Source of the DNA: a virus
Strand: one strand, 5' to 3'
Length of the DNA stretch: 40,026 nucleotides
Virus record (IMG/VR): IMGVR_UViG_3300043331_001462
Location: 1-40,026 of that record
Notes under the pieces: model-generated
What the model was told of the DNA's origin: nothing
The model's input: only the letters and a program-made list of their open reading frames with translations
The model's database searches: none
Made by a program: the position numbers and the translations under genes
In this document: piece by piece, positions 1 through 40,026 of the stretch
Position numbering within the stretch: the first letter of the stretch is position 1
Layout of the letters: every line of letters begins with the position of its first letter

Positions 1-97
1 CCCATGCCTAGAGATCAATCCCGCCGCGCTCGTGACCGCCGCTACGCGGCCGCAGTGGACCGGCAGATCAACGCCATCGCGATCAGCGAGGCGACCG
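1..97. repeat. Terminal direct repeat, copy 1 (identical to 39930..40026)
   Basis: 97/97 nt identity read directly between start and end of window. Confidence 0.95.
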
Positions 98-342
98 GCC
101 GGCCCGGCATCTATGCGCCGGTCGTGGACTTTCTACGTCCCGGGGACACCGCCGAGCAGTGGACGGCGGTCTGCGTGGACGACGACGGCACGCAGTACGA
201 CGACCACGACTGGACGGACTGGCGCGAGCGGCCAGCCGACATGGAGCCGGCCACCAGGCCGCATCACGTCCGGGCGTTGCGCTGGTGCCAGCGCTGTAAC
301 CGGTACGAGGCCCGACGTGAAGGGAGCCCTAAGCGTGCGTAG
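4..342 (+). CDS. Hypothetical protein (112 aa) with C-terminal CxxC
   Basis: ATG at 4. In the circular context it is preceded by GAGGAGGGA (39914..39922). Its stop overlaps the next gene start (GTGCGTAG). Confidence 0.65.
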   Translation: MPRDQSRRARDRRYAAAVDRQINAIAISEATGRPGIYAPVVDFLRPGDTAEQWTAVCVDDDGTQYDDHDWTDWRERPADMEPATRPHHVRALRWCQRCNRYEARREGSPKRA

Positions 343-676
343 CCCTGATACTGGCCGGCCAGTGCCGCCGGTCGTCGTGCTCTGCGGTTCGACGCGCTTC
401 CGTGCCGAGATGACCGAGGCCAACCGGCGGCTGACGCTGCGCGGCTACATCGTGCTCGCGCCCGGGGTGTTCGGCCACGACGGCGACGAGATCACCCCGG
501 AGCAGAAAGAAGCCCTGGACGATCTCCACTTCCGAAAGATCGACCTGGCCGACGAGGTGCTCGTCGTAGACCCGGGGCGGTACGTCGGCGAGTCCACCCG
601 CCTGGAGATGTCGTACGCGCGGCGGAACAACAAATCGATCACACGCTGGTCCGACCTGGGCTGGGAGGTGAGCTAG
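335..676 (+). CDS. Nucleoside 2-deoxyribosyltransferase-like / DUF4406-like small Rossmann-type protein (function tentative)
   Basis: GTG 335 lies 8 nt after GAAGGGAG. The pattern VVLCGSTRF ... LHFRKIDLADEVLVV ... YVGESTRLEMSYA resembles NDT-like phage proteins from memory. Confidence 0.55.
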   Translation: MRSPDTGRPVPPVVVLCGSTRFRAEMTEANRRLTLRGYIVLAPGVFGHDGDEITPEQKEALDDLHFRKIDLADEVLVVDPGRYVGESTRLEMSYARRNNKSITRWSDLGWEVS

Positions 677-678
677 TC

Positions 679-2052
679 GTGGTTAGCCCCGCCATGATCC
701 GCCCAGCCCAGACTGTCGTGCAGCGGATCGCCCGCGACATCCCGCACGAAGCTGCTGCGGCGTGGGTCCACTCAGCCGCTCTCGCCCGGCACGCGACCGA
801 ACTCGGCCTGGTCGAGCAGCGGGACGACATCCCCGACACGATCAAGGCGATCGCCGAGTCACACCCCGCCCTCGCGGGGCTGACGGACCCTGCCATCAAC
901 CGAGCCTTCGCCGTGCCGGTGCCGGACCTGGGGCCGGTGGACGACTTGTGGGCCCGGCACTCGGTGGCTGACCGGCCCGAGCGATGCGACGGCTACCTGC
1001 TCGGCGACCTGTACCAGGCTTTGTCGGAAGAGTCCCGCAAGGGCCGGGCGCTGTGCCAGACTCCACGGTTCGTCACGGACCTGCTGCTCGATCTGGCGTT
1101 CGACCCGGCGTACGAGCGGTGGGGCACCGACCTGCGGGCGATCGACCCGTCGTGCGGTACCGGCCACATCCTGATCGAGACCTTCCTACGGGCCCGTGGC
1201 TACCTGCGCGGCGGGATGGGCCGCTCGTCGCGTGACACCTCGGCGCGACTGCCGCACGGCACCTCACCGGACGAACTGACCGCTGCCGCGCTCGCTGCGG
1301 TGACCGGCGTCGACCTGGACCCGTACGCGGCCCTGATCGCCCGATACCGGCTGCTGGCGTTGGCGTGCCGGATCAACGGGTCCACCCGGTCCCTGGCGCA
1401 GGCGCCGCGGGCATGGTCGCCGCAGGTGGCCTGCGCGAACAGCCTGTTCGACGAAGCCGAGCCGTTGCTGGAGCGGGGCCGCTACCACGTAGTGCTGGCC
1501 AACCCGCCGTACATCACCGTCAAGGACGCGACGTTCAACGAGCGGATCCGCCGCCGGTACGCCGACGTGTGCTCCGGCAAGTACAGCCTGGCGCTGCCGT
1601 TCTTCGCCCTCATGAACGAGCTGCTGGTCCCCGGTGGCTGGTGCGCGCAGATCACCGCCAACTCCTTCATGAAACGGGAGTTCGGCCGCAAGTTCATCGA
1701 GAACTACCTACCCCGCTACGACCTGCGCTGGGTGATCGACACGTCGGGCGCGTACATCCCCGGGCACGGCACCCCGACGGTGATCGTGGCGCACCGCAAC
1801 CAGCCGCCTGTCGGCGGCACGGTGAGCGCGGTGCTCGGAATCCGCGGCGAGCCGCGCGCACCGGAAGATCCGGCCAAGGGACTGGTGTGGACCGCGATCG
1901 CCAGCCAGGTCCGCGAACGCCTCGCGTTCCAGCGGTTAGCAGCCGCAATACCGGTGCCGCCTTCGGCCGTGACGCAACCTGCCGTGCCGGAGCGCGCTGG
2001 CCAACTCGACCTTTTCGACCTTGCCGGAGGGAGCGTGACTAGCGGTGCGTAG
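679..2052 (+). CDS. Gamma-class N6-adenine DNA methyltransferase (orphan, PglX/Eco57I-like core, 457 aa)
   Basis: Motif I DPSCGTGHIL precedes motif IV LANPPYI. A QTPRFVTDLLLDL motif lies upstream. GTG start is 9 nt after GGGAGGTG. Confidence 0.85.
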   Translation: MVSPAMIRPAQTVVQRIARDIPHEAAAAWVHSAALARHATELGLVEQRDDIPDTIKAIAESHPALAGLTDPAINRAFAVPVPDLGPVDDLWARHSVADRPERCDGYLLGDLYQALSEESRKGRALCQTPRFVTDLLLDLAFDPAYERWGTDLRAIDPSCGTGHILIETFLRARGYLRGGMGRSSRDTSARLPHGTSPDELTAAALAAVTGVDLDPYAALIARYRLLALACRINGSTRSLAQAPRAWSPQVACANSLFDEAEPLLERGRYHVVLANPPYITVKDATFNERIRRRYADVCSGKYSLALPFFALMNELLVPGGWCAQITANSFMKREFGRKFIENYLPRYDLRWVIDTSGAYIPGHGTPTVIVAHRNQPPVGGTVSAVLGIRGEPRAPEDPAKGLVWTAIASQVRERLAFQRLAAAIPVPPSAVTQPAVPERAGQLDLFDLAGGSVTSGA

Positions 2053-2527
2053 CGACGGAAACACGGCGTACGTCGACCGCGTTGGCCGCCGGCGCACGCC
2101 AGCCACATGCCACCCGGAGCATCCCTCCGAGGGCCGCGGACTCTGCTACCGCTGCTACCAGCGCGCACGCCGACGCGGCAAGCTGGCTGACTACCCGCGC
2201 GTGAATCGGCCTGCGCAGGACACGCTCGACGACTACGAGCTGTTGCGCTCTGAGGGCTACACCAAGGCGCAGATCGCCGACCGGCTGGGCATGAGCCTCG
2301 ACGCGCTCAGCCACGCGCTGTGGCGCGCCCGTGACCGCAACGAGGCACCGACCAGGTCGACCGCCGAAGACGCAGGTGGCCCGGGCCGTACGTCCCACGG
2401 CCCGGGCCACCGCACACCTCCAACGACCACCACAGCCGCCAGCGGTAGGGCACTCCTCGGCACCCACCGTACGACGGCGGACCGACAGAAATCACGGGAG
2501 GCGAGCGTATGTCCGCCGATGGGGTGA
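2045..2527 (+). CDS. Small HTH DNA-binding protein (sigma region 4-like) with low-complexity tail
   Basis: The segment GYTKAQIADRLGMSLDALSHALWRAR looks like an HTH. An N-terminal CYRCYQRARRRG motif is present. GTG start overlaps the methylase stop. Confidence 0.6.
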   Translation: MRSDGNTAYVDRVGRRRTPATCHPEHPSEGRGLCYRCYQRARRRGKLADYPRVNRPAQDTLDDYELLRSEGYTKAQIADRLGMSLDALSHALWRARDRNEAPTRSTAEDAGGPGRTSHGPGHRTPPTTTTAASGRALLGTHRTTADRQKSREASVCPPMG

Positions 2528-3501
2528 AGGATGTGCGGCCGGTCGGTCGATACGAGTGGGAGCAGATCGTCCGGCGCGCCCGGCTCACGGGCGCGATCCG
2601 CGGCAGCTCGCGCACGGGCAAGAACGGGAAGGCCACCCGCGGCGGTTTGTCGGCAGCCACGGTCAAGGCTGTGGCGTTCGCGTACGCCTCGTACGCCGAC
2701 GACAAGGGGCGCGAGGTACGCCCCGGGGACGCCACCATCGCGGTGGGCCTGGAGTGTGGGCTGAAGACCGTACGGGCGGTCAAGGCGCTGCTGCTCGAGC
2801 TGGGGCTGATGCAGACCGTCCGCGCGGCCAGTCGCGGGCGTGCCGAGGAGTACCGCCTGACGCTGCCCGCCGACCTCCTCGAGCGCCTGGAGGTGCTCAC
2901 GCCGGGACAGTTCGAGATGGCGGCGCACGGCGTCCGGTCGGCGGCGCGCGGGAGGCGTGGCACTCCAACGCCGGTCGAGCCCGAAGAGTTGGGGTGGTCC
3001 GCCGGACACCCCCAACAGGGCGCATGGGGTGGTCCGCCGGACACCCCCAACAGGGTGGCTCGCGAGTCCGGCGGAGCCCCCCAAAAAGCAATGGGGTGGT
3101 CCGGCGGACCCACATGGGGTGGTCCGCCGGACCCGCGTACCGACCAAGACCGCACCAGTACAACTACGACCGACCACTCTGGAGAAGAACTTCGTACGGC
3201 CGTCACCGTTTCGCGCGCGAGCCCGGCCGCACAAGATCGGATTCCCTCGGATGTAGTCGGTGGTGCCCGCCCGCCGGCGGGTCGACCACCCGACAACCGA
3301 CCGCGCCACCGCCCTCGACCGCGTCCCGTGTGGTGGTCCGAGATCGAAGGGCGCGTCGTCCCGCCGCCGGACAGCCCTGGACGCGCGGCGTTCGCTGCCG
3401 CCAGAGCCACGCTCGCGGCACGGCAGGCATCCATGCACCCCACAACGCCCGAACGCGCCCCAGGCGACGCCTGGGACCGCCTCATCGCCCTGACCACGTG
3501 A
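2509..3501 (+). CDS. Putative origin-binding / replication initiator-like winged-helix protein
   Basis: ATG lies 8 nt after GGGAGG. The N-terminal wHTH-like segment is ATIAVGLECGLKTVRAVKALLLELGLM. Four iteron-like palindromic repeats lie inside the gene (2991..3134). Confidence 0.55.
   Translation: MSADGVKDVRPVGRYEWEQIVRRARLTGAIRGSSRTGKNGKATRGGLSAATVKAVAFAYASYADDKGREVRPGDATIAVGLECGLKTVRAVKALLLELGLMQTVRAASRGRAEEYRLTLPADLLERLEVLTPGQFEMAAHGVRSAARGRRGTPTPVEPEELGWSAGHPQQGAWGGPPDTPNRVARESGGAPQKAMGWSGGPTWGGPPDPRTDQDRTSTTTTDHSGEELRTAVTVSRASPAAQDRIPSDVVGGARPPAGRPPDNRPRHRPRPRPVWWSEIEGRVVPPPDSPGRAAFAAARATLAARQASMHPTTPERAPGDAWDRLIALTT
2991..3134. repeat. Iteron-like array: GGGGTGGTCCG(C/G)CGGAC(ACCCCCAACAGGG) x4
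   Basis: Identical 30-mers at 2991..3020 and 3026..3055, period 35 nt, so they are read in different frames. Shorter copies at 3093..3111 and 3116..3134. Each copy is a near-palindrome. Confidence 0.8.
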
Positions 3502-3509
3502 GGAGACCG

Positions 3510-3680
3510 ATGCGTACCAAGAACCGTTGGCCGGACCCGTGGGAGGCCGCCCAGATCCCGCCGCCGCGGGGACGGCTCGCTCGGGCCTGGATGGCCGCGC
3601 GGATCCGCTGGCTGGCGCTGACCGCACGGCGTGACAACCTCGGCCGCAACCAGCGCTCATACGGGGCTAGCAATGGCTAG
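3510..3680 (+). CDS. Hypothetical small basic protein (56 aa)
   Basis: ATG 3510 lies 4 nt after GAGGAG. It overlaps the next start (ATGGCTAG). Confidence 0.5.
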   Translation: MRTKNRWPDPWEAAQIPPPRGRLARAWMAARIRWLALTARRDNLGRNQRSYGASNG

Positions 3681-3963
3681 GTCGCAGCCGGGGTACCCGT
3701 CGCCAGAGCCTGGCATTGGCGGGCTTCCCAAAGTGCCCGCTGGACCAGCGCCGGGAGCAACGGCGCCGTCCCGATACACCAGGGCCGACCAGCAGATACG
3801 AATGGCCGCGCTCACCGCTGCGGCCACACTGATCGCGCCAGCGCTCGCTGAGACGGCAGCCGCGTTCCGCATGGAGTCAATCGAGCAGGTCGGCGGTGGA
3901 GCCCTTCGCCTCGCCGAGCGGCTCGAAGCCTGGATCCGGGAAGGCGGGACCAATGGCGGCTAG
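3673..3963 (+). CDS. Hypothetical protein (96 aa)
   Basis: Internal ATG of ORF 3631..3963, coupled to the upstream stop. GC3-rich. Confidence 0.55.
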   Translation: MARSQPGYPSPEPGIGGLPKVPAGPAPGATAPSRYTRADQQIRMAALTAAATLIAPALAETAAAFRMESIEQVGGGALRLAERLEAWIREGGTNGG

Positions 3964-4279
3964 CGACGAGCCGATGCACGGCATCGGCGACCTGGCGCTC
4001 GCGCTCGGCGGCAGTGAGGACTCGTTCACCGGCAAGCTGCTCCTGCTGATCGCCAAGGCTGACCCTGATAACCGCGAGCGTCTACGGATGGGCTTCCCTC
4101 GTGCTGTGCGCGCCTGGGAGACCTGGATGGCGTCCTCGCCAGCGCTAACGGCGGCAGAGCTGCTCATTGTGATCGACGGGCCGATGGAGGACGGGTCAGA
4201 TCTGCCCGACTGGGAGCGCGCACTGCTGGTCCAGGAGTGGTCCGATCTCGACACCGAGGGGGATTCCGGTGACCAATAG
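3953..4279 (+). CDS. Hypothetical acidic protein (108 aa)
   Basis: ATG 3953 overlaps the upstream stop region. Coding-like GC3. Confidence 0.55.
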   Translation: MAASDEPMHGIGDLALALGGSEDSFTGKLLLLIAKADPDNRERLRMGFPRAVRAWETWMASSPALTAAELLIVIDGPMEDGSDLPDWERALLVQEWSDLDTEGDSGDQ

Positions 4280-4580
4280 GCACGGCGAGGGCGGCTCTGC
4301 GCACGCCGGCGGATCCTCGACGGCCCGGGTGCCGACCACTACGGACGCCGCCGAGCTGGCCCGGCGAGCCGAGGTAGAGGCCGCCGCGTCGCGGTACCTG
4401 ACCAGGACGGGCAACGCCGACATCCTGCCCATCCTGGGCCTCGACGTTCCGGCCACACGACGCTGTGAGCGCTGCGGCGATCCGGTCGCGTCGCCCCGGA
4501 GTCGGGTGCGGTACTGCGGCCCTACCTGCTCGGGGCTGGCGAACGGCGCCCGGCGCCGCCAGCGCGCTACTGCCACCTAG
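4269..4580 (+). CDS. Hypothetical protein with C-terminal zinc ribbon (CERCG...YCGPTC)
   Basis: GTG 4269 lies 5 nt after GAGGGGGA. Last gene of the early operon. Confidence 0.6.
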   Translation: MTNRHGEGGSAHAGGSSTARVPTTTDAAELARRAEVEAAASRYLTRTGNADILPILGLDVPATRRCERCGDPVASPRSRVRYCGPTCSGLANGARRRQRATAT

Positions 4581-4591
4581 CCATCCACCTT

Positions 4592-4624
4592 GCAGCTTCC
4601 TAGCAGTCTCCTGGCAGCTTCCTG
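4592..4624. repeat. Three tandem 11-bp repeats GCAG(C/T)(T/C)TCCT(A/G)
   Basis: GCAGCTTCCTA GCAGTCTCCTG GCAGCTTCCTG, flanked by CCTAGCCA at 4576 and 4631. Lies in the 190-bp intergenic region. Confidence 0.7.
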
Positions 4625-4692
4625 ACAACCGCCTAGCCACACTGCTGCCTCACGAACCCCACCTCCGCAGCTCGTCAGACCGCATACCGAAC

Positions 4693-4725
4693 GGCCGCTG
4701 TCACCCCGTGTGGGTGGCGGCGGCC
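4693..4725 (+). terminator. Hairpin (14-bp stem with 2 G-U pairs, 5-nt loop), no U-tract
   Basis: GGCCGCTGTCACCC cgtgt GGGTGGCGGCGGCC, downstream of the early operon end. Confidence 0.4.
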
Positions 4726-4771
4726 GAGGCATACCAGGAGATCAAATCACGATGATCAATGTTGTGATCAG

Positions 4772-5857
4772 GTGGTCACCGTGCCCTGGGTGAAGCTCGA
4801 CGACAAGCTGCCGATGTCCGTGAAGGTCCGCGGCCTGGCAGACCCAGAGGCGCGAGGAGACCGTGCCACCGCCCAGCGCAACGAGGCGCTCGGCCACTGG
4901 ACGCAGCTGCTCGCCTGGGTCGGTGCCGAGCGCACCGACGGCTTCCTCACCGCCGACGTGGCCGCCCTCTACGGCACCACCGCCAGCCTCAGACGGCTCC
5001 TGCGCGGCGTATTCGGCCGCTCGGCCCTGCTGCACAGCCGCGGCGACCTCTGCCCGTGCCTGGAAGGTCGCAAGTGGCCGGACGGCGCCGCGTACGCCAT
5101 CCACGACTACCTCGACCGCAACCCCAGCCGCGCCGAGAACGACGTCGCCAAGGCCCAGCGCCGCGAGCTGCGCGACCGCGAGCTGCGTGAGCAGGTACGC
5201 CGGCGCGACGCCGACCAGTGCCGCTACTGCGGCAAGGCGGTGCGCTGGAATGACCGGCGCTCGCCCGAAGGCGGTGTCCTGGACCACGTGCGACCGGACA
5301 TCGCCGCCGGCGCGGATAACCTCGTCGTGGCCTGCCGGGGCTGCAACACACGCAAGGGCAAGCGCAGCCCGGAGGCGGCCGGCATGCGCCTGCGACCCTT
5401 GCCCGGACCTACGACAGAGACCCGACCTATCTACGACGGACCTACGACAGAGACCCGACCTATCTACGACGGACCTACGACGGATTCAGAACCGGATTTA
5501 AAACCGACCACTGATCGGACCCAAAACCGTTCTGAAACCGGCGACAGATCCGACGCAGGTCGACCACCACCCCGCGCAGACCCACTTAGCAGCGCAAACG
5601 GCACCCAGACCGGGCCTTGGCACGCCCAAAATCCGACCTACGACGGCGTCTCAGAACAGACCCGCAGCGCCGGTACTGACGGCCCGGGACGGGACGGGAC
5701 GGGCATCCCTGAGGTAGTAGATCTTGCGTCCTCCGCACGGCTCGGGCCGCCCGGCACACGCCGCACGCCGGCCAACCCCAACCCGTACCTGAGATCCGCA
5801 CTGACCGGGCCCCAGCCGGAAGAGCACGCAGGCCACCCAGCGGAGGACCAACCGTGA
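4772..5857 (+). CDS. HNH endonuclease with N-terminal WVKLDD domain and long disordered repeat-containing tail
   Basis: HNH core is CRYCGKAVRW...LDHVRPDIAAGADNLVVACRGCNTRKGKRS. An alternative GTG start at 4781 lies 5 nt after AGGTGG. The tail has poor GC3. Confidence 0.8.
   Translation: MVTVPWVKLDDKLPMSVKVRGLADPEARGDRATAQRNEALGHWTQLLAWVGAERTDGFLTADVAALYGTTASLRRLLRGVFGRSALLHSRGDLCPCLEGRKWPDGAAYAIHDYLDRNPSRAENDVAKAQRRELRDRELREQVRRRDADQCRYCGKAVRWNDRRSPEGGVLDHVRPDIAAGADNLVVACRGCNTRKGKRSPEAAGMRLRPLPGPTTETRPIYDGPTTETRPIYDGPTTDSEPDLKPTTDRTQNRSETGDRSDAGRPPPRADPLSSANGTQTGPWHAQNPTYDGVSEQTRSAGTDGPGRDGTGIPEVVDLASSARLGPPGTRRTPANPNPYLRSALTGPQPEEHAGHPAEDQP
5405..5481. repeat. 33-bp tandem repeat x2.3 (GGACCTACGACAGAGACCCGACCTATCTACGAC)
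   Basis: Copies at 5405..5437 and 5438..5470, partial copy at 5471..5481. A degenerate related copy CCGACCTACGACGG lies at 5633..5646. Confidence 0.9.
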
Positions 5858-6672
5858 GCGCCGCCGCTGAACTGGTCGAACAGGCCCGGTTGGCGCTCGA
5901 CGAACTGCGGCAGGCTTGGGCCTGGCTACAGCTGCTCGCCGAGCCCGGCCGCGACGGCTCCGACGCCACGGTCATCGACGACGGACGGGCCGAGTCCCTT
6001 GCCGCGCAGGGCATGCAGGCCCGGGCGTACCGCGAGTGGAACCTGCGTAACGGCATGACCGCGCTGCCGCCCACGCCGGCGTCGGCTCGGCTCGGCGTGC
6101 TCGACGCCCAGGCTGCGGTGCACACCATCGTGCTCGACCTCGCCGGCCAGGCCGCCGCGGCCGAGCAGGCCGTCTACGTCGGGCAGAGCGCCGGCGACCA
6201 GGCGGTGACCGACGCGCTGAGCTGGCTCGGCTACCGGGCGCTGGAGCACATCCGCGACGCCGAGCTGGCCGGTACGGTCGCAGCCGGGCTGCAGCGCGCC
6301 AACACCATCGCCCGGCAGGCCGCCCGCGTGCTCGGCGAGGAGCCGACCCAGCCGCTGGAGCAACGCTGCCCGGCGTGCGGCCGCCAGTCCCTGCAGCTGC
6401 ACTACGACCGCGGCGACCTGGTCCGCTCGGCTGACGGCGAGCGTCCCCGCAACCGGTCGCGCTGGTACGCCGAGTGCGTGTCCCAGCGCTGCCGTTGCAC
6501 CGTGGAGGGCTGCGGTTGCGGCATGCGCACCCGGGTGGCCGGGCGCCGTCACGCCTGGGCGTACGGCGAGCTGGCCGACCTATGGCGGGCGATCGAGCGC
6601 GCCCAGCTGCTGCGCCGCCGGCGCATCGACAGCCGGGCCGAGGGGCGCGGCTGGGGGATCCTCGGGGCATGA
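5854..6672 (+). CDS. Hypothetical protein with Cys-rich C-terminal zinc-ribbon region
   Basis: GTG 5854 lies 6 nt after GGAGGA, with a GTGA overlap. Cys motifs are CPACG...CVSQRCRCTVEGCGCG. Confidence 0.7.
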   Translation: MSAAAELVEQARLALDELRQAWAWLQLLAEPGRDGSDATVIDDGRAESLAAQGMQARAYREWNLRNGMTALPPTPASARLGVLDAQAAVHTIVLDLAGQAAAAEQAVYVGQSAGDQAVTDALSWLGYRALEHIRDAELAGTVAAGLQRANTIARQAARVLGEEPTQPLEQRCPACGRQSLQLHYDRGDLVRSADGERPRNRSRWYAECVSQRCRCTVEGCGCGMRTRVAGRRHAWAYGELADLWRAIERAQLLRRRRIDSRAEGRGWGILGA

Positions 6673-6956
6673 GCGCGCTGATCGTCAACGGACAACGGTG
6701 GTGGGACACCGCGCGCGCCTGCGCCCAACTGCGCGTCACGCCCGACCGGTTGCGCGACTGGGTGCGCCGGTCCAAGGCTGCCGGGCACACCACGCCGGCG
6801 ACCTCGTGCGCCCGCTGCGCTGGAGGTGAGGGCGGCTTCCCGCACGTCGACCCGCCGGTGCGCCGCGGCCGGCTGGCCGGCTACGACGCCGACCAACTCC
6901 TCGATGCCGAGCTGCACACGGCGGCCTCGACACGCGGCAATCGGCGGCAGACTTGA
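6669..6956 (+). CDS. Small HTH-like DNA-binding protein (95 aa)
   Basis: ATGA overlap with the upstream stop. WWDTARACAQLRVTPDRLRDWVRR resembles a MerR/excisionase-type HTH. Confidence 0.55.
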   Translation: MSALIVNGQRWWDTARACAQLRVTPDRLRDWVRRSKAAGHTTPATSCARCAGGEGGFPHVDPPVRRGRLAGYDADQLLDAELHTAASTRGNRRQT

Positions 6957-7020
6957 CGAACACGGTCACGATCACACACGCTTGCGCCAGCAGGTGGACT
7001 ATGCCCGCATCCAGACGACC

Positions 7021-7053
7021 ACGACGCCCCGCGGCCACAACGCGGGGCGTCGT
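7021..7053 (+). terminator. Perfect 13-bp-stem hairpin (7-nt loop)
   Basis: ACGACGCCCCGCG gccacaa CGCGGGGCGTCGT, in the non-coding stretch 6957..7188. The 14-bp palindrome AACGCCGCGGCGTT follows at 7077..7090. Confidence 0.5.
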
Positions 7054-7188
7054 GCTGTCCGGGACCGGGTGGCGTCAACGCCGCGGCGTTCCCTCCACAG
7101 ACGAGCTGGGGATACGTCGGGCGAAGGCGCGGCCACGACGGTACGCATTGGCCCGAGCCGCGACCTGCGCGACCCACCTGCGCACACC

Positions 7189-7467
7189 ATGGCCGGGCTG
7201 AAGGGCCGGCGCTGGGCGAACCTGTGCCAGCAGATCCGCCAGTCTTCCGACGTGCACGTGTGCCACTGGTGCCGCAGGATCATCGACCTCGACGCCGAGC
7301 CGCGCACGCGCTGGTCGTTCAGCGTGGACCACAAGGTGCCCAGGTCCAGGGGTGGTGCGCCGTACGAGCGCAGCAACCTGGCCACTGCGCACTACGGGTG
7401 CAACTCGAGCAAGGGCGCGAGGAGCATGAGCAGCAGGCCAAAGCGCATGTCGCGGGGCTGGCACTGA
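7189..7467 (+). CDS. HNH endonuclease (92 aa), terminase-associated position
   Basis: CHWCRR...DHKVPRSRGG...NLATAHYGCNSSKG. It sits immediately upstream of the terminase genes, as in HK97-like cos phages. Confidence 0.85.
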   Translation: MAGLKGRRWANLCQQIRQSSDVHVCHWCRRIIDLDAEPRTRWSFSVDHKVPRSRGGAPYERSNLATAHYGCNSSKGARSMSSRPKRMSRGWH

Positions 7468-7470
7468 CCG

Positions 7471-7489
7471 ATCGGGCCACCGATTTTTT
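7471..7489 (+). terminator. Small hairpin ATCGG-gcca-CCGAT followed by T5
   Basis: Read directly. Lies just after the HNH stop. Confidence 0.45.
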
Positions 7490-7497
7490 GATCACGA

Positions 7498-7535
7498 AGG
7501 CCGGATGACCCCACGCTCATGGCCTCCCTTTTTTT
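7498..7535 (+). terminator. Rho-independent terminator-like hairpin followed by T7
   Basis: AGGCCggATGA ccccacgc TCATGGCCT, then ccc TTTTTTT (7529..7535). This is the most T-rich spot in the late-gene region. Confidence 0.6.
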
Positions 7536-7563
7536 CTCCCCGGCAGGCCGCTGACCTGCGGAA

Positions 7564-8175
7564 ATGGTCGCAATGACGCAAGATCGGGTCACTCGGATCG
7601 ACGCGGCGATCAGCGATGTGATCGGTTCCCGGATCCGTGATCTGCGCGAATCGGCCGGTCTGTCGCGTGAGGACCTGGCCGTCGCCGCGCGCGAGGCCGG
7701 CGCGCCGGCGTCGCTGACCGGCACGGTCATCCGCTTCCTGGAGACCGGCCGGCCGGACAAGGACGGGCGGCGCACCCGCTACTTCGCCTTCGACGAGCTG
7801 CTCGGCGTGGCCGCCGGGCTCGAGGTGTCGCCGCTGGAGCTGCTCGGCGACCAGGCGGTGCACTTCGCCGGCGAGCAGGTCGCCGCCACGACGAGCTGCG
7901 CGAACTGCGGCGCCACGCCGGGCCCGGTCGAGACGACGGTGCGCACGGACCTGGCGCAGCTGGCCGCCGCCGAGCTGGAGCCCTCGCTGGCGCAGATCGC
8001 GTACGGGCTGGCCCGGGCCGTGGACGTCGCCGCGCTCGCCGGCGACGGCGCGCTGCCGCGGCTGACCCGCGAACTGCGGGCCTGCCTGGAGCAGATCGCC
8101 GCCGGCCGCCGCGGCCACGTCGACCCGGACCCGGACGCCGAAGACGAGCTCGACGGCCTTGACGAGCCGGACTGA
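7564..8175 (+). CDS. Terminase small subunit candidate with N-terminal XRE-type HTH
   Basis: Lies between the HNH gene and TerL. HTH segment is IGSRIRDLRESAGLSREDLAVAA. The C-terminal LTRELRACLEQI segment resembles actinophage TerS. Confidence 0.55.
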   Translation: MVAMTQDRVTRIDAAISDVIGSRIRDLRESAGLSREDLAVAAREAGAPASLTGTVIRFLETGRPDKDGRRTRYFAFDELLGVAAGLEVSPLELLGDQAVHFAGEQVAATTSCANCGATPGPVETTVRTDLAQLAAAELEPSLAQIAYGLARAVDVAALAGDGALPRLTRELRACLEQIAAGRRGHVDPDPDAEDELDGLDEPD

Positions 8176-9730
8176 AGACCGACGGCGGGCGGAGATCTAC
8201 GCCTCCTACGGCCTGACCTGCCCGCCCCGGTACGCCACCCTGCGCAACCCGGACCGGCCGACGTACGGCGGCAAGGTGGCCCGCATCGCCGCCAAGCTGG
8301 GTACCCCGCTGATGCCGTGGCAGCGCTACGTCGCCGACACCGCCCTGGAAATCGACCCGGCCACCGGCACGTTCGCCTACCGCAAGGTGGGCTGCACGGT
8401 GCCGCGGCAGTCCGGCAAGACCTCGCTGATCCTGCCGGTGGCCTGCCACCGCGGGATGGCCTGGCAGTCCCAGCGCATCCGCTACGCCGCCCAGTCCGGC
8501 ACCGAGGCCCGGCAGAAGTGGGAGGACGACCAGATCCCGCTGCTGGAGGCGGCCAAGTTCGTCCCGCAGCGGTGCCGCATCCGCAAGGCCAACGGCCGCG
8601 AGGCCATCATCTGGCGGGCCACCGGCAGCATCCACAGCCTGCACAACAACACCGAGAAGTCCGGCCACGGCAAGACCCTGCACCTGGGCCTGCTCGACGA
8701 GTACTTCGCCCAGGTCGACTACCGCATCTCGGCGGCCTGGTCCCCCGCGATGATCACCGTGGAGTCGGCGCAGTCGTGGTGGTTCTCCACCGCCGGCACC
8801 AGCAAGTCGGTGCCGATGAACACTGACCGGGAACGTGGCCGGAAGCTGGCCGAGTCCGGCGCGCCGACCCGCACCGCGTACTTCGACTGGTCGGCGCCTG
8901 AGGGTGCGGACTACACCGACCCGCGGGTGTGGCTGGGCTGCATGCCGGCGCTGTGCCCTCGCCCGCCGTGCCGCTGCTCCCCGCACTGGCGGCACACGGT
9001 CACCATTGACACGCTGCGCGCCGAGCTCGAGGACGCCCAGGGTGACGCGGCGCTCCTGGCGGAGTGGCTGCGGGCGTACATGAACTGGACGCTCGAGGAC
9101 GACGACGTCGAGGCCGACCCCAACGTGCCGACTCTGGCCGAGTGGGACCTGCTCGCCGACGACCGGGCGCCCAGCGGCGACGTGCTAGCCATCGGCGTCG
9201 ACGTGACCCCGCTGCGCGACCACGCCGCCATCGTCGCCGTCGGCGACGGCCCGGACGACGGCACCCCGCGGCTGGTGGTGCTCGACCACGGCGAGGGCGT
9301 CGCCTGGCTGATGCGCCGCATCCTCGAGCTGCGCGACGAGCTCAAGCCGGTGGCCTGGGTCATCGATGAGAAGTCCGGCGCCAACACGCTGCTGCAGCCG
9401 ATGGAGCAGGCCGGCCTGACCCGGATGGGTAAGGACCCGCACCGCGGCGGCGTCTGGGTACCCACCGTCCCCGAGCTGGGCGCGGCCTGCGCGTCGTTCA
9501 CCGACACCGTGCGCGCCGGCGGCCTGGTGCACCTCGGCCAGGACGAGATGACCCTGGCCCTCGCGGGCGCCCGCACCCGCCCGATCGGCGACGGATCCTG
9601 GGCCTGGGGTCGAAAGATCGCCTCCTCGGACATCTCGCCGCTGGTCAGCGGCTCGCTGGCGCTGGCCGCATTCACCCGGTTCCGGCACCTGGCCTTCGAC
9701 AACTACGACGCGGCCGACAACGTCTGGTGA
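8159..9730 (+). CDS. Terminase large subunit
   Basis: Walker A is VPRQSGKTS and Walker B is LHLGLLDEYF. It sits upstream of the portal gene. The start (TTG 8159) is uncertain. Confidence 0.9.
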   Translation: MTSRTEDRRRAEIYASYGLTCPPRYATLRNPDRPTYGGKVARIAAKLGTPLMPWQRYVADTALEIDPATGTFAYRKVGCTVPRQSGKTSLILPVACHRGMAWQSQRIRYAAQSGTEARQKWEDDQIPLLEAAKFVPQRCRIRKANGREAIIWRATGSIHSLHNNTEKSGHGKTLHLGLLDEYFAQVDYRISAAWSPAMITVESAQSWWFSTAGTSKSVPMNTDRERGRKLAESGAPTRTAYFDWSAPEGADYTDPRVWLGCMPALCPRPPCRCSPHWRHTVTIDTLRAELEDAQGDAALLAEWLRAYMNWTLEDDDVEADPNVPTLAEWDLLADDRAPSGDVLAIGVDVTPLRDHAAIVAVGDGPDDGTPRLVVLDHGEGVAWLMRRILELRDELKPVAWVIDEKSGANTLLQPMEQAGLTRMGKDPHRGGVWVPTVPELGAACASFTDTVRAGGLVHLGQDEMTLALAGARTRPIGDGSWAWGRKIASSDISPLVSGSLALAAFTRFRHLAFDNYDAADNVW

Positions 9731-9744
9731 GGGAGGTCACGCGC

Positions 9745-10980
9745 GTGGGTTTCTGGCGTGACCTGGGACGTCGGCTCAGCGGCAGAGAGAGGCGCTACAA
9801 CGGCTACTCGGCCAACTTCTCCAACCCGCCGATTCCGCCGCCCGGCGCCGGCGGCGCCTCGTTCTCCAGCATCGACCTGCGCCGCGCCGAGGCAAGCCTG
9901 CAGTCCGCCGCAGTGTGGTCCTCGACGAACCTGGTGGCCACCGTGCTGGCCAACCTGCCGTTGGACACCTACCGCCGCCAGCCCGACGGCACCGCCCAAC
10001 CCATCGACAACCCGCCGCTGGTCGATGACCCCGGCGGTGAGGGCTACGGCGCGGCGGACTGGCTCTACCAGTACCTGATGTGCCGGCAGCTGCGCGGCAA
10101 CGTCGTCGGGCAGCTGCTGGGCGCCGACCGGGCCACCGGACGCCCGACGCAGATCGTGCTGTACCACCCCGACGAGGCGTACGGCTGGCGCGACTACCAA
10201 GGCGTCCGGCACTGGACGGTCGCTGGCCGGGAGCTGAACGCGGCAGAAATGGCCACCTTGTTCCACCGCCGCGCGTACCCGATGCCCGGCTGCGTGATGG
10301 GAATGTCGCCGGTGGCGTACCACTTCGCCACGATCGGGCAGAACGTCGCCGCCACCCGGTTCGGCCTGCAGTTCTTCCTCGACTCCGGCCACCCGTCCTA
10401 CGTGTACCGCAACAGCCTGGAGGAGATCGACCAGACCAAGGCGGCGGCGGTCAAAGAGCGCGTCATGGCCACCACGTACGGCCGTCGCGAGCCGCTGGTC
10501 ATGGGCAAGGGCTGGGAGAAGCCCGAGCCGCTGCAGGTCAGCCCGGAGGACTCGCAGATGCTGGCCACCCAGGGCTACTCGGCCGCGGACTGCTGCCGGC
10601 TGTTCGGGCCCGGCCTGGCCGAGGTCCTCGGCTACGAGACCGGTGGCAGCCTGACCTACTCCACCCGGGTCGACCGGGCCACCGACCTGCTCACCTTCAC
10701 GTTCGACCCGCACCTGACCGACCTGGAGCGGATGTTCACCGCCCTGCTGCCGCCGCGGGAGTTCGTCCGCTTCAACCGGTCGGCGCTGCTGCGGATGACC
10801 ACCATGGAGCGCTGGCGGGTCTACCTGATGCAGCTGGCCACCAAGGCGCGCGTGATCAACGAGGTGCGCGACGACGAGGACTGGGCGCCGGTGCCCTGGG
10901 GCGACGAGCCGGTCGAGGTGGCCCCGATACCGGCCGGAGCCGGCGCAGACGACGGCAAGACGAAGGAGCCGCCGCGATGA
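9745..10980 (+). CDS. Portal protein (HK97 family)
   Basis: Position and size fit a portal. GTG 9745 lies 8 nt after GGGAGG, with an alternative GTG at 9727. An ATGA overlap joins it to the protease gene. Confidence 0.9.
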   Translation: MGFWRDLGRRLSGRERRYNGYSANFSNPPIPPPGAGGASFSSIDLRRAEASLQSAAVWSSTNLVATVLANLPLDTYRRQPDGTAQPIDNPPLVDDPGGEGYGAADWLYQYLMCRQLRGNVVGQLLGADRATGRPTQIVLYHPDEAYGWRDYQGVRHWTVAGRELNAAEMATLFHRRAYPMPGCVMGMSPVAYHFATIGQNVAATRFGLQFFLDSGHPSYVYRNSLEEIDQTKAAAVKERVMATTYGRREPLVMGKGWEKPEPLQVSPEDSQMLATQGYSAADCCRLFGPGLAEVLGYETGGSLTYSTRVDRATDLLTFTFDPHLTDLERMFTALLPPREFVRFNRSALLRMTTMERWRVYLMQLATKARVINEVRDDEDWAPVPWGDEPVEVAPIPAGAGADDGKTKEPPR

Positions 10981-11648
10981 AGACCAAGTCCGACCGGGCG
11001 TCGGTCGCCGGGATGGAGCGCCGCGCGTTCCCGGTGCGGCTGGAGGTGCGCGCGGCGGCGACCGCAGGCGGGCCCACCGTCGTCGAGGGATACGCCTCGG
11101 TCACCGACGAGCCCTACGAGATGTGGGACTGGTACGGCGCGTACACCGAGGTCATCCGGGCCGGCGCGTTCGCCAAGACACTGGCGGAAAACCCCGCCGT
11201 GCAGCTCCTGCTCAACCACGGCGGCCTGTCCATGGCCTACACCAAGGCGGGCAGCCTCACCCTGGCTGAGGACTCCACCGGCCTGCACATGCGCGCCGAG
11301 GTCAACCCGGCTCGCGGCGACGTGCAGGACATGCTCGCGGCGCTATCCGACGGCGCCGTCGACGAGATGTCGTTCGCCTTCCGAGTGCCCACCGGCAAGA
11401 GCATGTGGTCGCCGGACTACGACGAGCGGTCCATCGTCGAGGTCGACATGCACCGCGGCGACGTGTCCGTCGTCAACTTCGGCGCCAACCCGGCCACCGC
11501 GGTCGGTGTGCGCGCCCAGGACTTCGACCGGCTCGACGAGGCCGCCGCCCGCGAACTGTACGAGCGGCTCGGCGCCCGCCTGGCCGGCCAGGCCCCGCGA
11601 GGTGACGACCTCGCGCTGTACGAGGCCGAGCTGGCACTGCTCGGCTGA
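10977..11648 (+). CDS. Prohead maturation protease (HK97 / S78 family)
   Basis: VVEGYASVTDEPYEM...EVIRAGAFAKTL...LLLNHGG pattern. Lies between the portal and capsid genes. Confidence 0.9.
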   Translation: MKTKSDRASVAGMERRAFPVRLEVRAAATAGGPTVVEGYASVTDEPYEMWDWYGAYTEVIRAGAFAKTLAENPAVQLLLNHGGLSMAYTKAGSLTLAEDSTGLHMRAEVNPARGDVQDMLAALSDGAVDEMSFAFRVPTGKSMWSPDYDERSIVEVDMHRGDVSVVNFGANPATAVGVRAQDFDRLDEAAARELYERLGARLAGQAPRGDDLALYEAELALLG

Positions 11649-11782
11649 CCTGCCTGCCACACCCCGACGCGCCGGAGCCTGCAGCCGGAGCGCGCCACCG
11701 CGCGCCACCACTGCCGGCCACCACTCGGACGGCCCCACGCAGGCGCGACCCAACCGTTTCCACCATCCGAGAGGGGATCTCC

Positions 11783-13276
11783 ATGCTGGAGTTCCTGCGC
11801 AAGCAGCTGGAGCTGCTGCGCGAGAAGCGGGCCGCGCTGAAGGCCAACCTGGACGGCGTCATCGCCGCGCCCAAGGCCGAGCAGCGCGGCCTTAACGACG
11901 ACGAAAAGACCAAGCTGGCGGAGGGCACGGCCGAGCTGCGAAAGCTCGACGGCGAGATCGCCGACACGGCCCAGCAGCTTCAGGAGCTGACCGAGGCCGA
12001 GCAGCGCGACCAGGCCGCCGGGCAGGTCCTCGCCGCGGCCGGGCAGACCGGCCAGCAGCGTGAGCAGGGCGGCGCCCGCGTCGTCGAGCCGCTGACCTAC
12101 AGCCGCCACTCCGGGCAGTCGTACTTCCACGACCTGGCCAAGGGAACCCTGCGCGGCGACCAGGCGGCCCTGGAGCGGCTCAACCGGCACGCCGCCGAGC
12201 TGCGCGTCGAGCTGCCCGCCCGCGAGGTCCGCCGCGAGGCCCGCGCTCGCGCCCAGATGGACCAGATGGCGCTGGCCGAGCGATGGTCCGACCAGCAGCG
12301 TTCCTCGGCGTTCGAGACCCGGGTCAACCCCAACCGCACTGACGGGCAGGGTGGCTACTTCGTGCCGCCGCTGTGGCTGGTCGACGAGTACATCGAGCTG
12401 CCCAGGTTCGGGCGGCCGATCGCGAACGCGGTGCGCAACCTGGAGCTGCCCGGCGGCACCGACAGCATCAACCTGCCGAAGGTGTCCACCGGCACCGCCA
12501 CGGCGGCGCAGACCGCCGACGGCGCGTCGGTTACCTCCACCGACATGACCGACACCAGCGTGTCGGCGTCGGTGTACACCGTGGCCGGCCAGCAGGACGT
12601 CGCCATGCAGCTGCTCGACCAGTCGCCGGCGCCCGGCTTCGACACGGTCGTGTTCTCCGACCTGCTCGCCGACCTGGCGGTGCGCCAGGACGTGTACGTC
12701 ATCAACGGCTCGGGCTCCAACGGCCAGCCCACCGGCATCCTCAACGTCAGCTCGCCCAACGCCATCACCTACACCGACGCGGACCCGACGCTGCCGGAGA
12801 TGTGGGTGCCGTGGATCAAGTCGGTGTCGCAGATCGCCAGCAACCGCAAGATGCCGGCCACCGCGACCTTCGTCATTCCGGCCATCTGGTACTGGGCGGC
12901 CAGTCAGCTGGACACCACCAACCGTCCGCTGATCATCCCGGAGCAGGGCGGCCCGTTCAATCCGATGGCACTGCAGACCGGCGCCGAGGCCGAAGGGCCA
13001 GTCGGCCGGCTCACGGTCGGCACGCCGGTGATCCTCGACGGGAACATCCCGACCAACCTGGGCGGCGGCACCGAGACGCGCATCATCACCCTGCGCACGC
13101 CGGACCTGTACCTGTGGGAGGGCGCCATCCAGACCCGGGTGCTCACCGAGGTGCTCTCCGGCACCCTGCAGGTGCGCTTCCAGGTCTACCGGTACGCCGC
13201 GTTCATGGGTAACCGGCTGCCGAAGGCGATCTCGATCGTGTCCGGCACCGGCGTCATCCCGACGTCCGGATTCTGA
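11783..13276 (+). CDS. Major capsid protein (HK97 fold) with N-terminal coiled-coil delta domain
   Basis: ATG lies 5 nt after GAGAGGGGA. The first ~110 aa are E/K/L/Q-rich, followed by a capsid-like body. Position is immediately after the protease. Confidence 0.9.
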   Translation: MLEFLRKQLELLREKRAALKANLDGVIAAPKAEQRGLNDDEKTKLAEGTAELRKLDGEIADTAQQLQELTEAEQRDQAAGQVLAAAGQTGQQREQGGARVVEPLTYSRHSGQSYFHDLAKGTLRGDQAALERLNRHAAELRVELPAREVRREARARAQMDQMALAERWSDQQRSSAFETRVNPNRTDGQGGYFVPPLWLVDEYIELPRFGRPIANAVRNLELPGGTDSINLPKVSTGTATAAQTADGASVTSTDMTDTSVSASVYTVAGQQDVAMQLLDQSPAPGFDTVVFSDLLADLAVRQDVYVINGSGSNGQPTGILNVSSPNAITYTDADPTLPEMWVPWIKSVSQIASNRKMPATATFVIPAIWYWAASQLDTTNRPLIIPEQGGPFNPMALQTGAEAEGPVGRLTVGTPVILDGNIPTNLGGGTETRIITLRTPDLYLWEGAIQTRVLTEVLSGTLQVRFQVYRYAAFMGNRLPKAISIVSGTGVIPTSGF

Positions 13277-13355
13277 TCCCGAACCGGTGGGCGACCCCCG
13301 CGTGGGCCCGCCCACCGGCCCATCCGGACATCACCCGAGAGAGGAGACGGATCAG

Positions 13356-13676
13356 ATGGCCCACGACCTGCTCGCCGAGCTGGACGGGTACCGCGCCGAG
13401 CTGGACGGTTACGAACGTTCCGGCCGCACGGCCCGCACCGAGGCTGTGCGTGGCGAGATCGACCGCGTTACCAAGCAGATCGCCGGCGAGGTGGAGAAGC
13501 TGAACGCCCAGGCCGACAACCACGAGGAGGCCGGCCAGGACGTGCTGGCCGCCCAGGCGCGGGTGCAGGCCAAGCGGCTGCGCCGTGCACTGGCCGCCGA
13601 GCAGCTGCCCGGCGGCGAGGACACCGCCGACCGGATGCCGCGGCAGACCGCTACGACCAAGCGGAAGGGGTCCTGA
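13356..13676 (+). CDS. Hypothetical coiled-coil protein (106 aa), head-module position
   Basis: ATG follows GAGAGAGGAGA. It is the internal start of ORF 13287..13676. Confidence 0.6.
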   Translation: MAHDLLAELDGYRAELDGYERSGRTARTEAVRGEIDRVTKQIAGEVEKLNAQADNHEEAGQDVLAAQARVQAKRLRRALAAEQLPGGEDTADRMPRQTATTKRKGS

Positions 13677-13677
13677 C

Positions 13678-14250
13678 GTGCCACTGGTGAGGGGCCGCTA
13701 CCCGGTCACCAACCCGGCCTGGAGCCTGGGCGGCAGCCCATCTGGGGTGTACCGGGAGAACATCAGCCGCCTGCAGGCGGTGTCCAACATGTCGGCGCTG
13801 ACCACTCAGGTCATGCTGTCCACGCCGATCCACCTCGAGGCCGGTGACGTCATCACCAGCCTGACGTTCCTGTCCGGCGCCACCGCGGCGAACACGCCGA
13901 CCAACTGGTGGTTCGCCCTGTACGACGACTCGTCGACGCCGGCGCTGGTGCGCCAGACCGCCGACCAGACGACGGGGGCTTGGGCGGCCAACACCGCCAA
14001 GACCGTCGCGCTCGCCTCGACGTACCTGGTGCCCCGCTCGGGCGTCTACTACGCCGCGATCATGGTGAAGGCCACGGCGGTGCCCACCCTGGCCGGGGTC
14101 ACGCTGGAGAACGCGGCCGCCGCCGGCGCGGTCGTGTCCGGACAGAAGGTGCTGGCGCAGACCTCGGGCAGCTCGCTGACCGACACGGCGCCGGCGACGA
14201 TCGCGACGCCCACCACGGTGGCCAACGTCCCGTACGTCGCCGCCACGTAG
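13678..14250 (+). CDS. Hypothetical beta-rich protein (190 aa), possible capsid decoration or fibre component
   Basis: GTG 13678 lies 7 nt after GGAAGGGG. It contains a WWFALYDD motif and is followed by a strong hairpin. Confidence 0.6.
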   Translation: MPLVRGRYPVTNPAWSLGGSPSGVYRENISRLQAVSNMSALTTQVMLSTPIHLEAGDVITSLTFLSGATAANTPTNWWFALYDDSSTPALVRQTADQTTGAWAANTAKTVALASTYLVPRSGVYYAAIMVKATAVPTLAGVTLENAAAAGAVVSGQKVLAQTSGSSLTDTAPATIATPTTVANVPYVAAT

Positions 14251-14255
14251 AAGCT

Positions 14256-14309
14256 GCGTGGCCTCGGTGGCGCAGGGTGTGGTGGCCTGACCCGCCGCCG
14301 AGGCCACGC
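14256..14309 (+). terminator. Long hairpin (12-bp perfect stem GCGTGGCCTCGG/CCGAGGCCACGC, extendable to about 17 bp)
   Basis: Read directly. Lies immediately after the stop at 14250. Confidence 0.55.
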
Positions 14310-14372
14310 AATCGATCTACACCATAACCGTCATTATCGCTACATTTAAATATGGGCATAACAGGACATTCC
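14310..14372 (+). promoter_or_regulatory. AT-rich promoter-like island inside the structural operon
   Basis: atcgatctacaccataaccgtcattatcgctacatttaaatatgggcataacaggacatt is strikingly AT-rich against the GC-rich background. No confident -35/-10 assignment. Confidence 0.4.
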
Positions 14373-14384
14373 GGGGGGTGAGCG

Positions 14385-15038
14385 GTGACCGCCACCGGAT
14401 ACGCCAACGACGCCGTCGTCGTCGAGGTCAACAACGAGACCGGCGACGTCACCCTCACCCCGGAGGACGTCGGCGCCGCCCCCGCCCTGCTGCTGGTGCC
14501 CGAGCCGGGCCGGCGTTGGTTCCTCACCGACGACCCGTTCAACGGCACCTTCACCGCTGGCCTGCAGGCCGGCGACCGGTTCACCTACCCGGTCGGTCAC
14601 GCCAGCGCGCGGGAGACCTACCGGTGGTCGGGCGCGGCCTGGGTGTTCGAACAGATCATCGCCGCGCAGCCGGCGGCCGCCGACGCGGTCGTGCAGGGCC
14701 TGGGGTCGGCCTGGACCAACCTGACCAACCTGAACGCCAACGCCGCGCACTGGGCCACCCACAACGCCCAGGTGCGGCTGATCGACGGCGGCACCGCCGC
14801 CGAGCTGTCCGGACGGCTGACGCTCACCGGCACGGTCAACTCGGGCACCGCGTGGGCGGTCATCCCGGCCGGCTACCGGCCGCTGTTCGAGATGAAGATC
14901 TCCGCCCGCTCGGCCGGCACCGGCGCCACCGGCAACACCGTCACCATCGGCACCGACGGCAGCGTCTCGTTCGGCGCCAGCCTCAACTCCGGCGCCGAGC
15001 TGCCGCTGGACAACATCCGGTTCCGGGTGACCGAATGA
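14385..15038 (+). CDS. Fibre / receptor-binding-like protein (217 aa) in an unusual head-module position
   Basis: GTG follows GGGGGGTGA. The C-terminus (TLTGTVNSGTAWAVIPAGYRP...VTIGTDGSVSF) resembles C1q-like or tail-fibre tip domains. Confidence 0.6.
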   Translation: MTATGYANDAVVVEVNNETGDVTLTPEDVGAAPALLLVPEPGRRWFLTDDPFNGTFTAGLQAGDRFTYPVGHASARETYRWSGAAWVFEQIIAAQPAAADAVVQGLGSAWTNLTNLNANAAHWATHNAQVRLIDGGTAAELSGRLTLTGTVNSGTAWAVIPAGYRPLFEMKISARSAGTGATGNTVTIGTDGSVSFGASLNSGAELPLDNIRFRVTE

Positions 15039-15898
15039 CCGACGAGTACCCGCAGGGCTCCACGGCCACCCTGCTGGCCCAGTTCTACGCCTACGCCGGC
15101 GGGCCGGCGGCGGACGTGTCCGGGCTGACCGTCACCATCACCCCCTCCGGCGGCGGCGCCGCGGTGGTCGGCCCCACCGCGGTCGGGATCGTGCACGAGG
15201 CCACCGGCCTGTACTCCTACCCGTGGGCGATCGACGCCGACGAGACCGTCGGCACGTACGTGGTGCTGTGGGAAGCCACCGGCGACGTGTCGGCCTCCGA
15301 GGTCGTGTACGTGCGCGACGCCACCAACGTCGCGCTGGCCACCCTGACCGAGGTCAAGGCGCACCTGAACATCCCCACCGGCACCACCACCCACGACACC
15401 GAGCTGCGCGCGGCGATCCTGACCGCCTCCGACATCGTCGAGGGCATCGTCGGCGCGGTCGCCCAGCGCACGGTGAGTGAGACCTACTCCGGGCGCGGCC
15501 AGCCCGGCCTGGTGCTGCGCACCCAGCCGGCCATGTCGGTCACCTCAGTCACCGTCGACGGCGTCGCCCTGGCCGCCTCGGGTTACCGGCTGGCCGACTC
15601 CGGGGTGCTCTACCGGGTGGCCGGATACGCCGACCTGCCCTGGCCGTGCGGCCGGGAGAACATCGGCGTGGTGTACGTGGCCGGGCGGCCCGGCACCCCG
15701 CCCGGCGTGCTGGATGGGGTCAAAGAACTGGTGCGCATCAACTTCCGACCCCAGCTGGGCGGCAACTACAGCCCGTTCGACTCCGGCTCCGCCGACGACT
15801 TCGGCCCCGGCGCCGGCGTCATGCGGCTCGGCTTCTTCGTCCCGAACAAGATCGTGGCGAACCTGCAGCGGCACGCCGACCCGGGCGGGTTCGCCTGA
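15035..15898 (+). CDS. Head-tail connector (gp6-like) with N-terminal Ig-like extension
   Basis: ATGA overlap with the upstream gene. LATLTEVKAHLNIPTGTTTHDTELRAAILTASDIVEGIVG is the typical gp6-like connector signature. Confidence 0.7.
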   Translation: MTDEYPQGSTATLLAQFYAYAGGPAADVSGLTVTITPSGGGAAVVGPTAVGIVHEATGLYSYPWAIDADETVGTYVVLWEATGDVSASEVVYVRDATNVALATLTEVKAHLNIPTGTTTHDTELRAAILTASDIVEGIVGAVAQRTVSETYSGRGQPGLVLRTQPAMSVTSVTVDGVALAASGYRLADSGVLYRVAGYADLPWPCGRENIGVVYVAGRPGTPPGVLDGVKELVRINFRPQLGGNYSPFDSGSADDFGPGAGVMRLGFFVPNKIVANLQRHADPGGFA

Positions 15899-16365
15899 TG
15901 GCCACCTCCAGCATCCCGGCCGCGATCGACTACCTGGTGACCCAGGCCCGGGCGCTGCCCGCGTTCGCCGCCCCGGTGGTGGTCTGCGACGGCTGGCCCG
16001 ACCAGCGCGCCGACGCCGGCCTGGTCGTCGGGCTCACCCCGGAGGACCCGGACACCGTCGGCGAGCCGTTCCACGCCGAGGTCGGCGCGCAGACCCAGTG
16101 GGAGGTCTACGACATTCCCTGCCTGCTGTGGGCCCGGATCGGCGGCAGCGACATGCAGGCTGCCCGCAACGCCGCGTTCGCGCTGTTCAACGCCCTGGAC
16201 TCCTTCCTGCGCGCCAACCGGACGCTGGGCGGCGCGCTGCACTCCGGCACCGCGCTGATGACCGGCGTGCGCATCGAGCAGTCCGCCACCGCCGCCGAGG
16301 CCGGCGACGGGCGCACCTGCAAAGTCCGGTTCGTCGTGCGCTGCAAAAACCGCTCCACCGCCTGA
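15898..16365 (+). CDS. Head-tail joining (neck) protein, possibly tail terminator
   Basis: TGATG overlap with the upstream gene. 155 aa. Called from position between the connector and tail tube genes. Confidence 0.6.
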   Translation: MATSSIPAAIDYLVTQARALPAFAAPVVVCDGWPDQRADAGLVVGLTPEDPDTVGEPFHAEVGAQTQWEVYDIPCLLWARIGGSDMQAARNAAFALFNALDSFLRANRTLGGALHSGTALMTGVRIEQSATAAEAGDGRTCKVRFVVRCKNRSTA

Positions 16366-16379
16366 GGAGGCCCGCCGCC

Positions 16380-16598
16380 GTGAAGGTCCGCTCCCCCTAC
16401 GACGAGCCGGTCGACCAGCCGTGGCTCGGCCGGGTGGTCAACCCCGGGCAGGTCGTCGACATCCCCGCCGACCTGCTGCCCAACTTCGTGGCCGCCGGAT
16501 GGAAGCCGGCCGACCCCGAGGCCAGCAAGGCCGCCAAGGAACTGGATGCGGCCGCATCGACCGACGCGCCGGCCGCCGGCGCCACGCAGGAAGGCTGA
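16380..16598 (+). CDS. Hypothetical small protein (72 aa)
   Basis: GTG 16380 lies 9 nt after GAGGAGG. Confidence 0.5.
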   Translation: MKVRSPYDEPVDQPWLGRVVNPGQVVDIPADLLPNFVAAGWKPADPEASKAAKELDAAASTDAPAAGATQEG

Positions 16599-16601
16599 TC
16601 G

Positions 16602-17597
16602 ATGGGCGTCCCCAGCGGTCTGGGCTCCAGCTTCGGGTTCGTGCCGGAGGTCACCTACGGCACGTACGTGGCCCCGACGAGGTGGATCGAGTGCTCGCAG
16701 CCGCAGCTGCGCAAGGTGAAGAACACTGTGCAGGGCGGGGCGATGGCCGCCGGCCGGTACGGCCGGCGCGGCTCCATGCGCAACGTGACCAGCAAGGCCG
16801 GCGGCGGCACCCTCACCACCGAGGTGTTCAACAAGCGGATGGGGCACCTGTTCAACGGGCTGCTCGGCGGCACCGTGACGCCCACCCAGCAGGGCTCCAC
16901 CGCCGCCTACCTGCAGACCCACACGCTGGGCGACTCGACCGGCAAGTTCTACACCATGCAGGTCGGCGTGCCGGATCTGGGCGGCACCGCCCGCCCGTAC
17001 ACCTTCCTCGGCTCGAAGATCACCGCCATCGAGTTCTCATGCGGCGTCGACGAGAACCTCACCGCGGCGGTCACCGTCGACGCCCGCGACGTCACCGAGG
17101 CCGAGACGTTGGCCGCGCCCAGCTACGCCACCGGCGTGGAGGTGTTCCACTTCGGCCAGATGGGCGTCAAGCTGGGCACCTACGACTCCGAGGCGGCCAT
17201 CCAGGGCGTACGGCGGATGACCCTGCGTATCGAGCGGCCGCACCGCACGGATCGGTTCTACGCCAACAACTCCGGCCTGAAGTCCGAGCCGGTAGTCAAC
17301 GACTACATCAACGTGTCCGGCACCATCGAGGCCGACTACATCACCAAGGCCGACCTGGCCGACCGGTTCGCCGCCGACACCTCCACCGCCTTGGTGTGGG
17401 AGTTCATCGGTCCGACCATCGAGTCGCCGCACACTGAGGTGTTCCGCATCCGCGTCCCGATGATCTTCCTGGATGGGGACACCCCCGCCGTGGACGGACC
17501 GGACGTGGTCACCGGCCCCTACAACTTCGTCGGCCTGGACGACGGCACCAACGCCCAGGTGTCGCTCATCTACATGTCCGCCGACACCACCCTGTAG
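16602..17597 (+). CDS. Major tail (tube) protein candidate
   Basis: 331 aa and beta-rich. RBS is GGAAGG. Lies upstream of the chaperone and tape-measure genes. Confidence 0.6.
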   Translation: MGVPSGLGSSFGFVPEVTYGTYVAPTRWIECSQPQLRKVKNTVQGGAMAAGRYGRRGSMRNVTSKAGGGTLTTEVFNKRMGHLFNGLLGGTVTPTQQGSTAAYLQTHTLGDSTGKFYTMQVGVPDLGGTARPYTFLGSKITAIEFSCGVDENLTAAVTVDARDVTEAETLAAPSYATGVEVFHFGQMGVKLGTYDSEAAIQGVRRMTLRIERPHRTDRFYANNSGLKSEPVVNDYINVSGTIEADYITKADLADRFAADTSTALVWEFIGPTIESPHTEVFRIRVPMIFLDGDTPAVDGPDVVTGPYNFVGLDDGTNAQVSLIYMSADTTL

Positions 17598-17599
17598 CC

Positions 17600-18058
17600 G
17601 TGGCCGTGCAACAGGTGGCCGGGCCCAGCCCCCAGCGCATCGCCGTGGCCTACCGCCGCGGCGCCAAGCAGGTGCCGGCGGCCATCCGCCGCGGCTTCCA
17701 GCGCGCCCTCGCGCCACTGGACGCCGAGGTCGCCTCCCAGGTCGACGACAAGTTCCCGTCCGGGTACGCGCCGGTGTTCAACGCCAGCCGAAAGGTCACC
17801 ATCAGCCTGCGCGAGCACGGCGCGCAGGTGACCGCCGAGGCGCGCATCTACGCCACCGGCCAGACCGACCGGCGCAAGGTCACCGACCTCAACCGTGGCC
17901 TGCTGCGCCACCCGCTGTTCGCCCGCCGCGCCCGCTGGTACGCCCAGGCCATCCCGGCTGGCTTCGGCGACCAGGCCGTGCAGGCCACCCAGCCGGGCAT
18001 CAGCCGGGCCATGAACGCCGTTCTGGACAACATCGAACAGACCCTGACGGGAGCGTGA
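17600..18058 (+). CDS. Tail/neck component (HK97 gp10-like features, tentative)
   Basis: 152 aa. The motif LNRGLLRHPLFARRARWYAQ resembles the gp10 family from memory. Confidence 0.5.
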   Translation: MAVQQVAGPSPQRIAVAYRRGAKQVPAAIRRGFQRALAPLDAEVASQVDDKFPSGYAPVFNASRKVTISLREHGAQVTAEARIYATGQTDRRKVTDLNRGLLRHPLFARRARWYAQAIPAGFGDQAVQATQPGISRAMNAVLDNIEQTLTGA

Positions 18059-18450
18059 CCGCGCCAGTGCCGAAAACCCAGATCGCCAAGATGCGGCACC
18101 GGCTGTGCCCGGCCGACCGGGACACCTACGGCGACCCGCCCGGCTCCGACGGCTGGGTGATCTTCGACCCGGACGCGCTGTGCGACCTGCCCGGCTCCAA
18201 GCTGTCCGAGATCGAAAACACCACCGGGTTCCTGATCGCCATGTTCTGGGTGCCCACCCAGCGCTACAGCGCGCTGGGCATGCGCGTCGAGGTGTGGCTG
18301 GCCCGCCGGCTGGCCGGCCTGGTCGACGTGTGGAACGCGTTCGACCCCAAGGTCATGCAGATGGAGTCCGAGAAGATCGACCCGCCTGCCGGCGGTGATG
18401 CCGACCCCCCGGCGCCTGGCTCGCCGCCTGGCTCGCCGGCCGCCCCGTAG
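18055..18450 (+). CDS. Tail assembly chaperone (G-like)
   Basis: GTGA overlap with the upstream gene. Lies directly upstream of the tape measure gene. Confidence 0.65.
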   Translation: MTAPVPKTQIAKMRHRLCPADRDTYGDPPGSDGWVIFDPDALCDLPGSKLSEIENTTGFLIAMFWVPTQRYSALGMRVEVWLARRLAGLVDVWNAFDPKVMQMESEKIDPPAGGDADPPAPGSPPGSPAAP

Positions 18451-18608
18451 CCGCCGCCTACCGCGAGGTCGAGCCGCACTTCACCTACGAGGCCGGGCTG
18501 CCACCCCGCGAGACCCGGCTAATGTCACCGGCCGACATCCGCGGCCACCTGCTGTGGCGCCACCAGCAGATCCAGCAGCGCCAGCTCACCGACCAGCAGG
18601 GGAGGTGA
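18055..18608 (+). CDS. Tail assembly chaperone -1 frameshift product (GT-like)
   Basis: The -1 frame is open over 18399..18608 and encodes a plausible peptide (AWLAAWLAGRPVAAAYREVEPHFTYEAGL...). A candidate slip site C CCC CCG lies at 18405..18411. Confidence 0.45.
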
Positions 18609-18614
18609 CCGCGG

Positions 18615-20633
18615 GTGGCCGAAGAGCTGCGGTACAAGTTCACCGGCGACGGCGGCTCGCTGGCCCGCACGTTGGCCGACACGGCCGACAAGGCCGACAA
18701 GGCCGGCGACGCGCTGGACGACCTGGCCGCCGACGCGGCCAAGCTCGACACCGAGATCGCCACCCTGCGCACCTCGATGCGCGACACCGCCCGCGACATC
18801 GCCCGCACCGCCGACGAGGCCGAACGCAAGAACCTGTTCAAGGTGCTGGCCCAGCAGAAGCGGCAGATGGGCCGGGTGGTCCGGGCCCGCGACCTGATCG
18901 ACTTCACGCCGGAGGAAGTCACCAAGCTCGGCGCGCGGATGGCCGCCGCGCTCGGCGAAGGTGTATCCCGCGCAGGCGGGCCGATCGCCGACGCGCTGGG
19001 CAATGTGTTCGGCGCGCTGCCCCCGCAGGCGCAGGCCGCGATCGGCGCCGGCGTCGTCGCCGCGGTCGCCGCCGCCGCGCCGGCCGCCGCCGCGGTCGTC
19101 ACCGGAGCCGTCTCCGGCGGTATCGCCGCCGGCGGTGTGGCCGCCGGGGTGGCCCTGGCCGCCCGCGACGCCCGGGTCAAGGCCGCCGCCGAAGGCCTGG
19201 GCGACACCATCCTGGACGCCCTGGCCCGCTCCGCCGCGCCGGCCTTCGTGCCTCCGGTGCTCGACGCCATCGCCACCATCCGGGTCGAGGTCCGCGACCT
19301 GGACGACGAGCTGGACGACATGTTCGGCGCCGCCGCCCGCAACGTCGACCCGTTCGTGCGAGGGCTGGTCGGCGGCGCGAAGGCCGCGCTGCCCGGCTTC
19401 ACGGAGGGCCTGGAACGCTCGCACGTGGCCGCTGAGGCCTTCGCCGACGGGATGATCGAACTAGGTGACGCCGTCGGCGACTCCATCGCCCTGATCTCGC
19501 AGGCATCCGCCGGCGGGGGGCAGGCCATCGAGGACCTGTTCGTCATCCTCGAGTTCGGCGTGCGCTCCATCTCCGCCATGATCACCGGGCTGACGTTCCT
19601 GTACGAGGCGCTGCGGTTCGTCACCGGCGGCGCGGCCGCCCAAACTGAGATCATCTCCAAGCATGCGGTCGCCGCGGCCGACGCCAAGAACCCGCTGGAC
19701 GGGCTGGCCGAGGCATTCCGGGGCATCGGCGAGGAGCAGGGTGAGGCCGCCGACACCGCCCGCGAGTTGGACGAAGCCTGGGACGACCTGTTCAACAACA
19801 CGATGTCCGCCGACCAGGCCCTCGTGCGCTACGAGGAGTCGTGGGACCGGCTGATCGAAGAGCTGAACACCGGCAAGAAGACTCTCGACCTGGGCACCGA
19901 GGCCGGCCGGAACAACATGAACGCGGTGCTAGACCAGATCGAGGCGATCAACGGGCTGCGTGAGGCGGGGCTGATCAACGATCAGCAGTACGAGGACCAC
20001 CTCGGAACGCTGCAGGCCACGCTGATCAAGCGCGGGTTCGAAGCCGCCGCGGTGCAGCGGATCATCGACAAGTATCGCAACATCCCGTCCCAGGTGCAGA
20101 CCCTGCTGAAGAACAACGCGGTGCCGGCGACGTCGCGGGTCGAGGAGTACATCCGCAAGCTCGGCGACATCCCCAGCACCCGCACCGTGACCATCATCCA
20201 GCGGCTGGTCCAGAAGGGTGTGCGCATCGCCGGGCTGACCGGCCCGGGCGGTGTCACCGCGTTCAGCAAGGGCGGCGTCGTCGAGGGCCCCGGGCCGCGC
20301 GGCGTCGACTCGGTCCCTGCGTTGCTGGCCCCGCGTGAAGGTGTGCTCACCGAGGCCGGGCTTGAGCGGCTCGGCGGCCCGCAGATGCTGCATGCCCTGA
20401 ACAAGGGCCTGCCGTTGCCGGCCTCGGCGCCAGCCCGATCGAGCGGTCCGCGCCCCCTGCTCGGCGCCCGGGCCACCACGAGCAGCGCCGATCTGACCGC
20501 GCTGGCGCAGGCGTTCGCCCGAGCGGTGCGCGACGAGCTGCGCGGCGTGCAGCTGGCCGTCAACGTCGACTCCCGGCGCGTGGGCGAGGCGCAGGCCAGC
20601 GACGGGTACCGCAAGGCCCGAGGAGAGCACTAA
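18615..20633 (+). CDS. Tape measure protein
   Basis: 672 aa, Ala/Gly-rich and helical. GTG follows GGGGAGGTGA. Position is canonical. Confidence 0.9.
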   Translation: MAEELRYKFTGDGGSLARTLADTADKADKAGDALDDLAADAAKLDTEIATLRTSMRDTARDIARTADEAERKNLFKVLAQQKRQMGRVVRARDLIDFTPEEVTKLGARMAAALGEGVSRAGGPIADALGNVFGALPPQAQAAIGAGVVAAVAAAAPAAAAVVTGAVSGGIAAGGVAAGVALAARDARVKAAAEGLGDTILDALARSAAPAFVPPVLDAIATIRVEVRDLDDELDDMFGAAARNVDPFVRGLVGGAKAALPGFTEGLERSHVAAEAFADGMIELGDAVGDSIALISQASAGGGQAIEDLFVILEFGVRSISAMITGLTFLYEALRFVTGGAAAQTEIISKHAVAAADAKNPLDGLAEAFRGIGEEQGEAADTARELDEAWDDLFNNTMSADQALVRYEESWDRLIEELNTGKKTLDLGTEAGRNNMNAVLDQIEAINGLREAGLINDQQYEDHLGTLQATLIKRGFEAAAVQRIIDKYRNIPSQVQTLLKNNAVPATSRVEEYIRKLGDIPSTRTVTIIQRLVQKGVRIAGLTGPGGVTAFSKGGVVEGPGPRGVDSVPALLAPREGVLTEAGLERLGGPQMLHALNKGLPLPASAPARSSGPRPLLGARATTSSADLTALAQAFARAVRDELRGVQLAVNVDSRRVGEAQASDGYRKARGEH

Positions 20634-20636
20634 GCC

Positions 20637-22667
20637 GTGGACACCTGCGCGTTCGTCGACTCGATCGGCGAGGTGTACGACGACGTCACCGACGCGTTCG
20701 GCGGCAGCGAATCCAGCACCTGGGGAACCACCGACACCGGCCAGGCCTGGTCCAACGACGGCGGAAGCGCCAGCGACTACTCGGTCGGCTCCGGCACCGG
20801 ATCGCTGTCCCTAGGCTCGGTGGCGGTTTCCCGCCGCCCACACCTGGCCGGAGTCAGCGTCGCCGACGCCGACTCCACCGTCACGATCACCGTGCCCGCG
20901 TTGGCCACCGGCGCGTCCATGTCCGTCGGAGTCACCCACCGCTACGCCGACAGCAGCAACCACCTGCGCGCCGAGCTGGTCTTCCAGACCACCAACGACT
21001 TCATCATCCGGCTCGTGCAGGCCTCCACCAGCGGCGGTGCGCAGATCATGGCCAGCTCCGCCGCCATATCCTCCTACACCGCGGCCAGCAGCTGGAAACT
21101 GCGCGCCCAGATCATCGGCCGCCGCTACCGGGCCAAGGCATGGGCGGCGGCCGACCCGGAGCCGGCCGACTGGAACGTCACCGGCCTAGTCACCGACGCC
21201 GCCGTGGTCGCCGCCGCCGACGCGGTCGGAATCCGCGCCATCCGCGAGACCAGCAACAGCAACGGCACCGTGGCGTTCCTTTTCGACGACTTCACCGTCT
21301 CCAGCCCCAGCCAGATCCGCCTCGATCTCAACGACGGCACCACCTGGGGCCTGGACTACCAGGGCACCAGCCTCGACCCGCCGCCACGCAAGTACGTACG
21401 CGCCGGCGGGCTGATGAGCCAAGGGGAGACCATCCCCGCCGGCGCGTACGCCAACCGCACCTTGCGCCTGTCGCTGGGCCTCAACGCCACCAGCCTCGAC
21501 GACATCGCTACGAAGATCCAGCAGCTGCAGCGCGAGCTGGACCGAACCAGCAACGTGCTGCTGTGGCAGCCCGCCGGCGCCACCCACCCGGTCTACTTCC
21601 GCACGCTGTGGTCGGCCGACCAGCAGATGCAGGTGTTCCCCGGCGACGGCCTCTACCGGGAGATCCGGCTCGAGATGCAGGCCGAGCCGTTCGCGTACGG
21701 GCTGCTGCAAACCCTGGACACGGCAACGGTCACCAACAACCCGGCGTCCAGCTGCTACTTCGACCTGGCGGCCGCCGACATCATCGGCGACGTCGAAACC
21801 CCGGCGATCATGACGTTTGCGTACGCCGGCGTGGAGGACATGGGCCCCACCGCGGTCGGGGTCCGCCGCCACGGAACCCCGTCGCTGATGCCCACCACGC
21901 TGCAGTGCGAGGCCATGACCGGCGGCACCGACACCACCATCCAAGCCAACGACGCCGTGATGTCCGGAAGCGGCCAGAACTACATGCGGTGCACCTACGC
22001 CACCGTGGCCGCGACCATGACGGTGCGGCTGACCAGCTCGACGTTCCCGTCCACCCCCGGCGAGGACGTGCGAGGTACGTACCGGGCGTTCCTGCGCTAC
22101 CGCAAGTCCTCCTCGAGCAACCCCATCAACGTGCAGCTGGGCTGGTCGTTCGGCTCCACCTCGGCCAGCAACCGTGAAGTCGCCCTCGCCTCCACCACCG
22201 ACCGCCGCTGGGTCGACCTGGGTCTGCTCACATATCCGTTCGGCGCCGACCCGATCCACGACCTGTCCGGGGTGGAAATCCCTGCCCGCGGCGGCGTCAT
22301 CACCATCTCCGCCCAACGAACCAGCGGGTCCGGCAACACCGACTTCGATGCCATCGTCCTGGTGCCCGCCGACCCGGCCGACGGCTACTGCCTGGTCACC
22401 TGGCCCACCTCGTCGGGCCCCACGCTCGCCGTCCTGGACGGCAACCGGGAGACCATCTACAACCTCGGCGGATCCGCCGAGGTGTACCCGCGCGAGCTGC
22501 CCAACGTCCGCGGCGTCTTCCCGCACTTGACCCCGAGCCAGGATCACCGCATCGTCGTGCTGCTCAATGCCGGCGGCGGCTCCAGCAGCGACGACATCAC
22601 CGACACCGTCGACGTGACCGTCTCGTACTACCCGCGCTACCTGCTCGTACGTCCGGCCACGACATGA
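20637..22667 (+). CDS. Minor tail protein (distal tail, Dit position) with N-terminal lectin-like domain
   Basis: 676 aa, immediately after the tape measure. The N-terminal ~230 aa look like a LamG/ConA-type module. Confidence 0.75.
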   Translation: MDTCAFVDSIGEVYDDVTDAFGGSESSTWGTTDTGQAWSNDGGSASDYSVGSGTGSLSLGSVAVSRRPHLAGVSVADADSTVTITVPALATGASMSVGVTHRYADSSNHLRAELVFQTTNDFIIRLVQASTSGGAQIMASSAAISSYTAASSWKLRAQIIGRRYRAKAWAAADPEPADWNVTGLVTDAAVVAAADAVGIRAIRETSNSNGTVAFLFDDFTVSSPSQIRLDLNDGTTWGLDYQGTSLDPPPRKYVRAGGLMSQGETIPAGAYANRTLRLSLGLNATSLDDIATKIQQLQRELDRTSNVLLWQPAGATHPVYFRTLWSADQQMQVFPGDGLYREIRLEMQAEPFAYGLLQTLDTATVTNNPASSCYFDLAAADIIGDVETPAIMTFAYAGVEDMGPTAVGVRRHGTPSLMPTTLQCEAMTGGTDTTIQANDAVMSGSGQNYMRCTYATVAATMTVRLTSSTFPSTPGEDVRGTYRAFLRYRKSSSSNPINVQLGWSFGSTSASNREVALASTTDRRWVDLGLLTYPFGADPIHDLSGVEIPARGGVITISAQRTSGSGNTDFDAIVLVPADPADGYCLVTWPTSSGPTLAVLDGNRETIYNLGGSAEVYPRELPNVRGVFPHLTPSQDHRIVVLLNAGGGSSSDDITDTVDVTVSYYPRYLLVRPATT

Positions 22668-24307
22668 GCATCCCCATCCCGCTCGCGGTGCGGATCAGCA
22701 ACTCGCGCACCGACGTGCACGTCACCCGCCACGTCAGCGACCTCGTCTACCGCGAAGTCGCCAAGGGTGGCTACTCGTACTGCACGTTCAGCCTGCACCG
22801 CTCATTGCTCTGGCAGCCCGACGAGCTGCAGTACTACTCGCGGGTGTACGTGTACGACGGCTCCGGCTCCGTCGTGTGGGAGGGCCGGCTGGAGGACCTG
22901 GGCCCGGAGGCCGGCTCCAACGGGCACGTGTGGCGCGTCACCGCGATGGGCCCGTCCGCGCACGCATCAGACATCACCCAGCCGCGCATCTGGGTGGATC
23001 GCGACCTCAGCCGCTGGATCAAGGCCCGGTCGGCGTCGCTGGAGCAACAGACCACCACGGTGTCCGCCGGCGACGATCCGGGCGGCTCCGGCGCCGAATC
23101 TCTGGTCCTCAGCTTCCCCACGTCGATGACCGTGCCGACCAACGGCGCCTGTACCAGCTACTACCTGTACATCGAGTACGCCGGACAGGAGCTGGCCGTC
23201 CTGTACTACGCGTGGGACGCCGGCCTGACCTCCGCCGACTGGCGGATCCGTGGCTTCTCTTCCGGCAGCACGGTGGTGCGCACCCAGTCCGCGTCCACCG
23301 CCGGTGGCGCCGCGGCCGCCGACGTCGTCACCACCGACTTCTCCGTCGGTGACAACCGGCCGCTCGTGCAGTTCCGCTGGGAAGGCGCCGCGTCCGGGAC
23401 CGGCACCGGCGACATCGTCTGGGCCAGCATCAAAACCTTGGTCGTACGCGCCATCACCTACAGCAAGAGCGGCTCGAAAATCACATCCGGCTACTCCTCG
23501 GCCGACATCACCATCCTGGCCTCCGACGTGGTCGCGGACCTGCTCGGCTGCGGGATGCTCGACGAATACGACGGCGCCAACGCCGAGATCGACACGACCA
23601 GCTACGCGATCACTCAGCTGGCCGAGCCGGAAGGCACCACCGCCGCGGCTGTCCTCGACCAGCTGATGGAGTTCGAGCCGGCGTACCGGTGGGGCGCGTA
23701 CGAGTCCAACTCAGCTGGCAAGTACCGGTTCCGCTGGGTGCTGTGGCCCAGCCAGATCCGGTACGAGGCCACCACCGTCGATGACTTCAGCTCGCCGGCC
23801 AGCGCCGACCAACTGTGGAACGCCTGCCGGGCCTTCTACACCACCACCCTGGGGCTGCAAAGCGTACGGGTCACCTCCACCGTGCCCGAGCTGGACGACG
23901 CCGGGTTGACCCGCGAGGCGTCGATCACCCTGCCGCCCGGGTCCACTTCGACTGACGCGACCCGCGCTGCGGAAGAGTTCCTCGAAGAGCACGCCCGGCC
24001 GCCGGCCGCCGGCACACTGAAGATCGCCCGGCCGGTCTTCGACCGGATCCTGGGCCGATGGGTGCAGCCGTGGCAGATCGCGGCCGGCGAGCTGATCTCC
24101 GTGCGGGACGTGCAGCCCACCGCCGCCTCGCTGACAGCCACCGCCCGCGACGGTCTTCAGGTGTTCCGCATCGCCTCCCGCGAATACCGGACCAGCGACG
24201 CGGCCGCCACGCTCGAGCTCGACGAGTACTCGCTGTCCACCGCCCGCGCGCTGGCCGCCGCGGCTGCCCCCCGCCGCAAGGGCAAGATCGGCCGAAGGAG
24301 GCTGTGA
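22664..24307 (+). CDS. Minor tail protein (Tal position)
   Basis: 547 aa, with an ATGA overlap to the upstream gene. Confidence 0.75.
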   Translation: MSIPIPLAVRISNSRTDVHVTRHVSDLVYREVAKGGYSYCTFSLHRSLLWQPDELQYYSRVYVYDGSGSVVWEGRLEDLGPEAGSNGHVWRVTAMGPSAHASDITQPRIWVDRDLSRWIKARSASLEQQTTTVSAGDDPGGSGAESLVLSFPTSMTVPTNGACTSYYLYIEYAGQELAVLYYAWDAGLTSADWRIRGFSSGSTVVRTQSASTAGGAAAADVVTTDFSVGDNRPLVQFRWEGAASGTGTGDIVWASIKTLVVRAITYSKSGSKITSGYSSADITILASDVVADLLGCGMLDEYDGANAEIDTTSYAITQLAEPEGTTAAAVLDQLMEFEPAYRWGAYESNSAGKYRFRWVLWPSQIRYEATTVDDFSSPASADQLWNACRAFYTTTLGLQSVRVTSTVPELDDAGLTREASITLPPGSTSTDATRAAEEFLEEHARPPAAGTLKIARPVFDRILGRWVQPWQIAAGELISVRDVQPTAASLTATARDGLQVFRIASREYRTSDAAATLELDEYSLSTARALAAAAAPRRKGKIGRRRL

Positions 24308-25056
24308 TGGTCTGGCACCTCAACCGCGCCCTCACCAACCTGCGCGCCGAGGTCAACGCCCGGTGGCCCAACCGGGACCGCACCAGCGACGGCACCATCG
24401 GCGACGCCGCCCACCAGGCCACCAGCAGCGACCACAACCCCGACCTGGACGGGTCGGTCGACGCCTGGGACATGGACATCGACGGCGTCGACGTCTGGCA
24501 CATCATCGAGCGTTTCGAGCAGCACGAGGCCGCCCGCTACTGGATCTACAACCGGCAGATCGCCAGCCGCTCGAACGGCTGGAAGCGGGAGCGCTACACC
24601 GGCGCCAACCCGCACGACAAGCACGTGCACTTCAACACCCGCGAGGGCTTCGAGGACTCGGACGACTCGTGGGGCATCGGCGAGGAGGACGACATGCCCA
24701 CCGCGAAAGAGTTCGTCGACGAGCTGCTCGAGCGGGAGCTGCCGTCGGAAACGCTCGGCACATTCACCGTCGGCGACCACCTCAAGGGTGGCCGGCTGGC
24801 CGCCCGCGACGTTGCGGCGTTGCGCGCCGAGCTGGTCGCCCGCGACGTCGCGGAACGGGCCCGTGACGCAGGCACCGCCGAGCTGCTCTCCCAGGTGCTC
24901 GCGGCCGCCGGCAATCCGCTGTCTGACGAGCAGTTCGCTCAGGCGCTCGACGCGCTGCGCGCTGCGGCCGCCGGCGCGGCCGAGACCGCTGTGTCCCGGA
25001 TCGAGGCGAAGCTGGCCGCGGCCGCGCGCGCCGAGGCCGACGCGCTCGGCGGCTGA
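24307..25056 (+). CDS. LAS/M15-like zinc peptidase (endolysin or tail-associated lysin) with Ala-rich coiled-coil tail
   Basis: GDAAHQATSSDHNPD...VDAWDMD...DKHVHFN fits an H..D / HxH metallopeptidase pattern. Lies between the tail genes and the holin-like genes. Confidence 0.55.
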   Translation: MVWHLNRALTNLRAEVNARWPNRDRTSDGTIGDAAHQATSSDHNPDLDGSVDAWDMDIDGVDVWHIIERFEQHEAARYWIYNRQIASRSNGWKRERYTGANPHDKHVHFNTREGFEDSDDSWGIGEEDDMPTAKEFVDELLERELPSETLGTFTVGDHLKGGRLAARDVAALRAELVARDVAERARDAGTAELLSQVLAAAGNPLSDEQFAQALDALRAAAAGAAETAVSRIEAKLAAAARAEADALGG

Positions 25057-25070
25057 GGGCGGGCCAGTGC

Positions 25071-25334
25071 GTGACCCCCGAGAAGATCGTCCCGCTGCTT
25101 CGAGACCTGGCGACGCTCGGGGTGGGCGCGTACACGTTCCACTGGTCGGTGACGCACGGGGCGAACCTCGGCGCGATGTTGACCTCGGCCGCCGTGATGC
25201 TTGGTCCGACGGGTATCGCGCTTTTGGCCTCCTGGTTCGGTACCCCGGCCAGCCAGCCGTCGCCGCACTCGGCGCCGCAGGCGCCGTCGGCGCCCTTGCG
25301 GTCGCCGTCGCCTCCCGCGGCTGGTGAGCCATGA
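25071..25334 (+). CDS. Membrane protein (2 TM), holin-like
   Basis: GTG lies 8 nt after GAGGGCGGG. Two hydrophobic helices and a Pro/Ser-rich tail. Confidence 0.55.
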   Translation: MTPEKIVPLLRDLATLGVGAYTFHWSVTHGANLGAMLTSAAVMLGPTGIALLASWFGTPASQPSPHSAPQAPSAPLRSPSPPAAGEP

Positions 25335-25585
25335 AACGACAGCCGCTCGGCTACTCCATCGCCGCAATATTCCTGACGCTGCTCGTCGCGATCCCCTCGG
25401 GCTACTGGTACACCAACCAAGTCCAGCGCGAGTCGGAGCGCCGCCACCAGCAGCTGGTGCGCGAGTCGGAACGCAAATGGTGCGACCTGCTGGACATCCT
25501 CACCGGCGGGCCGTCGCCGGAGACCGACCGCGGCCGCGTAATCGCCGACTTGATGCGCACCCTGCGCGAGCAGTTCGGCTGCTGA
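25331..25585 (+). CDS. Membrane-anchored protein (1 N-terminal TM)
   Basis: ATGA overlap with the upstream gene. TM segment is YSIAAIFLTLLVAIPSGYWY. Confidence 0.55.
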   Translation: MKRQPLGYSIAAIFLTLLVAIPSGYWYTNQVQRESERRHQQLVRESERKWCDLLDILTGGPSPETDRGRVIADLMRTLREQFGC

Positions 25586-25618
25586 CCCGCCGCCAATCGA
25601 CCGAGGAGGTCGGCCCCC

Positions 25619-25867
25619 ATGCCCACCACCTATCCGCCCTCAGCGACCGCTGACGCCCGCAACCGGGCCTGGCGCACGTTCGTGCAGGGCCTACTCGTCG
25701 ACATCGTCCTGGCGATCGCCGGAGGGCTTTCGCTGGTGCTGTCATCGCCGGACTTCGCCTGGACCGGGGCGTACTGGACCGCCGTAGGCCTCGCCCTGGC
25801 CAAGACCACCCTGACGACGATCGTGGCGTACGTGATGCGCAAGGCCGCGCCGCCGGCCGTCTCGTGA
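25619..25867 (+). CDS. Holin (r1t-like pattern)
   Basis: RBS is GAGGAGG. The RNRAWRTFVQGLLVDIVLAIAG segment plus a second TM helix is typical of actinophage holins. Confidence 0.65.
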   Translation: MPTTYPPSATADARNRAWRTFVQGLLVDIVLAIAGGLSLVLSSPDFAWTGAYWTAVGLALAKTTLTTIVAYVMRKAAPPAVS

Positions 25868-26211
25868 CAGCGCCAGACCTGTCCCTTGTCCAGGAGCTGC
25901 AGCGGCAGATCGACGAGGCGCGGACCCAGACCGAACAGGTACGTGTCTCCACCCGCGCCGACGTCGAGCGCGAGCTGGCCGGCCGGCACGCCGACGAGCT
26001 CGCCCGGCAGGACCAGAGCTCCCGGCTGGAGTCGCGGCGGCGGCTCGCCCAGGAGCTACGCCAGAGCCACGTTCTGGACGACGTGCTCGCCGTGCTGCAG
26101 GACCCGAACGGTGGTGCGCCCAGGGCGCGCGCGGAACGCATCGTCGCCATCCTGGCCGGCCGATTCGAGCCACCGGCGGAAGAGGTCGCGCGCGTAGCCA
26201 GCCGGCCCTAG
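25864..26211 (+). CDS. Hypothetical coiled-coil protein (115 aa), last gene of late operon
   Basis: GTGA overlap with the upstream gene. Its stop abuts the stop of the convergent minus-strand ORF. Confidence 0.55.
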   Translation: MTAPDLSLVQELQRQIDEARTQTEQVRVSTRADVERELAGRHADELARQDQSSRLESRRRLAQELRQSHVLDDVLAVLQDPNGGAPRARAERIVAILAGRFEPPAEEVARVASRP

Positions 26212-26415
26212 TCACGCCCGGTGCTGGTGGTCCGGGTCGCGGACCTTCTTCCGGCAGTCCCCGGTGTGGCACCGCCAGTGGATGCAGGCAGTCCCGCAGA
26301 CCTCGCACGGTGACCAGCACTGAGCCGGGCCCGGGTGCCCGGCCGGGCACGTCGCCGGCGGCTCGAAGATCCAGCCCCACCGTTTGCCGACCCTGATCCG
26401 CACCAGCCGCGCCAC
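26212..26415 (-). CDS. Hypothetical Cys-rich protein (67 aa)
   Basis: CPAGHPGPAQCWSPCEVCGTACIHWRCHTGDC suggests a zinc finger. There is no clear RBS. It lies downstream of the hairpin at 26452..26494. Confidence 0.4.
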   Translation of the reverse strand: MARLVRIRVGKRWGWIFEPPATCPAGHPGPAQCWSPCEVCGTACIHWRCHTGDCRKKVRDPDHQHRA

Positions 26416-26451
26416 CCGAACAACTGTACGACTCGCACTGTTCCCCCCGCA

Positions 26452-26494
26452 GAAGAGCGCCCCTCCGCCCCCCTCGGGCGGAGGGGCGCTCTTC
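26452..26494. terminator. Perfect 19-bp-stem hairpin (5-nt loop), potentially bidirectional
   Basis: GAAGAGCGCCCCTCCGCCC ccctc GGGCGGAGGGGCGCTCTTC. Confidence 0.7.
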
Positions 26495-26502
26495 GTCTCC
26501 CC

Positions 26503-26679
26503 TCAGGCCGGATCCTGCCGGCGCACCGCATCGAGCCAGCGGATCAGCACCTCGATGGTGTCGAGGTCGGTGAACCGGGCGAAGTGGCGCACGTACCGCT
26601 CGTCGCGCTCGTCGAGGTCCACGCCGCGCAGCGCCTCCCGCAGCTTCGCCTCCTTGGCGCGCTCACCCCGGCTGGCCAC
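26503..26679 (-). CDS. Hypothetical small helical protein (58 aa)
   Basis: GTG 26679 lies 4 nt after the upstream stop. It is the shortened form of ORF 26503..26751. Confidence 0.4.
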   Translation of the reverse strand: MASRGERAKEAKLREALRGVDLDERDERYVRHFARFTDLDTIEVLIRWLDAVRRQDPA

Positions 26680-26683
26680 CCCG

Positions 26684-26875
26684 TCAGCCCGCAAGAAACT
26701 GGATATCGAGGCGCTTCCACCATGGCAACGCGCGCTCGGCGCGGATGACACGGTCGTTGGCGTCGAGGTACGCGTCGGTCTCTTCCGTGCCGCCGGCGGT
26801 AGCCGCCAGGGCCTTGATGGCCTCGCGCAGCTCGGCGCGGGCGATGTGGTCTTGGTCGCTGAACAGCTTGAGCAT
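26684..26875 (-). CDS. Hypothetical small protein (63 aa)
   Basis: The ATG is preceded by GAAGGAGA. The protein begins MLKLFSDQDHIARAELREAIKAL. Confidence 0.6.
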   Translation of the reverse strand: MLKLFSDQDHIARAELREAIKALAATAGGTEETDAYLDANDRVIRAERALPWWKRLDIQFLAG

Positions 26876-26886
26876 TGTCGTCTCCT

Positions 26887-27063
26887 TCACCGGGCGCGTC
26901 GAAGGTGGAGGCCGGCGCCGACCAGGACGAGGCCAGCGACCAGGTTGCCTGCGCCGATGACCAGAACGCCGAGCGTGCCGCCGAGGGAGGCACCCAGCGC
27001 CGTGAAGCCGGTGGCGCAGGTGAGGGCGGAGGTTGCGAGGCGGATGATCTGCGTCGTGTTCAT
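26887..27063 (-). CDS. Small Gly/Ala-rich 2-TM membrane protein (58 aa), not in the ORF track
   Basis: The ATG lies 5 nt after GGGAGGA. Sequence is MNTTQIIRLATSALTCATGFTALGASLGGTLGVLVIGAGNLVAGLVLVGAGLHLRRAR. First gene downstream of the operator region. Confidence 0.6.
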   Translation of the reverse strand: MNTTQIIRLATSALTCATGFTALGASLGGTLGVLVIGAGNLVAGLVLVGAGLHLRRAR

Positions 27064-27104
27064 CGTCGTCCTCCCTGGAGCGGGGCTTCCTCTTTCGCTC
27101 CGAA

Positions 27105-27171
27105 CATTACCCTAGGGTGATAGATTCGTCAACACCCTAGGGTGTTCGGATTATGCCACCCTAGGGTAATG
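27105..27171. promoter_or_regulatory. Three palindromic operators ACCCTAGGGT in a divergent promoter region
   Basis: CATTACCCTAGGGTG (27105..27119), ACACCCTAGGGTGT (27132..27145) and CACCCTAGGGTAATG (27157..27171). The outer copies are mutual reverse complements. Centres are 25 and 24 bp apart. Each copy carries TAGGGT (TANNNT) on both strands. Confidence 0.75.
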
Positions 27172-27179
27172 TCTGGCTC

Positions 27180-27443
27180 ATGGATAAGAGTGCTGTGGAA
27201 CACCTCGCCAAGCAGATCGCTCGGCTGACCAAACTGGCCCCGATCGAGCGGGCCCGGCTGGCCCGCGACCTGGTCGACGTTGCGAAGACCACGCTGGCCG
27301 CGGCCGGCGACGCTGCCGTCGCCGAGGCGGTCGCTGGCAGCTCGTACGCCGAGGTCGCCGCGGCCTTGGGCGTGTCCACCTCGGCGGTCAACAAGGCGGT
27401 CAGCCGACACCGGGCTCGACCCGCCGTAGGCAGTGTGGACTAG
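27180..27443 (+). CDS. Small HTH regulator (87 aa), candidate operator-binding repressor
   Basis: C-terminal HTH is SYAEVAAALGVSTSAVNKAVSRH. The ATG lies only 12 nt downstream of a TAGGGT hexamer, so the mRNA would be near-leaderless. Confidence 0.7.
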   Translation: MDKSAVEHLAKQIARLTKLAPIERARLARDLVDVAKTTLAAAGDAAVAEAVAGSSYAEVAAALGVSTSAVNKAVSRHRARPAVGSVD

Positions 27444-27451
27444 CCACGCCC

Positions 27452-27736
27452 TCACTTCGACCGCGCATCCTCGTGCAGCACGTGCAGCTTGTTGAAGATC
27501 CACCGGCCGGTGCGCAGTCGGCGGCCGGTGCCCTTGCATCGCGGGCACCGGCGAAACGCCCGGCCGGTCGGCGAGCGCCGCTTGCCGCTGCCCGCGCACC
27601 GGCGGCAGTTCGCGTACGGCCAGAACCAGCAGGCGATCACGTAGCAGATCGCCCACGCCAGCCCGGCCACCGTCAGGTAGAAGGCGCCGCGGGTCGGGTC
27701 GCCCTGCTGTGTAGCGGTAGCGGCGCTCAACCACAC
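27452..27736 (-). CDS. Membrane protein with DnaJ-type CxxCxGxG zinc finger (94 aa)
   Basis: GTG lies 7 nt after AGGAGG. One TM helix is followed by CRRCAGSGKR...CPRCKGTGRR. Confidence 0.7.
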   Translation of the reverse strand: MWLSAATATQQGDPTRGAFYLTVAGLAWAICYVIACWFWPYANCRRCAGSGKRRSPTGRAFRRCPRCKGTGRRLRTGRWIFNKLHVLHEDARSK

Positions 27737-27881
27737 CGGATGTGCCTCCTGACGGGGGTAGCGGGCCTGCCTGCCGGCGTGCCGCTACGCGCTACACGGC
27801 CGCGTCGGCGCAGGTCAGCGTGCGCGCAGGCCGTAGCGGGGGCTGTAGCGCAGCCGCTACGCCTACCTCGGTGTCCGCTAC
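27711..27881. promoter_or_regulatory. Candidate clt-like locus: 9 copies of GTAGCG/CGCTAC
   Basis: GTAGCG at 27711, 27717, 27758, 27833 and 27844. CGCTAC at 27783, 27790, 27855 and 27876. Lies directly downstream of the translocase gene stop (27888). Confidence 0.55.
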
Positions 27882-27887
27882 ACCGAT

Positions 27888-30041
27888 TCATCGATCCTCC
27901 TCGCTGGTTCGACGCTCCAGTGCGCGGCGCAGCGCGGCCAGATGCACGCCCTTGAGGACCTTGTTGTCGATGCGGACGTTCTTGCTCTCGATGCCCAGGT
28001 TCAGCGAGCGCAGCGTGTTGGAGATCGCGTCCGGGGTGGCGTTGGCGTACCGCTCGGGCAGCTGGTCGGCCATGCGCTCGGCCAGCTGCTGCCACGACAG
28101 AGCGGTCTCGGACGGCAGGAACGCATCGAGAGCATCCGCGAGCGGATCGCGTGCCTGCGCGCCGACCGTCTCGCCGCCGGCCATGCCGTCGAGCAGGCCG
28201 GCCCGCTCGCGCATCCGGCGCGCGGCGTGCAGGATCTTCTCGGCGTCCTGCCCGTCGGCCAGGTAGGTGCGCACGGTGGCGTTGGGCACCGGGGCGTCGT
28301 AGAGGATGCCGACGCCGCGGTACTCGTCGCCGGAGGGCAGCGCGCTGGAGTCGTAGCCCTCGGAGTAGGCGCCGCCACCGAGCACCAGGTCAGAGACCTG
28401 CCAGGCGCCCGTCTTGAGCGCAAAGCGGGTCAGGTGGTTGTCGCGGAAGTCCGTGAACAGCTTGGCCACCTTGCCGGTGGAGCCGATCCCAGACGGACGC
28501 TGAGTGGAGTCCAGCAGGATGACGCCGACCGACGGCCCGACCTTGACCAGGAAGACCAGCAGCTCGGCGATCTCCCGGTCGGTCTCCTCGTCGCCGGTGT
28601 TCAGGTACTCCTGGAACTCATCCAGGACGATCACCCAGACGGGCATGCGGTAGCGCGGGTTGCGGGCGATGTCCCTGGTCAGCTTGCCTTCCGGGCACAC
28701 GTCGGTGGGCAGCTCGGACAGGCGGGCGTTGCGCTGCAGGACGTCGCGCTTGGCGGCGCGCAGGGTGGCGCGCAGGTTCTCGATCGGATCGCCCTGGATC
28801 CGGTCGGGCAACAGCCCGAAGCCGAAGGTGTAGGCGACCAGGGCGAACTTGCGCCAGTCCGGGGAGCCCTTGCCGTCGAACACGGACAGCCGCACGTACG
28901 GATCGAGGGCGGCGAAAAGCGCCAGCAGGCGGGCGGTGAACGTCTTGCCCTTGCGCGGCTGCGCGCCGACCAGCACAGAAGTGAAGATCAGCGGCAGCAT
29001 GACGCGGCGGCCGCGCTCGTCGACGCCCAGCGGCGCGGCCCGCCAGATGTCGCGCGGCTTGCAGTCCAGCAGCGGCGTACGGCCGGCCGGGATGGACAGC
29101 GGGTCGACGTCGGCGACCCACAGCAGGTGCCGGCGCTGGGAGGTCTTGTCCCTGGTCAGGTACACCTGGGACAGCGACACGTCCAGGCCGGAGGCCAGCT
29201 TCTCGCGGGCCTTCATCGCGTCGGAGAACGTCACCCCGTACGGCAGGTCGACCACCACCTGCGATCCTGCGTCGAGCCGGTCGCGGGACATCTTCGACCC
29301 GAACTTGACCTGCTGGCCGGGCTTGTCCGGGTGGCCCAGGCCGGCGGAGTAGTACGCGCGCAGCACCACGTCGGCGTTGAGCACCCGGTGCCGGTTGGTG
29401 ACCACCGCGGCGGACACGATCGGCCGGTCGGCCGGTCGGCCCAGGTGCGCCAGGATCGGCACCAGGACCACCAGGACGACCCACTTCACCCAGCCCGGCG
29501 CGCCCAGCAGCAGCCACGCCACCGCGCCGACCAGGACCAGGACCTCGAGCGCCAACCACACGCCGCGGGCGCCGCGCGCCCGGCGGGCCTCAGTGTGCAG
29601 CTTCACCCACGTCTCGGCGTCGTTCTTGGTCGCCGCGTGCTGGCGCAAGCTGTGCGACTCCATCACCCAGTACCAGGCCAGCTGCCGGCCGGCCAGGCGC
29701 AGCAGCCCGACCACCGCCCACCACGCGGCCAGCAGCAGGTACAGCGGCGAGCGCACGGCGTGGTAGCTGAACCGGTAGCCGGTCAGCTTGGCCGTACGTA
29801 CGCCCGCGCGGCGTACGCCCTGCACGGTGCGCAGGTGCTCCGGGATGACCGGCCGCCGGTCCTGGCGCACCTTGGCCACCGAGTCGACCAGCACCGGCGT
29901 GGCCGGGCCCGGATCGTCGTCCAGGGCGACCTCGAAGCTGGTGTCGTACTCCTCCGGCAACGCCTCCGGTCGCGGCGTCACCTCGCCTGTGTCGGCGGCC
30001 GGCACGGCCACCTCGCGGCCAGGCTCGATCGGCTCGGTCAT
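27888..30041 (-). CDS. FtsK/SpoIIIE-family DNA translocase, TraB-like (717 aa)
   Basis: N-terminal TM helices are present. Walker A is GAQPRKGKT and Walker B is VWVIVLDEFQ. The C-terminus is wHTH-like. ATG 30041 follows AGGGGGCGG, and the longer ORF runs to 30122. Confidence 0.9.
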   Translation of the reverse strand: MTEPIEPGREVAVPAADTGEVTPRPEALPEEYDTSFEVALDDDPGPATPVLVDSVAKVRQDRRPVIPEHLRTVQGVRRAGVRTAKLTGYRFSYHAVRSPLYLLLAAWWAVVGLLRLAGRQLAWYWVMESHSLRQHAATKNDAETWVKLHTEARRARGARGVWLALEVLVLVGAVAWLLLGAPGWVKWVVLVVLVPILAHLGRPADRPIVSAAVVTNRHRVLNADVVLRAYYSAGLGHPDKPGQQVKFGSKMSRDRLDAGSQVVVDLPYGVTFSDAMKAREKLASGLDVSLSQVYLTRDKTSQRRHLLWVADVDPLSIPAGRTPLLDCKPRDIWRAAPLGVDERGRRVMLPLIFTSVLVGAQPRKGKTFTARLLALFAALDPYVRLSVFDGKGSPDWRKFALVAYTFGFGLLPDRIQGDPIENLRATLRAAKRDVLQRNARLSELPTDVCPEGKLTRDIARNPRYRMPVWVIVLDEFQEYLNTGDEETDREIAELLVFLVKVGPSVGVILLDSTQRPSGIGSTGKVAKLFTDFRDNHLTRFALKTGAWQVSDLVLGGGAYSEGYDSSALPSGDEYRGVGILYDAPVPNATVRTYLADGQDAEKILHAARRMRERAGLLDGMAGGETVGAQARDPLADALDAFLPSETALSWQQLAERMADQLPERYANATPDAISNTLRSLNLGIESKNVRIDNKVLKGVHLAALRRALERRTSEEDR

Positions 30042-30217
30042 GACCGCCCCCTGGCCGCGCCCTTGACCGCAGCGAAGCCCAGGTGCACCTGAGCCGGCAG
30101 CAGCAGCAGATCGGGCCGCCACTGGCTACCGGCCTCGGCGTCGGCCAGCAGCTTTGCGGCCGTCTGGGTGTGCTCGTCGGCGGTCATCGCCAGGATCTGC
30201 TCAACGTGTTCGTTCAC
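30038..30217 (-). CDS. Hypothetical small protein (59 aa), not in the ORF track
   Basis: GTG lies 5 nt after GAGGTGA. It has 4-nt overlaps with both neighbouring genes (GTGA and ATGA). Confidence 0.5.
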   Translation of the reverse strand: MNEHVEQILAMTADEHTQTAAKLLADAEAGSQWRPDLLLLPAQVHLGFAAVKGAARGRS

Positions 30218-31020
30218 GGGGTCACCTCGGTCAGGTCCGGGACGTGGCCGTTGACCGGCGTGGCCGGCCGCGTCGCGGCCAGATGGCGGCGCGCGGTGCG
30301 CTCGGACACGGACAGCCGCTTGGCCACGGTGGCCGCGTCGATGGCCGGGTCCTTGGCCACCAACTTGGCCACCAACTTGGCCGTGTCCGTGGCCACCGGT
30401 GGCCGGACAGGTGGCCGCAGCTTGGCCGGCTCGATGGCCACGTGGCCATCCATGGCCACAGGCTCAGATGGCCGCTCGATGGCCACGTGGCCATCCATGG
30501 CCACAGGCTCAGATGGCCGCTCGATGGCCGCGGGCGTGGCCGCGGTGACCGCCGCAGGCGCGGTGTCCGTGGCCACATGGCCGGCCACCGGCTCGCGGTC
30601 CACTGGCCGCCGCCGGCGACTGGTGGCGATTAGCGCGCCCGTGGCCATCACCATCAGGCCGTCGACCGCGAGCGGGCCGATCAACACCGTCAGTCGGTCG
30701 TCGTTGTAGAAGGCCAGCAGCCCGGACAGATGCCGGTACGACACGACGGCGGCAACCCCGGCGACCGGCAGCAGCCCAGCGAAGCGCAGCAGAACCCAGC
30801 GCCTGCCAGCTGGCCATTCGGTCCGCGCAAAGATCTCCACCGCGACGAACAGGGCGAGGGGCCAGAACACGGCACCTACGACCGCGCCGGCCGGGGGCTG
30901 CCATCCGTCCGGCGCGTCATTCGGGGGGACGTACGAGTGGGCCACGTTGGCCGCGATCGACGCCGCGCCACCTAGGAGCGCTCCGAGGTACGCCCATCCT
31001 CGGCCGGTCACGCGGGTCAC
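30214..31020 (-). CDS. DUF2637-like membrane protein with repeat linker and C-terminal HTH
   Basis: VVSYRHLSGLLAFYNDDRLTVLIGPLAVDGLMVMA matches the remembered DUF2637 pattern. The C-terminal HTH is VAKRLSVSERTARRHL. Confidence 0.7.
   Translation of the reverse strand: MTRVTGRGWAYLGALLGGAASIAANVAHSYVPPNDAPDGWQPPAGAVVGAVFWPLALFVAVEIFARTEWPAGRRWVLLRFAGLLPVAGVAAVVSYRHLSGLLAFYNDDRLTVLIGPLAVDGLMVMATGALIATSRRRRPVDREPVAGHVATDTAPAAVTAATPAAIERPSEPVAMDGHVAIERPSEPVAMDGHVAIEPAKLRPPVRPPVATDTAKLVAKLVAKDPAIDAATVAKRLSVSERTARRHLAATRPATPVNGHVPDLTEVTP
30430..30530. repeat. 45-bp tandem repeat x2.2 inside the DUF2637-like gene
   Basis: CTCGATGGCCACGTGGCCATCCATGGCCACAGGCTCAGATGGCCG at 30430..30474 and 30475..30519, plus a partial copy. 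It encodes IERPSEPVAMDGHVA twice. Confidence 0.9.
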
Positions 31021-31292
31021 CGGTCACGCACCTCCTCGACGGGCCGGGTCAGCTGGCGCATGGACACGGCCACGATGATGCAGACCAGGCCGGTCCCGGC
31101 GGCCAGGCAGCCGATGGCCATGGCCAGATGGCCGAGCCCCGCGGCGCCGCCGGCGGACAGCCACGCGCTCGCGAACAACGCGGCCATGACGGCCATCACT
31201 GTGGCCACCGTGACCACGGGGCGGCGGACAGACACTGGCCGGCCGCCGGACAGCTGGCCGCGCTCGGCGGCCTTCACACGCACATCGGTCAT
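31017..31292 (-). CDS. Membrane protein (2 TM, 91 aa), first gene of the transfer operon
   Basis: ATG at 31292. GTGA overlap with the next gene. Confidence 0.6.
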   Translation of the reverse strand: MTDVRVKAAERGQLSGGRPVSVRRPVVTVATVMAVMAALFASAWLSAGGAAGLGHLAMAIGCLAAGTGLVCIIVAVSMRQLTRPVEEVRDR

Positions 31293-31377
31293 GGCCGCCA
31301 GTGTGACAGAGATTTCCTAGATTAACGAGACTCACAAGACTTCGTGACGTCGCGCTGGACTCGCTAGATCTGCGAGG
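31293..31377. promoter_or_regulatory. Divergent promoter region (lower GC, CTAGAT x2)
   Basis: An 85-bp gap between divergent genes. No confident hexamers assigned. Confidence 0.35.
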
Positions 31378-31626
31378 ATGAGCCAACTCGCGAGACTTGG
31401 GGGTCGATCGGTGCCGGACGACGAGGAGTGGATCCCGGTGGGGCAGGCAGCGCGCCGACTGGGCCTGCACCCAGACAAGGTGCGTGCCCTCGCCGACTCC
31501 GGTCAGATTCGCTCTTGGCGGCCGCCCACCACCGGCCCGGGCCATGCACACCGGCGAGTGAGCTCGGCCGACGTGGAGCGCATCCGCCGAGAGATGCTGG
31601 GTGACCAGGGTGGAAGCCCCACCTGA
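31378..31626 (+). CDS. Excisionase-family (MerR-like) HTH protein
   Basis: WIPVGQAARRLGLHPDKVRALADSGQIRSWR...HRRVSSADVERI. An alternative GTG start at 31411 follows GGGGG. Confidence 0.7.
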   Translation: MSQLARLGGRSVPDDEEWIPVGQAARRLGLHPDKVRALADSGQIRSWRPPTTGPGHAHRRVSSADVERIRREMLGDQGGSPT

Positions 31627-31639
31627 CCGATCGGCCATA

Positions 31640-32548
31640 TCAATCATCCCAAAGAGACGCACCCCGCGTCCGGCCATGGCCGGACGCGGGGGTGCATTCT
31701 GTGTGTGCGTGTGTCCTGCAGAGGGCTACGCGACGGCGGGGAGCGTGCGGACGGCTAGTCGACGCTCCTCGCTGCTCACCTGGGTGTACCGCTCCGTCGT
31801 GTGCGATCGACGCGTGACCGAGAATCTCCTGCGTCGCGCGCAGGTTGCGCGAGCGGCGGTACGTCTCGCTGCCGCACCAGTGCCGCAGCATGTGCATCGT
31901 CACGTCTCGGAAGCCGAGCCGGGTCAGCTGGCGGCTGCCGTACATCGACAGCTTGTGCGCAGCCACGTGCGGCTCGTACCCCGGCAGGTGGAAGATCCGA
32001 CCGAGCGGCAGCGGCTCGACGAGGTGCCAGACCACCGGGTGCGTAGGCACCTCGCGCACCTTGTCGCCCTTGCCGCGGATCCACATCGACTCTTCGGTGA
32101 CGTCCTCCCGATCTAGGGTGACGATCTCCAGGCAGCGCAGGCCGGCGTACGCCGCGAGCCCGAAGTACGTCCGGTAGGGCGCCACCGCACGCCGCATGAT
32201 CTGGCCCAAGGCGGCGGTCGTCACCGGCCGCGGCGGAGGCTTCGGCACCCGGATGCGCGGCAGGCCGACGGACGGGTCCTGGTCGACCAGGCCCATCGTG
32301 AACTTCCACCGGCACCAGGCCTGGATGTGGAACAGGTACACGGCCCTGGTCGCGCGAGACAGACCAGGACGGGCCAGCCAGCTGGCCAGCCGTTGTGTCG
32401 TGGTTGCAGCGGGGTCGGTCCCCAGATACGTCGAAATGGCCCGGACCACTCGGGTCCGCGCCTGGATCGTTCTGGGTGACTGCCCTGCCGCTCGGAGGTG
32501 CTCTACGTGCACAGTCAGGTGCTCGGGAGCACAGCGAAGGGCTTCCAT
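31640..32548 (-). CDS. int: Tyrosine recombinase / integrase, apparently frameshifted before the catalytic Tyr
   Basis: RGKGDKVREVP, HMLRHW and LGHASIA lie in the main frame. The canonical continuation TTERYTQVSSEERRLAVRTLPAVA* lies in another frame (stop 31726..31728) after one extra nt near 31799..31804. Confidence 0.8.
   Translation of the reverse strand: MEALRCAPEHLTVHVEHLRAAGQSPRTIQARTRVVRAISTYLGTDPAATTTQRLASWLARPGLSRATRAVYLFHIQAWCRWKFTMGLVDQDPSVGLPRIRVPKPPPRPVTTAALGQIMRRAVAPYRTYFGLAAYAGLRCLEIVTLDREDVTEESMWIRGKGDKVREVPTHPVVWHLVEPLPLGRIFHLPGYEPHVAAHKLSMYGSRQLTRLGFRDVTMHMLRHWCGSETYRRSRNLRATQEILGHASIAHDGAVHPGEQRGASTSRPHAPRRRVALCRTHAHTECTPASGHGRTRGASLWDD
31660..31694. terminator. Bidirectional hairpin between convergent genes
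   Basis: CACCCCGCGTCCGGCC at GGCCGGACGCGGGG(G)TG, about 16-bp stem. Followed by a TG-rich tract at 31699..31714. Confidence 0.65.
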
Positions 32549-32578
32549 ATCGGAGCAACGCTCGGATTCACGCGGCGG

Positions 32579-32938
32579 TTATGCCGCGTTTGGCCAGGCG
32601 TCGCCACCCGGTCGTACCAGGTCGGATCGCCTAGGTGGCCTAGTTGCGCTACGTGCGCCAATCGCAGCGGAGCGTAGCCAAGAACTAGTACGTACGCCTC
32701 GGTACGCAGTCCGTCTGTCTGTGAGTTCGTCCCGCGTGGGCAAGAGGTCTTGGACCTCAACTCCCAGCTCGCTGGCGATGCGCTCCAGGTCGTTGAGGTC
32801 GATCGCCTGCCGGCCGTTGAGGCGATAGGACACCCACGCGTTGGAGACGTTTAGGCGCCGAGCGAGCTGCTGCCCTGTGATCCGGCGCCGGGCCATCATG
32901 GCCCGGATTTCTTCCGCCACTAGATCCGTAAGAGCCAT
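32579..32938 (-). CDS. XRE-family HTH repressor (CI-like position)
   Basis: The start was chosen by alignment to the divergent paralog (MALTDLVAEEIRAMMARRRITGQQLARRL...). The ORF is open up to 33010. The last ~50 codons have poor GC3. Confidence 0.7.
   Translation of the reverse strand: MALTDLVAEEIRAMMARRRITGQQLARRLNVSNAWVSYRLNGRQAIDLNDLERIASELGVEVQDLLPTRDELTDRRTAYRGVRTSSWLRSAAIGARSATRPPRRSDLVRPGGDAWPNAA
32774..32806. repeat. 33-bp inverted repeat, arm 1 (partner 33204..33236)
   Basis: GGCGATGCGCTCCAGGTCGTTGAGGTCGATCGC is the exact reverse complement of 33204..33236. Confidence 0.9.
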
Positions 32939-33065
32939 AGGTCTATCCGTCGGTGTGGTGGTCATACCGCGATGTTCGGCCGTCTGGACGTAACCGTCAA
33001 GGTGATTCACAAAATCTTGGCATCAGTCTCTTGACGGCTTTAGCTATAGCGTAAACCATGGCGCT

Positions 33066-33290
33066 ATGCCCGACAGCTTGCAGACATACGTTGCGGCCGA
33101 GATTCGCGCCGAGATGGCTCGCCGCCGGATCACAGGGCAACAACTAGCCGGCGCGCTAGGACGCAGCAACGCCTGGATCTCAGTGCGGCTCGCTGGCAAG
33201 CAAGCGATCGACCTCAACGACCTGGAGCGCATCGCCGATGCGCTGGACGTGTCGGCCGACCAACTCCTGCCAGCGAGGTCCGCAGCATGA
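33066..33290 (+). CDS. XRE-family HTH regulator (Cro-like position), paralog of 32579..32938
   Basis: EIRAEMARRRITGQQLAGALGRSNAWISVRLAGKQAIDLNDLERIADAL. It is divergent from the other XRE gene. Confidence 0.8.
   Translation: MPDSLQTYVAAEIRAEMARRRITGQQLAGALGRSNAWISVRLAGKQAIDLNDLERIADALDVSADQLLPARSAA
33204..33236. repeat. 33-bp inverted repeat, arm 2
   Basis: GCGATCGACCTCAACGACCTGGAGCGCATCGCC. Confidence 0.9.
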
Positions 33291-33685
33291 CGCCGATCTG
33301 CGTGCGCTGCGCGTATGACGTGTCGGCCGGCCGGCCGGCTCAGGCGAGCTGTCCCGCGTGCCAGCGAGCGCTGCTGCTCGACGTGGCGTTCTCGCCGCGA
33401 TACCGCGGGGTGCCGCTGGACCGCATGGCCGCAGGTCTGATCGCGCTGATCGCAGCCGGCGTCGCCGTGGCTGCGAACACGTCCCTTGTGGTGCTCGGCG
33501 CGGCCGCCGCTGTGGTGGTCGCTGCCGTGTACGCCCTGATCCCCCGCCGTCGTCTCACTGGCCTGGCTCGACGGCGGGCCTTTCGTCGCGCCCACCGGCC
33601 GGGCGCGTCGGCGGCCGCCGCTGCCCCGTCGAGTGGCTCCCCGATCGCTGTGCAGCGGCGGCCGCAACCTACCACCCGTCAGTAG
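33287..33685 (+). CDS. Zinc-ribbon membrane protein (132 aa)
   Basis: ATGA overlap with the upstream gene. CVRC...CPAC is followed by two hydrophobic helices and a basic tail. Confidence 0.6.
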   Translation: MTPICVRCAYDVSAGRPAQASCPACQRALLLDVAFSPRYRGVPLDRMAAGLIALIAAGVAVAANTSLVVLGAAAAVVVAAVYALIPRRRLTGLARRRAFRRAHRPGASAAAAAPSSGSPIAVQRRPQPTTRQ

Positions 33686-33687
33686 CA

Positions 33688-33720
33688 GGGCCCCGCGGCG
33701 CGTGCACGCCGACGGGGCCC
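33688..33720 (+). terminator. Imperfect hairpin GGGCCCCG...CGGGGCCC
   Basis: 8-bp outer stem plus an inner GGCG/CGCC pairing. No U-tract. Confidence 0.35.
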
Positions 33721-33758
33721 CTACCGGCTCAACCCCAGAGGACCCCTGGAGGTTCCGG

Positions 33759-34190
33759 ATGAACGACACCCTACCGACCCTGGATCAGGTCGAGCGCGAG
33801 CGCTACCAGCACGCCCTCGCCGGCCTGTCCTACGCGGCGCTGCAGGAGCAGCGCATCGCCCTGGCCGTACGGGCGCTGAGCGGCGACTGGATCTGCGCCC
33901 AACTCCTGCCGATCGTGTCGGCCGAGGCCGACGCCAGGCCTGAGGGCAAGGCCGCCGAGCTGCTCCGCCAGGAGTGGCGGGTCGAGTCGTGGCTGCACCC
34001 CGACCGGCGCCGATCCGCCCCCGCCTGGCGGCTGGCCGAGTACGACCCGGCGGCCGACATCGGCACGGCCGAGCCACTCGACGACGAGCCCATCGAGCAG
34101 TGCCACCCATCGATCGCGTTCATCGAGTTCATCGACCACATCCCGCAGGCCGCGGCCGCCCGCCGCAGGCTCGTGCTCAGGGAGGCCTGA
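33759..34190 (+). CDS. Hypothetical protein (143 aa)
   Basis: ATG follows GGAGG. It is the internal start of ORF 33633..34190. Confidence 0.6.
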   Translation: MNDTLPTLDQVERERYQHALAGLSYAALQEQRIALAVRALSGDWICAQLLPIVSAEADARPEGKAAELLRQEWRVESWLHPDRRRSAPAWRLAEYDPAADIGTAEPLDDEPIEQCHPSIAFIEFIDHIPQAAAARRRLVLREA

Positions 34191-34191
34191 C

Positions 34192-34971
34192 ATGACCACC
34201 ACCAGCATGTTCACCACCGGCGACCGGGTCGACGTCACCATCCGCGGCGCCCGGTTCGAACGCCGCGACGAGCACCACGTCGACGTCTACCTCGCCGGCA
34301 TCGACTCGCCGATCTGCGTGCCGACCGTCGACGACGACGGCGAGCCCCTGGACGCCGTGACCGTCGGCCACCACGTCCCGGTCGTGCGGCCCGGCGAGGT
34401 GTGGCAGGCCCGCGACACCGGCGCGCTGTTCCTGTGCACGCAACTCGACGACAACCCGCCGCAGCTGATCGCCGCCGACCAGCACGCCTACGACCCGCAG
34501 GCCGTGGTCGACCACTGGGGGCCGATCGACTGCATCGCCAGCAGCGCCTACGTGGACCCGGCGCCGCCGGAGCAGCGCCCGCACCCCGACGCCGTCCTGG
34601 TCTCGGTCGTGGATGTGCGCCTCTTCGACCGGGTGTTCAACGCCGGCACCTGGCACAACGTGCTCGGCGACGAGAACCCCGACGGCAAGATGGCCGAGCA
34701 CCGCCGCTTCTACACCGACCACGCCTCGGCCGGTCTGCTCTACCAGTACACCGACGACGTGTGGGTGCTGCGCGCGGCCGCCGCCCCGATCTACGCCGCG
34801 GTCGAGCCCTGGGCGCCGCCGGCGCCGGACGCGGCCTGGTCGGGGTTCCTGCGCCCGGACGACGAGCCGCAGCCCGGCGACAAGGTGCTCGACCTGCCCA
34901 CGATCGACCAGGTCGCCCCGGCGGTGCTCCTCGACGAGCCGGCCACCGAAACGCCGGAGCTGGCGCGGTGA
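34192..34971 (+). CDS. Hypothetical protein (259 aa)
   Basis: The ATG lies 1 nt after the upstream stop. GC3-rich. Confidence 0.65.
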   Translation: MTTTSMFTTGDRVDVTIRGARFERRDEHHVDVYLAGIDSPICVPTVDDDGEPLDAVTVGHHVPVVRPGEVWQARDTGALFLCTQLDDNPPQLIAADQHAYDPQAVVDHWGPIDCIASSAYVDPAPPEQRPHPDAVLVSVVDVRLFDRVFNAGTWHNVLGDENPDGKMAEHRRFYTDHASAGLLYQYTDDVWVLRAAAAPIYAAVEPWAPPAPDAAWSGFLRPDDEPQPGDKVLDLPTIDQVAPAVLLDEPATETPELAR

Positions 34972-35372
34972 CCGGCGTGGAGCATCCCACCTGGTGCAAG
35001 CCCCGTCTGTGCACCGCCGCGGTCGATGGTCTGCCGTTCGCCGAAGGCGAGCACCGCTCGGAGACCGTCCGGCTGGCTACCGACCTGATCGTGTGGCCGG
35101 TGCAGAACACCGTCGTGTCGGCGTACCTGACCCAACGCGCGCCCAGCACGGCCTGGCCGACGGTGGCCTACCTGCACATCCAGTCCGACGTGCACGGCGT
35201 CATCGCGCACCTGCCGCTCGAGGTGTTCTTCACCGTCGTCGGCCAGGTAGGTCAACTGGCGCAGCTCGTCGTGCCACCCGCCGCGGGCGCCGCGGAGCAG
35301 CCGCCCGCGCCGACGCGGCGTCTGCAATGGCCCACCGGGTACGGCCCGACCATCCAGCCAGGAGGCCTGTGA
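34968..35372 (+). CDS. Hypothetical protein with EHPTWC motif (134 aa)
   Basis: GTGA overlap with the upstream gene. Confidence 0.6.
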   Translation: MTGVEHPTWCKPRLCTAAVDGLPFAEGEHRSETVRLATDLIVWPVQNTVVSAYLTQRAPSTAWPTVAYLHIQSDVHGVIAHLPLEVFFTVVGQVGQLAQLVVPPAAGAAEQPPAPTRRLQWPTGYGPTIQPGGL

Positions 35373-35872
35373 TGCCGCGCGAGCCTGTCCCGTACGAGCT
35401 CCTGGTCGCCGTCGCGCTGCTGGCTGTATGCGTCGTCGCGGCCCTGTGGGCCGGCGTGTGGAACCTGCGCCGGGCCAGCCAACCCACCATCGCCGACCGT
35501 GACGTGCAGCAGCGCATCGCCGGCCGCGCCGCCGTGGTCCTGCCCGCCGGGCCGCCGCCGCAGCCGCCGGCCAAACCGGTGTTCCCCGCCGGCCCGCCAG
35601 CCGCGCCGTTCCCCGCCGGCGCCGACCAGCACACGCCGGTCTGGCTAGCCGACGACACCGCCGACCGCCGCGAGGTCCTGGCCCACCGCCTGGTCCGGCC
35701 CCTCGACCGCACCGTCGAGGGCTACCTGGTCCGCGACGGCGACCGCGAGTACGGCTGGAAGACGGAAGCAGGGCTGGCCATAGCGACCCGCAACGTGCGC
35801 TTCTGCGCCCGGTGTTGGCCGCCAATCCCGGTGATGCCCGGCCACACCCTGCCTCGCCGGCGGCCGTCATGA
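35372..35872 (+). CDS. Membrane-anchored Pro-rich protein (166 aa)
   Basis: TGATG overlap, following AGGAGG. The N-terminal TM segment is LLVAVALLAVCVVAALWAGVW. Confidence 0.6.
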   Translation: MPREPVPYELLVAVALLAVCVVAALWAGVWNLRRASQPTIADRDVQQRIAGRAAVVLPAGPPPQPPAKPVFPAGPPAAPFPAGADQHTPVWLADDTADRREVLAHRLVRPLDRTVEGYLVRDGDREYGWKTEAGLAIATRNVRFCARCWPPIPVMPGHTLPRRRPS

Positions 35873-37251
35873 TCCTGCACAGCAGGCACCGCTTGAACGG
35901 TCACCGGCCGGCCGCCGGCGTCAGCTGGCTGCGGCTGACCCTGCTGGTGTTCGCGCCGGCCGCCGCGGTGACCGCCCTCTACGTCGGCCGGGTACACCTG
36001 GTGTGGCTGGTCTCGGCCTACGGGGCGCTGTCGCTGACCCGGGTGGCCGCCCAGTCCTGGATGGCCGCCCGCGTGCGCCGCCGCGTCCAGCCGCTGATCG
36101 GCCGGCCAATGGTGTCCATCGTCGTCGCGACCCTCAACCCCGACCCGGACCGGTTCGAGGAGGCGATCGCCTCCCTGGCCGGGCAGGACTGGCCGGCCGA
36201 CCGCCTCGAGGTCATCGTGGTCGACGACGGCTCCGACAGCCCGCACCTGGTCAGCCAGGTATGCAAGCGGCACGGCGCCCGCTACGTCTACCAGGCCAAC
36301 GCCGGCAAACGCCACGCCATGCACCGCGCGTTCGGCATGCTGCACCCGGCCACCAGGTACGTGCTCACCGGCGACGACGACACGGTTTGGCATCGCGACG
36401 CCACCCGCCACCTGGTCGCCGCCCTGCAACGCGACCGGGTCGGCGCCACCACCGGCCACGTCGCGACCCTCAACCCCGACGACACCTGGCTGACCCGGGT
36501 CACCGCCATCCGCTACTGGGTGGCCTTCCAGATCGAACGCGCCGCCCAGTCCTACTACGGCGCCGTCACCTGCGTGTCCGGCCCACTGGGCGGCTACCGC
36601 CGCTACCTGATCGACCAGATCGGCGACGACTTCGTCAACCAGCGGTTCCTGCGCCGCCCGTGCACCTTCGGCGACGACCGGCACCTGACCAACCTCGTGC
36701 TGGCCCGCGGCTACCAGGTCACCTACAGCCGCGCCCAGGCGTGGACCGAGGTGCCCGGCCGCATGCGCAAATACCTCAAGCAGCAGAAACGCTGGGGCAA
36801 GTCGCACTGGCGGGAGATGATCTGGACCGCCAAGGCGCTGCCGCTGCACTCGCCGATGCTGGCCGCCGACTGGGCGCTGACCCTGCTCCTGCCGTTCCTG
36901 CTGGTCGCCTCCATGGCCTGGTACGCCTGGTCGGCCGTCACCGACAGCCCGCTCTACCTGGCCGGCTTCGCCGCCATGGTCGTCGCCATGTCGATCGTGC
37001 GTGCCGTCCCCGCCGTGGTGGCCACCCGCGACCCGTCCTTCCTGTGGTGGATGCCGTTTTTCAGCGTGTTCCACCTGTTCGTGCTGCTGCCGCTGAAGTT
37101 CGTCTCGCTCGTCACGGTGGCTGATGGCAGCTGGGGCACCCGCGCCATCGGCGCGCCAGCCCAGCGGGTGTTCGAGCTGCATGAGGCGGCCACCGAGGAG
37201 TTCGCCCGCATCCCCGTCCAGCGCACCCCGGAGGCCACCGATGTCCGCTGA
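35869..37251 (+). CDS. Processive family-2 glycosyltransferase, HasA/NodC-like (hyaluronan/chitin-oligosaccharide synthase-like)
   Basis: Motifs VSIVVATLNP, VIVVDDGSD, LTGDDDTVW, VSGPLGGYRR, FGDDRHLTN and YLKQQKRWGKSHWRE, plus N- and C-terminal TM helices. ATGA-coupled start, with the ORF open from 35812. Confidence 0.88.
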   Translation: MILHSRHRLNGHRPAAGVSWLRLTLLVFAPAAAVTALYVGRVHLVWLVSAYGALSLTRVAAQSWMAARVRRRVQPLIGRPMVSIVVATLNPDPDRFEEAIASLAGQDWPADRLEVIVVDDGSDSPHLVSQVCKRHGARYVYQANAGKRHAMHRAFGMLHPATRYVLTGDDDTVWHRDATRHLVAALQRDRVGATTGHVATLNPDDTWLTRVTAIRYWVAFQIERAAQSYYGAVTCVSGPLGGYRRYLIDQIGDDFVNQRFLRRPCTFGDDRHLTNLVLARGYQVTYSRAQAWTEVPGRMRKYLKQQKRWGKSHWREMIWTAKALPLHSPMLAADWALTLLLPFLLVASMAWYAWSAVTDSPLYLAGFAAMVVAMSIVRAVPAVVATRDPSFLWWMPFFSVFHLFVLLPLKFVSLVTVADGSWGTRAIGAPAQRVFELHEAATEEFARIPVQRTPEATDVR

Positions 37252-37483
37252 GCCGCGCCCAACCAAGGTGCCACCGCACGCCTTCGACGAGGACCCCAAC
37301 GTGCCCCCGGACTGGACCGGCCGGCGCACCTGCCGCTGCCACCTGATCGGCGAAGCCGGCGACCAGCACCACCCAGTCGACGCCGAACCGCTGTCGTCCA
37401 CCCTGCTGCCGCCGACGCCCGAGCCGGCCCGCGAGATCGACACCCGACGGCTGGGCGAACGCCCGGATGAGGAAGCCGCCTGA
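37241..37483 (+). CDS. Hypothetical small protein (80 aa)
   Basis: The ATG overlaps the GT2 gene end. Contains a CRCH motif. Confidence 0.5.
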   Translation: MSAEPRPTKVPPHAFDEDPNVPPDWTGRRTCRCHLIGEAGDQHHPVDAEPLSSTLLPPTPEPAREIDTRRLGERPDEEAA

Positions 37484-38001
37484 TGGACGTCACGACCGTG
37501 CTGCTGGCCGAGTACAGCCAACTCAAGGCCGAGCAAATCCACCGCATCGGCGTCCGCGACAACCTCGTGTACGCCACCCTGGCCGCTGTCGCCGCCGTGG
37601 TGGTCGGCGCCACGCAGTCGCCCGCCGGCGTGCACCTGCTCCTCGCGTTGCCGCCGGCCTGCGCGCTGCTGGGCTGGACCTTCCTGGCCAACGACCAACG
37701 GATCACCGCCATCGGCGTGTACCTGCGCGACGGCCTGACGCCCAGCCTCAGCGTCGCCGCGGGCGCCCAGGCCCTGGGCTGGGAACGGCACCGGCTGGAT
37801 GACAGCCGGCGACGGCGCCGCAAGCGCGTGCAGCTCGCCGCTGACCTCGGCACGTTCTGCCTGCCCGGCCTGGCCGCGCTGCTCGTCTACTGGGCGTACG
37901 CCCCGCGGCACCTGTGGCTGTACGCGGTGTCGCTGGCCGACTTCGCGGTCGTCGCCGGCCTGGTCTACCTGATCGTCAGCTACCGCGAGAGGCGGGACTA
38001 A
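37483..38001 (+). CDS. Integral membrane protein (about 4 TM, 172 aa)
   Basis: ATGA overlap with the upstream gene. Four hydrophobic segments and a central RRRRRKR loop. Confidence 0.65.
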   Translation: MDVTTVLLAEYSQLKAEQIHRIGVRDNLVYATLAAVAAVVVGATQSPAGVHLLLALPPACALLGWTFLANDQRITAIGVYLRDGLTPSLSVAAGAQALGWERHRLDDSRRRRRKRVQLAADLGTFCLPGLAALLVYWAYAPRHLWLYAVSLADFAVVAGLVYLIVSYRERRD

Positions 38002-38003
38002 GG

Positions 38004-38369
38004 ATGCCTGATCACGATGTCCAGAAGATCGCCGTGCTCGTGACACCGACCTCGGGCCGGCCTGCGCAGCCGCGCGAGGTCCGCGCCGAGATGGTCGCCC
38101 CTGGCCTGGCCATCGCCCCCGCCTTCAGATACGGACAGAAGGTGAGCAGCCGCTGGTCGCTCGTGCACACGCCATCCGGCCGGCACCTGAGCGGCAAGGC
38201 CTGCTGTCGCGGTTGCGTTGAGGAGGCCGCCAAGCGGGCCGTCGCAAGCGGCGTGGACTGGTCCCGCAGCGAGGTTGAGGTCAGGGCCGACGAGTCCGCG
38301 AAGGCGCTCCACGAGAAGCTCTTCGCCGCTGGCCTGGCGTTGTCCTGCGACGGCGAGGAGTGCGGCTGA
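38004..38369 (+). CDS. Hypothetical protein (121 aa)
   Basis: The ATG lies 2 nt after the upstream stop. It is the internal start of ORF 37914..38369. Confidence 0.55.
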   Translation: MPDHDVQKIAVLVTPTSGRPAQPREVRAEMVAPGLAIAPAFRYGQKVSSRWSLVHTPSGRHLSGKACCRGCVEEAAKRAVASGVDWSRSEVEVRADESAKALHEKLFAAGLALSCDGEECG

Positions 38370-38602
38370 TGCCGGCGGGGATGGTGCGCCCGCGCGCCTC
38401 GCAGGTGCCTCCGCTCGGCGCCGACGCGATCGCCGAGTACCAGCGCGCCGGCTGGCACATCACCGCCGGCGGCCGGGTCTGCGCCGGGGCCACCACCGGG
38501 CCCTGCGCGGCCTGCTCACGACCCACCAGGCGGTACCGGCTCGGCGGCGGCCCGCTGTGCCGGTCCTGCCGCCCAAAGCCAGAAGGAGATATCCGGCGAT
38601 GA
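38369..38602 (+). CDS. Hypothetical zinc-ribbon protein (77 aa)
   Basis: TGATG overlap with the upstream gene. CAAC...CRSC. Confidence 0.5.
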   Translation: MPAGMVRPRASQVPPLGADAIAEYQRAGWHITAGGRVCAGATTGPCAACSRPTRRYRLGGGPLCRSCRPKPEGDIRR

Positions 38603-38997
38603 CAAATCCAGACGACCTGAGCCCGATGGACCGGCTGCGGCAGGAGTACGCCGAGAACGAACTGGACCACGACCGCAACCCGACCGAGGACGGCTTCGTC
38701 GAGTGGCTCGTTCGACAGGTCCATCAGGCGCGCGGCGCCGCTTCGGCGCACCGGGCGTACATCTCAGCCGGCGGGCACGCTGACCGAATCGCGTCACGGC
38801 TGAGCAGCGCTGCCGAGGCTTTTGGGCGGTTCCTCGGGCCGGTTGAGACCGACGTCGAAAAGGGCCTAAACAGCCTTCATGCGGGTGACCCGCTCCCGGC
38901 CGTCGCGGCGCTGGAAGACATCGCCCGCGCCTTCCGCCTGCTGAACCTGAGTCTCGGCGGCACCGACCCGGAGGGATGCGTGACTTCCGATGACTAG
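38599..38997 (+). CDS. Hypothetical protein (132 aa)
   Basis: ATGA overlap with the upstream gene. Confidence 0.55.
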   Translation: MTNPDDLSPMDRLRQEYAENELDHDRNPTEDGFVEWLVRQVHQARGAASAHRAYISAGGHADRIASRLSSAAEAFGRFLGPVETDVEKGLNSLHAGDPLPAVAALEDIARAFRLLNLSLGGTDPEGCVTSDD

Positions 38998-39463
38998 TGA
39001 CGACACGTGGGACGACCTTGACGGGGTCGCGCAGTGGATCGAGGACGACGCGGTCGGCGAGGACGACCAGGTCCGCGAGTTCGCCGCCTCGGTCGCCGCC
39101 CGCATCCGCGACCGAGCCCGAGAGGACGTCTCGCCCATCGAACGCGGCTACCAGCGCGCGATCGAGCACCTGCGCGATGGCGAGACGTTCATGGTCTGGT
39201 ACCGCAGCCGCCGACGGATGTCCGACCGCACGTACGCCGAGGTGGCAGCCGAGTACCTGACATCCCGTCGCCGCGGCTGGCCCTCGGGCGGCAAGCCGGC
39301 CGGGGGATTCCAGACCTGCGCCGGATGCGGTGACGACATCTGGCCGAACGAGCAGACGTACCCGGCCGACGCCAGCGGTGACACCAGCGAGGCGGCCGGC
39401 GTGCAGTGCCTGGTGTGCGAGGTCAGGACCCGTCGCACCGAAGGGAGCAGTAGGGGTGAGTAG
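38990..39463 (+). CDS. Hypothetical acidic protein with C-terminal CxxC...CxxC (157 aa)
   Basis: The ATG overlaps the upstream stop by 8 nt. Confidence 0.55.
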   Translation: MTSDDTWDDLDGVAQWIEDDAVGEDDQVREFAASVAARIRDRAREDVSPIERGYQRAIEHLRDGETFMVWYRSRRRMSDRTYAEVAAEYLTSRRRGWPSGGKPAGGFQTCAGCGDDIWPNEQTYPADASGDTSEAAGVQCLVCEVRTRRTEGSSRGE

Positions 39464-39926
39464 GTACGCCGAGCGAACTGAGGTCTCCAGCGACCGCTCC
39501 CGCGCCGAGATCGAGCGGACCCTGCGCCGGTACGGGGCGAGCGCGTTCGCGTACGGATGGGACCACCAGCGGGCCACGATCGCGTTCGAGATGGCCAGCC
39601 GGCGCATCATGTTCCGGCTCCCGATGCCGGACCCGACCGCGCCGGAGTTCACCCGCACCCCGACGGGCAAGAGCCGCTCCCCGTCGGCCGCCGAGGTTGC
39701 CTACGAGCAGGCAGTGCGGCAGCGGTGGCGGGCGCTCGCGCTGGTCATCAAGGCCAAGCTCGAAGCAGTCGCCGCCGGCATAACCACCGTGGAGCAGGAA
39801 TTCCTCGCCCACATCCAGCTCCCCAGCGGACAGACGGTCGGCGAATGGGCCGCACCGCAGCTTGCCTTGACGTACGAACGCGGCTCGATGCCCGCTTTGA
39901 TGCCCGGCACCGGCGAGGAGGGATAG
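39456..39926 (+). CDS. Conserved-looking hypothetical protein (156 aa)
   Basis: GTG lies 8 nt after AAGGGAG. The protein begins VSRYAERTEVSSDRSRAEIERTLRRYGA. Confidence 0.6.
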   Translation: MSRYAERTEVSSDRSRAEIERTLRRYGASAFAYGWDHQRATIAFEMASRRIMFRLPMPDPTAPEFTRTPTGKSRSPSAAEVAYEQAVRQRWRALALVIKAKLEAVAAGITTVEQEFLAHIQLPSGQTVGEWAAPQLALTYERGSMPALMPGTGEEG

Positions 39927-39929
39927 CTA

Positions 39930-40026
39930 CCCATGCCTAGAGATCAATCCCGCCGCGCTCGTGACCGCCGCTACGCGGCCGCAGTGGACCGGCAGATCAA
40001 CGCCATCGCGATCAGCGAGGCGACCG
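39930..40026. repeat. Terminal direct repeat, copy 2 (contains the truncated duplicate start of the gene at 4..342, ATG 39933)
   Basis: Identical to 1..97. Confidence 0.95.

What the first reader, a model, noticed from the sequence alone, without database searches (positions are those of the whole stretch)
26887..27443. Symmetric triple-palindrome operator switch between a small HTH gene and a small membrane-protein cassette
Seen in the sequence:
- The 116-bp divergent region contains three copies of ACCCTAGGGT, with centres 25 and 24 bp apart.
- The middle copy is a 14-bp perfect palindrome (ACACCCTAGGGTGT).
- The outer copies (CATTACCCTAGGGTG and CACCCTAGGGTAATG) are exact reverse complements of each other, so the region is mirror-symmetric.
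- Each palindrome supplies TAGGGT, which matches the actinobacterial -10 pattern TANNNT, on both strands.
- The rightward TAGGGT ends 12 nt before the ATG of an 87-aa HTH protein, so its mRNA would be nearly leaderless.
- The leftward TAGGGT precedes a leader carrying GGGAGGA, then a 58-aa Gly-zipper 2-TM protein and two further small proteins.

Inference:
- This is an autoregulated repressor/operator circuit analogous to the kil-kor pairs of Streptomyces plasmids, or to an immunity switch.
- It would control a potentially toxic or exclusion-type membrane peptide.
- It is separate from the XRE pair near the integrase, so the element appears to carry two independent switches.
Basis: partly seen in the sequence, partly recalled or inferred. 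Interest (0 to 1): 0.66.

Follow-up and report, generated by a model that had tools for sequence, protein, structure and literature searches.

The report
Prophage repressor with three shared operators
A prophage carries two back-to-back promoters covered by three copies of one palindrome, next to a small DNA-binding protein that very probably binds them; this promoter–operator unit and its protein recur in related Micromonospora-type phages, so it is a real but conventional repressor circuit built from an undescribed protein family.

Summary
ACCCTAGGGT occurs exactly three times in the 40-kb window, all within 27109-27167, against 0.01 copies expected by chance.

Comparison with about 18 related phage and prophage loci shows what the region is. 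A conserved ~44-bp promoter module reads ACCCnnGGGT-GTTGAC-N9-(ATC)ACCCnnGGGT-AATGT. It is a -35 TTGAC, a 17-nt spacer and a -10 TAATGT, with one palindrome just upstream of the -35 (centre about -41.5) and one in the spacer (about -16.5).

The window holds two such modules back to back, sharing the middle palindrome:
- A strong leftward promoter (TTGACG-17-TAATGT) drives three small genes.
- A weaker rightward promoter has its -10 seven nt before the ATG of the 87-aa HTH gene, so that mRNA is leaderless.

The HTH gene and the modules are tightly linked. There are 26 palindrome pairs in 184 kb against 1.2 expected, and all but one lie within 1.6 kb of an HTH homologue. Scans using DNA patterns alone recovered only HTH-bearing loci among high-GC hits.

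Its TAGGGT -10 is not, and neither is kil-kor membership. Toxicity of the 58-aa membrane protein is untested. The cargo genes are not conserved, and the divergent layout is unique to the window.

Verdict: a new member of a known kind, of moderate interest.

The parts
27109..27118 (.). Left operator O_L, core ACCCTAGGGT (16-nt arm ACATTACCCTAGGGTG, 27104-27119). It lies in the spacer of the leftward promoter, centre about -16.5.
   Evidence: It aligns with the -10-proximal palindrome of 22 modules.
27134..27143 (.). Middle operator O_M, core ACCCTAGGGT inside the 14-bp perfect palindrome 27132-27145. It is shared by both promoters: its centre is about -41.5 for the leftward promoter and -40.5 for the rightward one, abutting both -35 hexamers.
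   Evidence: It aligns with the -35-proximal palindrome of the modules on either strand.
27158..27167 (.). Right operator O_R, core ACCCTAGGGT (16-nt arm CACCCTAGGGTAATGT, 27157-27172). It lies in the spacer of the rightward promoter.
27127..27132 (-). Predicted -35 of the leftward promoter P_left: TTGACG, followed by a 17-nt spacer.
   Evidence: Read. TTGAC at this position is the consensus of the aligned modules. No experimental start site is available.
27104..27109 (-). Predicted -10 of P_left: TAATGT. The predicted start is near 27096-27098, giving a leader of about 34 nt.
   Evidence: The hexamer is kept as TANNNT in 22 of 22 modules.
27145..27150 (+). Predicted weak -35 of the rightward promoter P_right: TTCGGA (3 of 6 matches to TTGACA) with a 16-nt spacer.
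   Evidence: row win_right.
27167..27172 (+). Predicted -10 of P_right: TAATGT, 7 nt before the A of ATG 27180, which implies a leaderless mRNA.
   Evidence: The same geometry (-10, then 6-7 nt, then ATG) is seen in L108 module 1, L101_a and three L104 modules.
27180..27443 (+). Gene for the 87-aa all-helical HTH protein, the putative operator-binding repressor. The HTH is residues 56-79 and the recognition helix carries the family motif NKAVSRH.
27069..27075 (-). Shine-Dalgarno sequence GGGAGGA, 6 nt upstream of the ATG of the first cassette gene.
26887..27063 (-). Cassette gene 1: a 58-aa hydrophobic, Gly/Ala-rich protein with a C-terminal RRAR. It is probably membrane-inserted.
   Evidence: GC3 0.86; one homologue, 69% identity; hydropathy.
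26684..26875 (-). Cassette gene 2: a 63-aa soluble helical protein. The ATG at 26875 follows GGAG; the longest ORF starts at GTG 26890.
   Evidence: No family match.
26503..26751 (-). Cassette gene 3. The longest ORF is 82 aa. The likely start is GTG 26679 (58 aa), 4 nt after the stop of gene 2.
   Evidence: No family match.
26452..26494 (.). Hairpin with a 19-bp perfect stem that ends the leftward cassette and the convergent plus-strand genes. It looks like a bidirectional terminator.
   Evidence: -47 to -50 kcal/mol, z = -4.96, 0 of 200 shuffles as stable.

Best explanation
The 116-bp region contains two back-to-back promoters of the housekeeping-sigma type.

- P_left is strong: TTGACG, 17 nt, TAATGT. 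It transcribes a three-gene cassette (58-aa membrane protein and two small soluble proteins) through a leader of about 34 nt with a good ribosome-binding site, ending at the hairpin 26452-26494.
- P_right is weaker: TTCGGA, 16 nt, TAATGT. It starts at or next to the A of ATG 27180 and gives a leaderless mRNA for the 87-aa HTH protein.

Each promoter is overlaid by two copies of one palindromic operator, core ACCCnnGGGT (full form about ATnACCCnnGGGTnAT). One copy fills the spacer up to the -10, centred near -16.5. The other abuts the -35, centred near -41. The middle copy serves both promoters.

The HTH protein most likely binds these operators as a dimer and shuts both promoters. This gives negative autoregulation of its own gene together with repression of the cassette.

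The unit is a rearranged copy of a portable promoter-operator-plus-regulator cassette common in Micromonospora-type phages. In those phages the HTH gene is co-directional with its neighbours: one palindrome sits at its start and a two-palindrome promoter follows its stop, driving variable cargo.

Shown: the sequence anatomy, its conservation, and the linkage to the HTH gene.
Inferred: the transcription start sites, that this HTH is the binding protein, that it is a dimer, and the sign of regulation.
Unknown: what the cargo does.
For: 1. Non-random anatomy.

2. A conserved module. 22 modules from 12 loci align to nnnATnACCCTAGGGTGTTGACnnnnCCATCACCCTAGGGTAATGT. The ACCC and GGGT arms, the TTG of the -35 and a TANNNT -10 are invariant or nearly so, while the central dinucleotide varies, as expected for an uncontacted dyad centre (raw instances).

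3. Linkage to the HTH gene.
- 26 palindrome pairs at 23-26 bp spacing occur in 184 kb of HTH-bearing loci, against 1.2 in shuffles. All but one chance-like pair (window 8896) lie within 1.6 kb of the HTH gene.
- The 20-kb loci L098-L101 have no modules elsewhere.
- Scans by DNA pattern alone returned L096, L097 and L108, each with the HTH gene adjacent. The only other hits, L109 and L110, are low-GC chance matches.
- A protein-pattern scan added L111, L112 and L115, all with modules. The weak HTH-only matches L116 and L117 have none.

4. An autoregulatory site. Homologues carry a palindrome at their own start, TACCCTnnGGTcATG in L096, L098, L099, L100, L112 and L115, or a full module 6-7 nt before the ATG in L108, L101 and L104.

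5. Recognition helix. The NKAVSRH motif is invariant across the seven closest homologues, and K72, R76 and H77 are at least 90% conserved across the 47-member alignment. This parallels the invariant ACCC/GGGT arms. The most divergent operator set (ATACC-N4-GGTAT, L101) goes with the variant helix TINKAVTRNR.

6. Repressor rather than activator. The -35, spacer and -10 are near consensus, so no activator is needed, and one operator occupies the spacer. This follows from established promoter geometry.

7. The protein is a confident four-helix HTH: pLDDT 92.5, with a long helix 21-53 ahead of the HTH at 56-79.

8. Within the window the regulon is local. No other ACCCnnGGGT site lies in an intergenic region.
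Against: - There are no binding, transcript or phenotype data of any kind.
- The HTH match to every curated family is below cut-off, and fold searches give only weak hits with E of 0.17 or more. Dimerisation and DNA binding are therefore inferred from the fold alone.
- Linkage shows that the gene and the modules travel together, not that the protein binds them.
- P0044 has a changed recognition helix (SAVSNATTRHR), yet its locus L104 keeps ACCCTAGGGT. Protein-operator covariation is therefore weak.
- A generic sigma-70 scan did not call either promoter, because TAATGT matches TATAAT at only 3 of 6 positions. The -10 assignment rests on the actinobacterial TANNNT rule and on conservation.
- An operator centred near -41 is also a classic activator position.
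Confidence: 0.6

Rival explanations
1. The promoters and operators are the same, but the HTH protein is a dual regulator in the manner of lambda cI at PRM or the C proteins of restriction-modification systems. Bound at the -41 site it recruits RNA polymerase. Bound at the spacer site it represses. This would give delayed or pulse-like expression of itself and of the cassette.
For: - The centres lie near -41.5 and -40.5, the classic class II activator position (geometry).
- The HTH's own promoter has a poor -35 (TTCGGA) and is leaderless, like PRM and many C-protein genes.
- The best, though insignificant, fold hits include the phage Mu activators Mor and C, and sigma region 4.
- C-protein literature surfaced (PMC2632904, PMC2691842).
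Against: - The cargo promoters have near-consensus -35, spacer and -10, so they need no activator.
- The two operators of a module have essentially the same core, so graded occupancy is not evident.
- The fold matches are not significant (E of 0.77 or more).
- HTH_3, the fold of C proteins and cI, is below cut-off (E = 0.035).
Confidence: 0.15
2. The palindromes are operators for some other protein, such as the prophage's main immunity repressor (one of the XRE paralogues beside the integrase) or a host factor. On this reading the 87-aa HTH gene is simply one of the genes under that control.
For: - The window has a separate divergent XRE pair, and the related phages carry large XRE-family proteins.
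- The operator arms are nearly constant across phages from different hosts, as a conserved host factor would require.
- L104 keeps the operator despite a changed recognition helix.
Against: - Modules are confined to within 1.6 kb of the HTH gene in 20-kb loci. They are absent from the rest of the early regions and from the XRE and integrase intergenic regions.
- Pattern-only scans of viral and metagenome collections found the module only beside HTH homologues.
- The XRE-type regulators differ among the loci while the HTH is constant.
Confidence: 0.15
3. The palindromes are mainly recombination or inversion substrates, and the inverted HTH gene reflects a programmed invertible switch rather than transcriptional control.
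For: - In the closest relative, L108, the HTH gene has the opposite orientation relative to the FtsK-like and zinc-ribbon genes.
- Identical palindromes can support inversion by recombination.
Against: - No palindrome or inverted repeat lies at the 3' end of the HTH gene in the window. Only 8 bp separate it from the next stop codon.
- No invertase is encoded nearby.
- The palindromes keep a fixed register with the -35 and -10 hexamers in 22 of 22 modules. Transcription explains this and recombination does not.
Confidence: 0.03

Closest known systems
Lambda OR region (OR1-OR2-OR3 between PR and PRM, with cI and Cro)
   Same: - Three palindromic operators with centres 23-25 bp apart lie between two divergent promoters.
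- One promoter is strong and one is weak.
- The regulator's own mRNA is leaderless.
- The regulator gene faces away from the genes it controls.
(The lambda facts are from established knowledge; the window geometry is.)
   Different: - Only one regulator is encoded. The leftward genes are not DNA-binding proteins.
- The protein is 87 aa, with no cleavable or oligomerising C-terminal domain, and is not XRE-type.
- All three operator cores are identical, so no graded affinity is visible.
- The real immunity switch of this prophage is more probably the XRE pair beside the integrase.
KorA (TrfB) of IncP plasmids RK2/RP4, and the kil-kor logic in general, including KorB/kilB of Streptomyces plasmid pIJ101
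   Same: - A small helical HTH regulator is inferred to bind a short palindrome placed over the core elements of several strong promoters, including its own.
- The controlled genes include small membrane proteins and lie beside an FtsK-like transfer-type gene.
- The KorA HTH superposes locally on the model (rmsd 1.4 A over 38 residues, 34% identity).
   Different: - There is no detectable homology. Pfam KORA gives E = 0.018 and 15.7 bits against a cut-off of 26.7. The Foldseek E-value is about 1.7. tblastn found no match in 72,556 plasmids.
- Here each promoter carries two operators (near -41 and -16) rather than one.
- The context is a tailed prophage.
- Lethality of the controlled genes is untested.
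Controller (C) proteins of type II restriction-modification systems
   Same: - An HTH protein of about 80 aa.
- Paired palindromic operators sit just upstream of its own gene, which is often leaderless.
- It is autoregulated, and the circuit times expression of a potentially harmful neighbour (PMC2632904 and PMC2691842, found).
   Different: - C proteins are XRE-type five-helix proteins. Here HTH_3 is below cut-off.
- C-box operators are adjacent, about 15 bp centre to centre, not 24-25 bp apart.
- No restriction enzyme lies next to this unit.
Repeated repressor sites of actinophages: L5 gp71 stoperators and the conserved inverted repeats of phiC31
   Same: One phage-encoded regulator has several near-identical sites spread over a phage genome of a high-GC Gram-positive host, and some of these overlap early promoters (from established knowledge).
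   Different: - Stoperators are asymmetric, number in the dozens and lie within transcribed regions. The phiC31 repressor is a large multi-isoform protein.
- Here the sites are symmetric, come in fixed pairs welded to a -35/-10 pair, number 2-6 per genome and cluster around the regulator gene.
- The HTH has no match in 50,697 sequenced phage records.

Membership tests
Lambda-type CI/Cro immunity switch | Three tandem palindromic operators between divergent promoters | tested here: met
   Operators at 27109, 27134 and 27158, with centres 25 and 24 bp apart, lie between P_left and P_right.
Lambda-type CI/Cro immunity switch | Two antagonistic DNA-binding regulators encoded divergently across the operators | tested here: not met
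   The leftward genes (58, 63 and about 58-82 aa) have no HTH or other DNA-binding match in Pfam, PHROGs, NCBIfam or PADLOC.
Lambda-type CI/Cro immunity switch | Repressor of the XRE/HTH_3 class with a C-terminal oligomerisation or S24 domain | tested here: not met
   The protein is 87 aa. HTH_3 gives E = 0.035, below the cut-off. The model has four helices and no extra domain.
kil-kor systems (RK2 KorA/TrfB; Streptomyces plasmid Kor repressors) | Sequence or profile homology of the regulator to a Kor family | tested here: not met
   PF16509 KORA gives 15.7 bits against a cut-off of 26.7. No tblastn hit in PLSDB plasmids at E <= 1e-3. Foldseek KorA E is about 1.7.
kil-kor systems (RK2 KorA/TrfB; Streptomyces plasmid Kor repressors) | Operators overlapping both the regulator's own promoter and the promoter of the controlled gene | tested here: met
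   This is met by position only. Palindromes overlap the predicted -35 and spacer of both promoters. No binding data exist.
kil-kor systems (RK2 KorA/TrfB; Streptomyces plasmid Kor repressors) | The controlled (kil) gene is lethal or inhibitory without the regulator | not testable with these tools
   This needs expression of 26887-27063 alone. The sequence shows only a hydrophobic 58-aa protein with one homologue.
Restriction-modification controller (C) proteins | XRE-type HTH, adjacent C-box operators and a neighbouring restriction endonuclease | tested here: not met
   HTH_3 is below cut-off. The operator spacing is 24-25 bp. No nuclease lies next to the unit.
Sigma-70 family / ECF sigma factors (the automatic annotation of some homologues) | Region 2 plus region 4, with length above about 150 aa | tested here: not met
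   There is only a sub-threshold region-4-like HTH: PF08281 gives 23.3 bits against a cut-off of 25.7, over residues 51-79. The protein is 87 aa with four helices.
Undescribed family defined here: small NKAVSRH-type HTH proteins of Micromonospora-type phages with ACCCnnGGGT paired-operator promoters | Full-length similarity to the family profile, including the recognition-helix motif | tested here: met
   The window protein is 42-65% identical to 49 relatives. NKAVSRH is invariant in the closest seven. The exhaustive search found 617 representative clusters at E <= 1e-3.
Undescribed family defined here: small NKAVSRH-type HTH proteins of Micromonospora-type phages with ACCCnnGGGT paired-operator promoters | At least one promoter module with two ACCCnnGGGT palindromes 23-26 bp apart, in register with -35 and -10 hexamers, within about 1.6 kb of the gene | tested here: met
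   The window has two such modules sharing one palindrome. The same is true for 12 of 14 other loci and for 3 of 3 further loci. L004 has atypical spacing and L107 has none.

The most novel reading that the evidence does not exclude
The HTH protein and its portable two-operator promoter may form a second regulatory layer shared across a family of Micromonospora phages, independent of the main XRE-type immunity switch. A resident prophage's HTH would silence the matching promoters of any incoming relative, because the operator arms are nearly identical between phages. That would be a cross-immunity or exclusion layer. In the resident prophage the same protein would hold variable, possibly harmful, cargo such as the 58-aa membrane protein at a set low level. 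In the window, convergent read-through from the FtsK-like operon, which has no terminator in the 8-bp gap, could knock down the HTH by transcriptional interference and release the cassette on induction.
Probability: 0.12. Interest if true: 0.6.

Novelty: new member of a known kind. Interest (0 to 1): 0.4.

Why it matters
- It gives a testable operator-regulator pair for a group of actinomycete phages that has no cultured or annotated representative. The HTH and the FtsK-like protein have no hit in 50,697 phage records, and the HTH has none in 72,556 plasmid records.
- It assigns a likely role to an uncharacterised HTH family of several hundred clusters, some of which are currently auto-annotated as sigma-factor-like.
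- The 44-bp module is a compact, strong, probably repressible promoter with either leaderless or leadered output. Together with its 87-aa regulator it could serve as an expression switch for Micromonospora and related antibiotic producers.
- Biologically it is a conventional autoregulated repressor circuit. The open question is what the variable small cargo genes do.

Tried and rejected
**Searches that found nothing**
- blastn and tblastn of the region, the HTH and the FtsK-like protein against sequenced phages gave no match. The HTH against plasmids gave no match. The element therefore cannot be tied to a described phage or plasmid. Only the terminase finds distant actinophage relatives, at 33% identity or less.
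- A module pattern scan of 185,579 representative genomes gave 0 hits. A protein-pattern scan of the same collection gave 600 candidates, none confirmed. The host genome and close relatives are not in that collection.
- Full-text literature searches for the motif and for Micromonospora prophage operators found nothing relevant. One search gave only the C-protein analogy. One search gave nothing on FtsK/DUF2637 prophages.

**Leads that did not hold**
- A short pattern, ACCCNNGGGTAATGTT, in viral contigs gave 86 hits, mostly low-GC chance matches. Four proteobacterial contigs (L015, L028, L065, L079) have look-alike TTACCnnnnGGTAA operators, but these surround classical CI(S24)/Cro pairs and have no HTH homologue. 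This is analogy, not homology.
- The contig of P0052, the only homologue of the 58-aa protein, could not be fetched.
- Genes downstream of the modules in relatives share no similarity with the window's cassette and match no family. The cargo is therefore not part of the conserved unit.
- Sequence and fold searches of the HTH against the PDB and viral structure libraries returned only insignificant generic HTH hits.
- A 5' leader hairpin is present in several relatives, significant only in L002, but not in the window's leader.

**Hypotheses rejected**
- TAGGGT as the -10, because it is not conserved.
- An invertible switch, because no flanking repeat exists.
- A restriction-site explanation for CCTAGG, because the central bases vary among relatives.
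- Actinobacterial LexA or DasR boxes, because the sequences do not match (own knowledge).
Full report
**1. The observation**

The intergenic region 27064-27179 is 116 bp long. It lies between a minus-strand 58-aa ORF (ATG at 27063) and a plus-strand 87-aa ORF (ATG at 27180).

ACCCTAGGGT occurs at 27109, 27134 and 27158 and nowhere else in the 40,026-bp window, even with one mismatch allowed. Dinucleotide shuffles give a mean of 0.01 exact copies, and base composition predicts 0.035. CTAG itself is three-fold depleted in the window.

The middle copy is the 14-bp palindrome 27132-27145. The outer copies are exact 16-nt reverse complements. The only qualification is that the two spacers differ (15 and 14 nt, different sequence), so the symmetry is not complete.

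**2. Context**

The window has 71% G+C. The following parts can be assigned:
- 8159-25056: a plus-strand module of a tailed phage, with terminase, portal, major head, tail and a lysis-region protein.
- 26452-26494: a hairpin with a 19-bp perfect stem.
- Then, in order, the minus-strand three-gene cassette, the plus-strand HTH gene, and a minus-strand block:
  - a 94-aa zinc-ribbon membrane protein;
  - a 744-aa FtsK/SpoIIIE-like protein;
  - a DUF2637/HTH protein;
  - a 91-aa membrane protein;
  - a tyrosine integrase.
- 32579-33290: a divergent pair of XRE paralogues.

The finding therefore sits in a prophage, between the lysis end and an FtsK-type block. It is distinct from the XRE pair.

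**3. What the palindromes belong to**

Homologues of the 87-aa protein number 6 by single-sequence search, 50 by profile, and 617 representative clusters by exhaustive search. Those with organism names are from Micromonospora. I fetched their loci and found the same element beside nearly all of them. Its consensus is ACCCnnGGGT-GTTGAC-N9-(ATC/ATG)ACCCnnGGGT-AATGT.

Aligning 22 instances gives nnnATnACCCTAGGGTGTTGACnnnnCCATCACCCTAGGGTAATGT. The arms of both palindromes, the TTG of the -35 and a TANNNT hexamer are invariant or nearly so, while the central dinucleotide is free.

This is a housekeeping-type actinobacterial promoter with a -35 TTGACN, a 17-nt spacer and a -10 TANNNT (the consensus is from established knowledge). 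One palindrome is welded in front of each hexamer.

Read on the minus strand, the window gives ACCCTAGGGTGTTGACGAATCTATCACCCTAGGGTAATGT, a perfect module. Read on the plus strand it gives ACCCTAGGGTGTTCGGATTATGCCACCCTAGGGTAATGT. This has the same frame but a poor -35 (TTCGGA) and a 16-nt spacer.

The region is thus two modules back to back, sharing the distal palindrome.

**4. Correcting the -10**

In relatives the centre of the palindrome is TT, AA, CG, CC, TG or AC, so TAGGGT is not conserved. A TANNNT hexamer is present in all 22 modules. In 19 of them it begins at the last T of the palindrome. In the three L104 modules it lies 2 nt further downstream.

With TAATGT at 27167-27172, the A of the ATG at 27180 is 7 nt downstream, which is the expected start point. 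The HTH mRNA would be leaderless. The same geometry of -10, then 6-7 nt, then ATG recurs in L108 module 1, L101_a and three L104 modules.

For the leftward promoter the predicted start is near 27096-27098. This leaves a leader of about 34 nt carrying GGGAGGA 6 nt before the ATG.

**5. Link between the module and the HTH gene**

- Density and position. In 184 kb from 15 HTH-bearing loci there are 26 palindrome pairs at 23-26 bp spacing, against 1.2 in shuffles. All but one chance-like pair inside the terminase gene lie within 1.6 kb of the HTH gene. The 20-kb loci L098-L101 have none elsewhere.
- Pattern-only scans. Scanning whole collections with a DNA pattern alone returned L096 and L097 (viral contigs) and L108 (metagenome), each with an HTH homologue directly adjacent. 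It also returned two low-GC chance hits.
- Protein-pattern scan. A scan of viral contigs added L111, L112 and L115, each with a palindrome at the HTH start and a module just after its stop. Two weak HTH-only matches had none.
- Usual layout. The common arrangement is tandem: [palindrome or module]-HTH-[module]-cargo. In six homologues the palindrome abuts the start codon as TACCCTnnGGTcATG.
- Recognition helix. The NKAVSRH motif is invariant across the seven closest homologues. K72, R76 and H77 are at least 90% conserved across the 47-member alignment. The more divergent homologues vary at some of these positions. This matches the constant ACCC/GGGT arms.
- Covariation. The most divergent operator (ATACC-N4-GGTAT, L101) accompanies a variant helix, INKAVTRNR. 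Against this, L104 keeps ACCCTAGGGT with a changed helix. Covariation is therefore suggestive at best.

**6. The closest relative and the origin of the triple**

L108 shares the FtsK-like protein (68.5% identity over 724 aa), the zinc-ribbon protein (48%) and the HTH (62%). There the order is FtsK, zinc-ribbon, a 151-aa membrane protein, module 1, HTH (leaderless), module 2, and a 55-aa gene, all on one strand.

In the window the HTH gene points the other way. The 151-aa gene is absent, and the two modules have merged into a three-operator divergent region. None of the roughly 18 other loci shows this divergent form. It is a rearranged variant of a common cassette, not a separate invention.

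The cargo is not conserved:
- The window's three cassette proteins have no homologue in any related locus.
- They match no Pfam, PHROG, NCBIfam or PADLOC family.
- The 58-aa protein has a single homologue, at 69% identity, in 5.8 billion sequences.
- That protein is hydrophobic and Gly/Ala-rich with a basic tail, which is compatible with membrane insertion.

**7. The protein**

No curated family reaches its cut-off. The best match is sigma-70 region 4 at 23.3 bits against a cut-off of 25.7. KORA and Cro give E of 0.015-0.018.

The AlphaFold2 model is confident (pLDDT 92.5). It has helices at 3-18, 21-53, 56-63 and 67-79, that is, two long N-terminal helices followed by a helix-turn-helix. Fold searches of the PDB and of viral models give nothing significant. 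The top hits are Mu Mor (E = 0.77), KorA's HTH (rmsd 1.4 A over 38 residues) and sigma region 4. The profile search against PDB sequences is likewise generic.

It is too short to be a sigma factor, although some homologues are annotated that way.

**8. Mechanism**

I commit to the following, at 0.6 overall:
- The 87-aa protein binds the palindromes as a dimer.
- An operator filling the spacer up to the -10 (centre about -16.5) and another abutting the -35 (about -41) block RNA polymerase.
- Because the hexamers and the spacer are near consensus, the promoters should fire without help. The protein is therefore a repressor.
- The result is negative autoregulation of the weak, leaderless P_right and repression of the strong P_left.

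What is shown is the anatomy, the conservation and the linkage. What is inferred is the start sites, the identity of the binding protein, dimerisation and the sign of regulation.

The rivals are:
- a dual activator/repressor acting from the -41 site (0.15);
- a different binding protein (0.15);
- recombination sites (0.03).

One further inference concerns the 8-bp gap between the convergent stop codons of the HTH gene and the zinc-ribbon gene. It holds no hairpin. Transcription of the FtsK-like operon could therefore run antisense through the HTH gene into the cassette. This is untested.

**9. Comparison with known systems**

- Lambda OR. The geometry resembles it: three operators 23-25 bp apart, divergent strong and weak promoters, and a leaderless regulator mRNA. 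But there is only one regulator, and it is not XRE-type.
- KorA and kil-kor. The logic resembles a small repressor with a palindrome over several strong promoters, including its own. Homology was tested and not found.
- C proteins of restriction-modification systems. The shared features are small size, paired operators and a leaderless autoregulated gene. The fold class, the operator spacing and the neighbouring genes all differ.

The unit therefore works like these systems without belonging to any of them. It belongs to an undescribed family of phage HTH regulators with their own operator-promoter module.

**10. Verdict**

- The circuit is supported.
- The -10 is corrected to TAATGT.
- Kil-kor membership is not supported.
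- Cargo toxicity is unknown.

The system is a new member of a known kind. Interest is 0.4. The value lies in a clean, testable operator-regulator pair and a compact regulated promoter for a poorly studied phage group, not in a new principle.

Noticed in passing
window 31640-32548 (-): The integrase ORF seems frameshifted near its 3' end. After LGHASIA the reading frame turns into low-complexity sequence, while the expected catalytic-tyrosine motif (HTTERYTQV) is in another frame. This is either a decaying prophage or a sequencing error.
   Followed up: partly
window 32579-32965 (-) and 33066-33290 (+): A divergent pair of paralogous XRE-type HTH genes lies beside the integrase. They are about 50% identical to the XRE gene next to the integrase in L005. 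This pair is probably the prophage's main immunity switch.
   Followed up: partly
window 27452-31292 (-): The block contains an FtsK/SpoIIIE-like protein, a DUF2637/HTH protein and small membrane proteins. It looks like an actinomycete conjugative-element transfer module but sits inside a tailed prophage. L101 (a 55-kb phage contig) and L005 show the same mix. The FtsK-like protein has no match in sequenced phages, and the neighbouring HTH has none in plasmids.
   Followed up: partly
window about 31410-31625 (+): A small ORF between the integrase and the 91-aa gene reads like a MerR/excisionase-type HTH (…WIPVGQAARRLGLHPDKVRALADSGQIRSW…). This was seen by eye in the sequence printed and was not scanned against any family.
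   Followed up: no
window 26452-26494: A hairpin with a 19-bp perfect stem (about -47 kcal/mol, z = -4.96) lies between the convergent lysis-side genes and the small cassette. It has no clear U-tract on either strand and is probably a bidirectional terminator.
   Followed up: yes
window 27443-27452: Only 8 bp and no hairpin separate the convergent stop codons of the HTH gene and the zinc-ribbon gene. The FtsK-like operon could therefore read antisense through the HTH gene.
   Followed up: partly
L001 6300-6320, L002 5480-5500, L005 2925-2945, L100 9345-9365, L108 3470-3490: Many leadered modules carry a conserved box GGTGTCAG-N-GAC, often a short hairpin, right after the -10. Its GGGTGT part resembles an operator half-site. 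It is absent from the window's leader. The hairpin is significant only in L002.
   Followed up: partly
L108 3425-3440: In the closest relative the stop codon of the HTH gene is the TAG at the centre of the next operator (ACCC-TAG-GGT). The coding sequence and the operator therefore overlap.
   Followed up: no
L015, L028, L065, L079 (viral contigs, 52-61% GC): Proteobacterial-type phage contigs carry look-alike operators TTACCnnnnGGTAA. They occur in sets of two or three, 24-26 bp apart, over -35 and -10 hexamers, and flank a CI-like (S24 peptidase) gene and a Cro-like gene. This is convergent architecture; no homologue of the 87-aa protein is present.
   Followed up: partly
window, whole: CTAG is about three-fold under-represented in the window, 33 observed against 105 expected, yet each operator has CTAG at its centre.
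   Followed up: no

Follow-up and report, generated by a model that had tools for sequence, protein, structure and literature searches.

A temperate siphophage of filamentous actinomycetes carries a Tra-clt-like module that may allow spread without virus particles

A minus-strand operon in the genome of a temperate siphophage of a filamentous actinomycete is probably a Tra-clt module of the plasmid and AICE type that moves double-stranded DNA and is a stable part of the phage genome. By analogy with these systems, the phage carries the DNA pump and docking site of actinomycete plasmids and integrative elements and may spread without virus particles. The window (the whole stretch of DNA analysed, 40,026 nt) closes into a circle of 39,929 bp via a 97-nt terminal repeat, in agreement with the 39.9-kb circle proposed in a first-pass annotation made from the sequence. 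As proposed, this circle has genes for a terminase, a portal and a major head protein, each with a PHROG match, as well as minor tail and tape-measure genes; the terminase is matched by 1212 phage records. The lysis genes also listed there did not reappear: no endolysin or holin match was obtained for the window. All five minus-strand ORFs described between 31292 and 27452 were found (Table 1), and the four-nucleotide start/stop overlaps read GTGA, GTGA and ATGA at 31017, 30214 and 30038.

Table 1. Location of the tra operon, its neighbours and the structural genes in the window
Feature	Coordinates	Strand	Evidence or remark
Packaging and head module	8159..13276	+	PHROG matches
Large terminase	8159-9730	+	PHROG_9 at 1e-63
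Portal	9727-10980	+	PHROG_12 at 2e-34
Major head protein	11783-13276	+	PHROG_2263 at 1.5e-50
Tail module	16602..24307	+	Homologous tail genes in L001 and L098
Minor tail	16602-17597	+	
Tape-measure-like	18615-20633	+	
Tail proteins	20637-22667 and 22664-24307	+	
Three copies of palindrome CACCCTAGGGTG between divergent genes	27104..27172	.	
87-aa HTH protein, convergent on tra operon	27180..27443	+	Sub-threshold Sigma70_r4_2, HTH_23
94-aa membrane protein, one TM segment, two CxxC pairs	27452..27736	-	
Candidate clt-like cis site	27711..27881	.	7 exact GTAGCGG/CCGCTAC and 2 GTAGCG, both orientations
Tra/TraB-like dsDNA translocase, 717 aa	27888..30041	-	ORF, TM segments, motifs, homology
59-aa ORF, translationally coupled on both sides	30038..30217	-	
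268-aa DUF2637-like polytopic membrane protein, C-terminal HTH	30214..31020	-	
Perfect 45-nt tandem duplication in DUF2637-like gene	30429..30518	.	Each copy with 18-nt palindrome GATGGCCACGTGGCCATC
91-aa protein, two TM segments, first gene of operon	31017..31292	-	
Excisionase-like HTH protein, divergent from tra operon	31378..31626	+	HTH_17 E 8.5e-6; PHROG_66 excisionase
Tyrosine integrase, frameshifted	31726..32548	-	Integrase profile matches
CI/Cro-type repressor	32579..33010	-	Profile matches

The 717-aa protein is an ATPase anchored in the membrane; it has an FtsK-like fold and ends in a winged helix, as the first reading of the sequence had suggested. Hydrophobic TM segments lie at residues 99-118 and 157-203. 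The Walker A (AQPRKGKT, 360-367) and Walker B (VLDEFQ, 472-477) residues noted earlier are confirmed and show no variation across 30 family members. In a structure search, the AlphaFold model (pLDDT 77) matched FtsK motor domains (E 6e-14, probability 1.0). The C-terminal 88 residues were modelled as a winged helix (pLDDT 90, domain at residues 633-716); among the Foldseek matches listed, winged-helix domains prevail, with E values of only 0.02-0.2. Sequence comparisons show the protein to be an orthologue of canonical AICE Tra proteins (52-57% identity, full length) and a homologue of pSVH1 TraB, a characterised plasmid protein (BLASTP, 31% identical residues across 359 aa, E 9e-28), which bears out its naming as a TraB/FtsK-like translocase. 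More than 1145 homologues with up to 90% identity exist, and the 56 matching plasmid records are nearly all from Streptomyces. The label 'Streptomyces-type' does not fit the hosts of the relatives, which are rare actinomycetes (Micromonosporaceae, Streptosporangiaceae, Pseudonocardiaceae). Against a Tra-clt function counts that the ATPase has no Pfam match even at E 10, whereas pSVH1 TraB matches FtsK_SpoIIIE at 46 bits. PHROG_1358 is matched at E 1.4e-17. Since no homologue is detectable in isolated phages at E 1e-5, the protein stands outside the non-transfer phage ATPases with which it might have clustered.

The repeat-rich gap noted earlier after the ATPase gene is far beyond chance: seven exact copies of GTAGCGG occur within 171 nt compared to ~0.06 expected, and 15 copies are found elsewhere in the window (Poisson P 9e-13). 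From 7 nt past the stop codon of tra, the array extends into the following gene, whose 5' end contains the two final repeats. In pSVH1, the GACCCGGA array (clt) occupies the same place behind traB. In plasmids, clt sites are repeat arrays that adjoin tra and are bound by Tra (PMC3583192). Of the 141 related loci in which the homologue is full-length, nearly all have a repeat cluster (~4-12 copies) after tra, with at least seven different repeat words across lineages. Alignments of phage and AICE cassettes, in which the repeats form invariant columns and the spacers diverge, show that the array of GGTAGCG repeats directly after tra has conserved positions in both versions. Comparison of the homologues also shows covariation between the sequence of the repeat and residues that form the wing of this domain. 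Among 560 alignment columns, residue 695 in the wing has the strongest association with GGTAGCG versus GGTCGCG and separates the two classes perfectly (46 vs 40 sequences); seven of the ten top associated columns map to residues 642-717 (P 6e-5), and the repeat class switches at least eight times on the tree.

This covariation bears on the view that the translocase has been co-opted for phage-internal or competitive work that does not involve carrying the phage genome from one compartment to another. It might, e.g., exclude superinfecting phages, assist genome entry or packaging, or disturb the segregation of the host chromosome. FtsK-like translocases of unassigned role are encoded by many lytic phages (PHROG_1358, Streptomyces phages, cluster J mycobacteriophages), and the operon is encoded on the same strand as the lysogeny genes int and cI. 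In addition, in a phage group with 29% identity, the tra gene directly precedes that of the terminase, and the repeats behind tra could serve packaging instead. However, the lytic-phage translocases have no detectable relation to the 717-aa protein at E 1e-5, PADLOC defence models yielded no match, and a self-encoded, lineage-specific binding array that coevolves with the winged helix points to the element's own DNA as substrate. Recruitment for another task is, hence, considered improbable.

The search for the same operon in other phages, advised at the outset, revealed that the cassette is not unique to the window and recurs in dozens of uncultivated phage contigs. By context, 71 loci were scored as AICE and at least 33 as phage, the latter marked by terminase, portal, capsid, endolysin or tail genes and located on at least three backbones. 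The AICE layout (GntR, NUDIX, DUF2637, Tra, Zn-protein, Prim-Pol/DUF3987/DUF3631, Xis and Int, followed by host genes) is seen in 66 of the 80 genome loci that were retained, and the same cassette occurs on an excised 18-kb AICE circle. One of the phage loci, pPaSha2 from a cultured isolate of Pseudonocardia alni, is a closed circle with the cassette. Together, the two contexts, the different backbones and pPaSha2 argue for a recurrent phage component and against a one-off capture or an assembly chimera. A chimera might be suspected, because the window is a metagenomic contig and AICEs and prophages can stand in tandem at tRNA sites. It is, however, scarcely conceivable: besides the arrangement on the replicon of the cultured strain and its repetition in dozens of IMG/VR contigs, the contig closes on the 97-nt overlap, a syntenic relative (L001) comes from an independent sample, and a separate Logan contig encodes an identical Tra protein in an identical tra region.

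Alternatively, the cassette could be a passenger, i.e. what is left of a decaying AICE, or a nested element brought in by recombination next to the phage integration module, and of no use to the phage. The context of Tra switches between AICE and phage at least eight times on the tree, so that exchange is frequent. Integration machinery is common to AICEs and prophages, and the int-tra block is ~90% identical between the window and L001 compared to ~60% in the remainder, which fits a recent block exchange. Nevertheless, phage-borne copies keep Walker motifs, full length and repeat array, their Tra proteins form own clades with own repeat words, and the cassette occupies the same slot, flanked by lysogeny genes and by convergent lysis/tail genes, even where the phage tails are unrelated. 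Furthermore, the cluster of the window integrase contains only phage-type or unclassified loci and no AICE-scored locus, and a second integrase as well as AICE rep or regulator genes are absent. A mere passenger is, consequently, improbable. At the same time, the genes for control and replication in AICEs (GntR/Kor, NUDIX/Pif and Prim-Pol) are missing from the window, which counts against a Tra-clt function.

Around the operon, lysogeny genes are found (Table 1), and the region with the three palindromes looks like an operator region. The integrase frameshift is a 1-nt insertion near 31802, five codons ahead of the catalytic tyrosine; removal of one base restores a 273-aa integrase with the end LGHASIATTERYTQV..., which is found also in L001, where the integrase is intact. 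Therefore, the element may be defective, which weakens the Tra-clt interpretation. The integrase gene of pPaSha2 is broken, too. Both circular extrachromosomal examples would thus need a plasmid-like stability function, and no partition genes were found among the proteins scanned. Consistent with this, plasmid spreading has been argued to be a stability function (PMC4170104). The module might serve only maintenance and segregation: pumping of extrachromosomal prophage copies through the cross walls and sporulation septa within one mycelium would keep the element in compartments and spores, with no transfer between individuals. Against this restriction, which is unlikely but deserves some weight, stand the intact integrase of the close relative L001, the many phage-type loci that are integrated prophages in need of no segregation help, and the inter-mycelial transfer of plasmids and AICEs driven by the same protein family. 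Mechanistically, it is a subset of Tra-clt transfer and not a true alternative.

The accessory proteins are less uniform. The DUF2637-like protein is an upstream Tra partner kept in AICEs and phages and, by analogy, a candidate functional counterpart of Spd spreading proteins. It has at least three hydrophobic segments and homologues in 28 loci (tblastn). Its assignment stands in part: the matches to DUF2637 (E 7e-4, 19.9 bits, cut-off 22.8) and HTH_11 are both sub-threshold, but proteins in the same position of relatives match DUF2637 at 4e-17 and 4e-12, and an annotated DUF2637 protein adjoins FtsK in pPaSha2 and in an AICE. The 45-nt duplication within the gene is confined to the window and the identical Logan contig and absent from other relatives. 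The 94-aa protein is a conserved downstream Tra partner (homologue in 91 of 139 loci, tblastn). Its description as a membrane zinc-finger protein agrees with the TM segment and the CxxC pairs, although the match to DnaJ_CXXCXGXG (E 6e-5) is under the Pfam cut-off. By contrast, the 2-TM and 59-aa proteins are not conserved, which counts against a Tra-clt module. For the 91-aa protein, whose two predicted hydrophobic segments were confirmed, tblastn of the loci detected no homologue, and L001 has an 89-aa gene in its position. For the 59-aa ORF, no locus with a homologue was found by tblastn, and it is missing from L001, the closest relative. The check for Spd families likewise proved negative: the accessory proteins have no detectable homology to named Spd proteins, and the lack of a homologue of SpdB2 and the RRQRL Zn-protein is a further point against a Tra-clt module. 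However, spd genes form operons with overlapping start/stop codons and are too diverse for recognition by sequence (PMC4447253; PMC4170104). The reported absence of relaxase and type IV secretion genes holds for the window proteins scanned and reaches no further.

If the operon is a Tra-clt module, its mechanism can be sketched by analogy with TraB of pSVH1 and with the clt sites known from pWTY27 and pJV1. Tra would form a hexameric membrane pore, dock onto the repeat array of the phage genome in its circular form (excised, replicating or plasmid-like) and pump phage dsDNA either to the next hypha or through septal cross walls to adjacent mycelial compartments, for which neither a relaxase nor a type IV secretion system would be needed. 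The co-transcribed DUF2637-like/HTH, 2-TM and Zn-finger proteins would fill the role of the plasmid Spd proteins. A naive compartment receiving the phage genome could simply be killed, which speaks against such a transfer. If it takes place, the phage genome gains virion-free spread and can re-colonise compartments that lost it, alongside packaging into particles.

Precedents for such a combination are already known. The plasmid-phage pZL12 requires a tra gene for transfer, and SpdB2 homologues are present in the phages phiC31 and VWB.

The minus-strand tra operon consists of genes for a 91-aa protein, a 268-aa DUF2637-like protein, a 59-aa protein, the 717-aa FtsK-like predicted translocase Tra and a 94-aa zinc protein. 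All five ORFs were found where the first-pass annotation had placed them, and the coupling that it had read for the first four is borne out by overlaps reading GTGA, GTGA and ATGA. Its assignment of membrane segments holds, too: The 91-aa (2-TM) protein has two hydrophobic segments, Tra has segments at residues 99-118 and 157-203 in addition to the Walker motifs AQPRKGKT (A) and VLDEFQ (B), which are conserved in the family, and the 94-aa membrane zinc-finger protein has one segment and two CxxC pairs. For the 268-aa protein, at least three hydrophobic segments were seen, and the DUF2637 and HTH attribution is limited to sub-threshold matches to DUF2637 and HTH_11. The 2-TM and the 59-aa protein are not conserved among relatives. 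Two assignments were rejected due to lacking similarity, that of the DUF2637-like protein as SpdB2 and that of the 94-aa protein as the 'RRQRL Zn-binding protein' encoded next to Tra in Streptomyces AICEs. As spd genes, which are arranged in operons whose start and stop codons overlap, are too diverse for sequence recognition (PMC4447253; PMC4170104), the missing SpdB2 similarity is weak evidence against an Spd-like role. The DUF2637-like gene contains a perfect 45-nt tandem duplication, each copy with the 18-nt palindrome GATGGCCACGTGGCCATC. The CACGTG at its centre is reminiscent of the sps site to which SpdA binds on Streptomyces plasmids (PMC4170104), yet the palindrome is absent from other relatives including L001, the metagenomic closest relative, and was discarded as an sps/SpdA-like site.

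The first-pass annotation had proposed a TraB conjugation module of the Streptomyces type. A profile search matches Tra to PHROG_1358 ('FtsK/SpoIIIE-like protein', E 1.4e-17). Judged by its sequence, the ATPase clusters with transfer proteins, i.e. it groups with AICE Tra (52-57% identity) and not with chromosomal FtsK or the FtsK-like proteins of isolated phages. BLASTP against pSVH1 TraB yields 31% identity over 359 residues (E 9e-28), and tblastn against 72,556 plasmids retrieves 56 records, 51 from Streptomyces and, among them, pSVH1, whose TraB is the experimentally characterised one. A Pfam search with the ATPase returned nothing even at E 10, PF01580 (FtsK_SpoIIIE) included, and a sequence search of the PDB returned no match. 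For pSVH1 TraB, PF01580 scores 46 bits, and for a phage group with about 29% identity to the Tra of the window 26.6 bits. This profile does not define TraB, and the AICE orthologues likewise have no precomputed Pfam match. Among 50,697 phage records, neither megablast with the operon nor tblastn with the ATPase found a match; for more distant family members, matches to isolated phages are confined to the motor of Gilgamesh, a Streptomyces phage, and of Bacillus phages (23-27% identity). Two homologues (P0019 and P0056) comprise about 1065-1093 aa and match LAGLIDADG_3 (PF14528), which suggests a putative intein within the ATPase.

In an AlphaFold model based on 30 family members (pLDDT 77), Tra displays long N-terminal helices (residues 73-201), a RecA-like core and a small C-terminal domain. 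Foldseek aligns the core with FtsK motor domains (E 6e-14, probability 1.0), followed by the conjugative coupling protein TcpA and EccC. Residues 630-717 modelled alone (pLDDT 90) adopt the topology beta-alpha-alpha-alpha-beta-beta(-alpha), and the Foldseek matches listed for them are largely winged-helix domains with weak E-values of 0.02-0.2. Since anchor, motor and winged helix follow in that order, the domain order agrees with the description of TraB.

The repeat-rich gap reported downstream of the ATPase proved to be a dense array: The 151-nt gap and the first 26 nt of the next gene comprise seven exact GTAGCGG/CCGCTAC words and two further GTAGCG, compared to 15 copies in the remaining 39.8 kb (Poisson P 9e-13). 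In pSVH1, the GACCCGGA repeats recognised by TraB start directly after the traB stop codon, and the window array has the same position. The clt loci of pWTY27 and pJV1 are arrays of 7-9-bp repeats that adjoin or overlap the tra 3' end and are bound by Tra (PMC3583192). K-mer counts over the 280 nt that follow each homologue's stop codon gave about 4-12 copies of one word for nearly all of them, and the pSVH1 control yielded CCCGGA eight times. The words are lineage-specific (GGTAGCG, GGTCGCG, GGTAACG, GGAACG, TGCCGCG, CGCGATC and GTAGAGG). When this region was aligned for six cassettes, three from phages and three from AICEs, the columns without variation coincided almost exactly with the GTAGC/GCTAC words, which occupy eight conserved positions, and the spacers had diverged. 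By these sequence comparisons, the repeat array appears to behave as a clt. A KOPS-like polarity was considered as well: All 14 CCGCTAC copies outside the clt-like array point in the same direction, yet 11 of the 12 within called genes lie in the frame NNC-CGC-TAC of plus-strand genes and related 7-mers are skewed alike, more weakly, so that this skew is a codon effect.

Which part of Tra might read the repeats was derived from the mutual information between repeat class and residue in 46 GGTAGCG and 40 GGTCGCG sequences (560 alignment columns). The top column, window residue 695, separates both classes perfectly: It is always Ala in GGTCGCG sequences and never Ala in GGTAGCG sequences. Of the five highest-ranking columns, four lie in residues 642-717, as do seven of the ten highest (hypergeometric P 1.4e-3 and 5.6e-5, respectively). 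Because the repeat class switches at least eight times on the tree, the covariation does not reflect one inherited split. In the model, residues 688, 694 and 695 are located in the beta-hairpin wing. The covariation suggests, indirectly but specifically, that it is the C-terminal domain by which the repeats are read, as in experiments on pSVH1 TraB.

The genome around the operon is that of a phage. The window end repeats 97 nt of its start and hence corresponds to a 39,929-bp circle; its G+C content is about 71%. The plus strand encodes the large terminase (PHROG_9, E 1e-63), portal, major head, minor tail and tape-measure-like proteins, and a tyrosine integrase, an excisionase-like HTH protein and a CI-type repressor are encoded next to the tra operon. 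This means, the genes expected of a temperate tailed phage (terminase, portal, major capsid, tail, integrase, repressor) are present, the integrase being frameshifted in this copy. As the terminase is only 33% identical to that of the nearest isolated phage, the phage has no cultured close relative. Lysis genes, which the first-pass annotation had listed, were not identified in the window. With 39,929 bp and terminase, portal, head and tail genes, the circle lies outside the AICE range (about 9-24 kb, no virion genes). No window protein belongs to the Prim-Pol, DUF3987, DUF3631 or AAA_25 clusters typical of AICE replication, and none was found among the proteins scanned with Pfam, which covered part of the small ORFs. 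GntR/Kor and NUDIX (Pif)-type control genes are present in AICE-type loci and not in the window. Among the proteins scanned, neither ParAB partition nor plasmid replication functions were seen, with the early region at 33-39 kb and the region at 2-6 kb being largely unannotated. The insertion site in the integrase gene reads GATCGCACACGAC, its counterpart in L001 GATCGC-CACGAC, and deletion of one base in silico yields a 273-aa protein ending LGHASIATTERYTQV.... The frameshift may be a true inactivation or an assembly error.

Several features elsewhere in the window were recorded (see the table). A family-2 glycosyltransferase like chitin synthase (Glycos_transf_2 2e-18, Chitin_synth_2 5e-16) and an Eco57I-type N6 DNA methyltransferase (8e-15) are encoded. 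Over about 3.8 kb, none of the ORFs shows the strong GC3 bias typical of the remaining genome; this stretch harbours a perfect 33-nt tandem repeat in 2.4 copies. Three copies of the palindrome CACCCTAGGGTG fill part of a 116-nt gap between two divergent genes and look like an operator set distinct from the CI-type repressor region. A sigma-70 promoter scan of 26.9-33.2 kb gave zero sites, a result that says little for a high-GC actinomycete.

Positions of features in the window and in related loci
Sequence	Feature	Coordinates	Strand	Remark
Window	tra operon	31292-27452	-	five genes
Window	tra (717-aa ATPase)	30041-27888	-	
Window	clt-like array	27711-27881		directly after tra stop
Window	45-nt tandem duplication	30429-30518		in DUF2637-like gene
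Window	integrase gene	32548-31726	-	1-nt insertion at 31795-31810, five codons before catalytic tyrosine
Window	integrase, excisionase-like and repressor genes	~31.4-33.0 kb		
Window	CI-type repressor region	32.6-33.0 kb		
Window	CACCCTAGGGTG triplet	27104-27172		
Window	gene of small HTH protein	27180-27443	+	divergent
Window	gene opposite HTH gene	27063-26887	-	divergent
Window	glycosyltransferase and methyltransferase genes	35812-37251 and 679-2052		
Window	stretch of low GC3 bias	2050-5850		
Window	33-nt tandem repeat	5404-5481		within low-GC3-bias stretch
pPaSha2 (L140, CP052773)	split integrase gene	16450-17520		annotated only 184 aa
L146	TraG/VirD4-like gene	5886-7589		
L148	TraG/VirD4-like gene	7479-9269		

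More than 1145 homologues of the ATPase, up to 90% identical, are present in the protein database. Their context was analysed for 80 of 211 species-representative genome loci, 56 IMG/VR contigs, L001 and four plasmid records, using our own ORF calls, which were clustered, with cluster representatives annotated by Pfam and PHROGs; 37 loci stayed unclassified. The 80 genome loci originate exclusively from mycelial actinomycetes, among them Micromonospora, Actinoplanes, Dactylosporangium, Plantactinospora, Nonomuraea, Actinomadura, Streptosporangium and Longispora. In 66 of them, a divergent GntR gene, a small gene, NUDIX, DUF2637-type, DUF3307, Tra and 90-aa Zn-protein genes are followed by Prim-Pol/DUF3987 helicase/DUF3631/AAA_25, Xis-like and 400-470-aa integrase genes and then by host genes, which is the canonical AICE architecture. 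The identity of 52-57% between the window ATPase and these Tra proteins extends over the full length. According to the NCBI annotation, a closed 18.4-kb Streptomyces 'plasmid' (NZ_CP107792) is the same AICE in excised form. The best plasmid-database match, from Nonomuraea gerenzanensis, was suspected to lie within the published element PhiNon1, and the locus shows the AICE gene layout. L002, a Plantactinospora locus whose host genes start 2.5 kb downstream, was initially regarded as an AICE and left unclassified because it shares clusters with phage-type loci.

In 33 loci, phage hallmark genes are located at most 10 kb from Tra, and two arrangements can be distinguished, with pPaSha2 as a third example. 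In the first, that of the window (L003, L004, L063, L089, L091-L099, L104-L108 and L111), integrase, small genes, DUF2637-type, Tra and in some cases Zn-protein genes abut a convergent late operon with endolysins and large tail proteins (PHROG_5313/24476). In the second (L118-L135; Tra about 29% identical to that of the window), Tra is placed between replication genes and terminase, portal, protease and capsid genes. In this group, the repeats are situated just upstream of the terminase gene and could serve packaging, which would favour a phage-internal role unrelated to transfer; no operon protein matches any PADLOC model, so that a defence system was rejected, and such a phage-internal role is on the whole improbable. 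The third example, pPaSha2, is a closed 41.9-kb circle of Pseudonocardia alni Shahu deposited as a plasmid, for which capsid, HK97 protease, portal, terminase, Bet and holin are annotated together with integrase, DUF2637 and 'cell division protein FtsK' ordered as in the window. Its integrase is split over two frames, N-terminal and catalytic domain. Consequently, both circular Tra-carrying phage genomes examined have broken integrase genes. In a neighbour-joining tree, phage-borne Tra proteins form a few separate clades, with at least eight context changes over 104 classified leaves, where at least two loci scored as AICE (L125 and L132) are truncated phage copies. The cluster of the short window integrase is found in phage-type or unclassified loci and in no AICE-scored locus.

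The Tra-clt cassette is a regular phage component as well. An independent Logan contig contains an identical tra region, and L001 is syntenic with the window. Together with the recurrence in phage loci and pPaSha2, this rules out an assembly chimera. Recurrence, Logan contig and synteny likewise speak against a fresh, non-functional insertion, and that the cassette is just a passenger remnant is hardly to be expected. Between window and L001, Tra (90%), integrase (89%) and Zn-protein (80%) are much more similar than tail and early genes (about 60%) and cI (54%); by these identities, the block from int to tra seems to evolve under joint constraint or to be swapped as a whole. Four loci with phage-like layout in the same Tra clade (L100, L101, L104 and L106) have a gene for a large serine integrase (PHROG_95, E 1e-66) in place of the tyrosine integrase gene, so that the cassette travels with differing integration modules. 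In two loci, L146 and L148, whose Tra proteins are 67-78% identical to that of the window, a gene located 0.7-2.4 kb upstream of Tra codes for a type IV coupling protein of 567-596 aa that resembles TraG/VirD4 (PF02534/PF12696). One of these elements resides in a Pseudonocardiaceae MAG, and L148 has a P22 antirepressor domain gene as well.

Homology, fold, conserved cis array, covariation and recurrence in phages are observed, and a mechanism of DNA transfer can be proposed by analogy, which we consider probable: Tra would form a hexameric pore, dock on the repeat array of the circular phage genome and drive this double-stranded DNA across cross walls or into a neighbouring hypha, with the co-transcribed membrane proteins serving as functional analogues of Spd proteins. 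This transfer reading is weakened by the absence of AICE regulators and replication genes from the window, the non-conserved 2-TM and 59-aa proteins, the frameshifted integrase and, in the L118-L135 group, the position of the repeats next to the terminase gene with a possible use in packaging. A role confined to stability within the mycelium would retain movement across cross walls only and is considered unlikely. With transfer as the preferred reading, a broader proposal is put forward tentatively, at somewhat less than even chance: Temperate phages of filamentous actinomycetes might have acquired the AICE Tra-clt several times, as a stable component and as a second, virion-free and relaxase-free route from hypha to hypha and across septal cross walls, with a specificity set by a few wing residues, e.g. 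695, that diversifies between lineages.

Apart from TraB-type conjugation, no system is known to transfer unprocessed double-stranded DNA from one bacterial cell to another by means of a single translocase, and this conjugation has so far been regarded as a property of plasmids and AICEs. The idea of a phage with transfer genes has precedents in pZL12 and in SpdB2 homologues of actinophages. Full-text searches yielded no report of an AICE-orthologous Tra with clt in integrase-type siphophages of rare actinomycetes, of its recurrence across dozens of phage genomes or of repeat words paired with wing residues in a lineage-specific manner. The mechanism can be soundly extrapolated from what is known and is not a surprise; it is the prevalence and the culturable pPaSha2 system that give the interest. 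If the proposal is true, prophage, plasmid-prophage and AICE in mycelial bacteria would form a continuum, and lysogeny could extend within a colony or to neighbours in the absence of lysis. Should integrase-type phages of rare actinomycetes routinely carry a working Tra-clt, their genomes would have a means of spreading that is not blocked by receptor-based or other virion-directed resistance. Prophage surveys in which any FtsK-like gene is filed as "AICE" or "hypothetical" would then give a wrong picture of how mobile these elements are. Furthermore, the family would provide a natural series of matched winged helix/7-bp word pairs for working out how FtsK-like pumps read DNA, and possibly DNA-delivery tools for antibiotic-producing actinomycetes that are hard to manipulate. 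As pPaSha2 exists in P. alni Shahu, a cultured strain is available in which the idea is testable.

Among known systems, pSVH1 TraB of Streptomyces venezuelae shares with Tra the N-terminal TM segments, the FtsK-like motor and the C-terminal winged helix. Both arrays follow right after the stop codon, and small membrane-protein genes are located upstream in an overlapping operon. The clt of pSVH1 consists of 8-bp TRS repeats, whereas the window word GGTAGCG occurs in both orientations; furthermore, the window ATPase has no PF01580 match, the upstream proteins are unrelated to SpdB2 and the carrier is a 39.9-kb phage instead of a 12.6-kb plasmid. Residues tracking specificity are found in the wing in the window family, in contrast to helix alpha3 assigned in pSVH1 (PMC3583192). 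Chromosomal FtsK/SpoIIIE, whose gamma domain reads KOPS/SRS, has the same motor fold and a C-terminal winged helix reading short DNA words. However, identity is about 16%, a Pfam match is lacking, and the window words are clustered in one 171-nt site and not dispersed and polar.

Descriptions of lytic actinophages routinely mention FtsK-like genes without assigning them a role. Such translocases of lytic actinophages and Bacillus phages (PHROG_1358; Gilgamesh, Mischief19, cluster J mycobacteriophages) share the FtsK/SpoIIIE-type ATPase core with Tra, but have no pairwise similarity at E 1e-5, relatives reaching only 27% over the motor, and no link to AICE Tra. The actinophages phiC31 and VWB were reported with an SpdB2-like protein only, the same source mentioning neither a Tra translocase nor a clt, whereas the window has translocase and clt-like array and no SpdB2 homologue. 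The Streptomyces plasmid-prophage pZL12, a singleton partitioned by ParAB, reportedly comprises about 90 kb; the phage in the window has 40 kb, is of the integrase type and belongs to a lineage other than Streptomyces. As cited in PMC3583192, pZL12/phiZL12 (Zhong et al. 2010, J Bacteriol 192:3747) is a phage genome with a tra gene needed for conjugal transfer. The window, with phage genes and a tra homologue, may be a conjugative plasmid-phage of this type. pZL12 is absent from the phage records matching pSVH1 TraB.

The literature found contains no description of pPaSha2 as phage or as conjugative. It resembles the window in the order of int, small genes, DUF2637, FtsK-like and small gene and in distantly homologous portal, terminase, capsid and cI, and differs in a Tra that is only about 30% identical and in its repeat word. 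Counterparts of Tra are further those of the Prim-Pol-type AICEs of rare actinomycetes and Streptomyces: Those of the Micromonospora, Nonomuraea and Actinoplanes loci (L007-L086) are orthologous with 52-57% full-length identity, and that of NZ_CP107792 is more distant with about 31%. DUF2637-type gene upstream, 90-aa Zn-protein gene downstream and repeat array occupy the same positions in AICEs and window. Instead of GntR, NUDIX, Prim-Pol/DUF3987/DUF3631 and the 400-470-aa integrase, the window has terminase, portal, capsid and tail genes. With AICEs, it shares the transfer module only.

Follow-up and report, generated by a model that had tools for sequence, protein, structure and literature searches.

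The locus lies in the window, the whole stretch of 40,026 nucleotides of viral DNA that was analysed, and its genes are read from the minus strand. The central gene (27888..30041, minus strand) encodes a predicted TraB-type FtsK-like dsDNA translocase of 717 amino acids from its ATG, identified from the translation, an independent gene call, an AF2 model, hhalign and tblastn. The end of the protein, residues about 633-716 (27894..28145, minus strand), features a C-terminal winged-helix domain that was delimited with AF2, Foldseek, the alignment to the C-terminus of pSVH1 TraB and cassette swaps between relatives, and that is the putative reader of the repeats described below. Upstream in the module is a gene for a DUF2637-like membrane protein with a C-terminal HTH_11 (30214..30870, minus strand), assigned by domain matches. 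Downstream is the conserved partner gene of the translocase (27452..27736, minus strand), which was found by gene calling, starts with GTG and encodes a basic Zn-ribbon protein of 94 amino acids with a double CxxC, one hydrophobic (putative transmembrane) stretch and a weak match to DnaJ_CXXCXGXG. The translocase stop at 27888 (27888-27890) and the GTG start of the next gene at 27736, both given in an earlier sequence-only reading of this DNA, were confirmed by independent gene calls, and the gap between the translocase stop and the 94-aa gene is 151 nt.

An array of short repeats occupies this gap and runs into the downstream gene. The sequence-only reading had counted nine copies of one hexamer in 171 bp (27711-27881), and a recount gave the same total: GTAGCG occurs five times on the plus strand, at 27711, 27717, 27758, 27833 and 27845, and CGCTAC four times, at 27783, 27790, 27855 and 27876. 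The positions listed earlier hold for all copies but one, which had been placed at 27844, where the sequence starts TGTAGCG and the hexamer itself begins one base later. Eight of the nine copies are 7-mers (GTAGCGG/CCGCTAC or GTAGCGC/GCGCTAC), and the copies sit 6 to 177 nt past the translocase stop. The pair GTAGCG-cagc-CGCTAC that had been noticed is present at 27845-27860 and forms a dyad.

The copies follow a syntax that is shared with relatives. Read in translocase sense, the stop codon is followed by R1 forward, 7 nt, R2 reverse, the dinucleotide cg, R3 forward, 4 nt and R4 reverse, then by 6-7 nt, R5 reverse, a centre and the forward tandem pair R6 and R7, and finally by about 45 nt with the ribosome-binding site and start codon before R8 and R9, which form a reverse tandem within the next gene. 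In the window R1 (GTAGCGG in translocase sense; 27875..27881, minus strand) begins 6 nt past the stop and forms a conserved column block in a 17-locus alignment. R3 (GTAGCGG; 27854..27860, minus strand) and R4 (27845..27851, plus strand) make up the dyad, and R5 follows at 27833..27839 (plus strand); these three were assigned from the sequence and the alignment, as were R6 and R7 (GTAGCGcGTAGCGG in translocase sense; 27782..27795, minus strand). The centre, TGACCTGCGC (27809..27818, minus strand), is not a copy of the repeat. The Shine-Dalgarno AGGAGG of the downstream gene (27745..27750, minus strand) was recognised in the sequence and is conserved in relatives. R8 and R9 (CGCTACCGCTAC in translocase sense; 27711..27723, plus strand; sequence and alignment) coincide with codons 5-9 (A-A-T-A-T) of the downstream gene, which bears out the earlier remark that the array enters that gene's first codons. 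The constraint at R8/R9 is on the DNA, because the A-A-T-A-T peptide is missing where the array has another word or another place. The window departs from the syntax in two ways. R2 has decayed to the degenerate copy GGTAGG (27862..27867, minus strand) where relatives have an inverted CCGCTAC, and the alignment shows that both the window and L003 are without a canonical R2. One extra copy (27758..27764, plus strand) has been gained just upstream of the ribosome-binding site; comparison with L003, which has CGCGAC there, and the alignment mark it as lineage-specific. The degenerate copy and the conserved non-repeat centre were absent from the earlier reading.

The density of the array was compared with several expectations. 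The G+C content of the window is 71%, and the hexamer occurs 38 times in the whole window versus 22.0 ± 4.7 times in dinucleotide shuffles. The 29 copies outside the array correspond to 0.124 expected per 171 bp, close to the value of about 0.1 that had been estimated from the sequence alone, and the Poisson probability of at least nine copies is 1.8e-14. A scan for any hexamer at any position in 100 Markov-1 simulations never gave a maximum above 7 copies per 171 bp. The window-wide count and enrichment test that the sequence-only reading had proposed found the word unevenly spread and concentrated in the array, which is the sole non-coding cluster of GTAGCG in the window. The background copies are a by-product of coding, because 23 of the 27 background CGCTAC on the plus strand are in-frame Arg-Tyr codons (CGC TAC) of plus-strand genes. 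The same Arg-Tyr codons of the coding strand explain the strand bias of CCGCTAC outside the array (15:0), so a KOPS-like strand polarity was ruled out. A GGCCAC-rich cluster upstream of the translocase gene was considered as a second cis site and was also rejected, since it is lineage-specific and coincides with tandem duplications within a coding region.

About 55 non-redundant loci were collected from metagenome contigs, genomes, 31 IMG/VR viral contigs and plasmids. The genomes are those of Actinoplanes, Dactylosporangium, Longispora, Phytohabitans, Frankia and Pseudofrankia, with single loci from Plantactinospora and Micromonospora. Conservation among relatives had been proposed as a check on the earlier reading, and the array is kept in both close and distant relatives that keep the translocase. 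It lies just past the stop codon in about 50 relatives, in which the spacers drift and the repeats are fixed. Between the window and the 90%-identical L003 there are mismatches at 1 of 42 repeat positions and at 28 of 109 spacer positions (Fisher p = 4.7e-4), and the 17-locus alignment, which extends down to 52% protein identity, features a conservation of 0.97 in repeat columns versus 0.63 elsewhere. Within -60..+260 of the translocase stop, 51 of 55 loci have a hexamer with five or more copies and 35 have one with seven or more, compared with a mean of 3.8 and a 95th percentile of 6 in control segments. The array is weak or unclear at L024, L027, L035, L048 and L059.

The dyad raises the question of whether the repeats act in RNA, as stem-loops that would terminate, attenuate or stabilise the translocase transcript. 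R3 and R4 have the form GTAGCG-4nt-CGCTAC, and R6-R7 pair with R8-R9 in the minimum-free-energy fold; however, the stability of this fold is ordinary (z = -0.66, matched by 43 of 200 shuffles), there is neither a T-tract terminator nor an Rfam match, and the module is found in either orientation relative to transcription. Additionally, all stems use one word whose copies change together, and folding needs neither of these properties. No compensatory changes that keep pairing with different words between the arms were seen. A role in RNA is very improbable.

In this lineage, copies of the array also lie on both sides of the next gene's ribosome-binding site and start codon, which makes a regulatory role possible and weighs against a role in DNA transfer. 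In the GTAGCG class, tandem copies about 45 nt before the start and the inverted tandem in codons 5-10 frame the Shine-Dalgarno, as might be expected of an operator at which a repressor, either the translocase or another protein of the element, controls the Zn-ribbon gene or read-through from the translocase gene. The positions of other arrays do not follow this arrangement. In pPaSha2 the Zn-ribbon gene begins 24 nt past the translocase gene and the array lies beyond the Zn-ribbon gene, at L022 the whole array is inverted, and the array of the GTTCCG class stops before the ribosome-binding site. The placement in pPaSha2 and the inversion at L022 suggest that the position of the array is independent of the downstream gene. 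The regulators also vary among loci that share one word (the element's own regulator is XRE, and L030 and L031 have GntR), and no sigma-70-like promoter was found at the locus. A main function as an operator is quite unlikely.

The word itself differs between lineages, and all copies of an array differ at once. GTCGCG is used at L036, L038, L044 and L016, GTTCCG at L006, L015 and L047, and GTGCCGCG at L049-L052; further lineage words are GTTGCG, GTCACT, GTTACC and GTAGGT, with ATAGCG in a Streptomyces AICE-like plasmid. These switches leave the position and the syntax of the array unchanged. A concerted change of all copies is what is predicted if a sequence-specific protein co-evolves with the word, and is not a prediction of RNA folding; the switching therefore points to such a protein.

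Natural cassette swaps suggest which protein this is. L006, L008 and L016 have motors that are 96-100% identical and Zn-ribbon proteins that are 70-78% identical, whereas their winged helices are only 46-52% identical and their words are three different ones. The DNA of L006 and L008 is 95-100% identical up to -360 from the stop, unrelated, at about 45% identity, from -120 to +170 and 75-100% identical from +177 onward. From this identity profile, the exchanged cassette of about 500 bp is limited to the array and the end of the translocase gene that encodes the winged helix. The winged helix of L006 is 62-65% identical to those of L015 and L047, which have the same word and motors of 51-53% identity. 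Similarly, the winged helix of L008 is 90% identical to that of L041, with the same or nearly the same word and motors of 56% identity, and the winged helix of L016 is 88% identical to that of L056, with words one base apart and motors of 52% identity. The swaps argue for a coupling of the winged helix to the word, with the motor and the downstream gene uncoupled from it; the subtype of the Zn-ribbon protein does not track the repeat word. A global association between winged helix and word was also found (residual difference 0.03, permutation p = 0.003, phylogeny partly controlled). No residue-to-base recognition code emerged from the winged-helix alignment, because GTAGCG accompanies several unrelated wing types.

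Short-repeat clusters that are specific to an element are typical of origins, and RepAM of pMEA300 binds 8-bp repeats (PMC2440964). The array might by analogy consist of origin iterons for a replication initiator, or of attP arm-type sites for an integrase or excisionase. The array, however, always adjoins the translocase gene in spite of varied genes elsewhere (a tyrosine integrase here, a serine integrase at L031, prim-pol/YfjI in NBC_00562), and the swapped cassette holds only the winged-helix coding end and the array. Iterons or attP sites are therefore highly unlikely.

The translocase features an N-terminal part with long helices in the model at residues about 73-201, where hydrophobic stretches are visible in the translation, followed by a motor at residues about 220-614 with the Walker A sequence GAQPRKGKT and the Walker B sequence VLDEF. 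The AF2 model has a pLDDT of 84, and its best structural matches are the FtsK motors 2IUT (E 1.4e-14, TM 0.62 on target), 6T8B and 2IUS, followed by TcpA and EccC. The protein matches PHROG_1358 (FtsK/SpoIIIE-like) at 1.6e-17. PF01580 is a marker in AICE surveys (PMC3218068). This family was not found on the translocase, for which Pfam and NCBIfam gave only a weak EccC match, and more than 1,300 homologues of the translocase include 0 with a Pfam call. A sequence search of the PDB with the translocase gave no match, tblastn with the translocase and the Zn-ribbon protein gave none in 50,697 deposited phage genomes, and a blastn comparison of the locus with plasmids returned no useful match. The homology to TraB was found with profiles and translated searches. 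In hhalign the family profile aligned with pSVH1 TraB with a probability of 99.7% and an E of 1e-26 over 418 columns, from the motor to residue 767 of 772, and tblastn with the translocase matched TraB of pSG5 (4e-22) and of pSVH1 (3e-18) at about 31% identity. By homology, the product of 27888-30041 is a divergent TraB-type FtsK-like translocase, whose motor and winged helix are both homologous to those of pSVH1 TraB. A hexameric pore, ATPase activity and DNA transfer are putative properties of this protein.

The winged helix, the last 85 residues, was modelled by AF2 with a pLDDT of about 90 and the topology H-b-H-H-H-b-b-H. Its top Foldseek matches in the PDB are all winged-helix domains and are weak (E at least 0.05). 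The structural neighbours include TubR, a plasmid segregation protein, and the FtsK gamma domain was not within the top 50 Foldseek matches of the model.

Conjugation by TraB/clt is known from a small number of Streptomyces plasmids, and to our knowledge AICEs such as pSAM2 have no defined clt. In pSVH1 of Streptomyces venezuelae the 8-mer GACCCGGA, which we take to be the TRS published by Vogelmann et al. in 2011, has four direct copies and one inverted copy in the 130 bp or so that follow traB, and beyond these copies comes CTCTGACCTGCGCAAAC, which contains CTGACCTGCGCAAAC. The same layout downstream of traB, including the centre motif, was found in pSG5 and pFP11. The locus of the window resembles that of pSVH1 in that a homologous translocase gene is followed, a few bases past its stop, by a cluster of a short, element-specific word in direct and inverted copies, with the centre CTGACCTGCG inside the cluster. 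There are also differences. The word is GTAGCG(G), of 6-7 bp, and not GACCCGGA; the rigid syntax of dyad and tandems extends into the gene that follows; the translocase has diverged beyond the reach of PF01580; and the element is a tailed phage, whereas pSVH1 is a 12.6-kb rolling-circle plasmid. The comparison with 8-bp TRS made in the sequence-only reading thus holds for the clustering of the repeats and fails for their kind, since the unit is 6-7 bp and has a fixed inverted and tandem syntax in place of plain direct 8-bp repeats. Regions called clt hold short repeats that TraB binds through helix alpha-3 of its C-terminal wHTH (PMC4447253, PMC3583192). The clt of pWTY27 consists of 16 bp of the traA 3' end and a further 159 bp, features 7-bp direct repeats and inverted repeats, and is bound by TraA in EMSA and footprinting (PMC3583192). 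By this published description it measures about 175 bp, so that its size and position resemble those of the 171-bp array, whereas its word, TGACACC, differs.

The centre is the feature that these arrays have in common. Within -60..+300 of the stop, TGACC[AT]GC is found in 33 of 55 loci, whatever their word, versus 0.13 expected per 360 bp. The invariant centre TGACCTGCG lies inside the array and also among the repeats downstream of traB in pSVH1, pSG5 and pFP11; it is likewise present in a linear plasmid of S. albidoflavus, in Amycolatopsis pXL100 and in a plasmid of S. decoyicus. Where arrays are inverted, the centre flips together with them. Two other identities were considered for it. A -35 box was ruled out by the flipping and by a spacing to the next repeat of 6 to 17 nt, and the SpdA sps palindrome was ruled out because sps is a different sequence, CGTCACGTGACG (PMC4170104). 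A full-text literature search for the centre sequence returned only unrelated primers.

Taken together, the array is probably the cis-acting recognition locus (clt) of the adjoining TraB-type translocase. The sequence-only reading had proposed this role, and it is now supported by the homology of the translocase, the layout shared with plasmids, the conservation of the array and the cassette swaps. What the comparisons show directly is that the word is enriched and conserved and switches in concert, that the translocase and its repeat region are homologous to TraB and to the region downstream of traB in plasmids, and that winged helix and word are coupled. By its layout the array is architecturally homologous to the plasmid region at which binding by TraB has been demonstrated (PMC4447253, PMC3583192). 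Several observations weigh against a clt: the structural matches of the winged helix are weak, GTAGCG is found with very different wings, the 88%-identical winged helices of L056 and L016 go with words one base apart, the global test is modest and five relatives have weak or unclear arrays.

A recognition site need not serve transfer. The array could be read by the same kind of motor for segregation, as a centromere-like or KOPS/SRS-like site with which copies of a phage-plasmid would be cleared from or pumped across vegetative cross-walls or sporulation septa, so that none of the spores or compartments is left without one. The motor is FtsK-like, the same module is carried by pPaSha2, a 42-kb circular extrachromosomal record, and TubR is among the structural neighbours of the winged helix; in pIJ101 a different protein-site pair, SpdA2/sps, affects segregational stability (PMC4170104). 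FtsK gamma/KOPS and SpoIIIE/SRS are analogous to the predicted system in that a hexameric dsDNA pump with the FtsK fold has at its C-terminus a winged helix for a short word. KOPS and SRS are, however, dispersed and polar guide words of the chromosome. Guidance of the KOPS type uses many dispersed, polarised copies, whereas the window features a single dense cluster with both orientations, and its other copies are by-products of coding. The closest characterised relatives, TraB of pSVH1 and pSG5, serve intermycelial transfer and spreading (PMC4447253), and the same module is found in an AICE-like 18-kb plasmid with an integrase. Segregation is an unlikely role for the array, and recognition by the translocase as a clt is the reading followed below.

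The element that carries the module was characterised from its gene content. The first 97 bases of the contig are identical to the last 97, which gives a closed genome of about 39.9 kb. The virion genes include TerL (1.2e-63), portal (1.9e-34), major head (1.5e-50), minor tail (2.3e-25) and a tape-measure-like gene, and a tyrosine recombinase (integrase) is encoded 3.8 kb from the array; other genes encode a methyltransferase, two HNH nucleases and a GT2 glycosyltransferase. The terminase is only about 33% identical to that of any deposited phage. The closed contig and its gene content, with a terminase, a portal, capsid and tail proteins and an integrase, make the element a complete temperate tailed phage and not a plasmid. 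Compared with an AICE, Int and Tra are present together with a full virion module, and no plasmid-type or AICE replication gene, of which RepSA, RepAM and Prim-Pol are the expected kinds, was recognised by Pfam among the ORFs scanned in the element.

The same module is found in several kinds of carriers, namely many actinomycete prophages, pPaSha2 and AICE-like plasmids. In Micromonospora taraxaci the translocase gene belongs to a prophage, where it is flanked by tail and holin genes and by a serine integrase. Pseudonocardia alni pPaSha2 is a 41.9-kb circular "plasmid" that has the module together with terminase, portal, protease, capsid and holin. The module is also present on an 18.4-kb AICE-like plasmid of Streptomyces sp. 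NBC_00562, which combines AICE content (GntR, NUDIX, prim-pol, integrase) with DUF2637, the translocase, the array and the Zn-ribbon gene. The array of this plasmid has the same syntax as that of the window with the word ATAGCG, whereas the window differs from it and from AICEs in its full virion module and in having no recognisable AICE replication gene. The surroundings common to the arrays are limited to the translocase gene and the small Zn-ribbon gene, sometimes with a DUF2637 gene upstream. The Zn-ribbon gene is downstream of the translocase gene in most relatives and in plasmids, and DUF2637 genes precede the translocase gene in pPaSha2, the NBC_00562 plasmid, pFP11 and the S. albidoflavus plasmid.

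This combination has a precedent in plasmid-phages such as pZL12 (PMC5431353, PMC3583192). The elements pZL12/PhiZL12 (Streptomyces) and PhiNon1 (Nonomuraea) resemble the window in having phage structural genes together with plasmid-type functions, and the major tra gene of pZL12 is needed for conjugal transfer, as cited there (PMC3583192, PMC5431353). No clt of pZL12 is described in the literature searched. The element of the window differs from the plasmid-phages in its size of about 40 kb with an integrase and in its distance from known phages, as reflected by the identity of the terminase (about 33%). With the pump and its site inside its genome, the virus may itself pass between cells as a plasmid does.

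The proposed mechanism starts with the winged helices at the C-termini of a hexameric motor, which would read the 6-7-bp word GTAGCG(G). The syntax of the word runs from a single copy through the dyad, another copy and the centre TGACCTGCG to a tandem pair and an inverted tandem across the start of the next gene. We infer physical binding at these words, which would assemble a ring on one DNA molecule, and we likewise infer that the ring is loaded at the centre. The motor would then pump dsDNA through the membrane or a septum. Given that the module is part of the complete genome of a temperate tailed phage, what the motor moves would be the genome of that phage or prophage. The biological outcome, like the binding, is put forward from the comparisons above and might be a plasmid-like transfer between hyphae, or spread or segregation in the mycelium, beside the production of virions.

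New here are the repeat word with its syntax, the centre that the arrays share, the winged helix-array cassette, a clade that escapes PF01580 and the presence of the module in complete tailed-phage genomes. A broader and tentative proposal, which we hold to be possible and somewhat doubtful, is that widespread temperate tailed phages of mycelial actinomycetes might combine virions with TraB/clt dsDNA transfer of their genomes within hyphae or from one hypha to another, that the winged helix-array cassette might set the specificity, and that TGACCTGCG might be the common loading point of all TraB-type motors.

A large TraB-like clade that is invisible to Pfam and has a delimited clt-like array makes cognate sites predictable from sequence alone. 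The evolution of specificity by exchange of a small cassette provides a natural set of variants for dissecting how TraB reads DNA, and the centre, which is common to the TraB family including the model plasmids, is a testable candidate for a motor-loading point. The presence of the module in complete tailed phages and in prophages of Micromonosporaceae, Pseudonocardiaceae, Streptosporangiales and Frankia suggests that these elements may move without virions. Virion-free movement, if true, would blur the line between phages and conjugative elements in filamentous bacteria and would be relevant to gene flow among antibiotic producers.

The array of GTAGCG/CGCTAC copies downstream of the translocase gene features a non-repeat centre, (C)TGACCTGCG(N)AAA, that is located at 27809-27818 (minus strand) in the window and at the matching place in about 40 other loci. 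The centre is invariant within arrays, irrespective of the short repeat word that each lineage uses. The same motif is also found 3' of traB in the actinomycete plasmids pSVH1, pSG5, pFP11, and pXL100, as well as in other plasmids, and no mention of it was found in the searchable literature. Arrays can also be part of an exchanged cassette. The metagenome contigs L006, L008, and L016 are mosaics in which the motor DNA is near-identical and the downstream genes are similar, and the replaced cassette of about 500 bp consists of the coding end of the winged helix and the array.

The translocase gene is nearly always followed by a small zinc-ribbon gene, including in Streptomyces, Pseudonocardia, and Nonomuraea replicons. 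The product of the window gene at 27452-27736 (minus strand), like that of its equivalents, is small and basic; it has a double CxxC zinc ribbon and a single hydrophobic stretch, which is a putative transmembrane segment. In more distant phage clades (L049-L054 and L058), the place of the small protein is taken by a longer basic protein that is rich in zinc ribbons.

PF01580 (FtsK_SpoIIIE) is not called in the window translocase (27888-30041) or in any of the 120 listed homologues; TraB of pSVH1, by contrast, does receive this call. This translocase clade would escape AICE surveys in which PF01580 serves as the marker for Tra. Two of the homologues, P0019 and P0056, are about 1,070-1,090 amino acids long and both carry PF14528 (LAGLIDADG), and they appear to be versions of the motor with an intein.

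The window features two other repeat clusters. The densest hexamer cluster of the whole window is GGCCAC/GTGGCC, with 13 copies in 171 bp, which lies at 30261-30600 within the DUF2637/HTH gene (minus strand). In this cluster a 45-bp unit is repeated 2.4 times at 30423-30529, and one of 12 bp is repeated 2.6 times at 30352-30382. The cluster probably encodes a repetitive linker peptide and is less probably a second cis site; it is also present in the 90%-identical relative L003, a related CGGCCA cluster occurs in L031, and most relatives have neither. Additionally, the 10-bp palindrome ACCCTAGGGT is present in three perfect copies (27109-27118, 27134-27143, and 27158-27167; spacing 25 and 24 bp) in the AT-richer gap that separates the divergent genes 26887-27063 (minus) and 27180-27443 (plus). 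Chance alone would give about 0.5 matches. The triplet looks like a group of operators that belongs to a divergent promoter region.

The first and last 97 bases of the window (1-97 and 39930-40026) are identical, so that the contig closes on itself to give a unit of about 39.9 kb. This closed unit holds a full virion module, with TerL (8159-9730), portal (9727-10980), major head (11783-13276), minor tail (16602-17597), and tape-measure-like (18615-20633) genes, and a tyrosine recombinase gene (31640-32341, minus strand). Four further genes of the phage, all on the plus strand (35869-37251, 679-2052, 4772-5857, and 6826-7467), code for a membrane GT2/chitin-synthase-like glycosyltransferase, a DNA methyltransferase of the Eco57I type, and two HNH endonucleases.

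A locus related to that of the window lies on the Pseudonocardia alni replicon pPaSha2 (L064, CP052773.1), which is a plasmid by deposit and a complete phage-like genome by content. Its genes include terminase, portal, protease, capsid, holin, Bet, and integrase. pPaSha2 shares the DUF2637-translocase-zinc-ribbon module of the window together with a GTAGCG array, and it is a cultivable system.

What the first reader, a model, noticed from the sequence alone, without database searches (positions are those of the whole stretch)
31726..31830. Integrase catalytic tyrosine is out of frame (single extra nucleotide)
Seen in the sequence:
- The minus-strand integrase reads ...HMLRHWCGSETYRRSRNLRATQEILGHASIA and then continues as HDGAVHPGEQRG... 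down to 31640.
- Skipping one nucleotide near 31799..31804 (minus-strand sequence gca-c-acg-acg) gives TTERYTQVSSEERRLAVRTLPAVA* with a stop at 31726..31728.
- That alternative reading is the canonical LGHASIxTTxRYT(H/Q)V block containing the nucleophilic Tyr, whose codon is at 31786..31788.
- The in-frame extended tail has poor GC3 and reads straight through the 16-bp terminator hairpin at 31660..31694.

Inference, either of two explanations:
- It is an assembly or sequencing indel.
- The integrase is genuinely inactivated. That would fit an element maintained as a free circle (phage-plasmid lifestyle) rather than integrated.
Basis: partly seen in the sequence, partly recalled or inferred. 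Interest (0 to 1): 0.6.

Follow-up and report, generated by a model that had tools for sequence, protein, structure and literature searches.

The report
Frameshifted integrase in soil actinophage
A complete 40-kb phage genome from soil carries a real one-base insertion that cuts the catalytic tyrosine off its integrase; because this phage probably needs integration to switch on its repressor, the variant is most likely unable to form lysogens and grows only lytically. This is an ordinary loss-of-function mutation caught in nature.

Summary
The minus-strand integrase (ATG 32548) has an extra A at 31802. Relatives read ATC-GCC-ACG-ACG-GAG; the window reads ATC-GC[A]C-ACG-ACG-GAG. Skipping it gives ...LGHASIATTERYTQVSSEERRLAVRTLPAVA*, 23/24 identical to the tail of intact homologues that are 88-89% identical overall.

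It is not an assembly error. The same frameshifted gene lies on contigs from three JGI soil samples. Logan contigs, made with another assembler, carry the extra base in two runs at depths of about 9 and 5. No homologue shares the shifted tail.

The window is a whole phage genome: 97-nt terminal repeat, CheckV 100%, attP-form junction, no host DNA.

The context is cro <- -> rep -> int. Rep has a roughly 50-aa tail ending -NAA and the restored Int ends -AVA. The best cultured and structural relatives are mycobacteriophage BPs-type and Brujita integrases. In related proviruses int is the first gene and a shortened, untagged rep is the last. This is the layout of integration-dependent immunity.

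Best reading (about 0.6): a recent int-null, lysogeny-defective variant. The phage-plasmid idea has no positive support (no ParA, ParB or second recombinase). This scan has already found integration-dependent immunity cassettes on other DNA. attB was not found. Interest is low to moderate.

The parts
31802..31802 (-). Inserted base (A on the coding strand) that shifts the integrase frame. It creates GCACACG where relatives have GCCACG or GCTACG.
   Evidence: Codon alignment with L004, L007 and L008; 1-nt gap in the alignment with phage Bakery; 'left out 1 at 31801' appears only in a 37-nt piece of an unrelated contig.
31640..32548 (-). Integrase ORF as it stands: 302 aa. Residues 1-249 are authentic; a 53-aa nonsense tail follows. 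It retains R138, K160, H219, R222 and H245 and lacks Y254.
   Evidence: invariant columns.
31726..31800 (-). Out-of-frame remnant of the integrase C-terminus, TTERYTQVSSEERRLAVRTLPAVA*. It holds the Tyr nucleophile codon (31786-31788) and the -AVA end.
   Evidence: GC3 is 0.88. Against L004 it shows 6 synonymous and 1 non-synonymous difference in this frame.
31660..31695 (.). Palindromic hairpin between the convergent int and xis-like genes (terminator-like). It is now translated by the shifted frame.
   Evidence: -41.8 kcal/mol; sequence.
31378..31626 (+). Xis-like HTH_17 gene convergent with int.
   Evidence: Pfam HTH_17 at 26.4 bits, just under the 27-bit cut-off. The same gene in the same position carries HTH_17 in L008 and in the contig of P0012.
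32579..32965 (-). Repressor-position XRE-family gene (128 aa from ATG 32965; the ORF is open to 33010). An HTH head is followed by a roughly 50-aa tail ending ...RPPRRSDLVRPGGDAWPNAA. Its stop lies 30 nt before the int ATG.
   Evidence: Pfam HTH_26, HTH_31 and HTH_3. The tail is conserved in L004, L007 and L008 and ends in -AA.
32681..32700 (-). Candidate attP core: the 20-nt block TAGTTCTTGGCTACGCTCCG inside the rep tail (it codes for SSWLRS). It is identical in the window, L004 and L100 while the flanks diverge. Coordinates are approximate to within about 2 nt.
   Evidence: Alignments. This is an inference only: no attB was found.
33066..33290 (+). Cro-position XRE gene (74 aa), divergent from rep and paralogous to its HTH head.
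   Evidence: Pfam HTH_31; inverted repeats I1 and I2.
1..97 (.). Direct terminal repeat, identical to 39930-40026. The genome unit is 39,929 bp and closes on itself.
   Evidence: IMG/VR class 'direct terminal repeats' and CheckV completeness 100%.

Best explanation
The window is the complete, non-integrated genome of a temperate-type siphovirus of a high-GC soil actinomycete. Its small tyrosine integrase has a genuine, recent 1-nt insertion 16 codons before the catalytic tyrosine.

The product keeps the DNA-binding part and five of the six active-site residues. It lacks the Tyr nucleophile, the C-terminal helix and its natural -AVA end. It therefore cannot cut or join DNA.

The integrase sits in a cro <- -> rep -> int cassette of the integration-dependent-immunity type. 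In that type attP lies in the 3' part of rep, and the virally encoded repressor carries a C-terminal degradation tail that only integration removes. If this phage follows that scheme, it cannot stabilise its repressor without Int. It cannot establish lysogeny and propagates lytically, as a natural clear-plaque-type variant.

Shown here: the insertion, its reproducibility, the loss of Tyr, the free attP-form genome and the cassette layout.

Inferred: the position of attP inside rep in this phage, proteolysis of the tailed Rep, and the lytic phenotype.
For: - Extra base and restored motif.
- Intact homologues at 88-89% identity end ...ATTERYTQVSSEERRLAVxALPAVA. None of the 82 homologues has the shifted tail.
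- The same allele is found in 3 JGI samples and in Logan contigs of 2 runs.
- The mutation is recent. The restored-frame tail has GC3 0.88 and 6 synonymous versus 1 non-synonymous difference from L004.
- The genome is free: 97-nt DTR, 100% complete, and rep-int contiguous. An X1 contig bridges 31680-32803.
- There is only one recombinase: PF00589 matches once and Resolvase not at all.
- Cassette layout: rep, int and the divergent cro. Rep tails end -NAA, -SAAA or -PAAA in relatives, and many family members end -AA. Int relatives end -AVA, -AVAA or -TLAA.
- The best cultured matches are cluster G (Angel/BPs-type gene 32), Rem711, Weirdo19 and Gordonia phages at 34-35% identity. Angel has the same gp34/gp33/gp32 layout. 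The best PDB match is 5vfz_A 'Gp33', E 1.5e-25.
- In proviruses G003, G007 and G009 int is the first gene. A rep-like gene is the last, on the same strand and pointing outward. It ends 12-20 aa after the HTH without -AA.
- 19 of 80 related IMG/VR loci begin exactly at int.
Against: - attB was not found, so the position of attP inside rep is not shown for this phage. The 20-nt block may be conserved for another reason.
- No tRNA-like segment was found in the rep tail.
- Unlike the canonical BPs system, an Xis-like gene sits next to int.
- The supporting proviruses are only 36-46% identical in Int and lack the TraB module.
- The genome holds a second small repressor/operator unit and a TraB/clt module (earlier notes). 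These could support another way of persisting.
- Only contigs were laid, not raw reads. A minority wild-type allele cannot be excluded, and the Logan runs are probably the same libraries as the JGI assemblies.
Confidence: 0.6

Rival explanations
1. Sequencing or assembly artefact: the true genome has one base fewer and the integrase is intact.
For: The downstream frame is perfectly preserved: GC3 0.88 and 23/24 residues as in relatives. That is what an artefact would look like. All data are probably from one sequencing campaign and one technology.
Against: The same insertion appears in contigs of three samples and in contigs from a second assembler in two runs, at word depths 9 and 4.8 with no gap. 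The site is not a homopolymer. The contig lengths of 151 suggest short reads, for which such indels are rare (established knowledge). The other long genes of the contig are intact.
Confidence: 0.05
2. The mutation is genuine, but the phage persists as an extrachromosomal replicon. This could be a phage-plasmid or an AICE-like free circle, possibly spread by its TraB/clt module, and not a purely lytic variant.
For: The genome is free and closes on itself. It has an FtsK/TraB-like gene and a DUF2637 gene next to int (earlier notes e1-3415205 and e1-3415206).
Against: No ParA (AAA_31) and no ParB_N were found. If immunity is integration-dependent, the tailed Rep is unstable without integration (PMC3694055). 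Relatives with intact Int carry the same TraB module, so that module does not replace integration.
Confidence: 0.15
3. The mutation is genuine and the phage remains temperate. Immunity here would not depend on integration (for example if the tailed Rep is stable), so the mutant gives abortive or unstable lysogens and is simply a decaying allele in the population.
For: attP inside rep is not proven for this phage. The Xis-like gene departs from the canonical system.
Against: Three features fit the integration-dependent design: the conserved -AA Rep tail linked to the int module even behind an unrelated HTH head (L007), the truncated provirus Rep forms, and the BPs/Brujita-type Int.
Confidence: 0.15
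4. Recoding: ribosomes restore the frame. One route would be a -2 slip of tRNA-His on the CACAC created by the insertion, giving low-level active Int with one extra His.
For: The sequence GCACACG allows CAC to re-pair with CAC two bases back (read).
Against: There is no known slippery motif or stimulator. No homologue has this arrangement, so it is not a conserved programmed site. There is no homopolymer for transcriptional slippage.
Confidence: 0.03

Closest known systems
Integration-dependent immunity cassettes of mycobacteriophages BPs (cluster G), Brujita (I1), Charlie (N) and cluster P, and of Gordonia phages (PMC3694055, PMC4557955, PMC5559632)
   Same: The layout is cro divergent from rep, with rep followed directly by int on the same strand (Angel gp34/gp33/gp32). 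The Int is the best cultured-phage match at 34-35% identity, and the best solved structure is 5vfz_A 'Gp33'. The viral Rep has a C-terminal extension ending in an ssrA-like -AA. In related proviruses Rep and Int lie at opposite ends, with Rep shortened. A catalytically dead Int is reported to abolish lysogeny (PMC3694055).
   Different: The host is probably a 71% GC, Micromonospora-type actinomycete. An Xis-like HTH_17 gene is convergent with int. The Int is shorter (273 aa against 398 aa as annotated in Angel). No tRNA-like core was recognised and attB is unknown. Here the Int is naturally frameshifted.
Naturally occurring or engineered lytic derivatives of temperate actinophages (for example D29 as a repressor-deletion relative of L5; from my own knowledge)
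   Same: A temperate-type genome lost a lysogeny function and propagates lytically.
   Different: Here the lesion is a single-base insertion in int, not a deletion of the repressor. The phenotype is inferred, not observed.
Actinomycete integrative and conjugative elements (pSAM2, SLP1 type) with int-xis next to TraB
   Same: The int, xis-like, DUF2637 and FtsK/TraB-like genes are neighbours.
   Different: The window is a full tailed-phage genome with terminase, portal, capsid and tail genes. Its int belongs to the BPs/Brujita type, with rep upstream.

Membership tests
Tyrosine recombinase / phage integrase (PF00589) | Catalytic domain matches the family profile above its cut-off | tested here: met
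   45.7 bits as it stands and 60.5 bits read through; cut-off 27.1.
Tyrosine recombinase / phage integrase (PF00589) | Active-site residues R, K, H-x-x-R and H/W in frame | tested here: met
   R138, K160, H219, R222 and H245 are invariant columns and lie before the shift.
Tyrosine recombinase / phage integrase (PF00589) | Tyr nucleophile in frame with the rest of the protein | tested here: not met
   The Y254 codon (31786-31788) is in the +1 frame relative to the ORF. The gene is a family member by descent, but its product cannot be an active recombinase.
Integration-dependent immunity system | rep and int adjacent on one strand, with a divergent cro-like gene | tested here: met
   The same layout is seen in L004, L007, L008 and L099 and in phage Angel.
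Integration-dependent immunity system | attP core inside the rep open reading frame | tested here: inconclusive
   A 20-nt block in the rep tail is perfectly conserved. In related proviruses the junction falls between the rep HTH and int. No attB or prophage of this phage was found.
Integration-dependent immunity system | Virally encoded Rep carries a C-terminal degradation tag that the prophage form lacks | tested here: inconclusive
   The viral forms end -NAA, -SAAA or -PAAA. The provirus forms end ...DRSG...LNAT and ...TTGP. Proteolysis itself cannot be tested with these tools.
Integration-dependent immunity system | Int C-terminally tagged, small, without an arm-binding domain | tested here: inconclusive
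   The restored Int is 273 aa and ends -LPAVA; relatives end -AVAA or -TLAA. It aligns with Brujita-type 'Gp33' over residues 22-267. The function of the tag was not tested.
Phage-plasmid | Partition system (ParA/ParB or equivalent) | tested here: not met
   No AAA_31 and no ParB_N match in the whole genome. Controls matched in 14 and 10 of 14 genomes.
Programmed ribosomal frameshift | Shift site conserved among homologues, with a slippery motif | tested here: not met
   All 82 homologues are in one frame, and the relatives' DNA has one base fewer.

The most novel reading that the evidence does not exclude
The int-null genome is not a dead end or a purely lytic mutant. It would be a phage that has switched to an extrachromosomal life, kept and spread between hyphae by its own TraB/clt conjugation module. 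The frameshift would then mark a natural transition from an integrative prophage to a phage-conjugative-plasmid hybrid.
Probability: 0.08. Interest if true: 0.65.

Novelty: new member of a known kind. Interest (0 to 1): 0.3.

Why it matters
It shows that a single-base lesion seen in a metagenomic virus record can be checked against other samples and assemblers and turn out to be real.

If the inferred switch is right, this is a natural example of a temperate phage made virulent by loss of Int alone. That outcome is predicted, and has been shown in the laboratory, for integration-dependent immunity. It also bears on how uncultured viruses are classed: 'has an integrase' would wrongly label this one temperate.

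It adds a soil actinophage group, which also carries a TraB module, to the phages with this compact switch. The mutation itself is an ordinary loss of function.

Tried and rejected
- Search for attB with the 19-mer AGTTCTTGGCTACGCTCCG gave no match in viral contigs. In metagenome contigs there was one chance match, in an unrelated low-GC contig with no tRNA and no similarity to the window.
- I could not obtain a genome handle for an actinobacterium, so host genomes could not be scanned.
- tRNA and Rfam scans of the rep tail found no tRNA. The only hit was a sub-threshold sul1 match at E 4.6, taken as chance.
- Megablast of the first 20 kb against cultured phages found no match.
- The TraB protein was not found in the five proviruses used for the layout argument. 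They share the cassette type and a distant terminase, not the whole phage.
- Read laying gave contigs only. Parts without cover, and the 37-nt piece lacking the extra base, come from other organisms and say nothing about allele frequency.
- A coarse GC3 frame plot showed no other obvious frame breaks but is too blunt to prove their absence.

Full report
**Observation.** On the minus strand an ORF runs from ATG 32548 to a stop at 31640-31642. It is 302 aa and ends ...HMLRHWCGSETYRRSRNLRATQEILGHASIA-HDGAVHPGEQRG...SLWDD. Window 31726-31800 (-) translates to TTERYTQVSSEERRLAVRTLPAVA*. Reading GCAC as one step yields a 273-aa protein, P0004, that ends at 31726-31728. The Tyr codon lies at 31786-31788. 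The Pfam Phage_integrase score rises from 45.7 to 60.5 bits, and the match extends to the end of the profile. GC3 is 0.87 in the body, 0.88 in the restored tail and 0.60 in the tail as actually read. That tail crosses a -41.8 kcal/mol hairpin.

**Where the extra base is.** Alignment with Gordonia phage Bakery int leaves one 1-nt gap at GCA[C]ACG. Three closer relatives read ATC GCC/GCT ACG ACS GAG. The window reads ATC GC[A]C ACG ACG GAG, so the extra base is an A at 31802 on the coding strand, and it is not in a homopolymer. In the restored frame the tail differs from L004 at 6 synonymous sites and 1 non-synonymous site. For almost all of the divergence between the two phages the tail was therefore read in the restored frame. 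The shift is recent.

**Artefact or real.** The protein search found 82 homologues. The nearest (88-89% identical; L004 is a 33.5-kb contig) end ...ATTERYTQVSSEERRLAVxALPAVA, and none shares the HDGAVHPG continuation. The window's own gene call (P0007) lies on three JGI contigs from three samples. The two other contigs are 100% identical to the window over 6.7 kb and 1.1 kb. Logan contigs, built by another assembler, span the site without any difference or gap: in run X1 a 1124-nt contig at depth 9, and in run X2 a 675-nt contig at depth 4.8. The only record lacking the base is a 37-nt match within an unrelated 376-nt contig. These runs are probably the same libraries as the JGI assemblies. 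What is independent is therefore the samples and the assembler, not the technology. Contigs also cannot give allele frequencies. I put an artefact at about 5%.

**What the record is.** The window is the whole record. It has a 97-nt direct terminal repeat, is classed by IMG/VR as DTR, and has CheckV completeness of 100%. It encodes a large terminase, portal, major head protein, tail proteins and a tape-measure-like protein. It also encodes an FtsK/TraB-like protein and a DUF2637 protein beside int; earlier notes of this scan described these as a conjugation module. There is no host DNA, and rep-int is contiguous (the attP form). Int is needed for both integration and excision. A genome with a dead int and an intact attP junction must therefore have been replicating outside the chromosome since the mutation arose.

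**Context of int.** Directly upstream on the same strand, 30 nt from the int ATG, lies an XRE-family gene (32579..32965). Divergent from it is a paralogous 74-aa XRE gene (33066..33290). Convergent with int is an HTH_17 Xis-like gene. The upstream Rep has an HTH head followed by a tail of about 50 aa...SSWLRS...RPPRRSDLVRPGGDAWPNAA. The same tail, always ending in -AA, follows the rep genes of L004, L008 and L099. It also follows the rep of L007, whose HTH head is unrelated. Tail and int therefore travel as one module. Many more family members end -AA. Int relatives end -AVA, -AVAA, -TVAA or -TLAA. Inside the tail a 20-nt block, TAGTTCTTGGCTACGCTCCG, is identical in the window, L004 and L100 while the flanks diverge. 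I take it as the candidate attP core.

**Comparison with known systems.** The best cultured-phage matches of the read-through Int are cluster G mycobacteriophages (Angel and relatives, gene 32), Rem711, Weirdo19 and Gordonia phages, at 34-35% identity. Angel has the same gp34 / gp33 repressor / gp32 integrase layout. The best solved structure is 5vfz_A 'Gp33', E 1.5e-25. These phages use integration-dependent immunity. [quoted passage not shown] Integration yields a shorter, stable, active Rep. Int is also tagged. A catalytically defective Int abolishes lysogeny (PMC3694055, PMC4557955).

I tested the layout on relatives in IMG/VR.
- Of 80 related loci, 19 start exactly at int.
- About 30 have a Rep-family ORF ending within about 135 nt of int.
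- In proviruses G003, G007 and G009, int is the first gene. A Rep-like gene is the last gene, on the same strand and pointing outward. It ends 12-20 aa after the HTH, without -AA.

This is the expected prophage geometry. However, these proviruses are only 36-46% identical in Int and lack TraB.

**Consequence.** The shifted product keeps R138, K160, H219, R222 and H245 and loses Y254, so it cannot catalyse recombination. There is no second recombinase and no ParA or ParB. The most likely state is a lysogeny-defective, lytically propagating variant, at confidence about 0.6. The rivals are:
- an episomal or conjugative carrier state, about 0.15;
- a temperate phage whose immunity does not depend on integration, about 0.15;
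- an artefact, about 0.05;
- recoding by a -2 slip on CACAC, about 0.03.

**Limits.** attB was not found and host genomes could not be scanned. No tRNA-like core was seen. Other agents of this scan have reported 5'-tRNA cores in similar cassettes, which I could not test here. The phenotype is inferred.

**Novelty.** The mutation type is ordinary. Integration-dependent immunity is known, and this scan has already found it on other DNA. This is a new member of a known kind, with a modest ecological point: an integrase gene in a viral contig does not guarantee a temperate virus.

Noticed in passing
window 30429-30518: A perfect 45-nt tandem duplication inside the DUF2637-like gene (30214..31020, -). 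It repeats a 15-aa peptide.
   Followed up: no
window 5404-5469: A perfect 33-nt tandem duplication within the ORF 4772..5857 (HNH / replication-initiator-like).
   Followed up: no
window 33066-33290; L004 9185-9412: The cro-position proteins also end in -SAA (...LLPARSAA, ...LLTARSAA), like the Rep tails. Possibly all three switch proteins are protease-tagged.
   Followed up: no
L007 608-1081 versus window 32579-32965: The Rep tail (SSSWLRS...RPP.R...TRPG...AA) and int are kept as one module behind an unrelated HTH head. This implies modular exchange of immunity specificity at the head/tail boundary.
   Followed up: partly
window 27888-31292; L004, L007, L008 and the contig of P0012: The order int, xis-like, DUF2637, small genes and a TraB/FtsK-like gene of about 700 aa is conserved in all close relatives with intact int. 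The conjugation-type module is therefore a stable part of this phage group and not a replacement for integration.
   Followed up: partly
window 1-97 and 39930-40026: The 97-nt terminal repeat runs into the first ORF (4..342). It may be an assembler overlap of a circular or concatemeric template and not a physical terminal repeat.
   Followed up: no
PDB 5vfz_A versus P0004: In the alignment the solved 'Gp33' chain reads TEIATRV where the query has TERYTQV, so it has Ala at the position of the catalytic Tyr. I could not tell whether this is a crystallisation mutant.
   Followed up: no

Follow-up and report, generated by a model that had tools for sequence, protein, structure and literature searches.

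The locus described here raises the question of whether a bacteriophage can carry its own polysaccharide synthase and, if so, which polymer the enzyme makes and to what end. HAS-like or chitin-synthase-like membrane enzymes are known from giant algal viruses, and no description of one in bacteriophages was found in the literature. Our preferred reading, held with some but far from full confidence, is that the 460-aa glycosyltransferase (GT) is encoded by an accessory, exchangeable early-operon cassette and is a processive beta-glycan synthase of the class I hyaluronan synthase (HAS) type that is integrated in the membrane and works as a single subunit. The phage enzyme probably extrudes a sugar polymer from the infected cell.

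Phage genome and early operon

The window, that is, the whole 40,026-nucleotide stretch of DNA analysed, is the genome of a tailed actinophage, a virus of high-GC bacteria (Table 1). Its terminal repeat indicates that the genome is complete, circular or circularly permuted, and ~39.9 kb in size, so that of the two possibilities in the earlier note, phage or ICE, the former stands and the latter does not; the tyrosine integrase marks the phage as temperate. The placing of GT within the phage early operon was borne out, as it lies in the rightward operon on the Cro side, in which start and stop codons overlap from 33759 to past 38369. The homologue of the Cro-like gene in L001, the nearest GT-bearing relative, bears HTH_31. 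Neither a terminator-like nor a promoter-like site was detected on the + strand between 33290 and 38600, the promoter consensus being that of sigma-70, which fits actinobacteria poorly. All four ORFs reported earlier (166, 460, 80 and 172 aa) are present; the ATGA overlaps said to couple them hold for the 166-aa/GT junction only, the 134-aa/166-aa and 80-aa/172-aa junctions being TGATG with an overlap of 1 nt, and GT overlapping the 80-aa gene by 11 nt.

Table 1. Features of the phage genome and of the predicted synthase locus.
Feature	Position	Strand	Basis
Exact direct terminal repeat, 97 bp	1..97 = 39930-40026	.	Identical at both ends
Tyrosine integrase	31640..32548	-	PHROG 1 integrase, E 3.7e-23
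cI-like HTH repressor, divergent	32579..33010	-	Pfam HTH_26, HTH_31, HTH_3
Cro-like HTH, opens rightward tightly packed operon including GT	33066..33290	+	ORF map
166-aa protein: N-terminal TM anchor, Pro-rich linker, C-terminal domain; backbone	35372..35872	+	Hydropathy profile
Exchangeable cassette	35853..37230	+	Without DNA homology in sister phage L137 (blastn, tblastn)
Predicted processive GT2 synthase, HAS-like (class I), 460 aa	35869..37251	+	Pfam, HMM, phmmer, AF2, Foldseek
DDGSD, first nucleotide-binding Asp motif, aa 119-123	36223..36237	+	Read from sequence
GDDDT, DxD(T) metal/UDP-binding motif, aa 168-172	36370..36384	+	Alignment with HAS, NodC
SGPLGGYRR, switch-loop region, aa 237-245	36577..36603	+	Alignment; roles from PMC11750622
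FGDDRHLTN, GDDR catalytic-base motif, aa 267-275	36667..36693	+	Alignment
QQKRW, QxxRW acceptor/processivity motif, aa 305-309	36781..36795	+	Sequence, AF2 model, alignment
WGTR, gating-loop motif, aa 422-425	37132..37143	+	Alignment; role from PMC11750622
80-aa protein, Pro-rich, with Cys/His; backbone gene	37241..37483	+	Kept in L001, L137
172-aa protein, four hydrophobic segments; separate variable cassette	37483..38001	+	Absent from L001, L137

Assignment to the HAS family

GT matches the Pfam families GT2 and Chitin_synth_2, and its best solved structures in a phmmer search of the PDB were Xenopus HAS1 (E 7e-54) and Chlorella-virus HAS (E 4e-41). An AF2 model (pLDDT 88, pTM 0.86) can be superposed along its entire length on HAS1 8smp (Foldseek TM-score 0.80, E 8e-30), and the best 13 Foldseek matches are HAS without exception (0.71-0.80), whereas cellulose and chitin synthases reach 0.42-0.56. 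Neither these matches nor that to the NodC profile (E 3e-65) can be put down to chance. Profiles, PDB search and fold together uphold the proposal that GT is a GT2 of processive type, embedded in the membrane and belonging to the HAS/NodC/chitin-synthase superfamily. It is very improbable that GT instead transfers single sugars onto DNA, teichoic acid, lipid carriers or virion proteins, even though this is the commonest job among phage-encoded GT2 proteins and every bacteriophage match in the viral structure library covers the GT-A domain only: QxxRW, GDDR, WGTR and at least five TM helices are present, the superposition on HAS is full length, the teichoic-acid and rhamnose transferases TarP and RmlT score merely 0.37-0.40, and GtrB-like and AglJ-like profiles give at most 24 bits. 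As the best homologues are HAS, the possibility raised earlier that they would prove to be non-processive DNA- or teichoic-acid-modifying GT2 enzymes was not what was found.

The class I synthase reading is also consistent with the layout of the protein, which runs from two TM helices (16-39 and 50-70 in the AF2 model) through a cytosolic GT-A domain to interface and TM helices (the latter at 329-358, 362-386 and 390-415) and the WGTR gating loop, so that the claimed TM helices do flank the domain. The motifs quoted for GT were all found in its translation, including YLKQQKRWGKSHWRE at aa 301-315, with QQKRW located in the interface helix 299-321 of the model; C235 precedes SGPLGGYRR, and the priming-loop Cys C265 lies just upstream of FGDDRHLTN. 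WGTR is missing from the motif list of the earlier note. In an alignment of 37 homologues 39 columns are invariant, D120, G121 and S122 of DDGSD showing no variation, and dN/dS is about 0.4, a moderate constraint only; these values suggest, with moderate confidence, that GT function has been retained.

Comparison with the mutationally defined residues of HAS (PMC11750622; PMC12987647) shows that, in the alignment, the catalytic, acceptor, priming-loop, switch-loop and gating-loop residues are kept in full, and that the active-site, channel and gating-loop residues of Xenopus laevis HAS1 (XlHAS1; PDB 8smm, 8smn, 8smp) are conserved or conservatively replaced. The equivalents (GT=XlHAS1) are K147=K218, R215=R287, Y216=Y288, F220=F292, R224=R296, C235=C307, C265=C337, D270/R271=D342/R343, R308/W309=R381/W382, S312=S385, R378=K448, R58=H72 and W422=W491. 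Four of the channel positions are basic, and their XlHAS1 counterparts touch the nascent chain or set its length. Identity to vertebrate HAS is 26-34%; GT differs in having Arg for H72 and WGTR in place of WGTSGRK/R, and in lacking the C-terminal TMH5-6 pair that follows the gating loop. Bacterial class I HasA (B. anthracis pXO1 hasA and Lactobacillales has-like proteins; identity 30-38%) has the same minimal architecture, ending just past WGTR, and shares the GDDR(C/H)LTN and QQxRWNKSF motifs, yet the phage clade branches apart from it in the neighbour-joining (NJ) tree.

A close viral parallel is CvHAS (PBCV-1 A98R; PDB 7sp6-7spa, 8snc-e, 9yq2-5), likewise a virus-encoded single-subunit class I synthase with the same fold (TM-score 0.71-0.75) and with DxD, GDDR, QxxRW and WGTR in common. 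CvHAS belongs to the early genes of its virus, as GT does by operon position. However, identity is just about 23-31%, and CvHAS is longer (PDB chains of 570-574 residues) and has extra C-terminal TM helices. PBCV-1 infects a eukaryotic alga and encodes a UDP-Glc dehydrogenase and GFAT, whereas the phage encodes neither, nor any other precursor enzyme, and the product of GT is a prediction.

The rhizobial chito-oligosaccharide synthase NodC belongs to the same superfamily, has the same length as GT and is 32-36% identical to it. The NodC profile (TIGR04242) matches GT over its full length (E 3e-65) at 221 bits, against an equivalog cut-off of 550 bits, 751 bits for true NodC and 205 bits for genuine HasA. 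The reference motifs given in the earlier note were confirmed (FGDDRCLTN and KQQLRWNKSF in B. anthracis HasA; FGEDRHLT and RQQLRWARS in NodC), and GT has the HAS-type variants, lacking GEDRHLT, CCCGPC, the DWLSR that NodC has at the WGTR position, and Glu at the R287 position. Its neighbours, unlike those at NodC loci, do not include nodA, nodB, nodI or nodJ. On score and motifs, NodC identity was rejected.

Nature of the product

The reported lack of UDP-sugar precursor genes was confirmed by a UDP-glucose-dehydrogenase motif scan of the window and by scanning every large ORF against Pfam and PHROG. No ugd was found beside close homologues of GT, and among the loci examined it is adjacent only in Lactobacillales has-like operons and on pXO1; bacterial hasA has ugd (hasB) next to it, in some cases along with galU, a linkage that the phage and its clade do not have. 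Hyaluronan synthesis would therefore need UDP-GlcA from the host.

The product may nevertheless be hyaluronan specifically, with alternating GlcA and GlcNAc, GT being a true phage HAS that works on host UDP-GlcA; we entertain this tentatively. All five HAS signature motifs are in HAS form (YG in TM2, DxDT, C-T-F-GDDRHLTN, QQxRWxKSxxRE and WGTR), HAS is the best match by sequence and by fold, and 46% of bootstraps place the clade as sister to the HAS group of eukaryotes and giant viruses, compared with 6% that pair it with NodC. The predicted channel would be at least as basic as that of HAS (R58, R215, R224, R378), where in NodC Glu stands in place of R215 and Tyr in place of R58, and R287 and R296 of XlHAS1, the equivalents of R215 and R224, stabilise GlcA-2 (PMC11750622). 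Set against this are the missing ugd, which the prokaryotic has-like operons found do carry, and the occurrence of the same motif variants in hundreds of homologues from CPR, archaea and actinobacteria, many of which adjoin exosortase-like genes; the variants may thus be ancestral and not specific to hyaluronan. The contacts to the GlcA carboxylate (CvHAS K177, R341) are conserved across the whole superfamily and so do not discriminate between products.

A homopolymer or oligomer of GlcNAc, made from UDP-GlcNAc alone and either chitin-like or a chito-oligosaccharide, is also quite possible, though we would not call it probable. UDP-GlcNAc is the sole substrate certain in every host, linkage to ugd was not seen, and GT is as similar to real NodC as to real HasA (30-34%). 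Vertebrate HAS given UDP-GlcNAc alone produces chitin oligomers. Certain chloroviruses, moreover, have chs in place of has (PMC5408694). However, the NodC cut-off is missed by GT just as by genuine HasA, the NodC-specific residues named above are all absent (including GEDR), nodA, nodB and deacetylase genes are absent from the phage, and true chitin synthases are much lower in fold similarity (TM-score 0.47-0.56).

An exchangeable cassette and its relatives

GT had been described as embedded with membrane partners, a claim that fails on comparison with sister phage L137. This phage is syntenic with the window and keeps the 166-aa and 80-aa genes (71% and 77% identity), but lacks GT, which is replaced by ~160 bp with a 54-aa TM ORF. 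The 166-aa protein, with one N-terminal TM segment and 14.5% Pro, has merely 3 homologues among 5.8 billion proteins; as a backbone gene retained in a GT-less phage it was rejected as a GT-specific partner. The 80-aa protein is 68% identical in L001. The 172-aa protein was not found in L001 or in L137, and has homologues in Frankia, Asanoa and Planobispora as well as on contigs without GT. In other phages the genes adjoining GT homologues are unrelated and not conserved. GT is a stand-alone exchangeable cassette that needs no conserved partner.

The clade to which GT belongs appears, at moderate confidence, to be largely phage-borne: most of its members come from phage contigs that are uncultured (GC 44-72%), the others being a few Micromonosporaceae genes, and it has a moderate bootstrap of 73% in a simple NJ tree that supports the monophyly of NodC at 100% and likewise that of the eukaryote/giant-virus HAS group at 100%. 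The earlier statement that no such enzyme was known in actinophages holds only in part, as close relatives lie on at least about 11 uncultured phage contigs, while the sole cultured actinophage match, gp79 of Streptomyces phage Kromp (MH744420), is distant and degenerate in its motifs. Annotated just as a glycosyltransferase, gp79 is of full length and, like GT, a membrane GT2 from the HAS/NodC/chitin-synthase superfamily; it has WGTR, and its gene lies among early/non-structural genes. It is, however, 26-27% identical to GT, falls in a different clade, and has FSDDSLLT for GDDRHLTN, MYMRW for QQxRW and Trp at the R215 position.

Proposed role

If GT is a class I synthase, lifting of the repressor would lead to its transcription with the early lytic genes, a timing taken only from gene order. 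The enzyme would insert in the host membrane with its GT-A domain facing the cytoplasm, use host UDP-GlcNAc, plus UDP-GlcA where the host provides it, and push a growing GlcNAc-containing polymer, hyaluronan-like or chitin-like, into the cell envelope by way of a transmembrane channel of its own. Speculatively, and by analogy with the chlorovirus HAS and CHS, the polymer may coat the infected cell and hinder adsorption of competing or progeny phage, or may otherwise remodel the envelope; surface masking is our leading guess. In chloroviruses, has and chs belong to the early genes, and fibres cover the cell by 15 min post-infection (PMC5408694).

The polymer could conceivably be a by-product and the real effect metabolic or toxic, through a UDP-GlcNAc drain or a membrane-perturbing effector, but we consider this improbable. 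In Actinoplanes lutulentus a GT homologue is translationally coupled to a gene for a NACHT and multi-TM protein, with a QatC defence gene 3 kb away and a FokI-type nuclease gene and integrase fragment nearby, an abortive-infection-like arrangement, and on phage contig L130 the gene for an SLT lytic transglycosylase runs over the start of GT. This NACHT-linked case is, however, the only one and has itself lost R224 and Y216, whereas the phage enzymes retain all channel, gating-loop and processivity residues, unneeded for a plain UDP-GlcNAc hydrolase; early self-poisoning would also bring little gain to a temperate phage. A drain of UDP-GlcNAc would shut down peptidoglycan and wall-polymer synthesis and might aid host takeover or lysis.

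Expression of GT from the prophage as a lysogenic-conversion gene, giving the lysogen an exopolysaccharide or capsule, is unlikely, if less so than a metabolic effect. An integrase and a cI/Cro pair mark the phage as temperate, the cassette is moron-like in being replaced in L137, and in phages L006-L008 the GT homologue adjoins the integrase with non-coding spacers on its flanks; yet here GT lies 2.8 kb inside a Cro-side operon, of a kind normally repressed in lysogens, its start codon overlaps the upstream gene, and the sigma-70 scan, for all its poor fit to actinobacteria, detected no promoter-like site. Benefits to a lysogen might include biofilm formation, protection from desiccation or predators, and permanent superinfection exclusion. 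The location of the homologue in L006 is the more typical of prophage-expressed morons.

Phage Genome and Operon Setting

The window carries an exact direct repeat of 97 bp at its two ends and is thus read as a complete, circularly closed assembly of a temperate siphovirus-type genome of ~39.9 kb. Scans with PHROG and Pfam profiles found genes for the large terminase, portal, major capsid, tail tube and tape measure proteins, as well as an FtsK-like protein, a tyrosine integrase and a divergent pair of cI/Cro-type HTH regulators. The earlier note had left room for an ICE; this was rejected, as the structural phage genes are present together with the terminal repeat. The same phage was recovered in at least two other samples. 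Its large terminase is at most 33% identical to that of any cultured phage, with every match being an actinophage, so that the lineage is an uncultured one, and a megablast search of INPHARED with window 33000-40026 gave no DNA match.

The gene for the 460-aa GT2 protein (hereafter GT) lies 2.8 kb inside the Cro-side operon, a stretch free of terminator-like sites in the scan, with genes that overlap or abut from ~33759 until past 38369. The GC3 of GT and its three neighbours (0.88-0.95) fits that of real genes in a sequence of 71% GC. Translational coupling through ATGA overlaps had been proposed for these four ORFs; the junctions are indeed tight, but the literal ATGA occurs at one only, the others being TGATG or an 11-nt overlap. 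The absence of UDP-sugar precursor genes, also proposed previously, was borne out for the whole genome by the Pfam and PHROG scans and by a search for the motif of ugd, the UDP-glucose 6-dehydrogenase gene.

Coordinates of features in the window
Feature	Position	Strand
Terminal direct repeat, 97 bp	1-97 and 39930-40026	
Eco57I-type N6 DNA methyltransferase and two HNH-endonuclease ORFs	679-2052, 4772-5857, 6826-7467	
Tail-region protein, 676 aa	20637-22667	
Leftward module adjoining the integrase	27888-31292	-
cI-like regulator	32579-33010	-
Cro-like regulator	33066-33290	+
166-aa ORF	35372-35872	+
GT, 460-aa ORF	35869-37251	+
80-aa ORF	37241-37483	+
172-aa ORF	37483-38001	+

Elsewhere in the genome, the cI-like and Cro-like regulators are paralogues which share the stretch RRRITGQQLA...AIDLNDLERIA. 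The leftward module, 88% conserved in the GT-less sister phage L137, encodes two proteins, one FtsK/SpoIIIE-like (744 aa, PHROG 1358) and one of 268 aa which DUF2637 and HTH_11 match weakly, a gene pair which recalls the transfer genes of actinomycete conjugative elements (AICEs) inside a tailed-phage genome. The Eco57I-type methyltransferase and HNH set is located upstream of the terminase genes; L001, the nearest GT-bearing relative, instead has a C5 DNA methylase. No tRNA genes were found in the window, and no polysaccharide-degrading domain was matched by Pfam in the tail proteins. Residues 19-227 of the 676-aa tail-region protein, which has no Pfam match, do match a PHROG annotated as phosphodiesterase (E 1e-23), and this may be a wall-polymer-degrading tail enzyme.

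Similarity of GT to Hyaluronan Synthases

All of the motifs listed in the earlier note (DDGSD, GDDDT, SGPLGGYRR, FGDDRHLTN and YLKQQKRWGKSHWRE) are present exactly in the 460-aa protein, along with WGTR near the C-terminus, and hydropathy and an AlphaFold model agree that TM helices flank the glycosyltransferase domain, with two before it and three long ones after the QxxRW interface helix. The AlphaFold2 model, built with 37 homologues as input, has a pLDDT of 88 and a pTM of 0.86, and shows the overall fold of hyaluronan synthase (HAS): two N-terminal TM helices, the glycosyltransferase domain, and interface and TM channel helices. In a Foldseek search the best 13 matches to the model were all HAS structures (TM-score 0.71-0.80 over ~410-470 columns), the top match being 8smp (0.80 over 470 columns), compared with 0.42-0.56 for cellulose and chitin synthases and ~0.37-0.40 for non-processive wall- and DNA-modifying GT2 enzymes. 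The best matches among all PDB sequences were likewise HAS1 of Xenopus laevis (XlHAS1; E 7e-54) and the HAS of Chlorella virus PBCV-1 (CvHAS; E 4e-41). Full-length matches in the BFVD viral structure library came from giant-virus proteins only; no PADLOC family matched GT, nor did any PHROG family at E <= 0.01.

Profile matches were found to GT2 (Pfam, E 1.6e-18) and to Chitin_synth_2 (59 bits), the latter not being specific to chitin synthases (PMC5122149). The NodC profile TIGR04242 matched over its full length with 220.7 bits, against an equivalog cut-off of 550 bits. As the same profile gives 751 bits for Sinorhizobium meliloti NodC and 204.6 bits for HasA of the Bacillus anthracis plasmid pXO1, the match to GT denotes superfamily membership only. 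A NodC identity was rejected on this score, on the HAS variants of the motifs, on the position of GT outside the NodC clade and on the lack of nodA- or nodB-like genes in the window by Pfam and PHROG scans. PgaC/IcaA (TIGR03937) was rejected with 72 bits against an equivalog cut-off of 422 bits and no PgaD/IcaD partner genes. Chitin synthases, for which QRRRW and EDR are typical motifs, were rejected on TM-scores of 0.46-0.56 to Chs1, Chs2 and PsChs1 as against 0.80 for HAS. The cellulose synthase BcsA, characterized by a PilZ domain and an FxVTxK gating loop, was rejected because it matched residues 80-144 of GT only (E 5e-3) with a TM-score of 0.42-0.53. HAS is the best match in both sequence and predicted-structure comparisons, and the thresholds or full-length similarity expected of NodC, PgaC and BcsA were not reached.

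The residues of HAS to which roles have been assigned by mutagenesis and cryo-EM (PMC11750622, PMC12987647) all have counterparts in GT by alignment, as listed below.

Residues of XlHAS1 and their aligned counterparts in GT
Element	XlHAS1	GT
GKR lysine	K218	K147
Channel entrance	R287	R215
Channel entrance	R296	R224
Acceptor collar	Y288, F292	Y216, F220
Switch-loop Cys	C307	C235
Priming-loop Cys	C337	C265
GDDR motif	D342, R343	D270, R271
QxxRW motif	R381, W382	R308, W309
Acceptor collar	S385	S312
Mid-channel basic	K448	R378
Mid-channel basic	H72	R58
Gating loop	W491	W422

The DxD(T) motif is GDDDT (aa 168-172), the gating loop S-W422-G-T-R425 conforms to the WGT(R/S) which HAS carries beyond its last interface or TM helix, and the four basic positions at the entrance and middle of the channel, whose XlHAS1 equivalents contact GlcA units, are predicted from the alignment to give GT the basic channel of a class I HAS. 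At the XlHAS1 positions R287, H72, F292 and the priming Cys, NodC differs in having Glu, Tyr, Cys and Ser, respectively, and it carries the motif variants MEYW, CCCGPC, S-D-F-GEDRHLT, QQLRWARS and, at the gating loop, DWLSR, where GT has the HAS variants. Residues K177 and R341 of CvHAS, which contact GlcA, are conserved across the superfamily and so cannot distinguish hyaluronan from chitin. The columns of C265-T-F-G-D-D-R-H-L-T-N and Q305-Q-K-R-W309 are invariant in 37 homologues, and 39 invariant columns overall, taken with a dN/dS of ~0.4, indicate at the level of sequence that GT is a functional enzyme.

With residues, fold and sequence matches in agreement, the best homologues of GT are not non-processive GT2 enzymes such as DNA- or teichoic-acid-modifying transferases, and the processive, membrane-embedded enzymology previously ascribed to the 460-aa protein is judged to be right.

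Distribution and Phylogeny of GT Relatives

A search of 5.8 billion proteins returned 483 relatives of GT. The closest (81% identity) is on L001, a syntenic sister-phage fragment, and others at 47-66% identity are found on the plainly phage contigs L004, L006-8, L130, L131 and L132, which bear many small ORFs, integrase, amidase/SLT lysins, tail genes, HNH, single-stranded DNA-binding protein, Tad3 and DUF3310. No match was obtained when IMG/VR was scanned with the single GT protein; an alignment-based scan found four more relatives at 40-46% identity on viral contigs of 22-41 kb with a GC of 0.44-0.49. The homologue is a stand-alone cassette in at least ~11 distinct phage contigs. In cultured and environmental phage records the only full-length relatives, at ~27% identity, are gp79 of Streptomyces phage Kromp, in which the motifs are degenerate compared with GT, and a protein of the Caudovirales record GX15bay.

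The nearest cellular relatives belong to the Micromonosporaceae (Luedemannella, 56-57%; Actinoplanes lutulentus, 53%), and the wider family extends to CPR bacteria, DPANN and other archaea, and uncultured Actinomycetota. Many of these wider-family homologues adjoin exosortase- or archaeosortase-like genes, neighbours which give no information on the sugar made. Membrane proteins of this kind with a CSG motif lie beside the synthase homologue at 17 loci of uncultured Actinomycetota (L074, L082 and L086 among them) and 12 archaeal loci (L050 and L059 among them), with small proteins bearing a C-terminal anchor also adjacent, which fits the weak match of GT to TIGR03111, "XrtG-associated GT".

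The reference sequences for the tree included NodC from symbiosis plasmids of rhizobia and, from pXO1, hasA together with its galU and ugd. Identity over 284 core columns between GT and NodC amounts to 34-36%; the value is 34% for both B. anthracis HasA and XlHAS1, 31% for CvHAS and 36-38% for has-like proteins of Lactobacillales. In a neighbour-joining tree bootstrapped on Kimura-corrected p-distances, from which the mis-extracted Gaiellales sequence L096 present in the original tree was left out, GT falls within a clade of phage and Micromonosporaceae sequences (73%), whilst NodC, with GT outside it, and the eukaryotic/giant-virus HAS group are each monophyletic (100%). The phage clade was sister to the latter group in 46% of replicates and to NodC in 6%.

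Enzymes of this kind are already known, as is the idea that a virus may encode a HAS, and automated JGI annotation already names some of the metagenomic relatives "hyaluronan synthase". The distinct, largely phage-borne clade of class I HAS-like synthases is new, and full-text searches of the literature yielded no description of a bacteriophage-encoded membrane-integrated processive polysaccharide synthase of class I HAS/NodC type.

Among the phage contigs, the 40-kb L130 has an SLT-type lytic transglycosylase gene (9609-10004) overlapping the start of the GT homologue and, at the end of the contig (1-780), an NAD-epimerase/dehydratase gene with a Polysacc_synt_C fragment. In L132 the early region shared with the GT homologue encodes a Pfam Tad3-family protein (974-1636), which we take to be anti-Thoeris.

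Cassette Exchange within the Early Operon

Membrane partners of GT had been put forward among its neighbours, the 166-, 80- and 172-aa proteins, a proposal which does not stand. L137 shares with the window an integrase (89%), an FtsK-like protein (88%) and proteins of the early operon (59-77%). Its DNA is homologous to the window between 33219 and 35853 and again from 37230; in the gap, the 1.38-kb GT gene is replaced by ~160 bp encoding a 54-aa TM peptide, with the 166- and 80-aa genes kept on both sides. The encoded peptide (L137 10473-10653, against window 35853-37230) is hydrophobic in its N-terminal half and ends in an acidic tail (MTQLLIVAVAVILASALTLLGLFVVAVLLVSAADKALEVPEPDDDELEEATDVC), and represents another membrane cargo for the hot spot that GT occupies. 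Neither L001 nor L137 encodes the 172-aa four-TM protein; its family is found in Frankia, Asanoa and Planobispora and on GT-less contigs. The 166-aa protein has three homologues only in the whole database searched, one of them on L137, and none of the three neighbours gave a match to Pfam, NCBIfam, PADLOC or PHROG except a sub-threshold match to the Rv0361 TM family. By tblastn of the operon proteins against 124 loci, L001 alone is syntenic, and the GT homologues of less closely related phages have unrelated neighbours.

The replacement in L137, together with the unrelated neighbours elsewhere, marks GT as an autonomous, exchangeable cassette, and such behaviour in an actinophage early operon is new. 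This autonomy fits with the finding that a class I HAS acts as a monomer in both polymer synthesis and translocation (PMC11750622).

The Logan contigs L135 and L136 (genes 2229-4136 and 4467-5015) bear homologues of the 172-aa four-TM protein as single genes, each oriented divergently from the gene of a 635-aa protein that contains PNP_UDP_1, a domain frequent in defence effectors.

Possible Product and Role

The ugd motif GGxC[LF]xKD is absent from the window and all phage-clade loci; it was found next to a GT homologue at six Lactobacillales loci, one Chloroflexota locus and in pXO1. The phage clade thus differs from the prokaryotic has-like operons sampled, in which ugd is adjacent, and GT lacks this linkage, a feature which is typical of class I HAS but not strictly defining; in PBCV-1, ugd is encoded elsewhere in the genome (PMC5408694). 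The predicted basic channel and the motifs of HAS type incline us towards an acidic polymer resembling hyaluronan, the lack of ugd linkage towards a GlcNAc homopolymer; we regard the two products as about equally likely.

The predicted fold, motifs, autonomy, phage-borne clade and operon position of GT are established. GT would be expressed alongside the early lytic genes with its glycosyltransferase domain on the cytoplasmic side of the membrane, an orientation with which the Arg/His-rich N-terminus and the RVRRRV stretch after TM2 agree under the positive-inside rule. Host UDP-GlcNAc, with or without UDP-GlcA, would serve as substrate, and the polymer would leave through the enzyme's own channel.

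Chloroviruses have been known since the 1990s to direct hyaluronan or chitin synthesis on infected cells (PMC5408694). Their has/chs genes are early, with fibres appearing by 15 min after infection, and the attachment of other viruses is later reduced; the true function is still unknown, partly since chloroviruses lack reverse genetics (PMC5408694). By analogy, surface masking against further adsorption is our leading, if speculative, idea for the role of GT. Should the polymer prove to be a common exopolysaccharide without effect on infection, GT would amount to no more than a new phage accessory gene. Alternatively, GT could be an exopolysaccharide maker expressed from the prophage. A further rival, in which GT is a UDP-GlcNAc drain or toxic effector, was prompted by the A. 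lutulentus homologue, which is coupled to a NACHT and multi-TM protein beside QatC.

At this A. lutulentus locus (L002/L049; QLMJ01000029, ~6561-16413), the divergent synthase homologue (R224->F, Y216->T) is translationally coupled to an upstream 1147-aa NACHT protein with ~10-14 hydrophobic segments, and within 8 kb there are genes for a QatC homologue (PADLOC E 1e-57) and for a protein with a FokI cleavage domain, as well as part of an integrase gene. The locus is possibly a defence island in which a HAS-like enzyme is the effector, and the coupling to NACHT raises the possibility of a new effector class in defence.

A more far-reaching reading, which we hold to be rather doubtful, is that a mostly phage-borne, previously undescribed clade of class I HAS-like synthases is common to phages with several groups of hosts (contig GC 44-72%). 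Early in infection these enzymes would lay down an extruded coat, similar to hyaluronan or chitin, that serves as a barrier when viruses compete with one another or with the host, and cells may for their part have linked one copy to a NACHT sensor for abortive infection. If true, such a coat would be to prokaryotes what the unexplained fibres of chloroviruses are to algae. With phage cassettes in at least ~11 contigs and the Kromp relative, the question of why viruses produce extracellular polysaccharides could be taken up in genetically tractable bacteria, and the phage clade also offers compact single-gene HAS-like enzymes (408-482 aa) for glycopolymer engineering.
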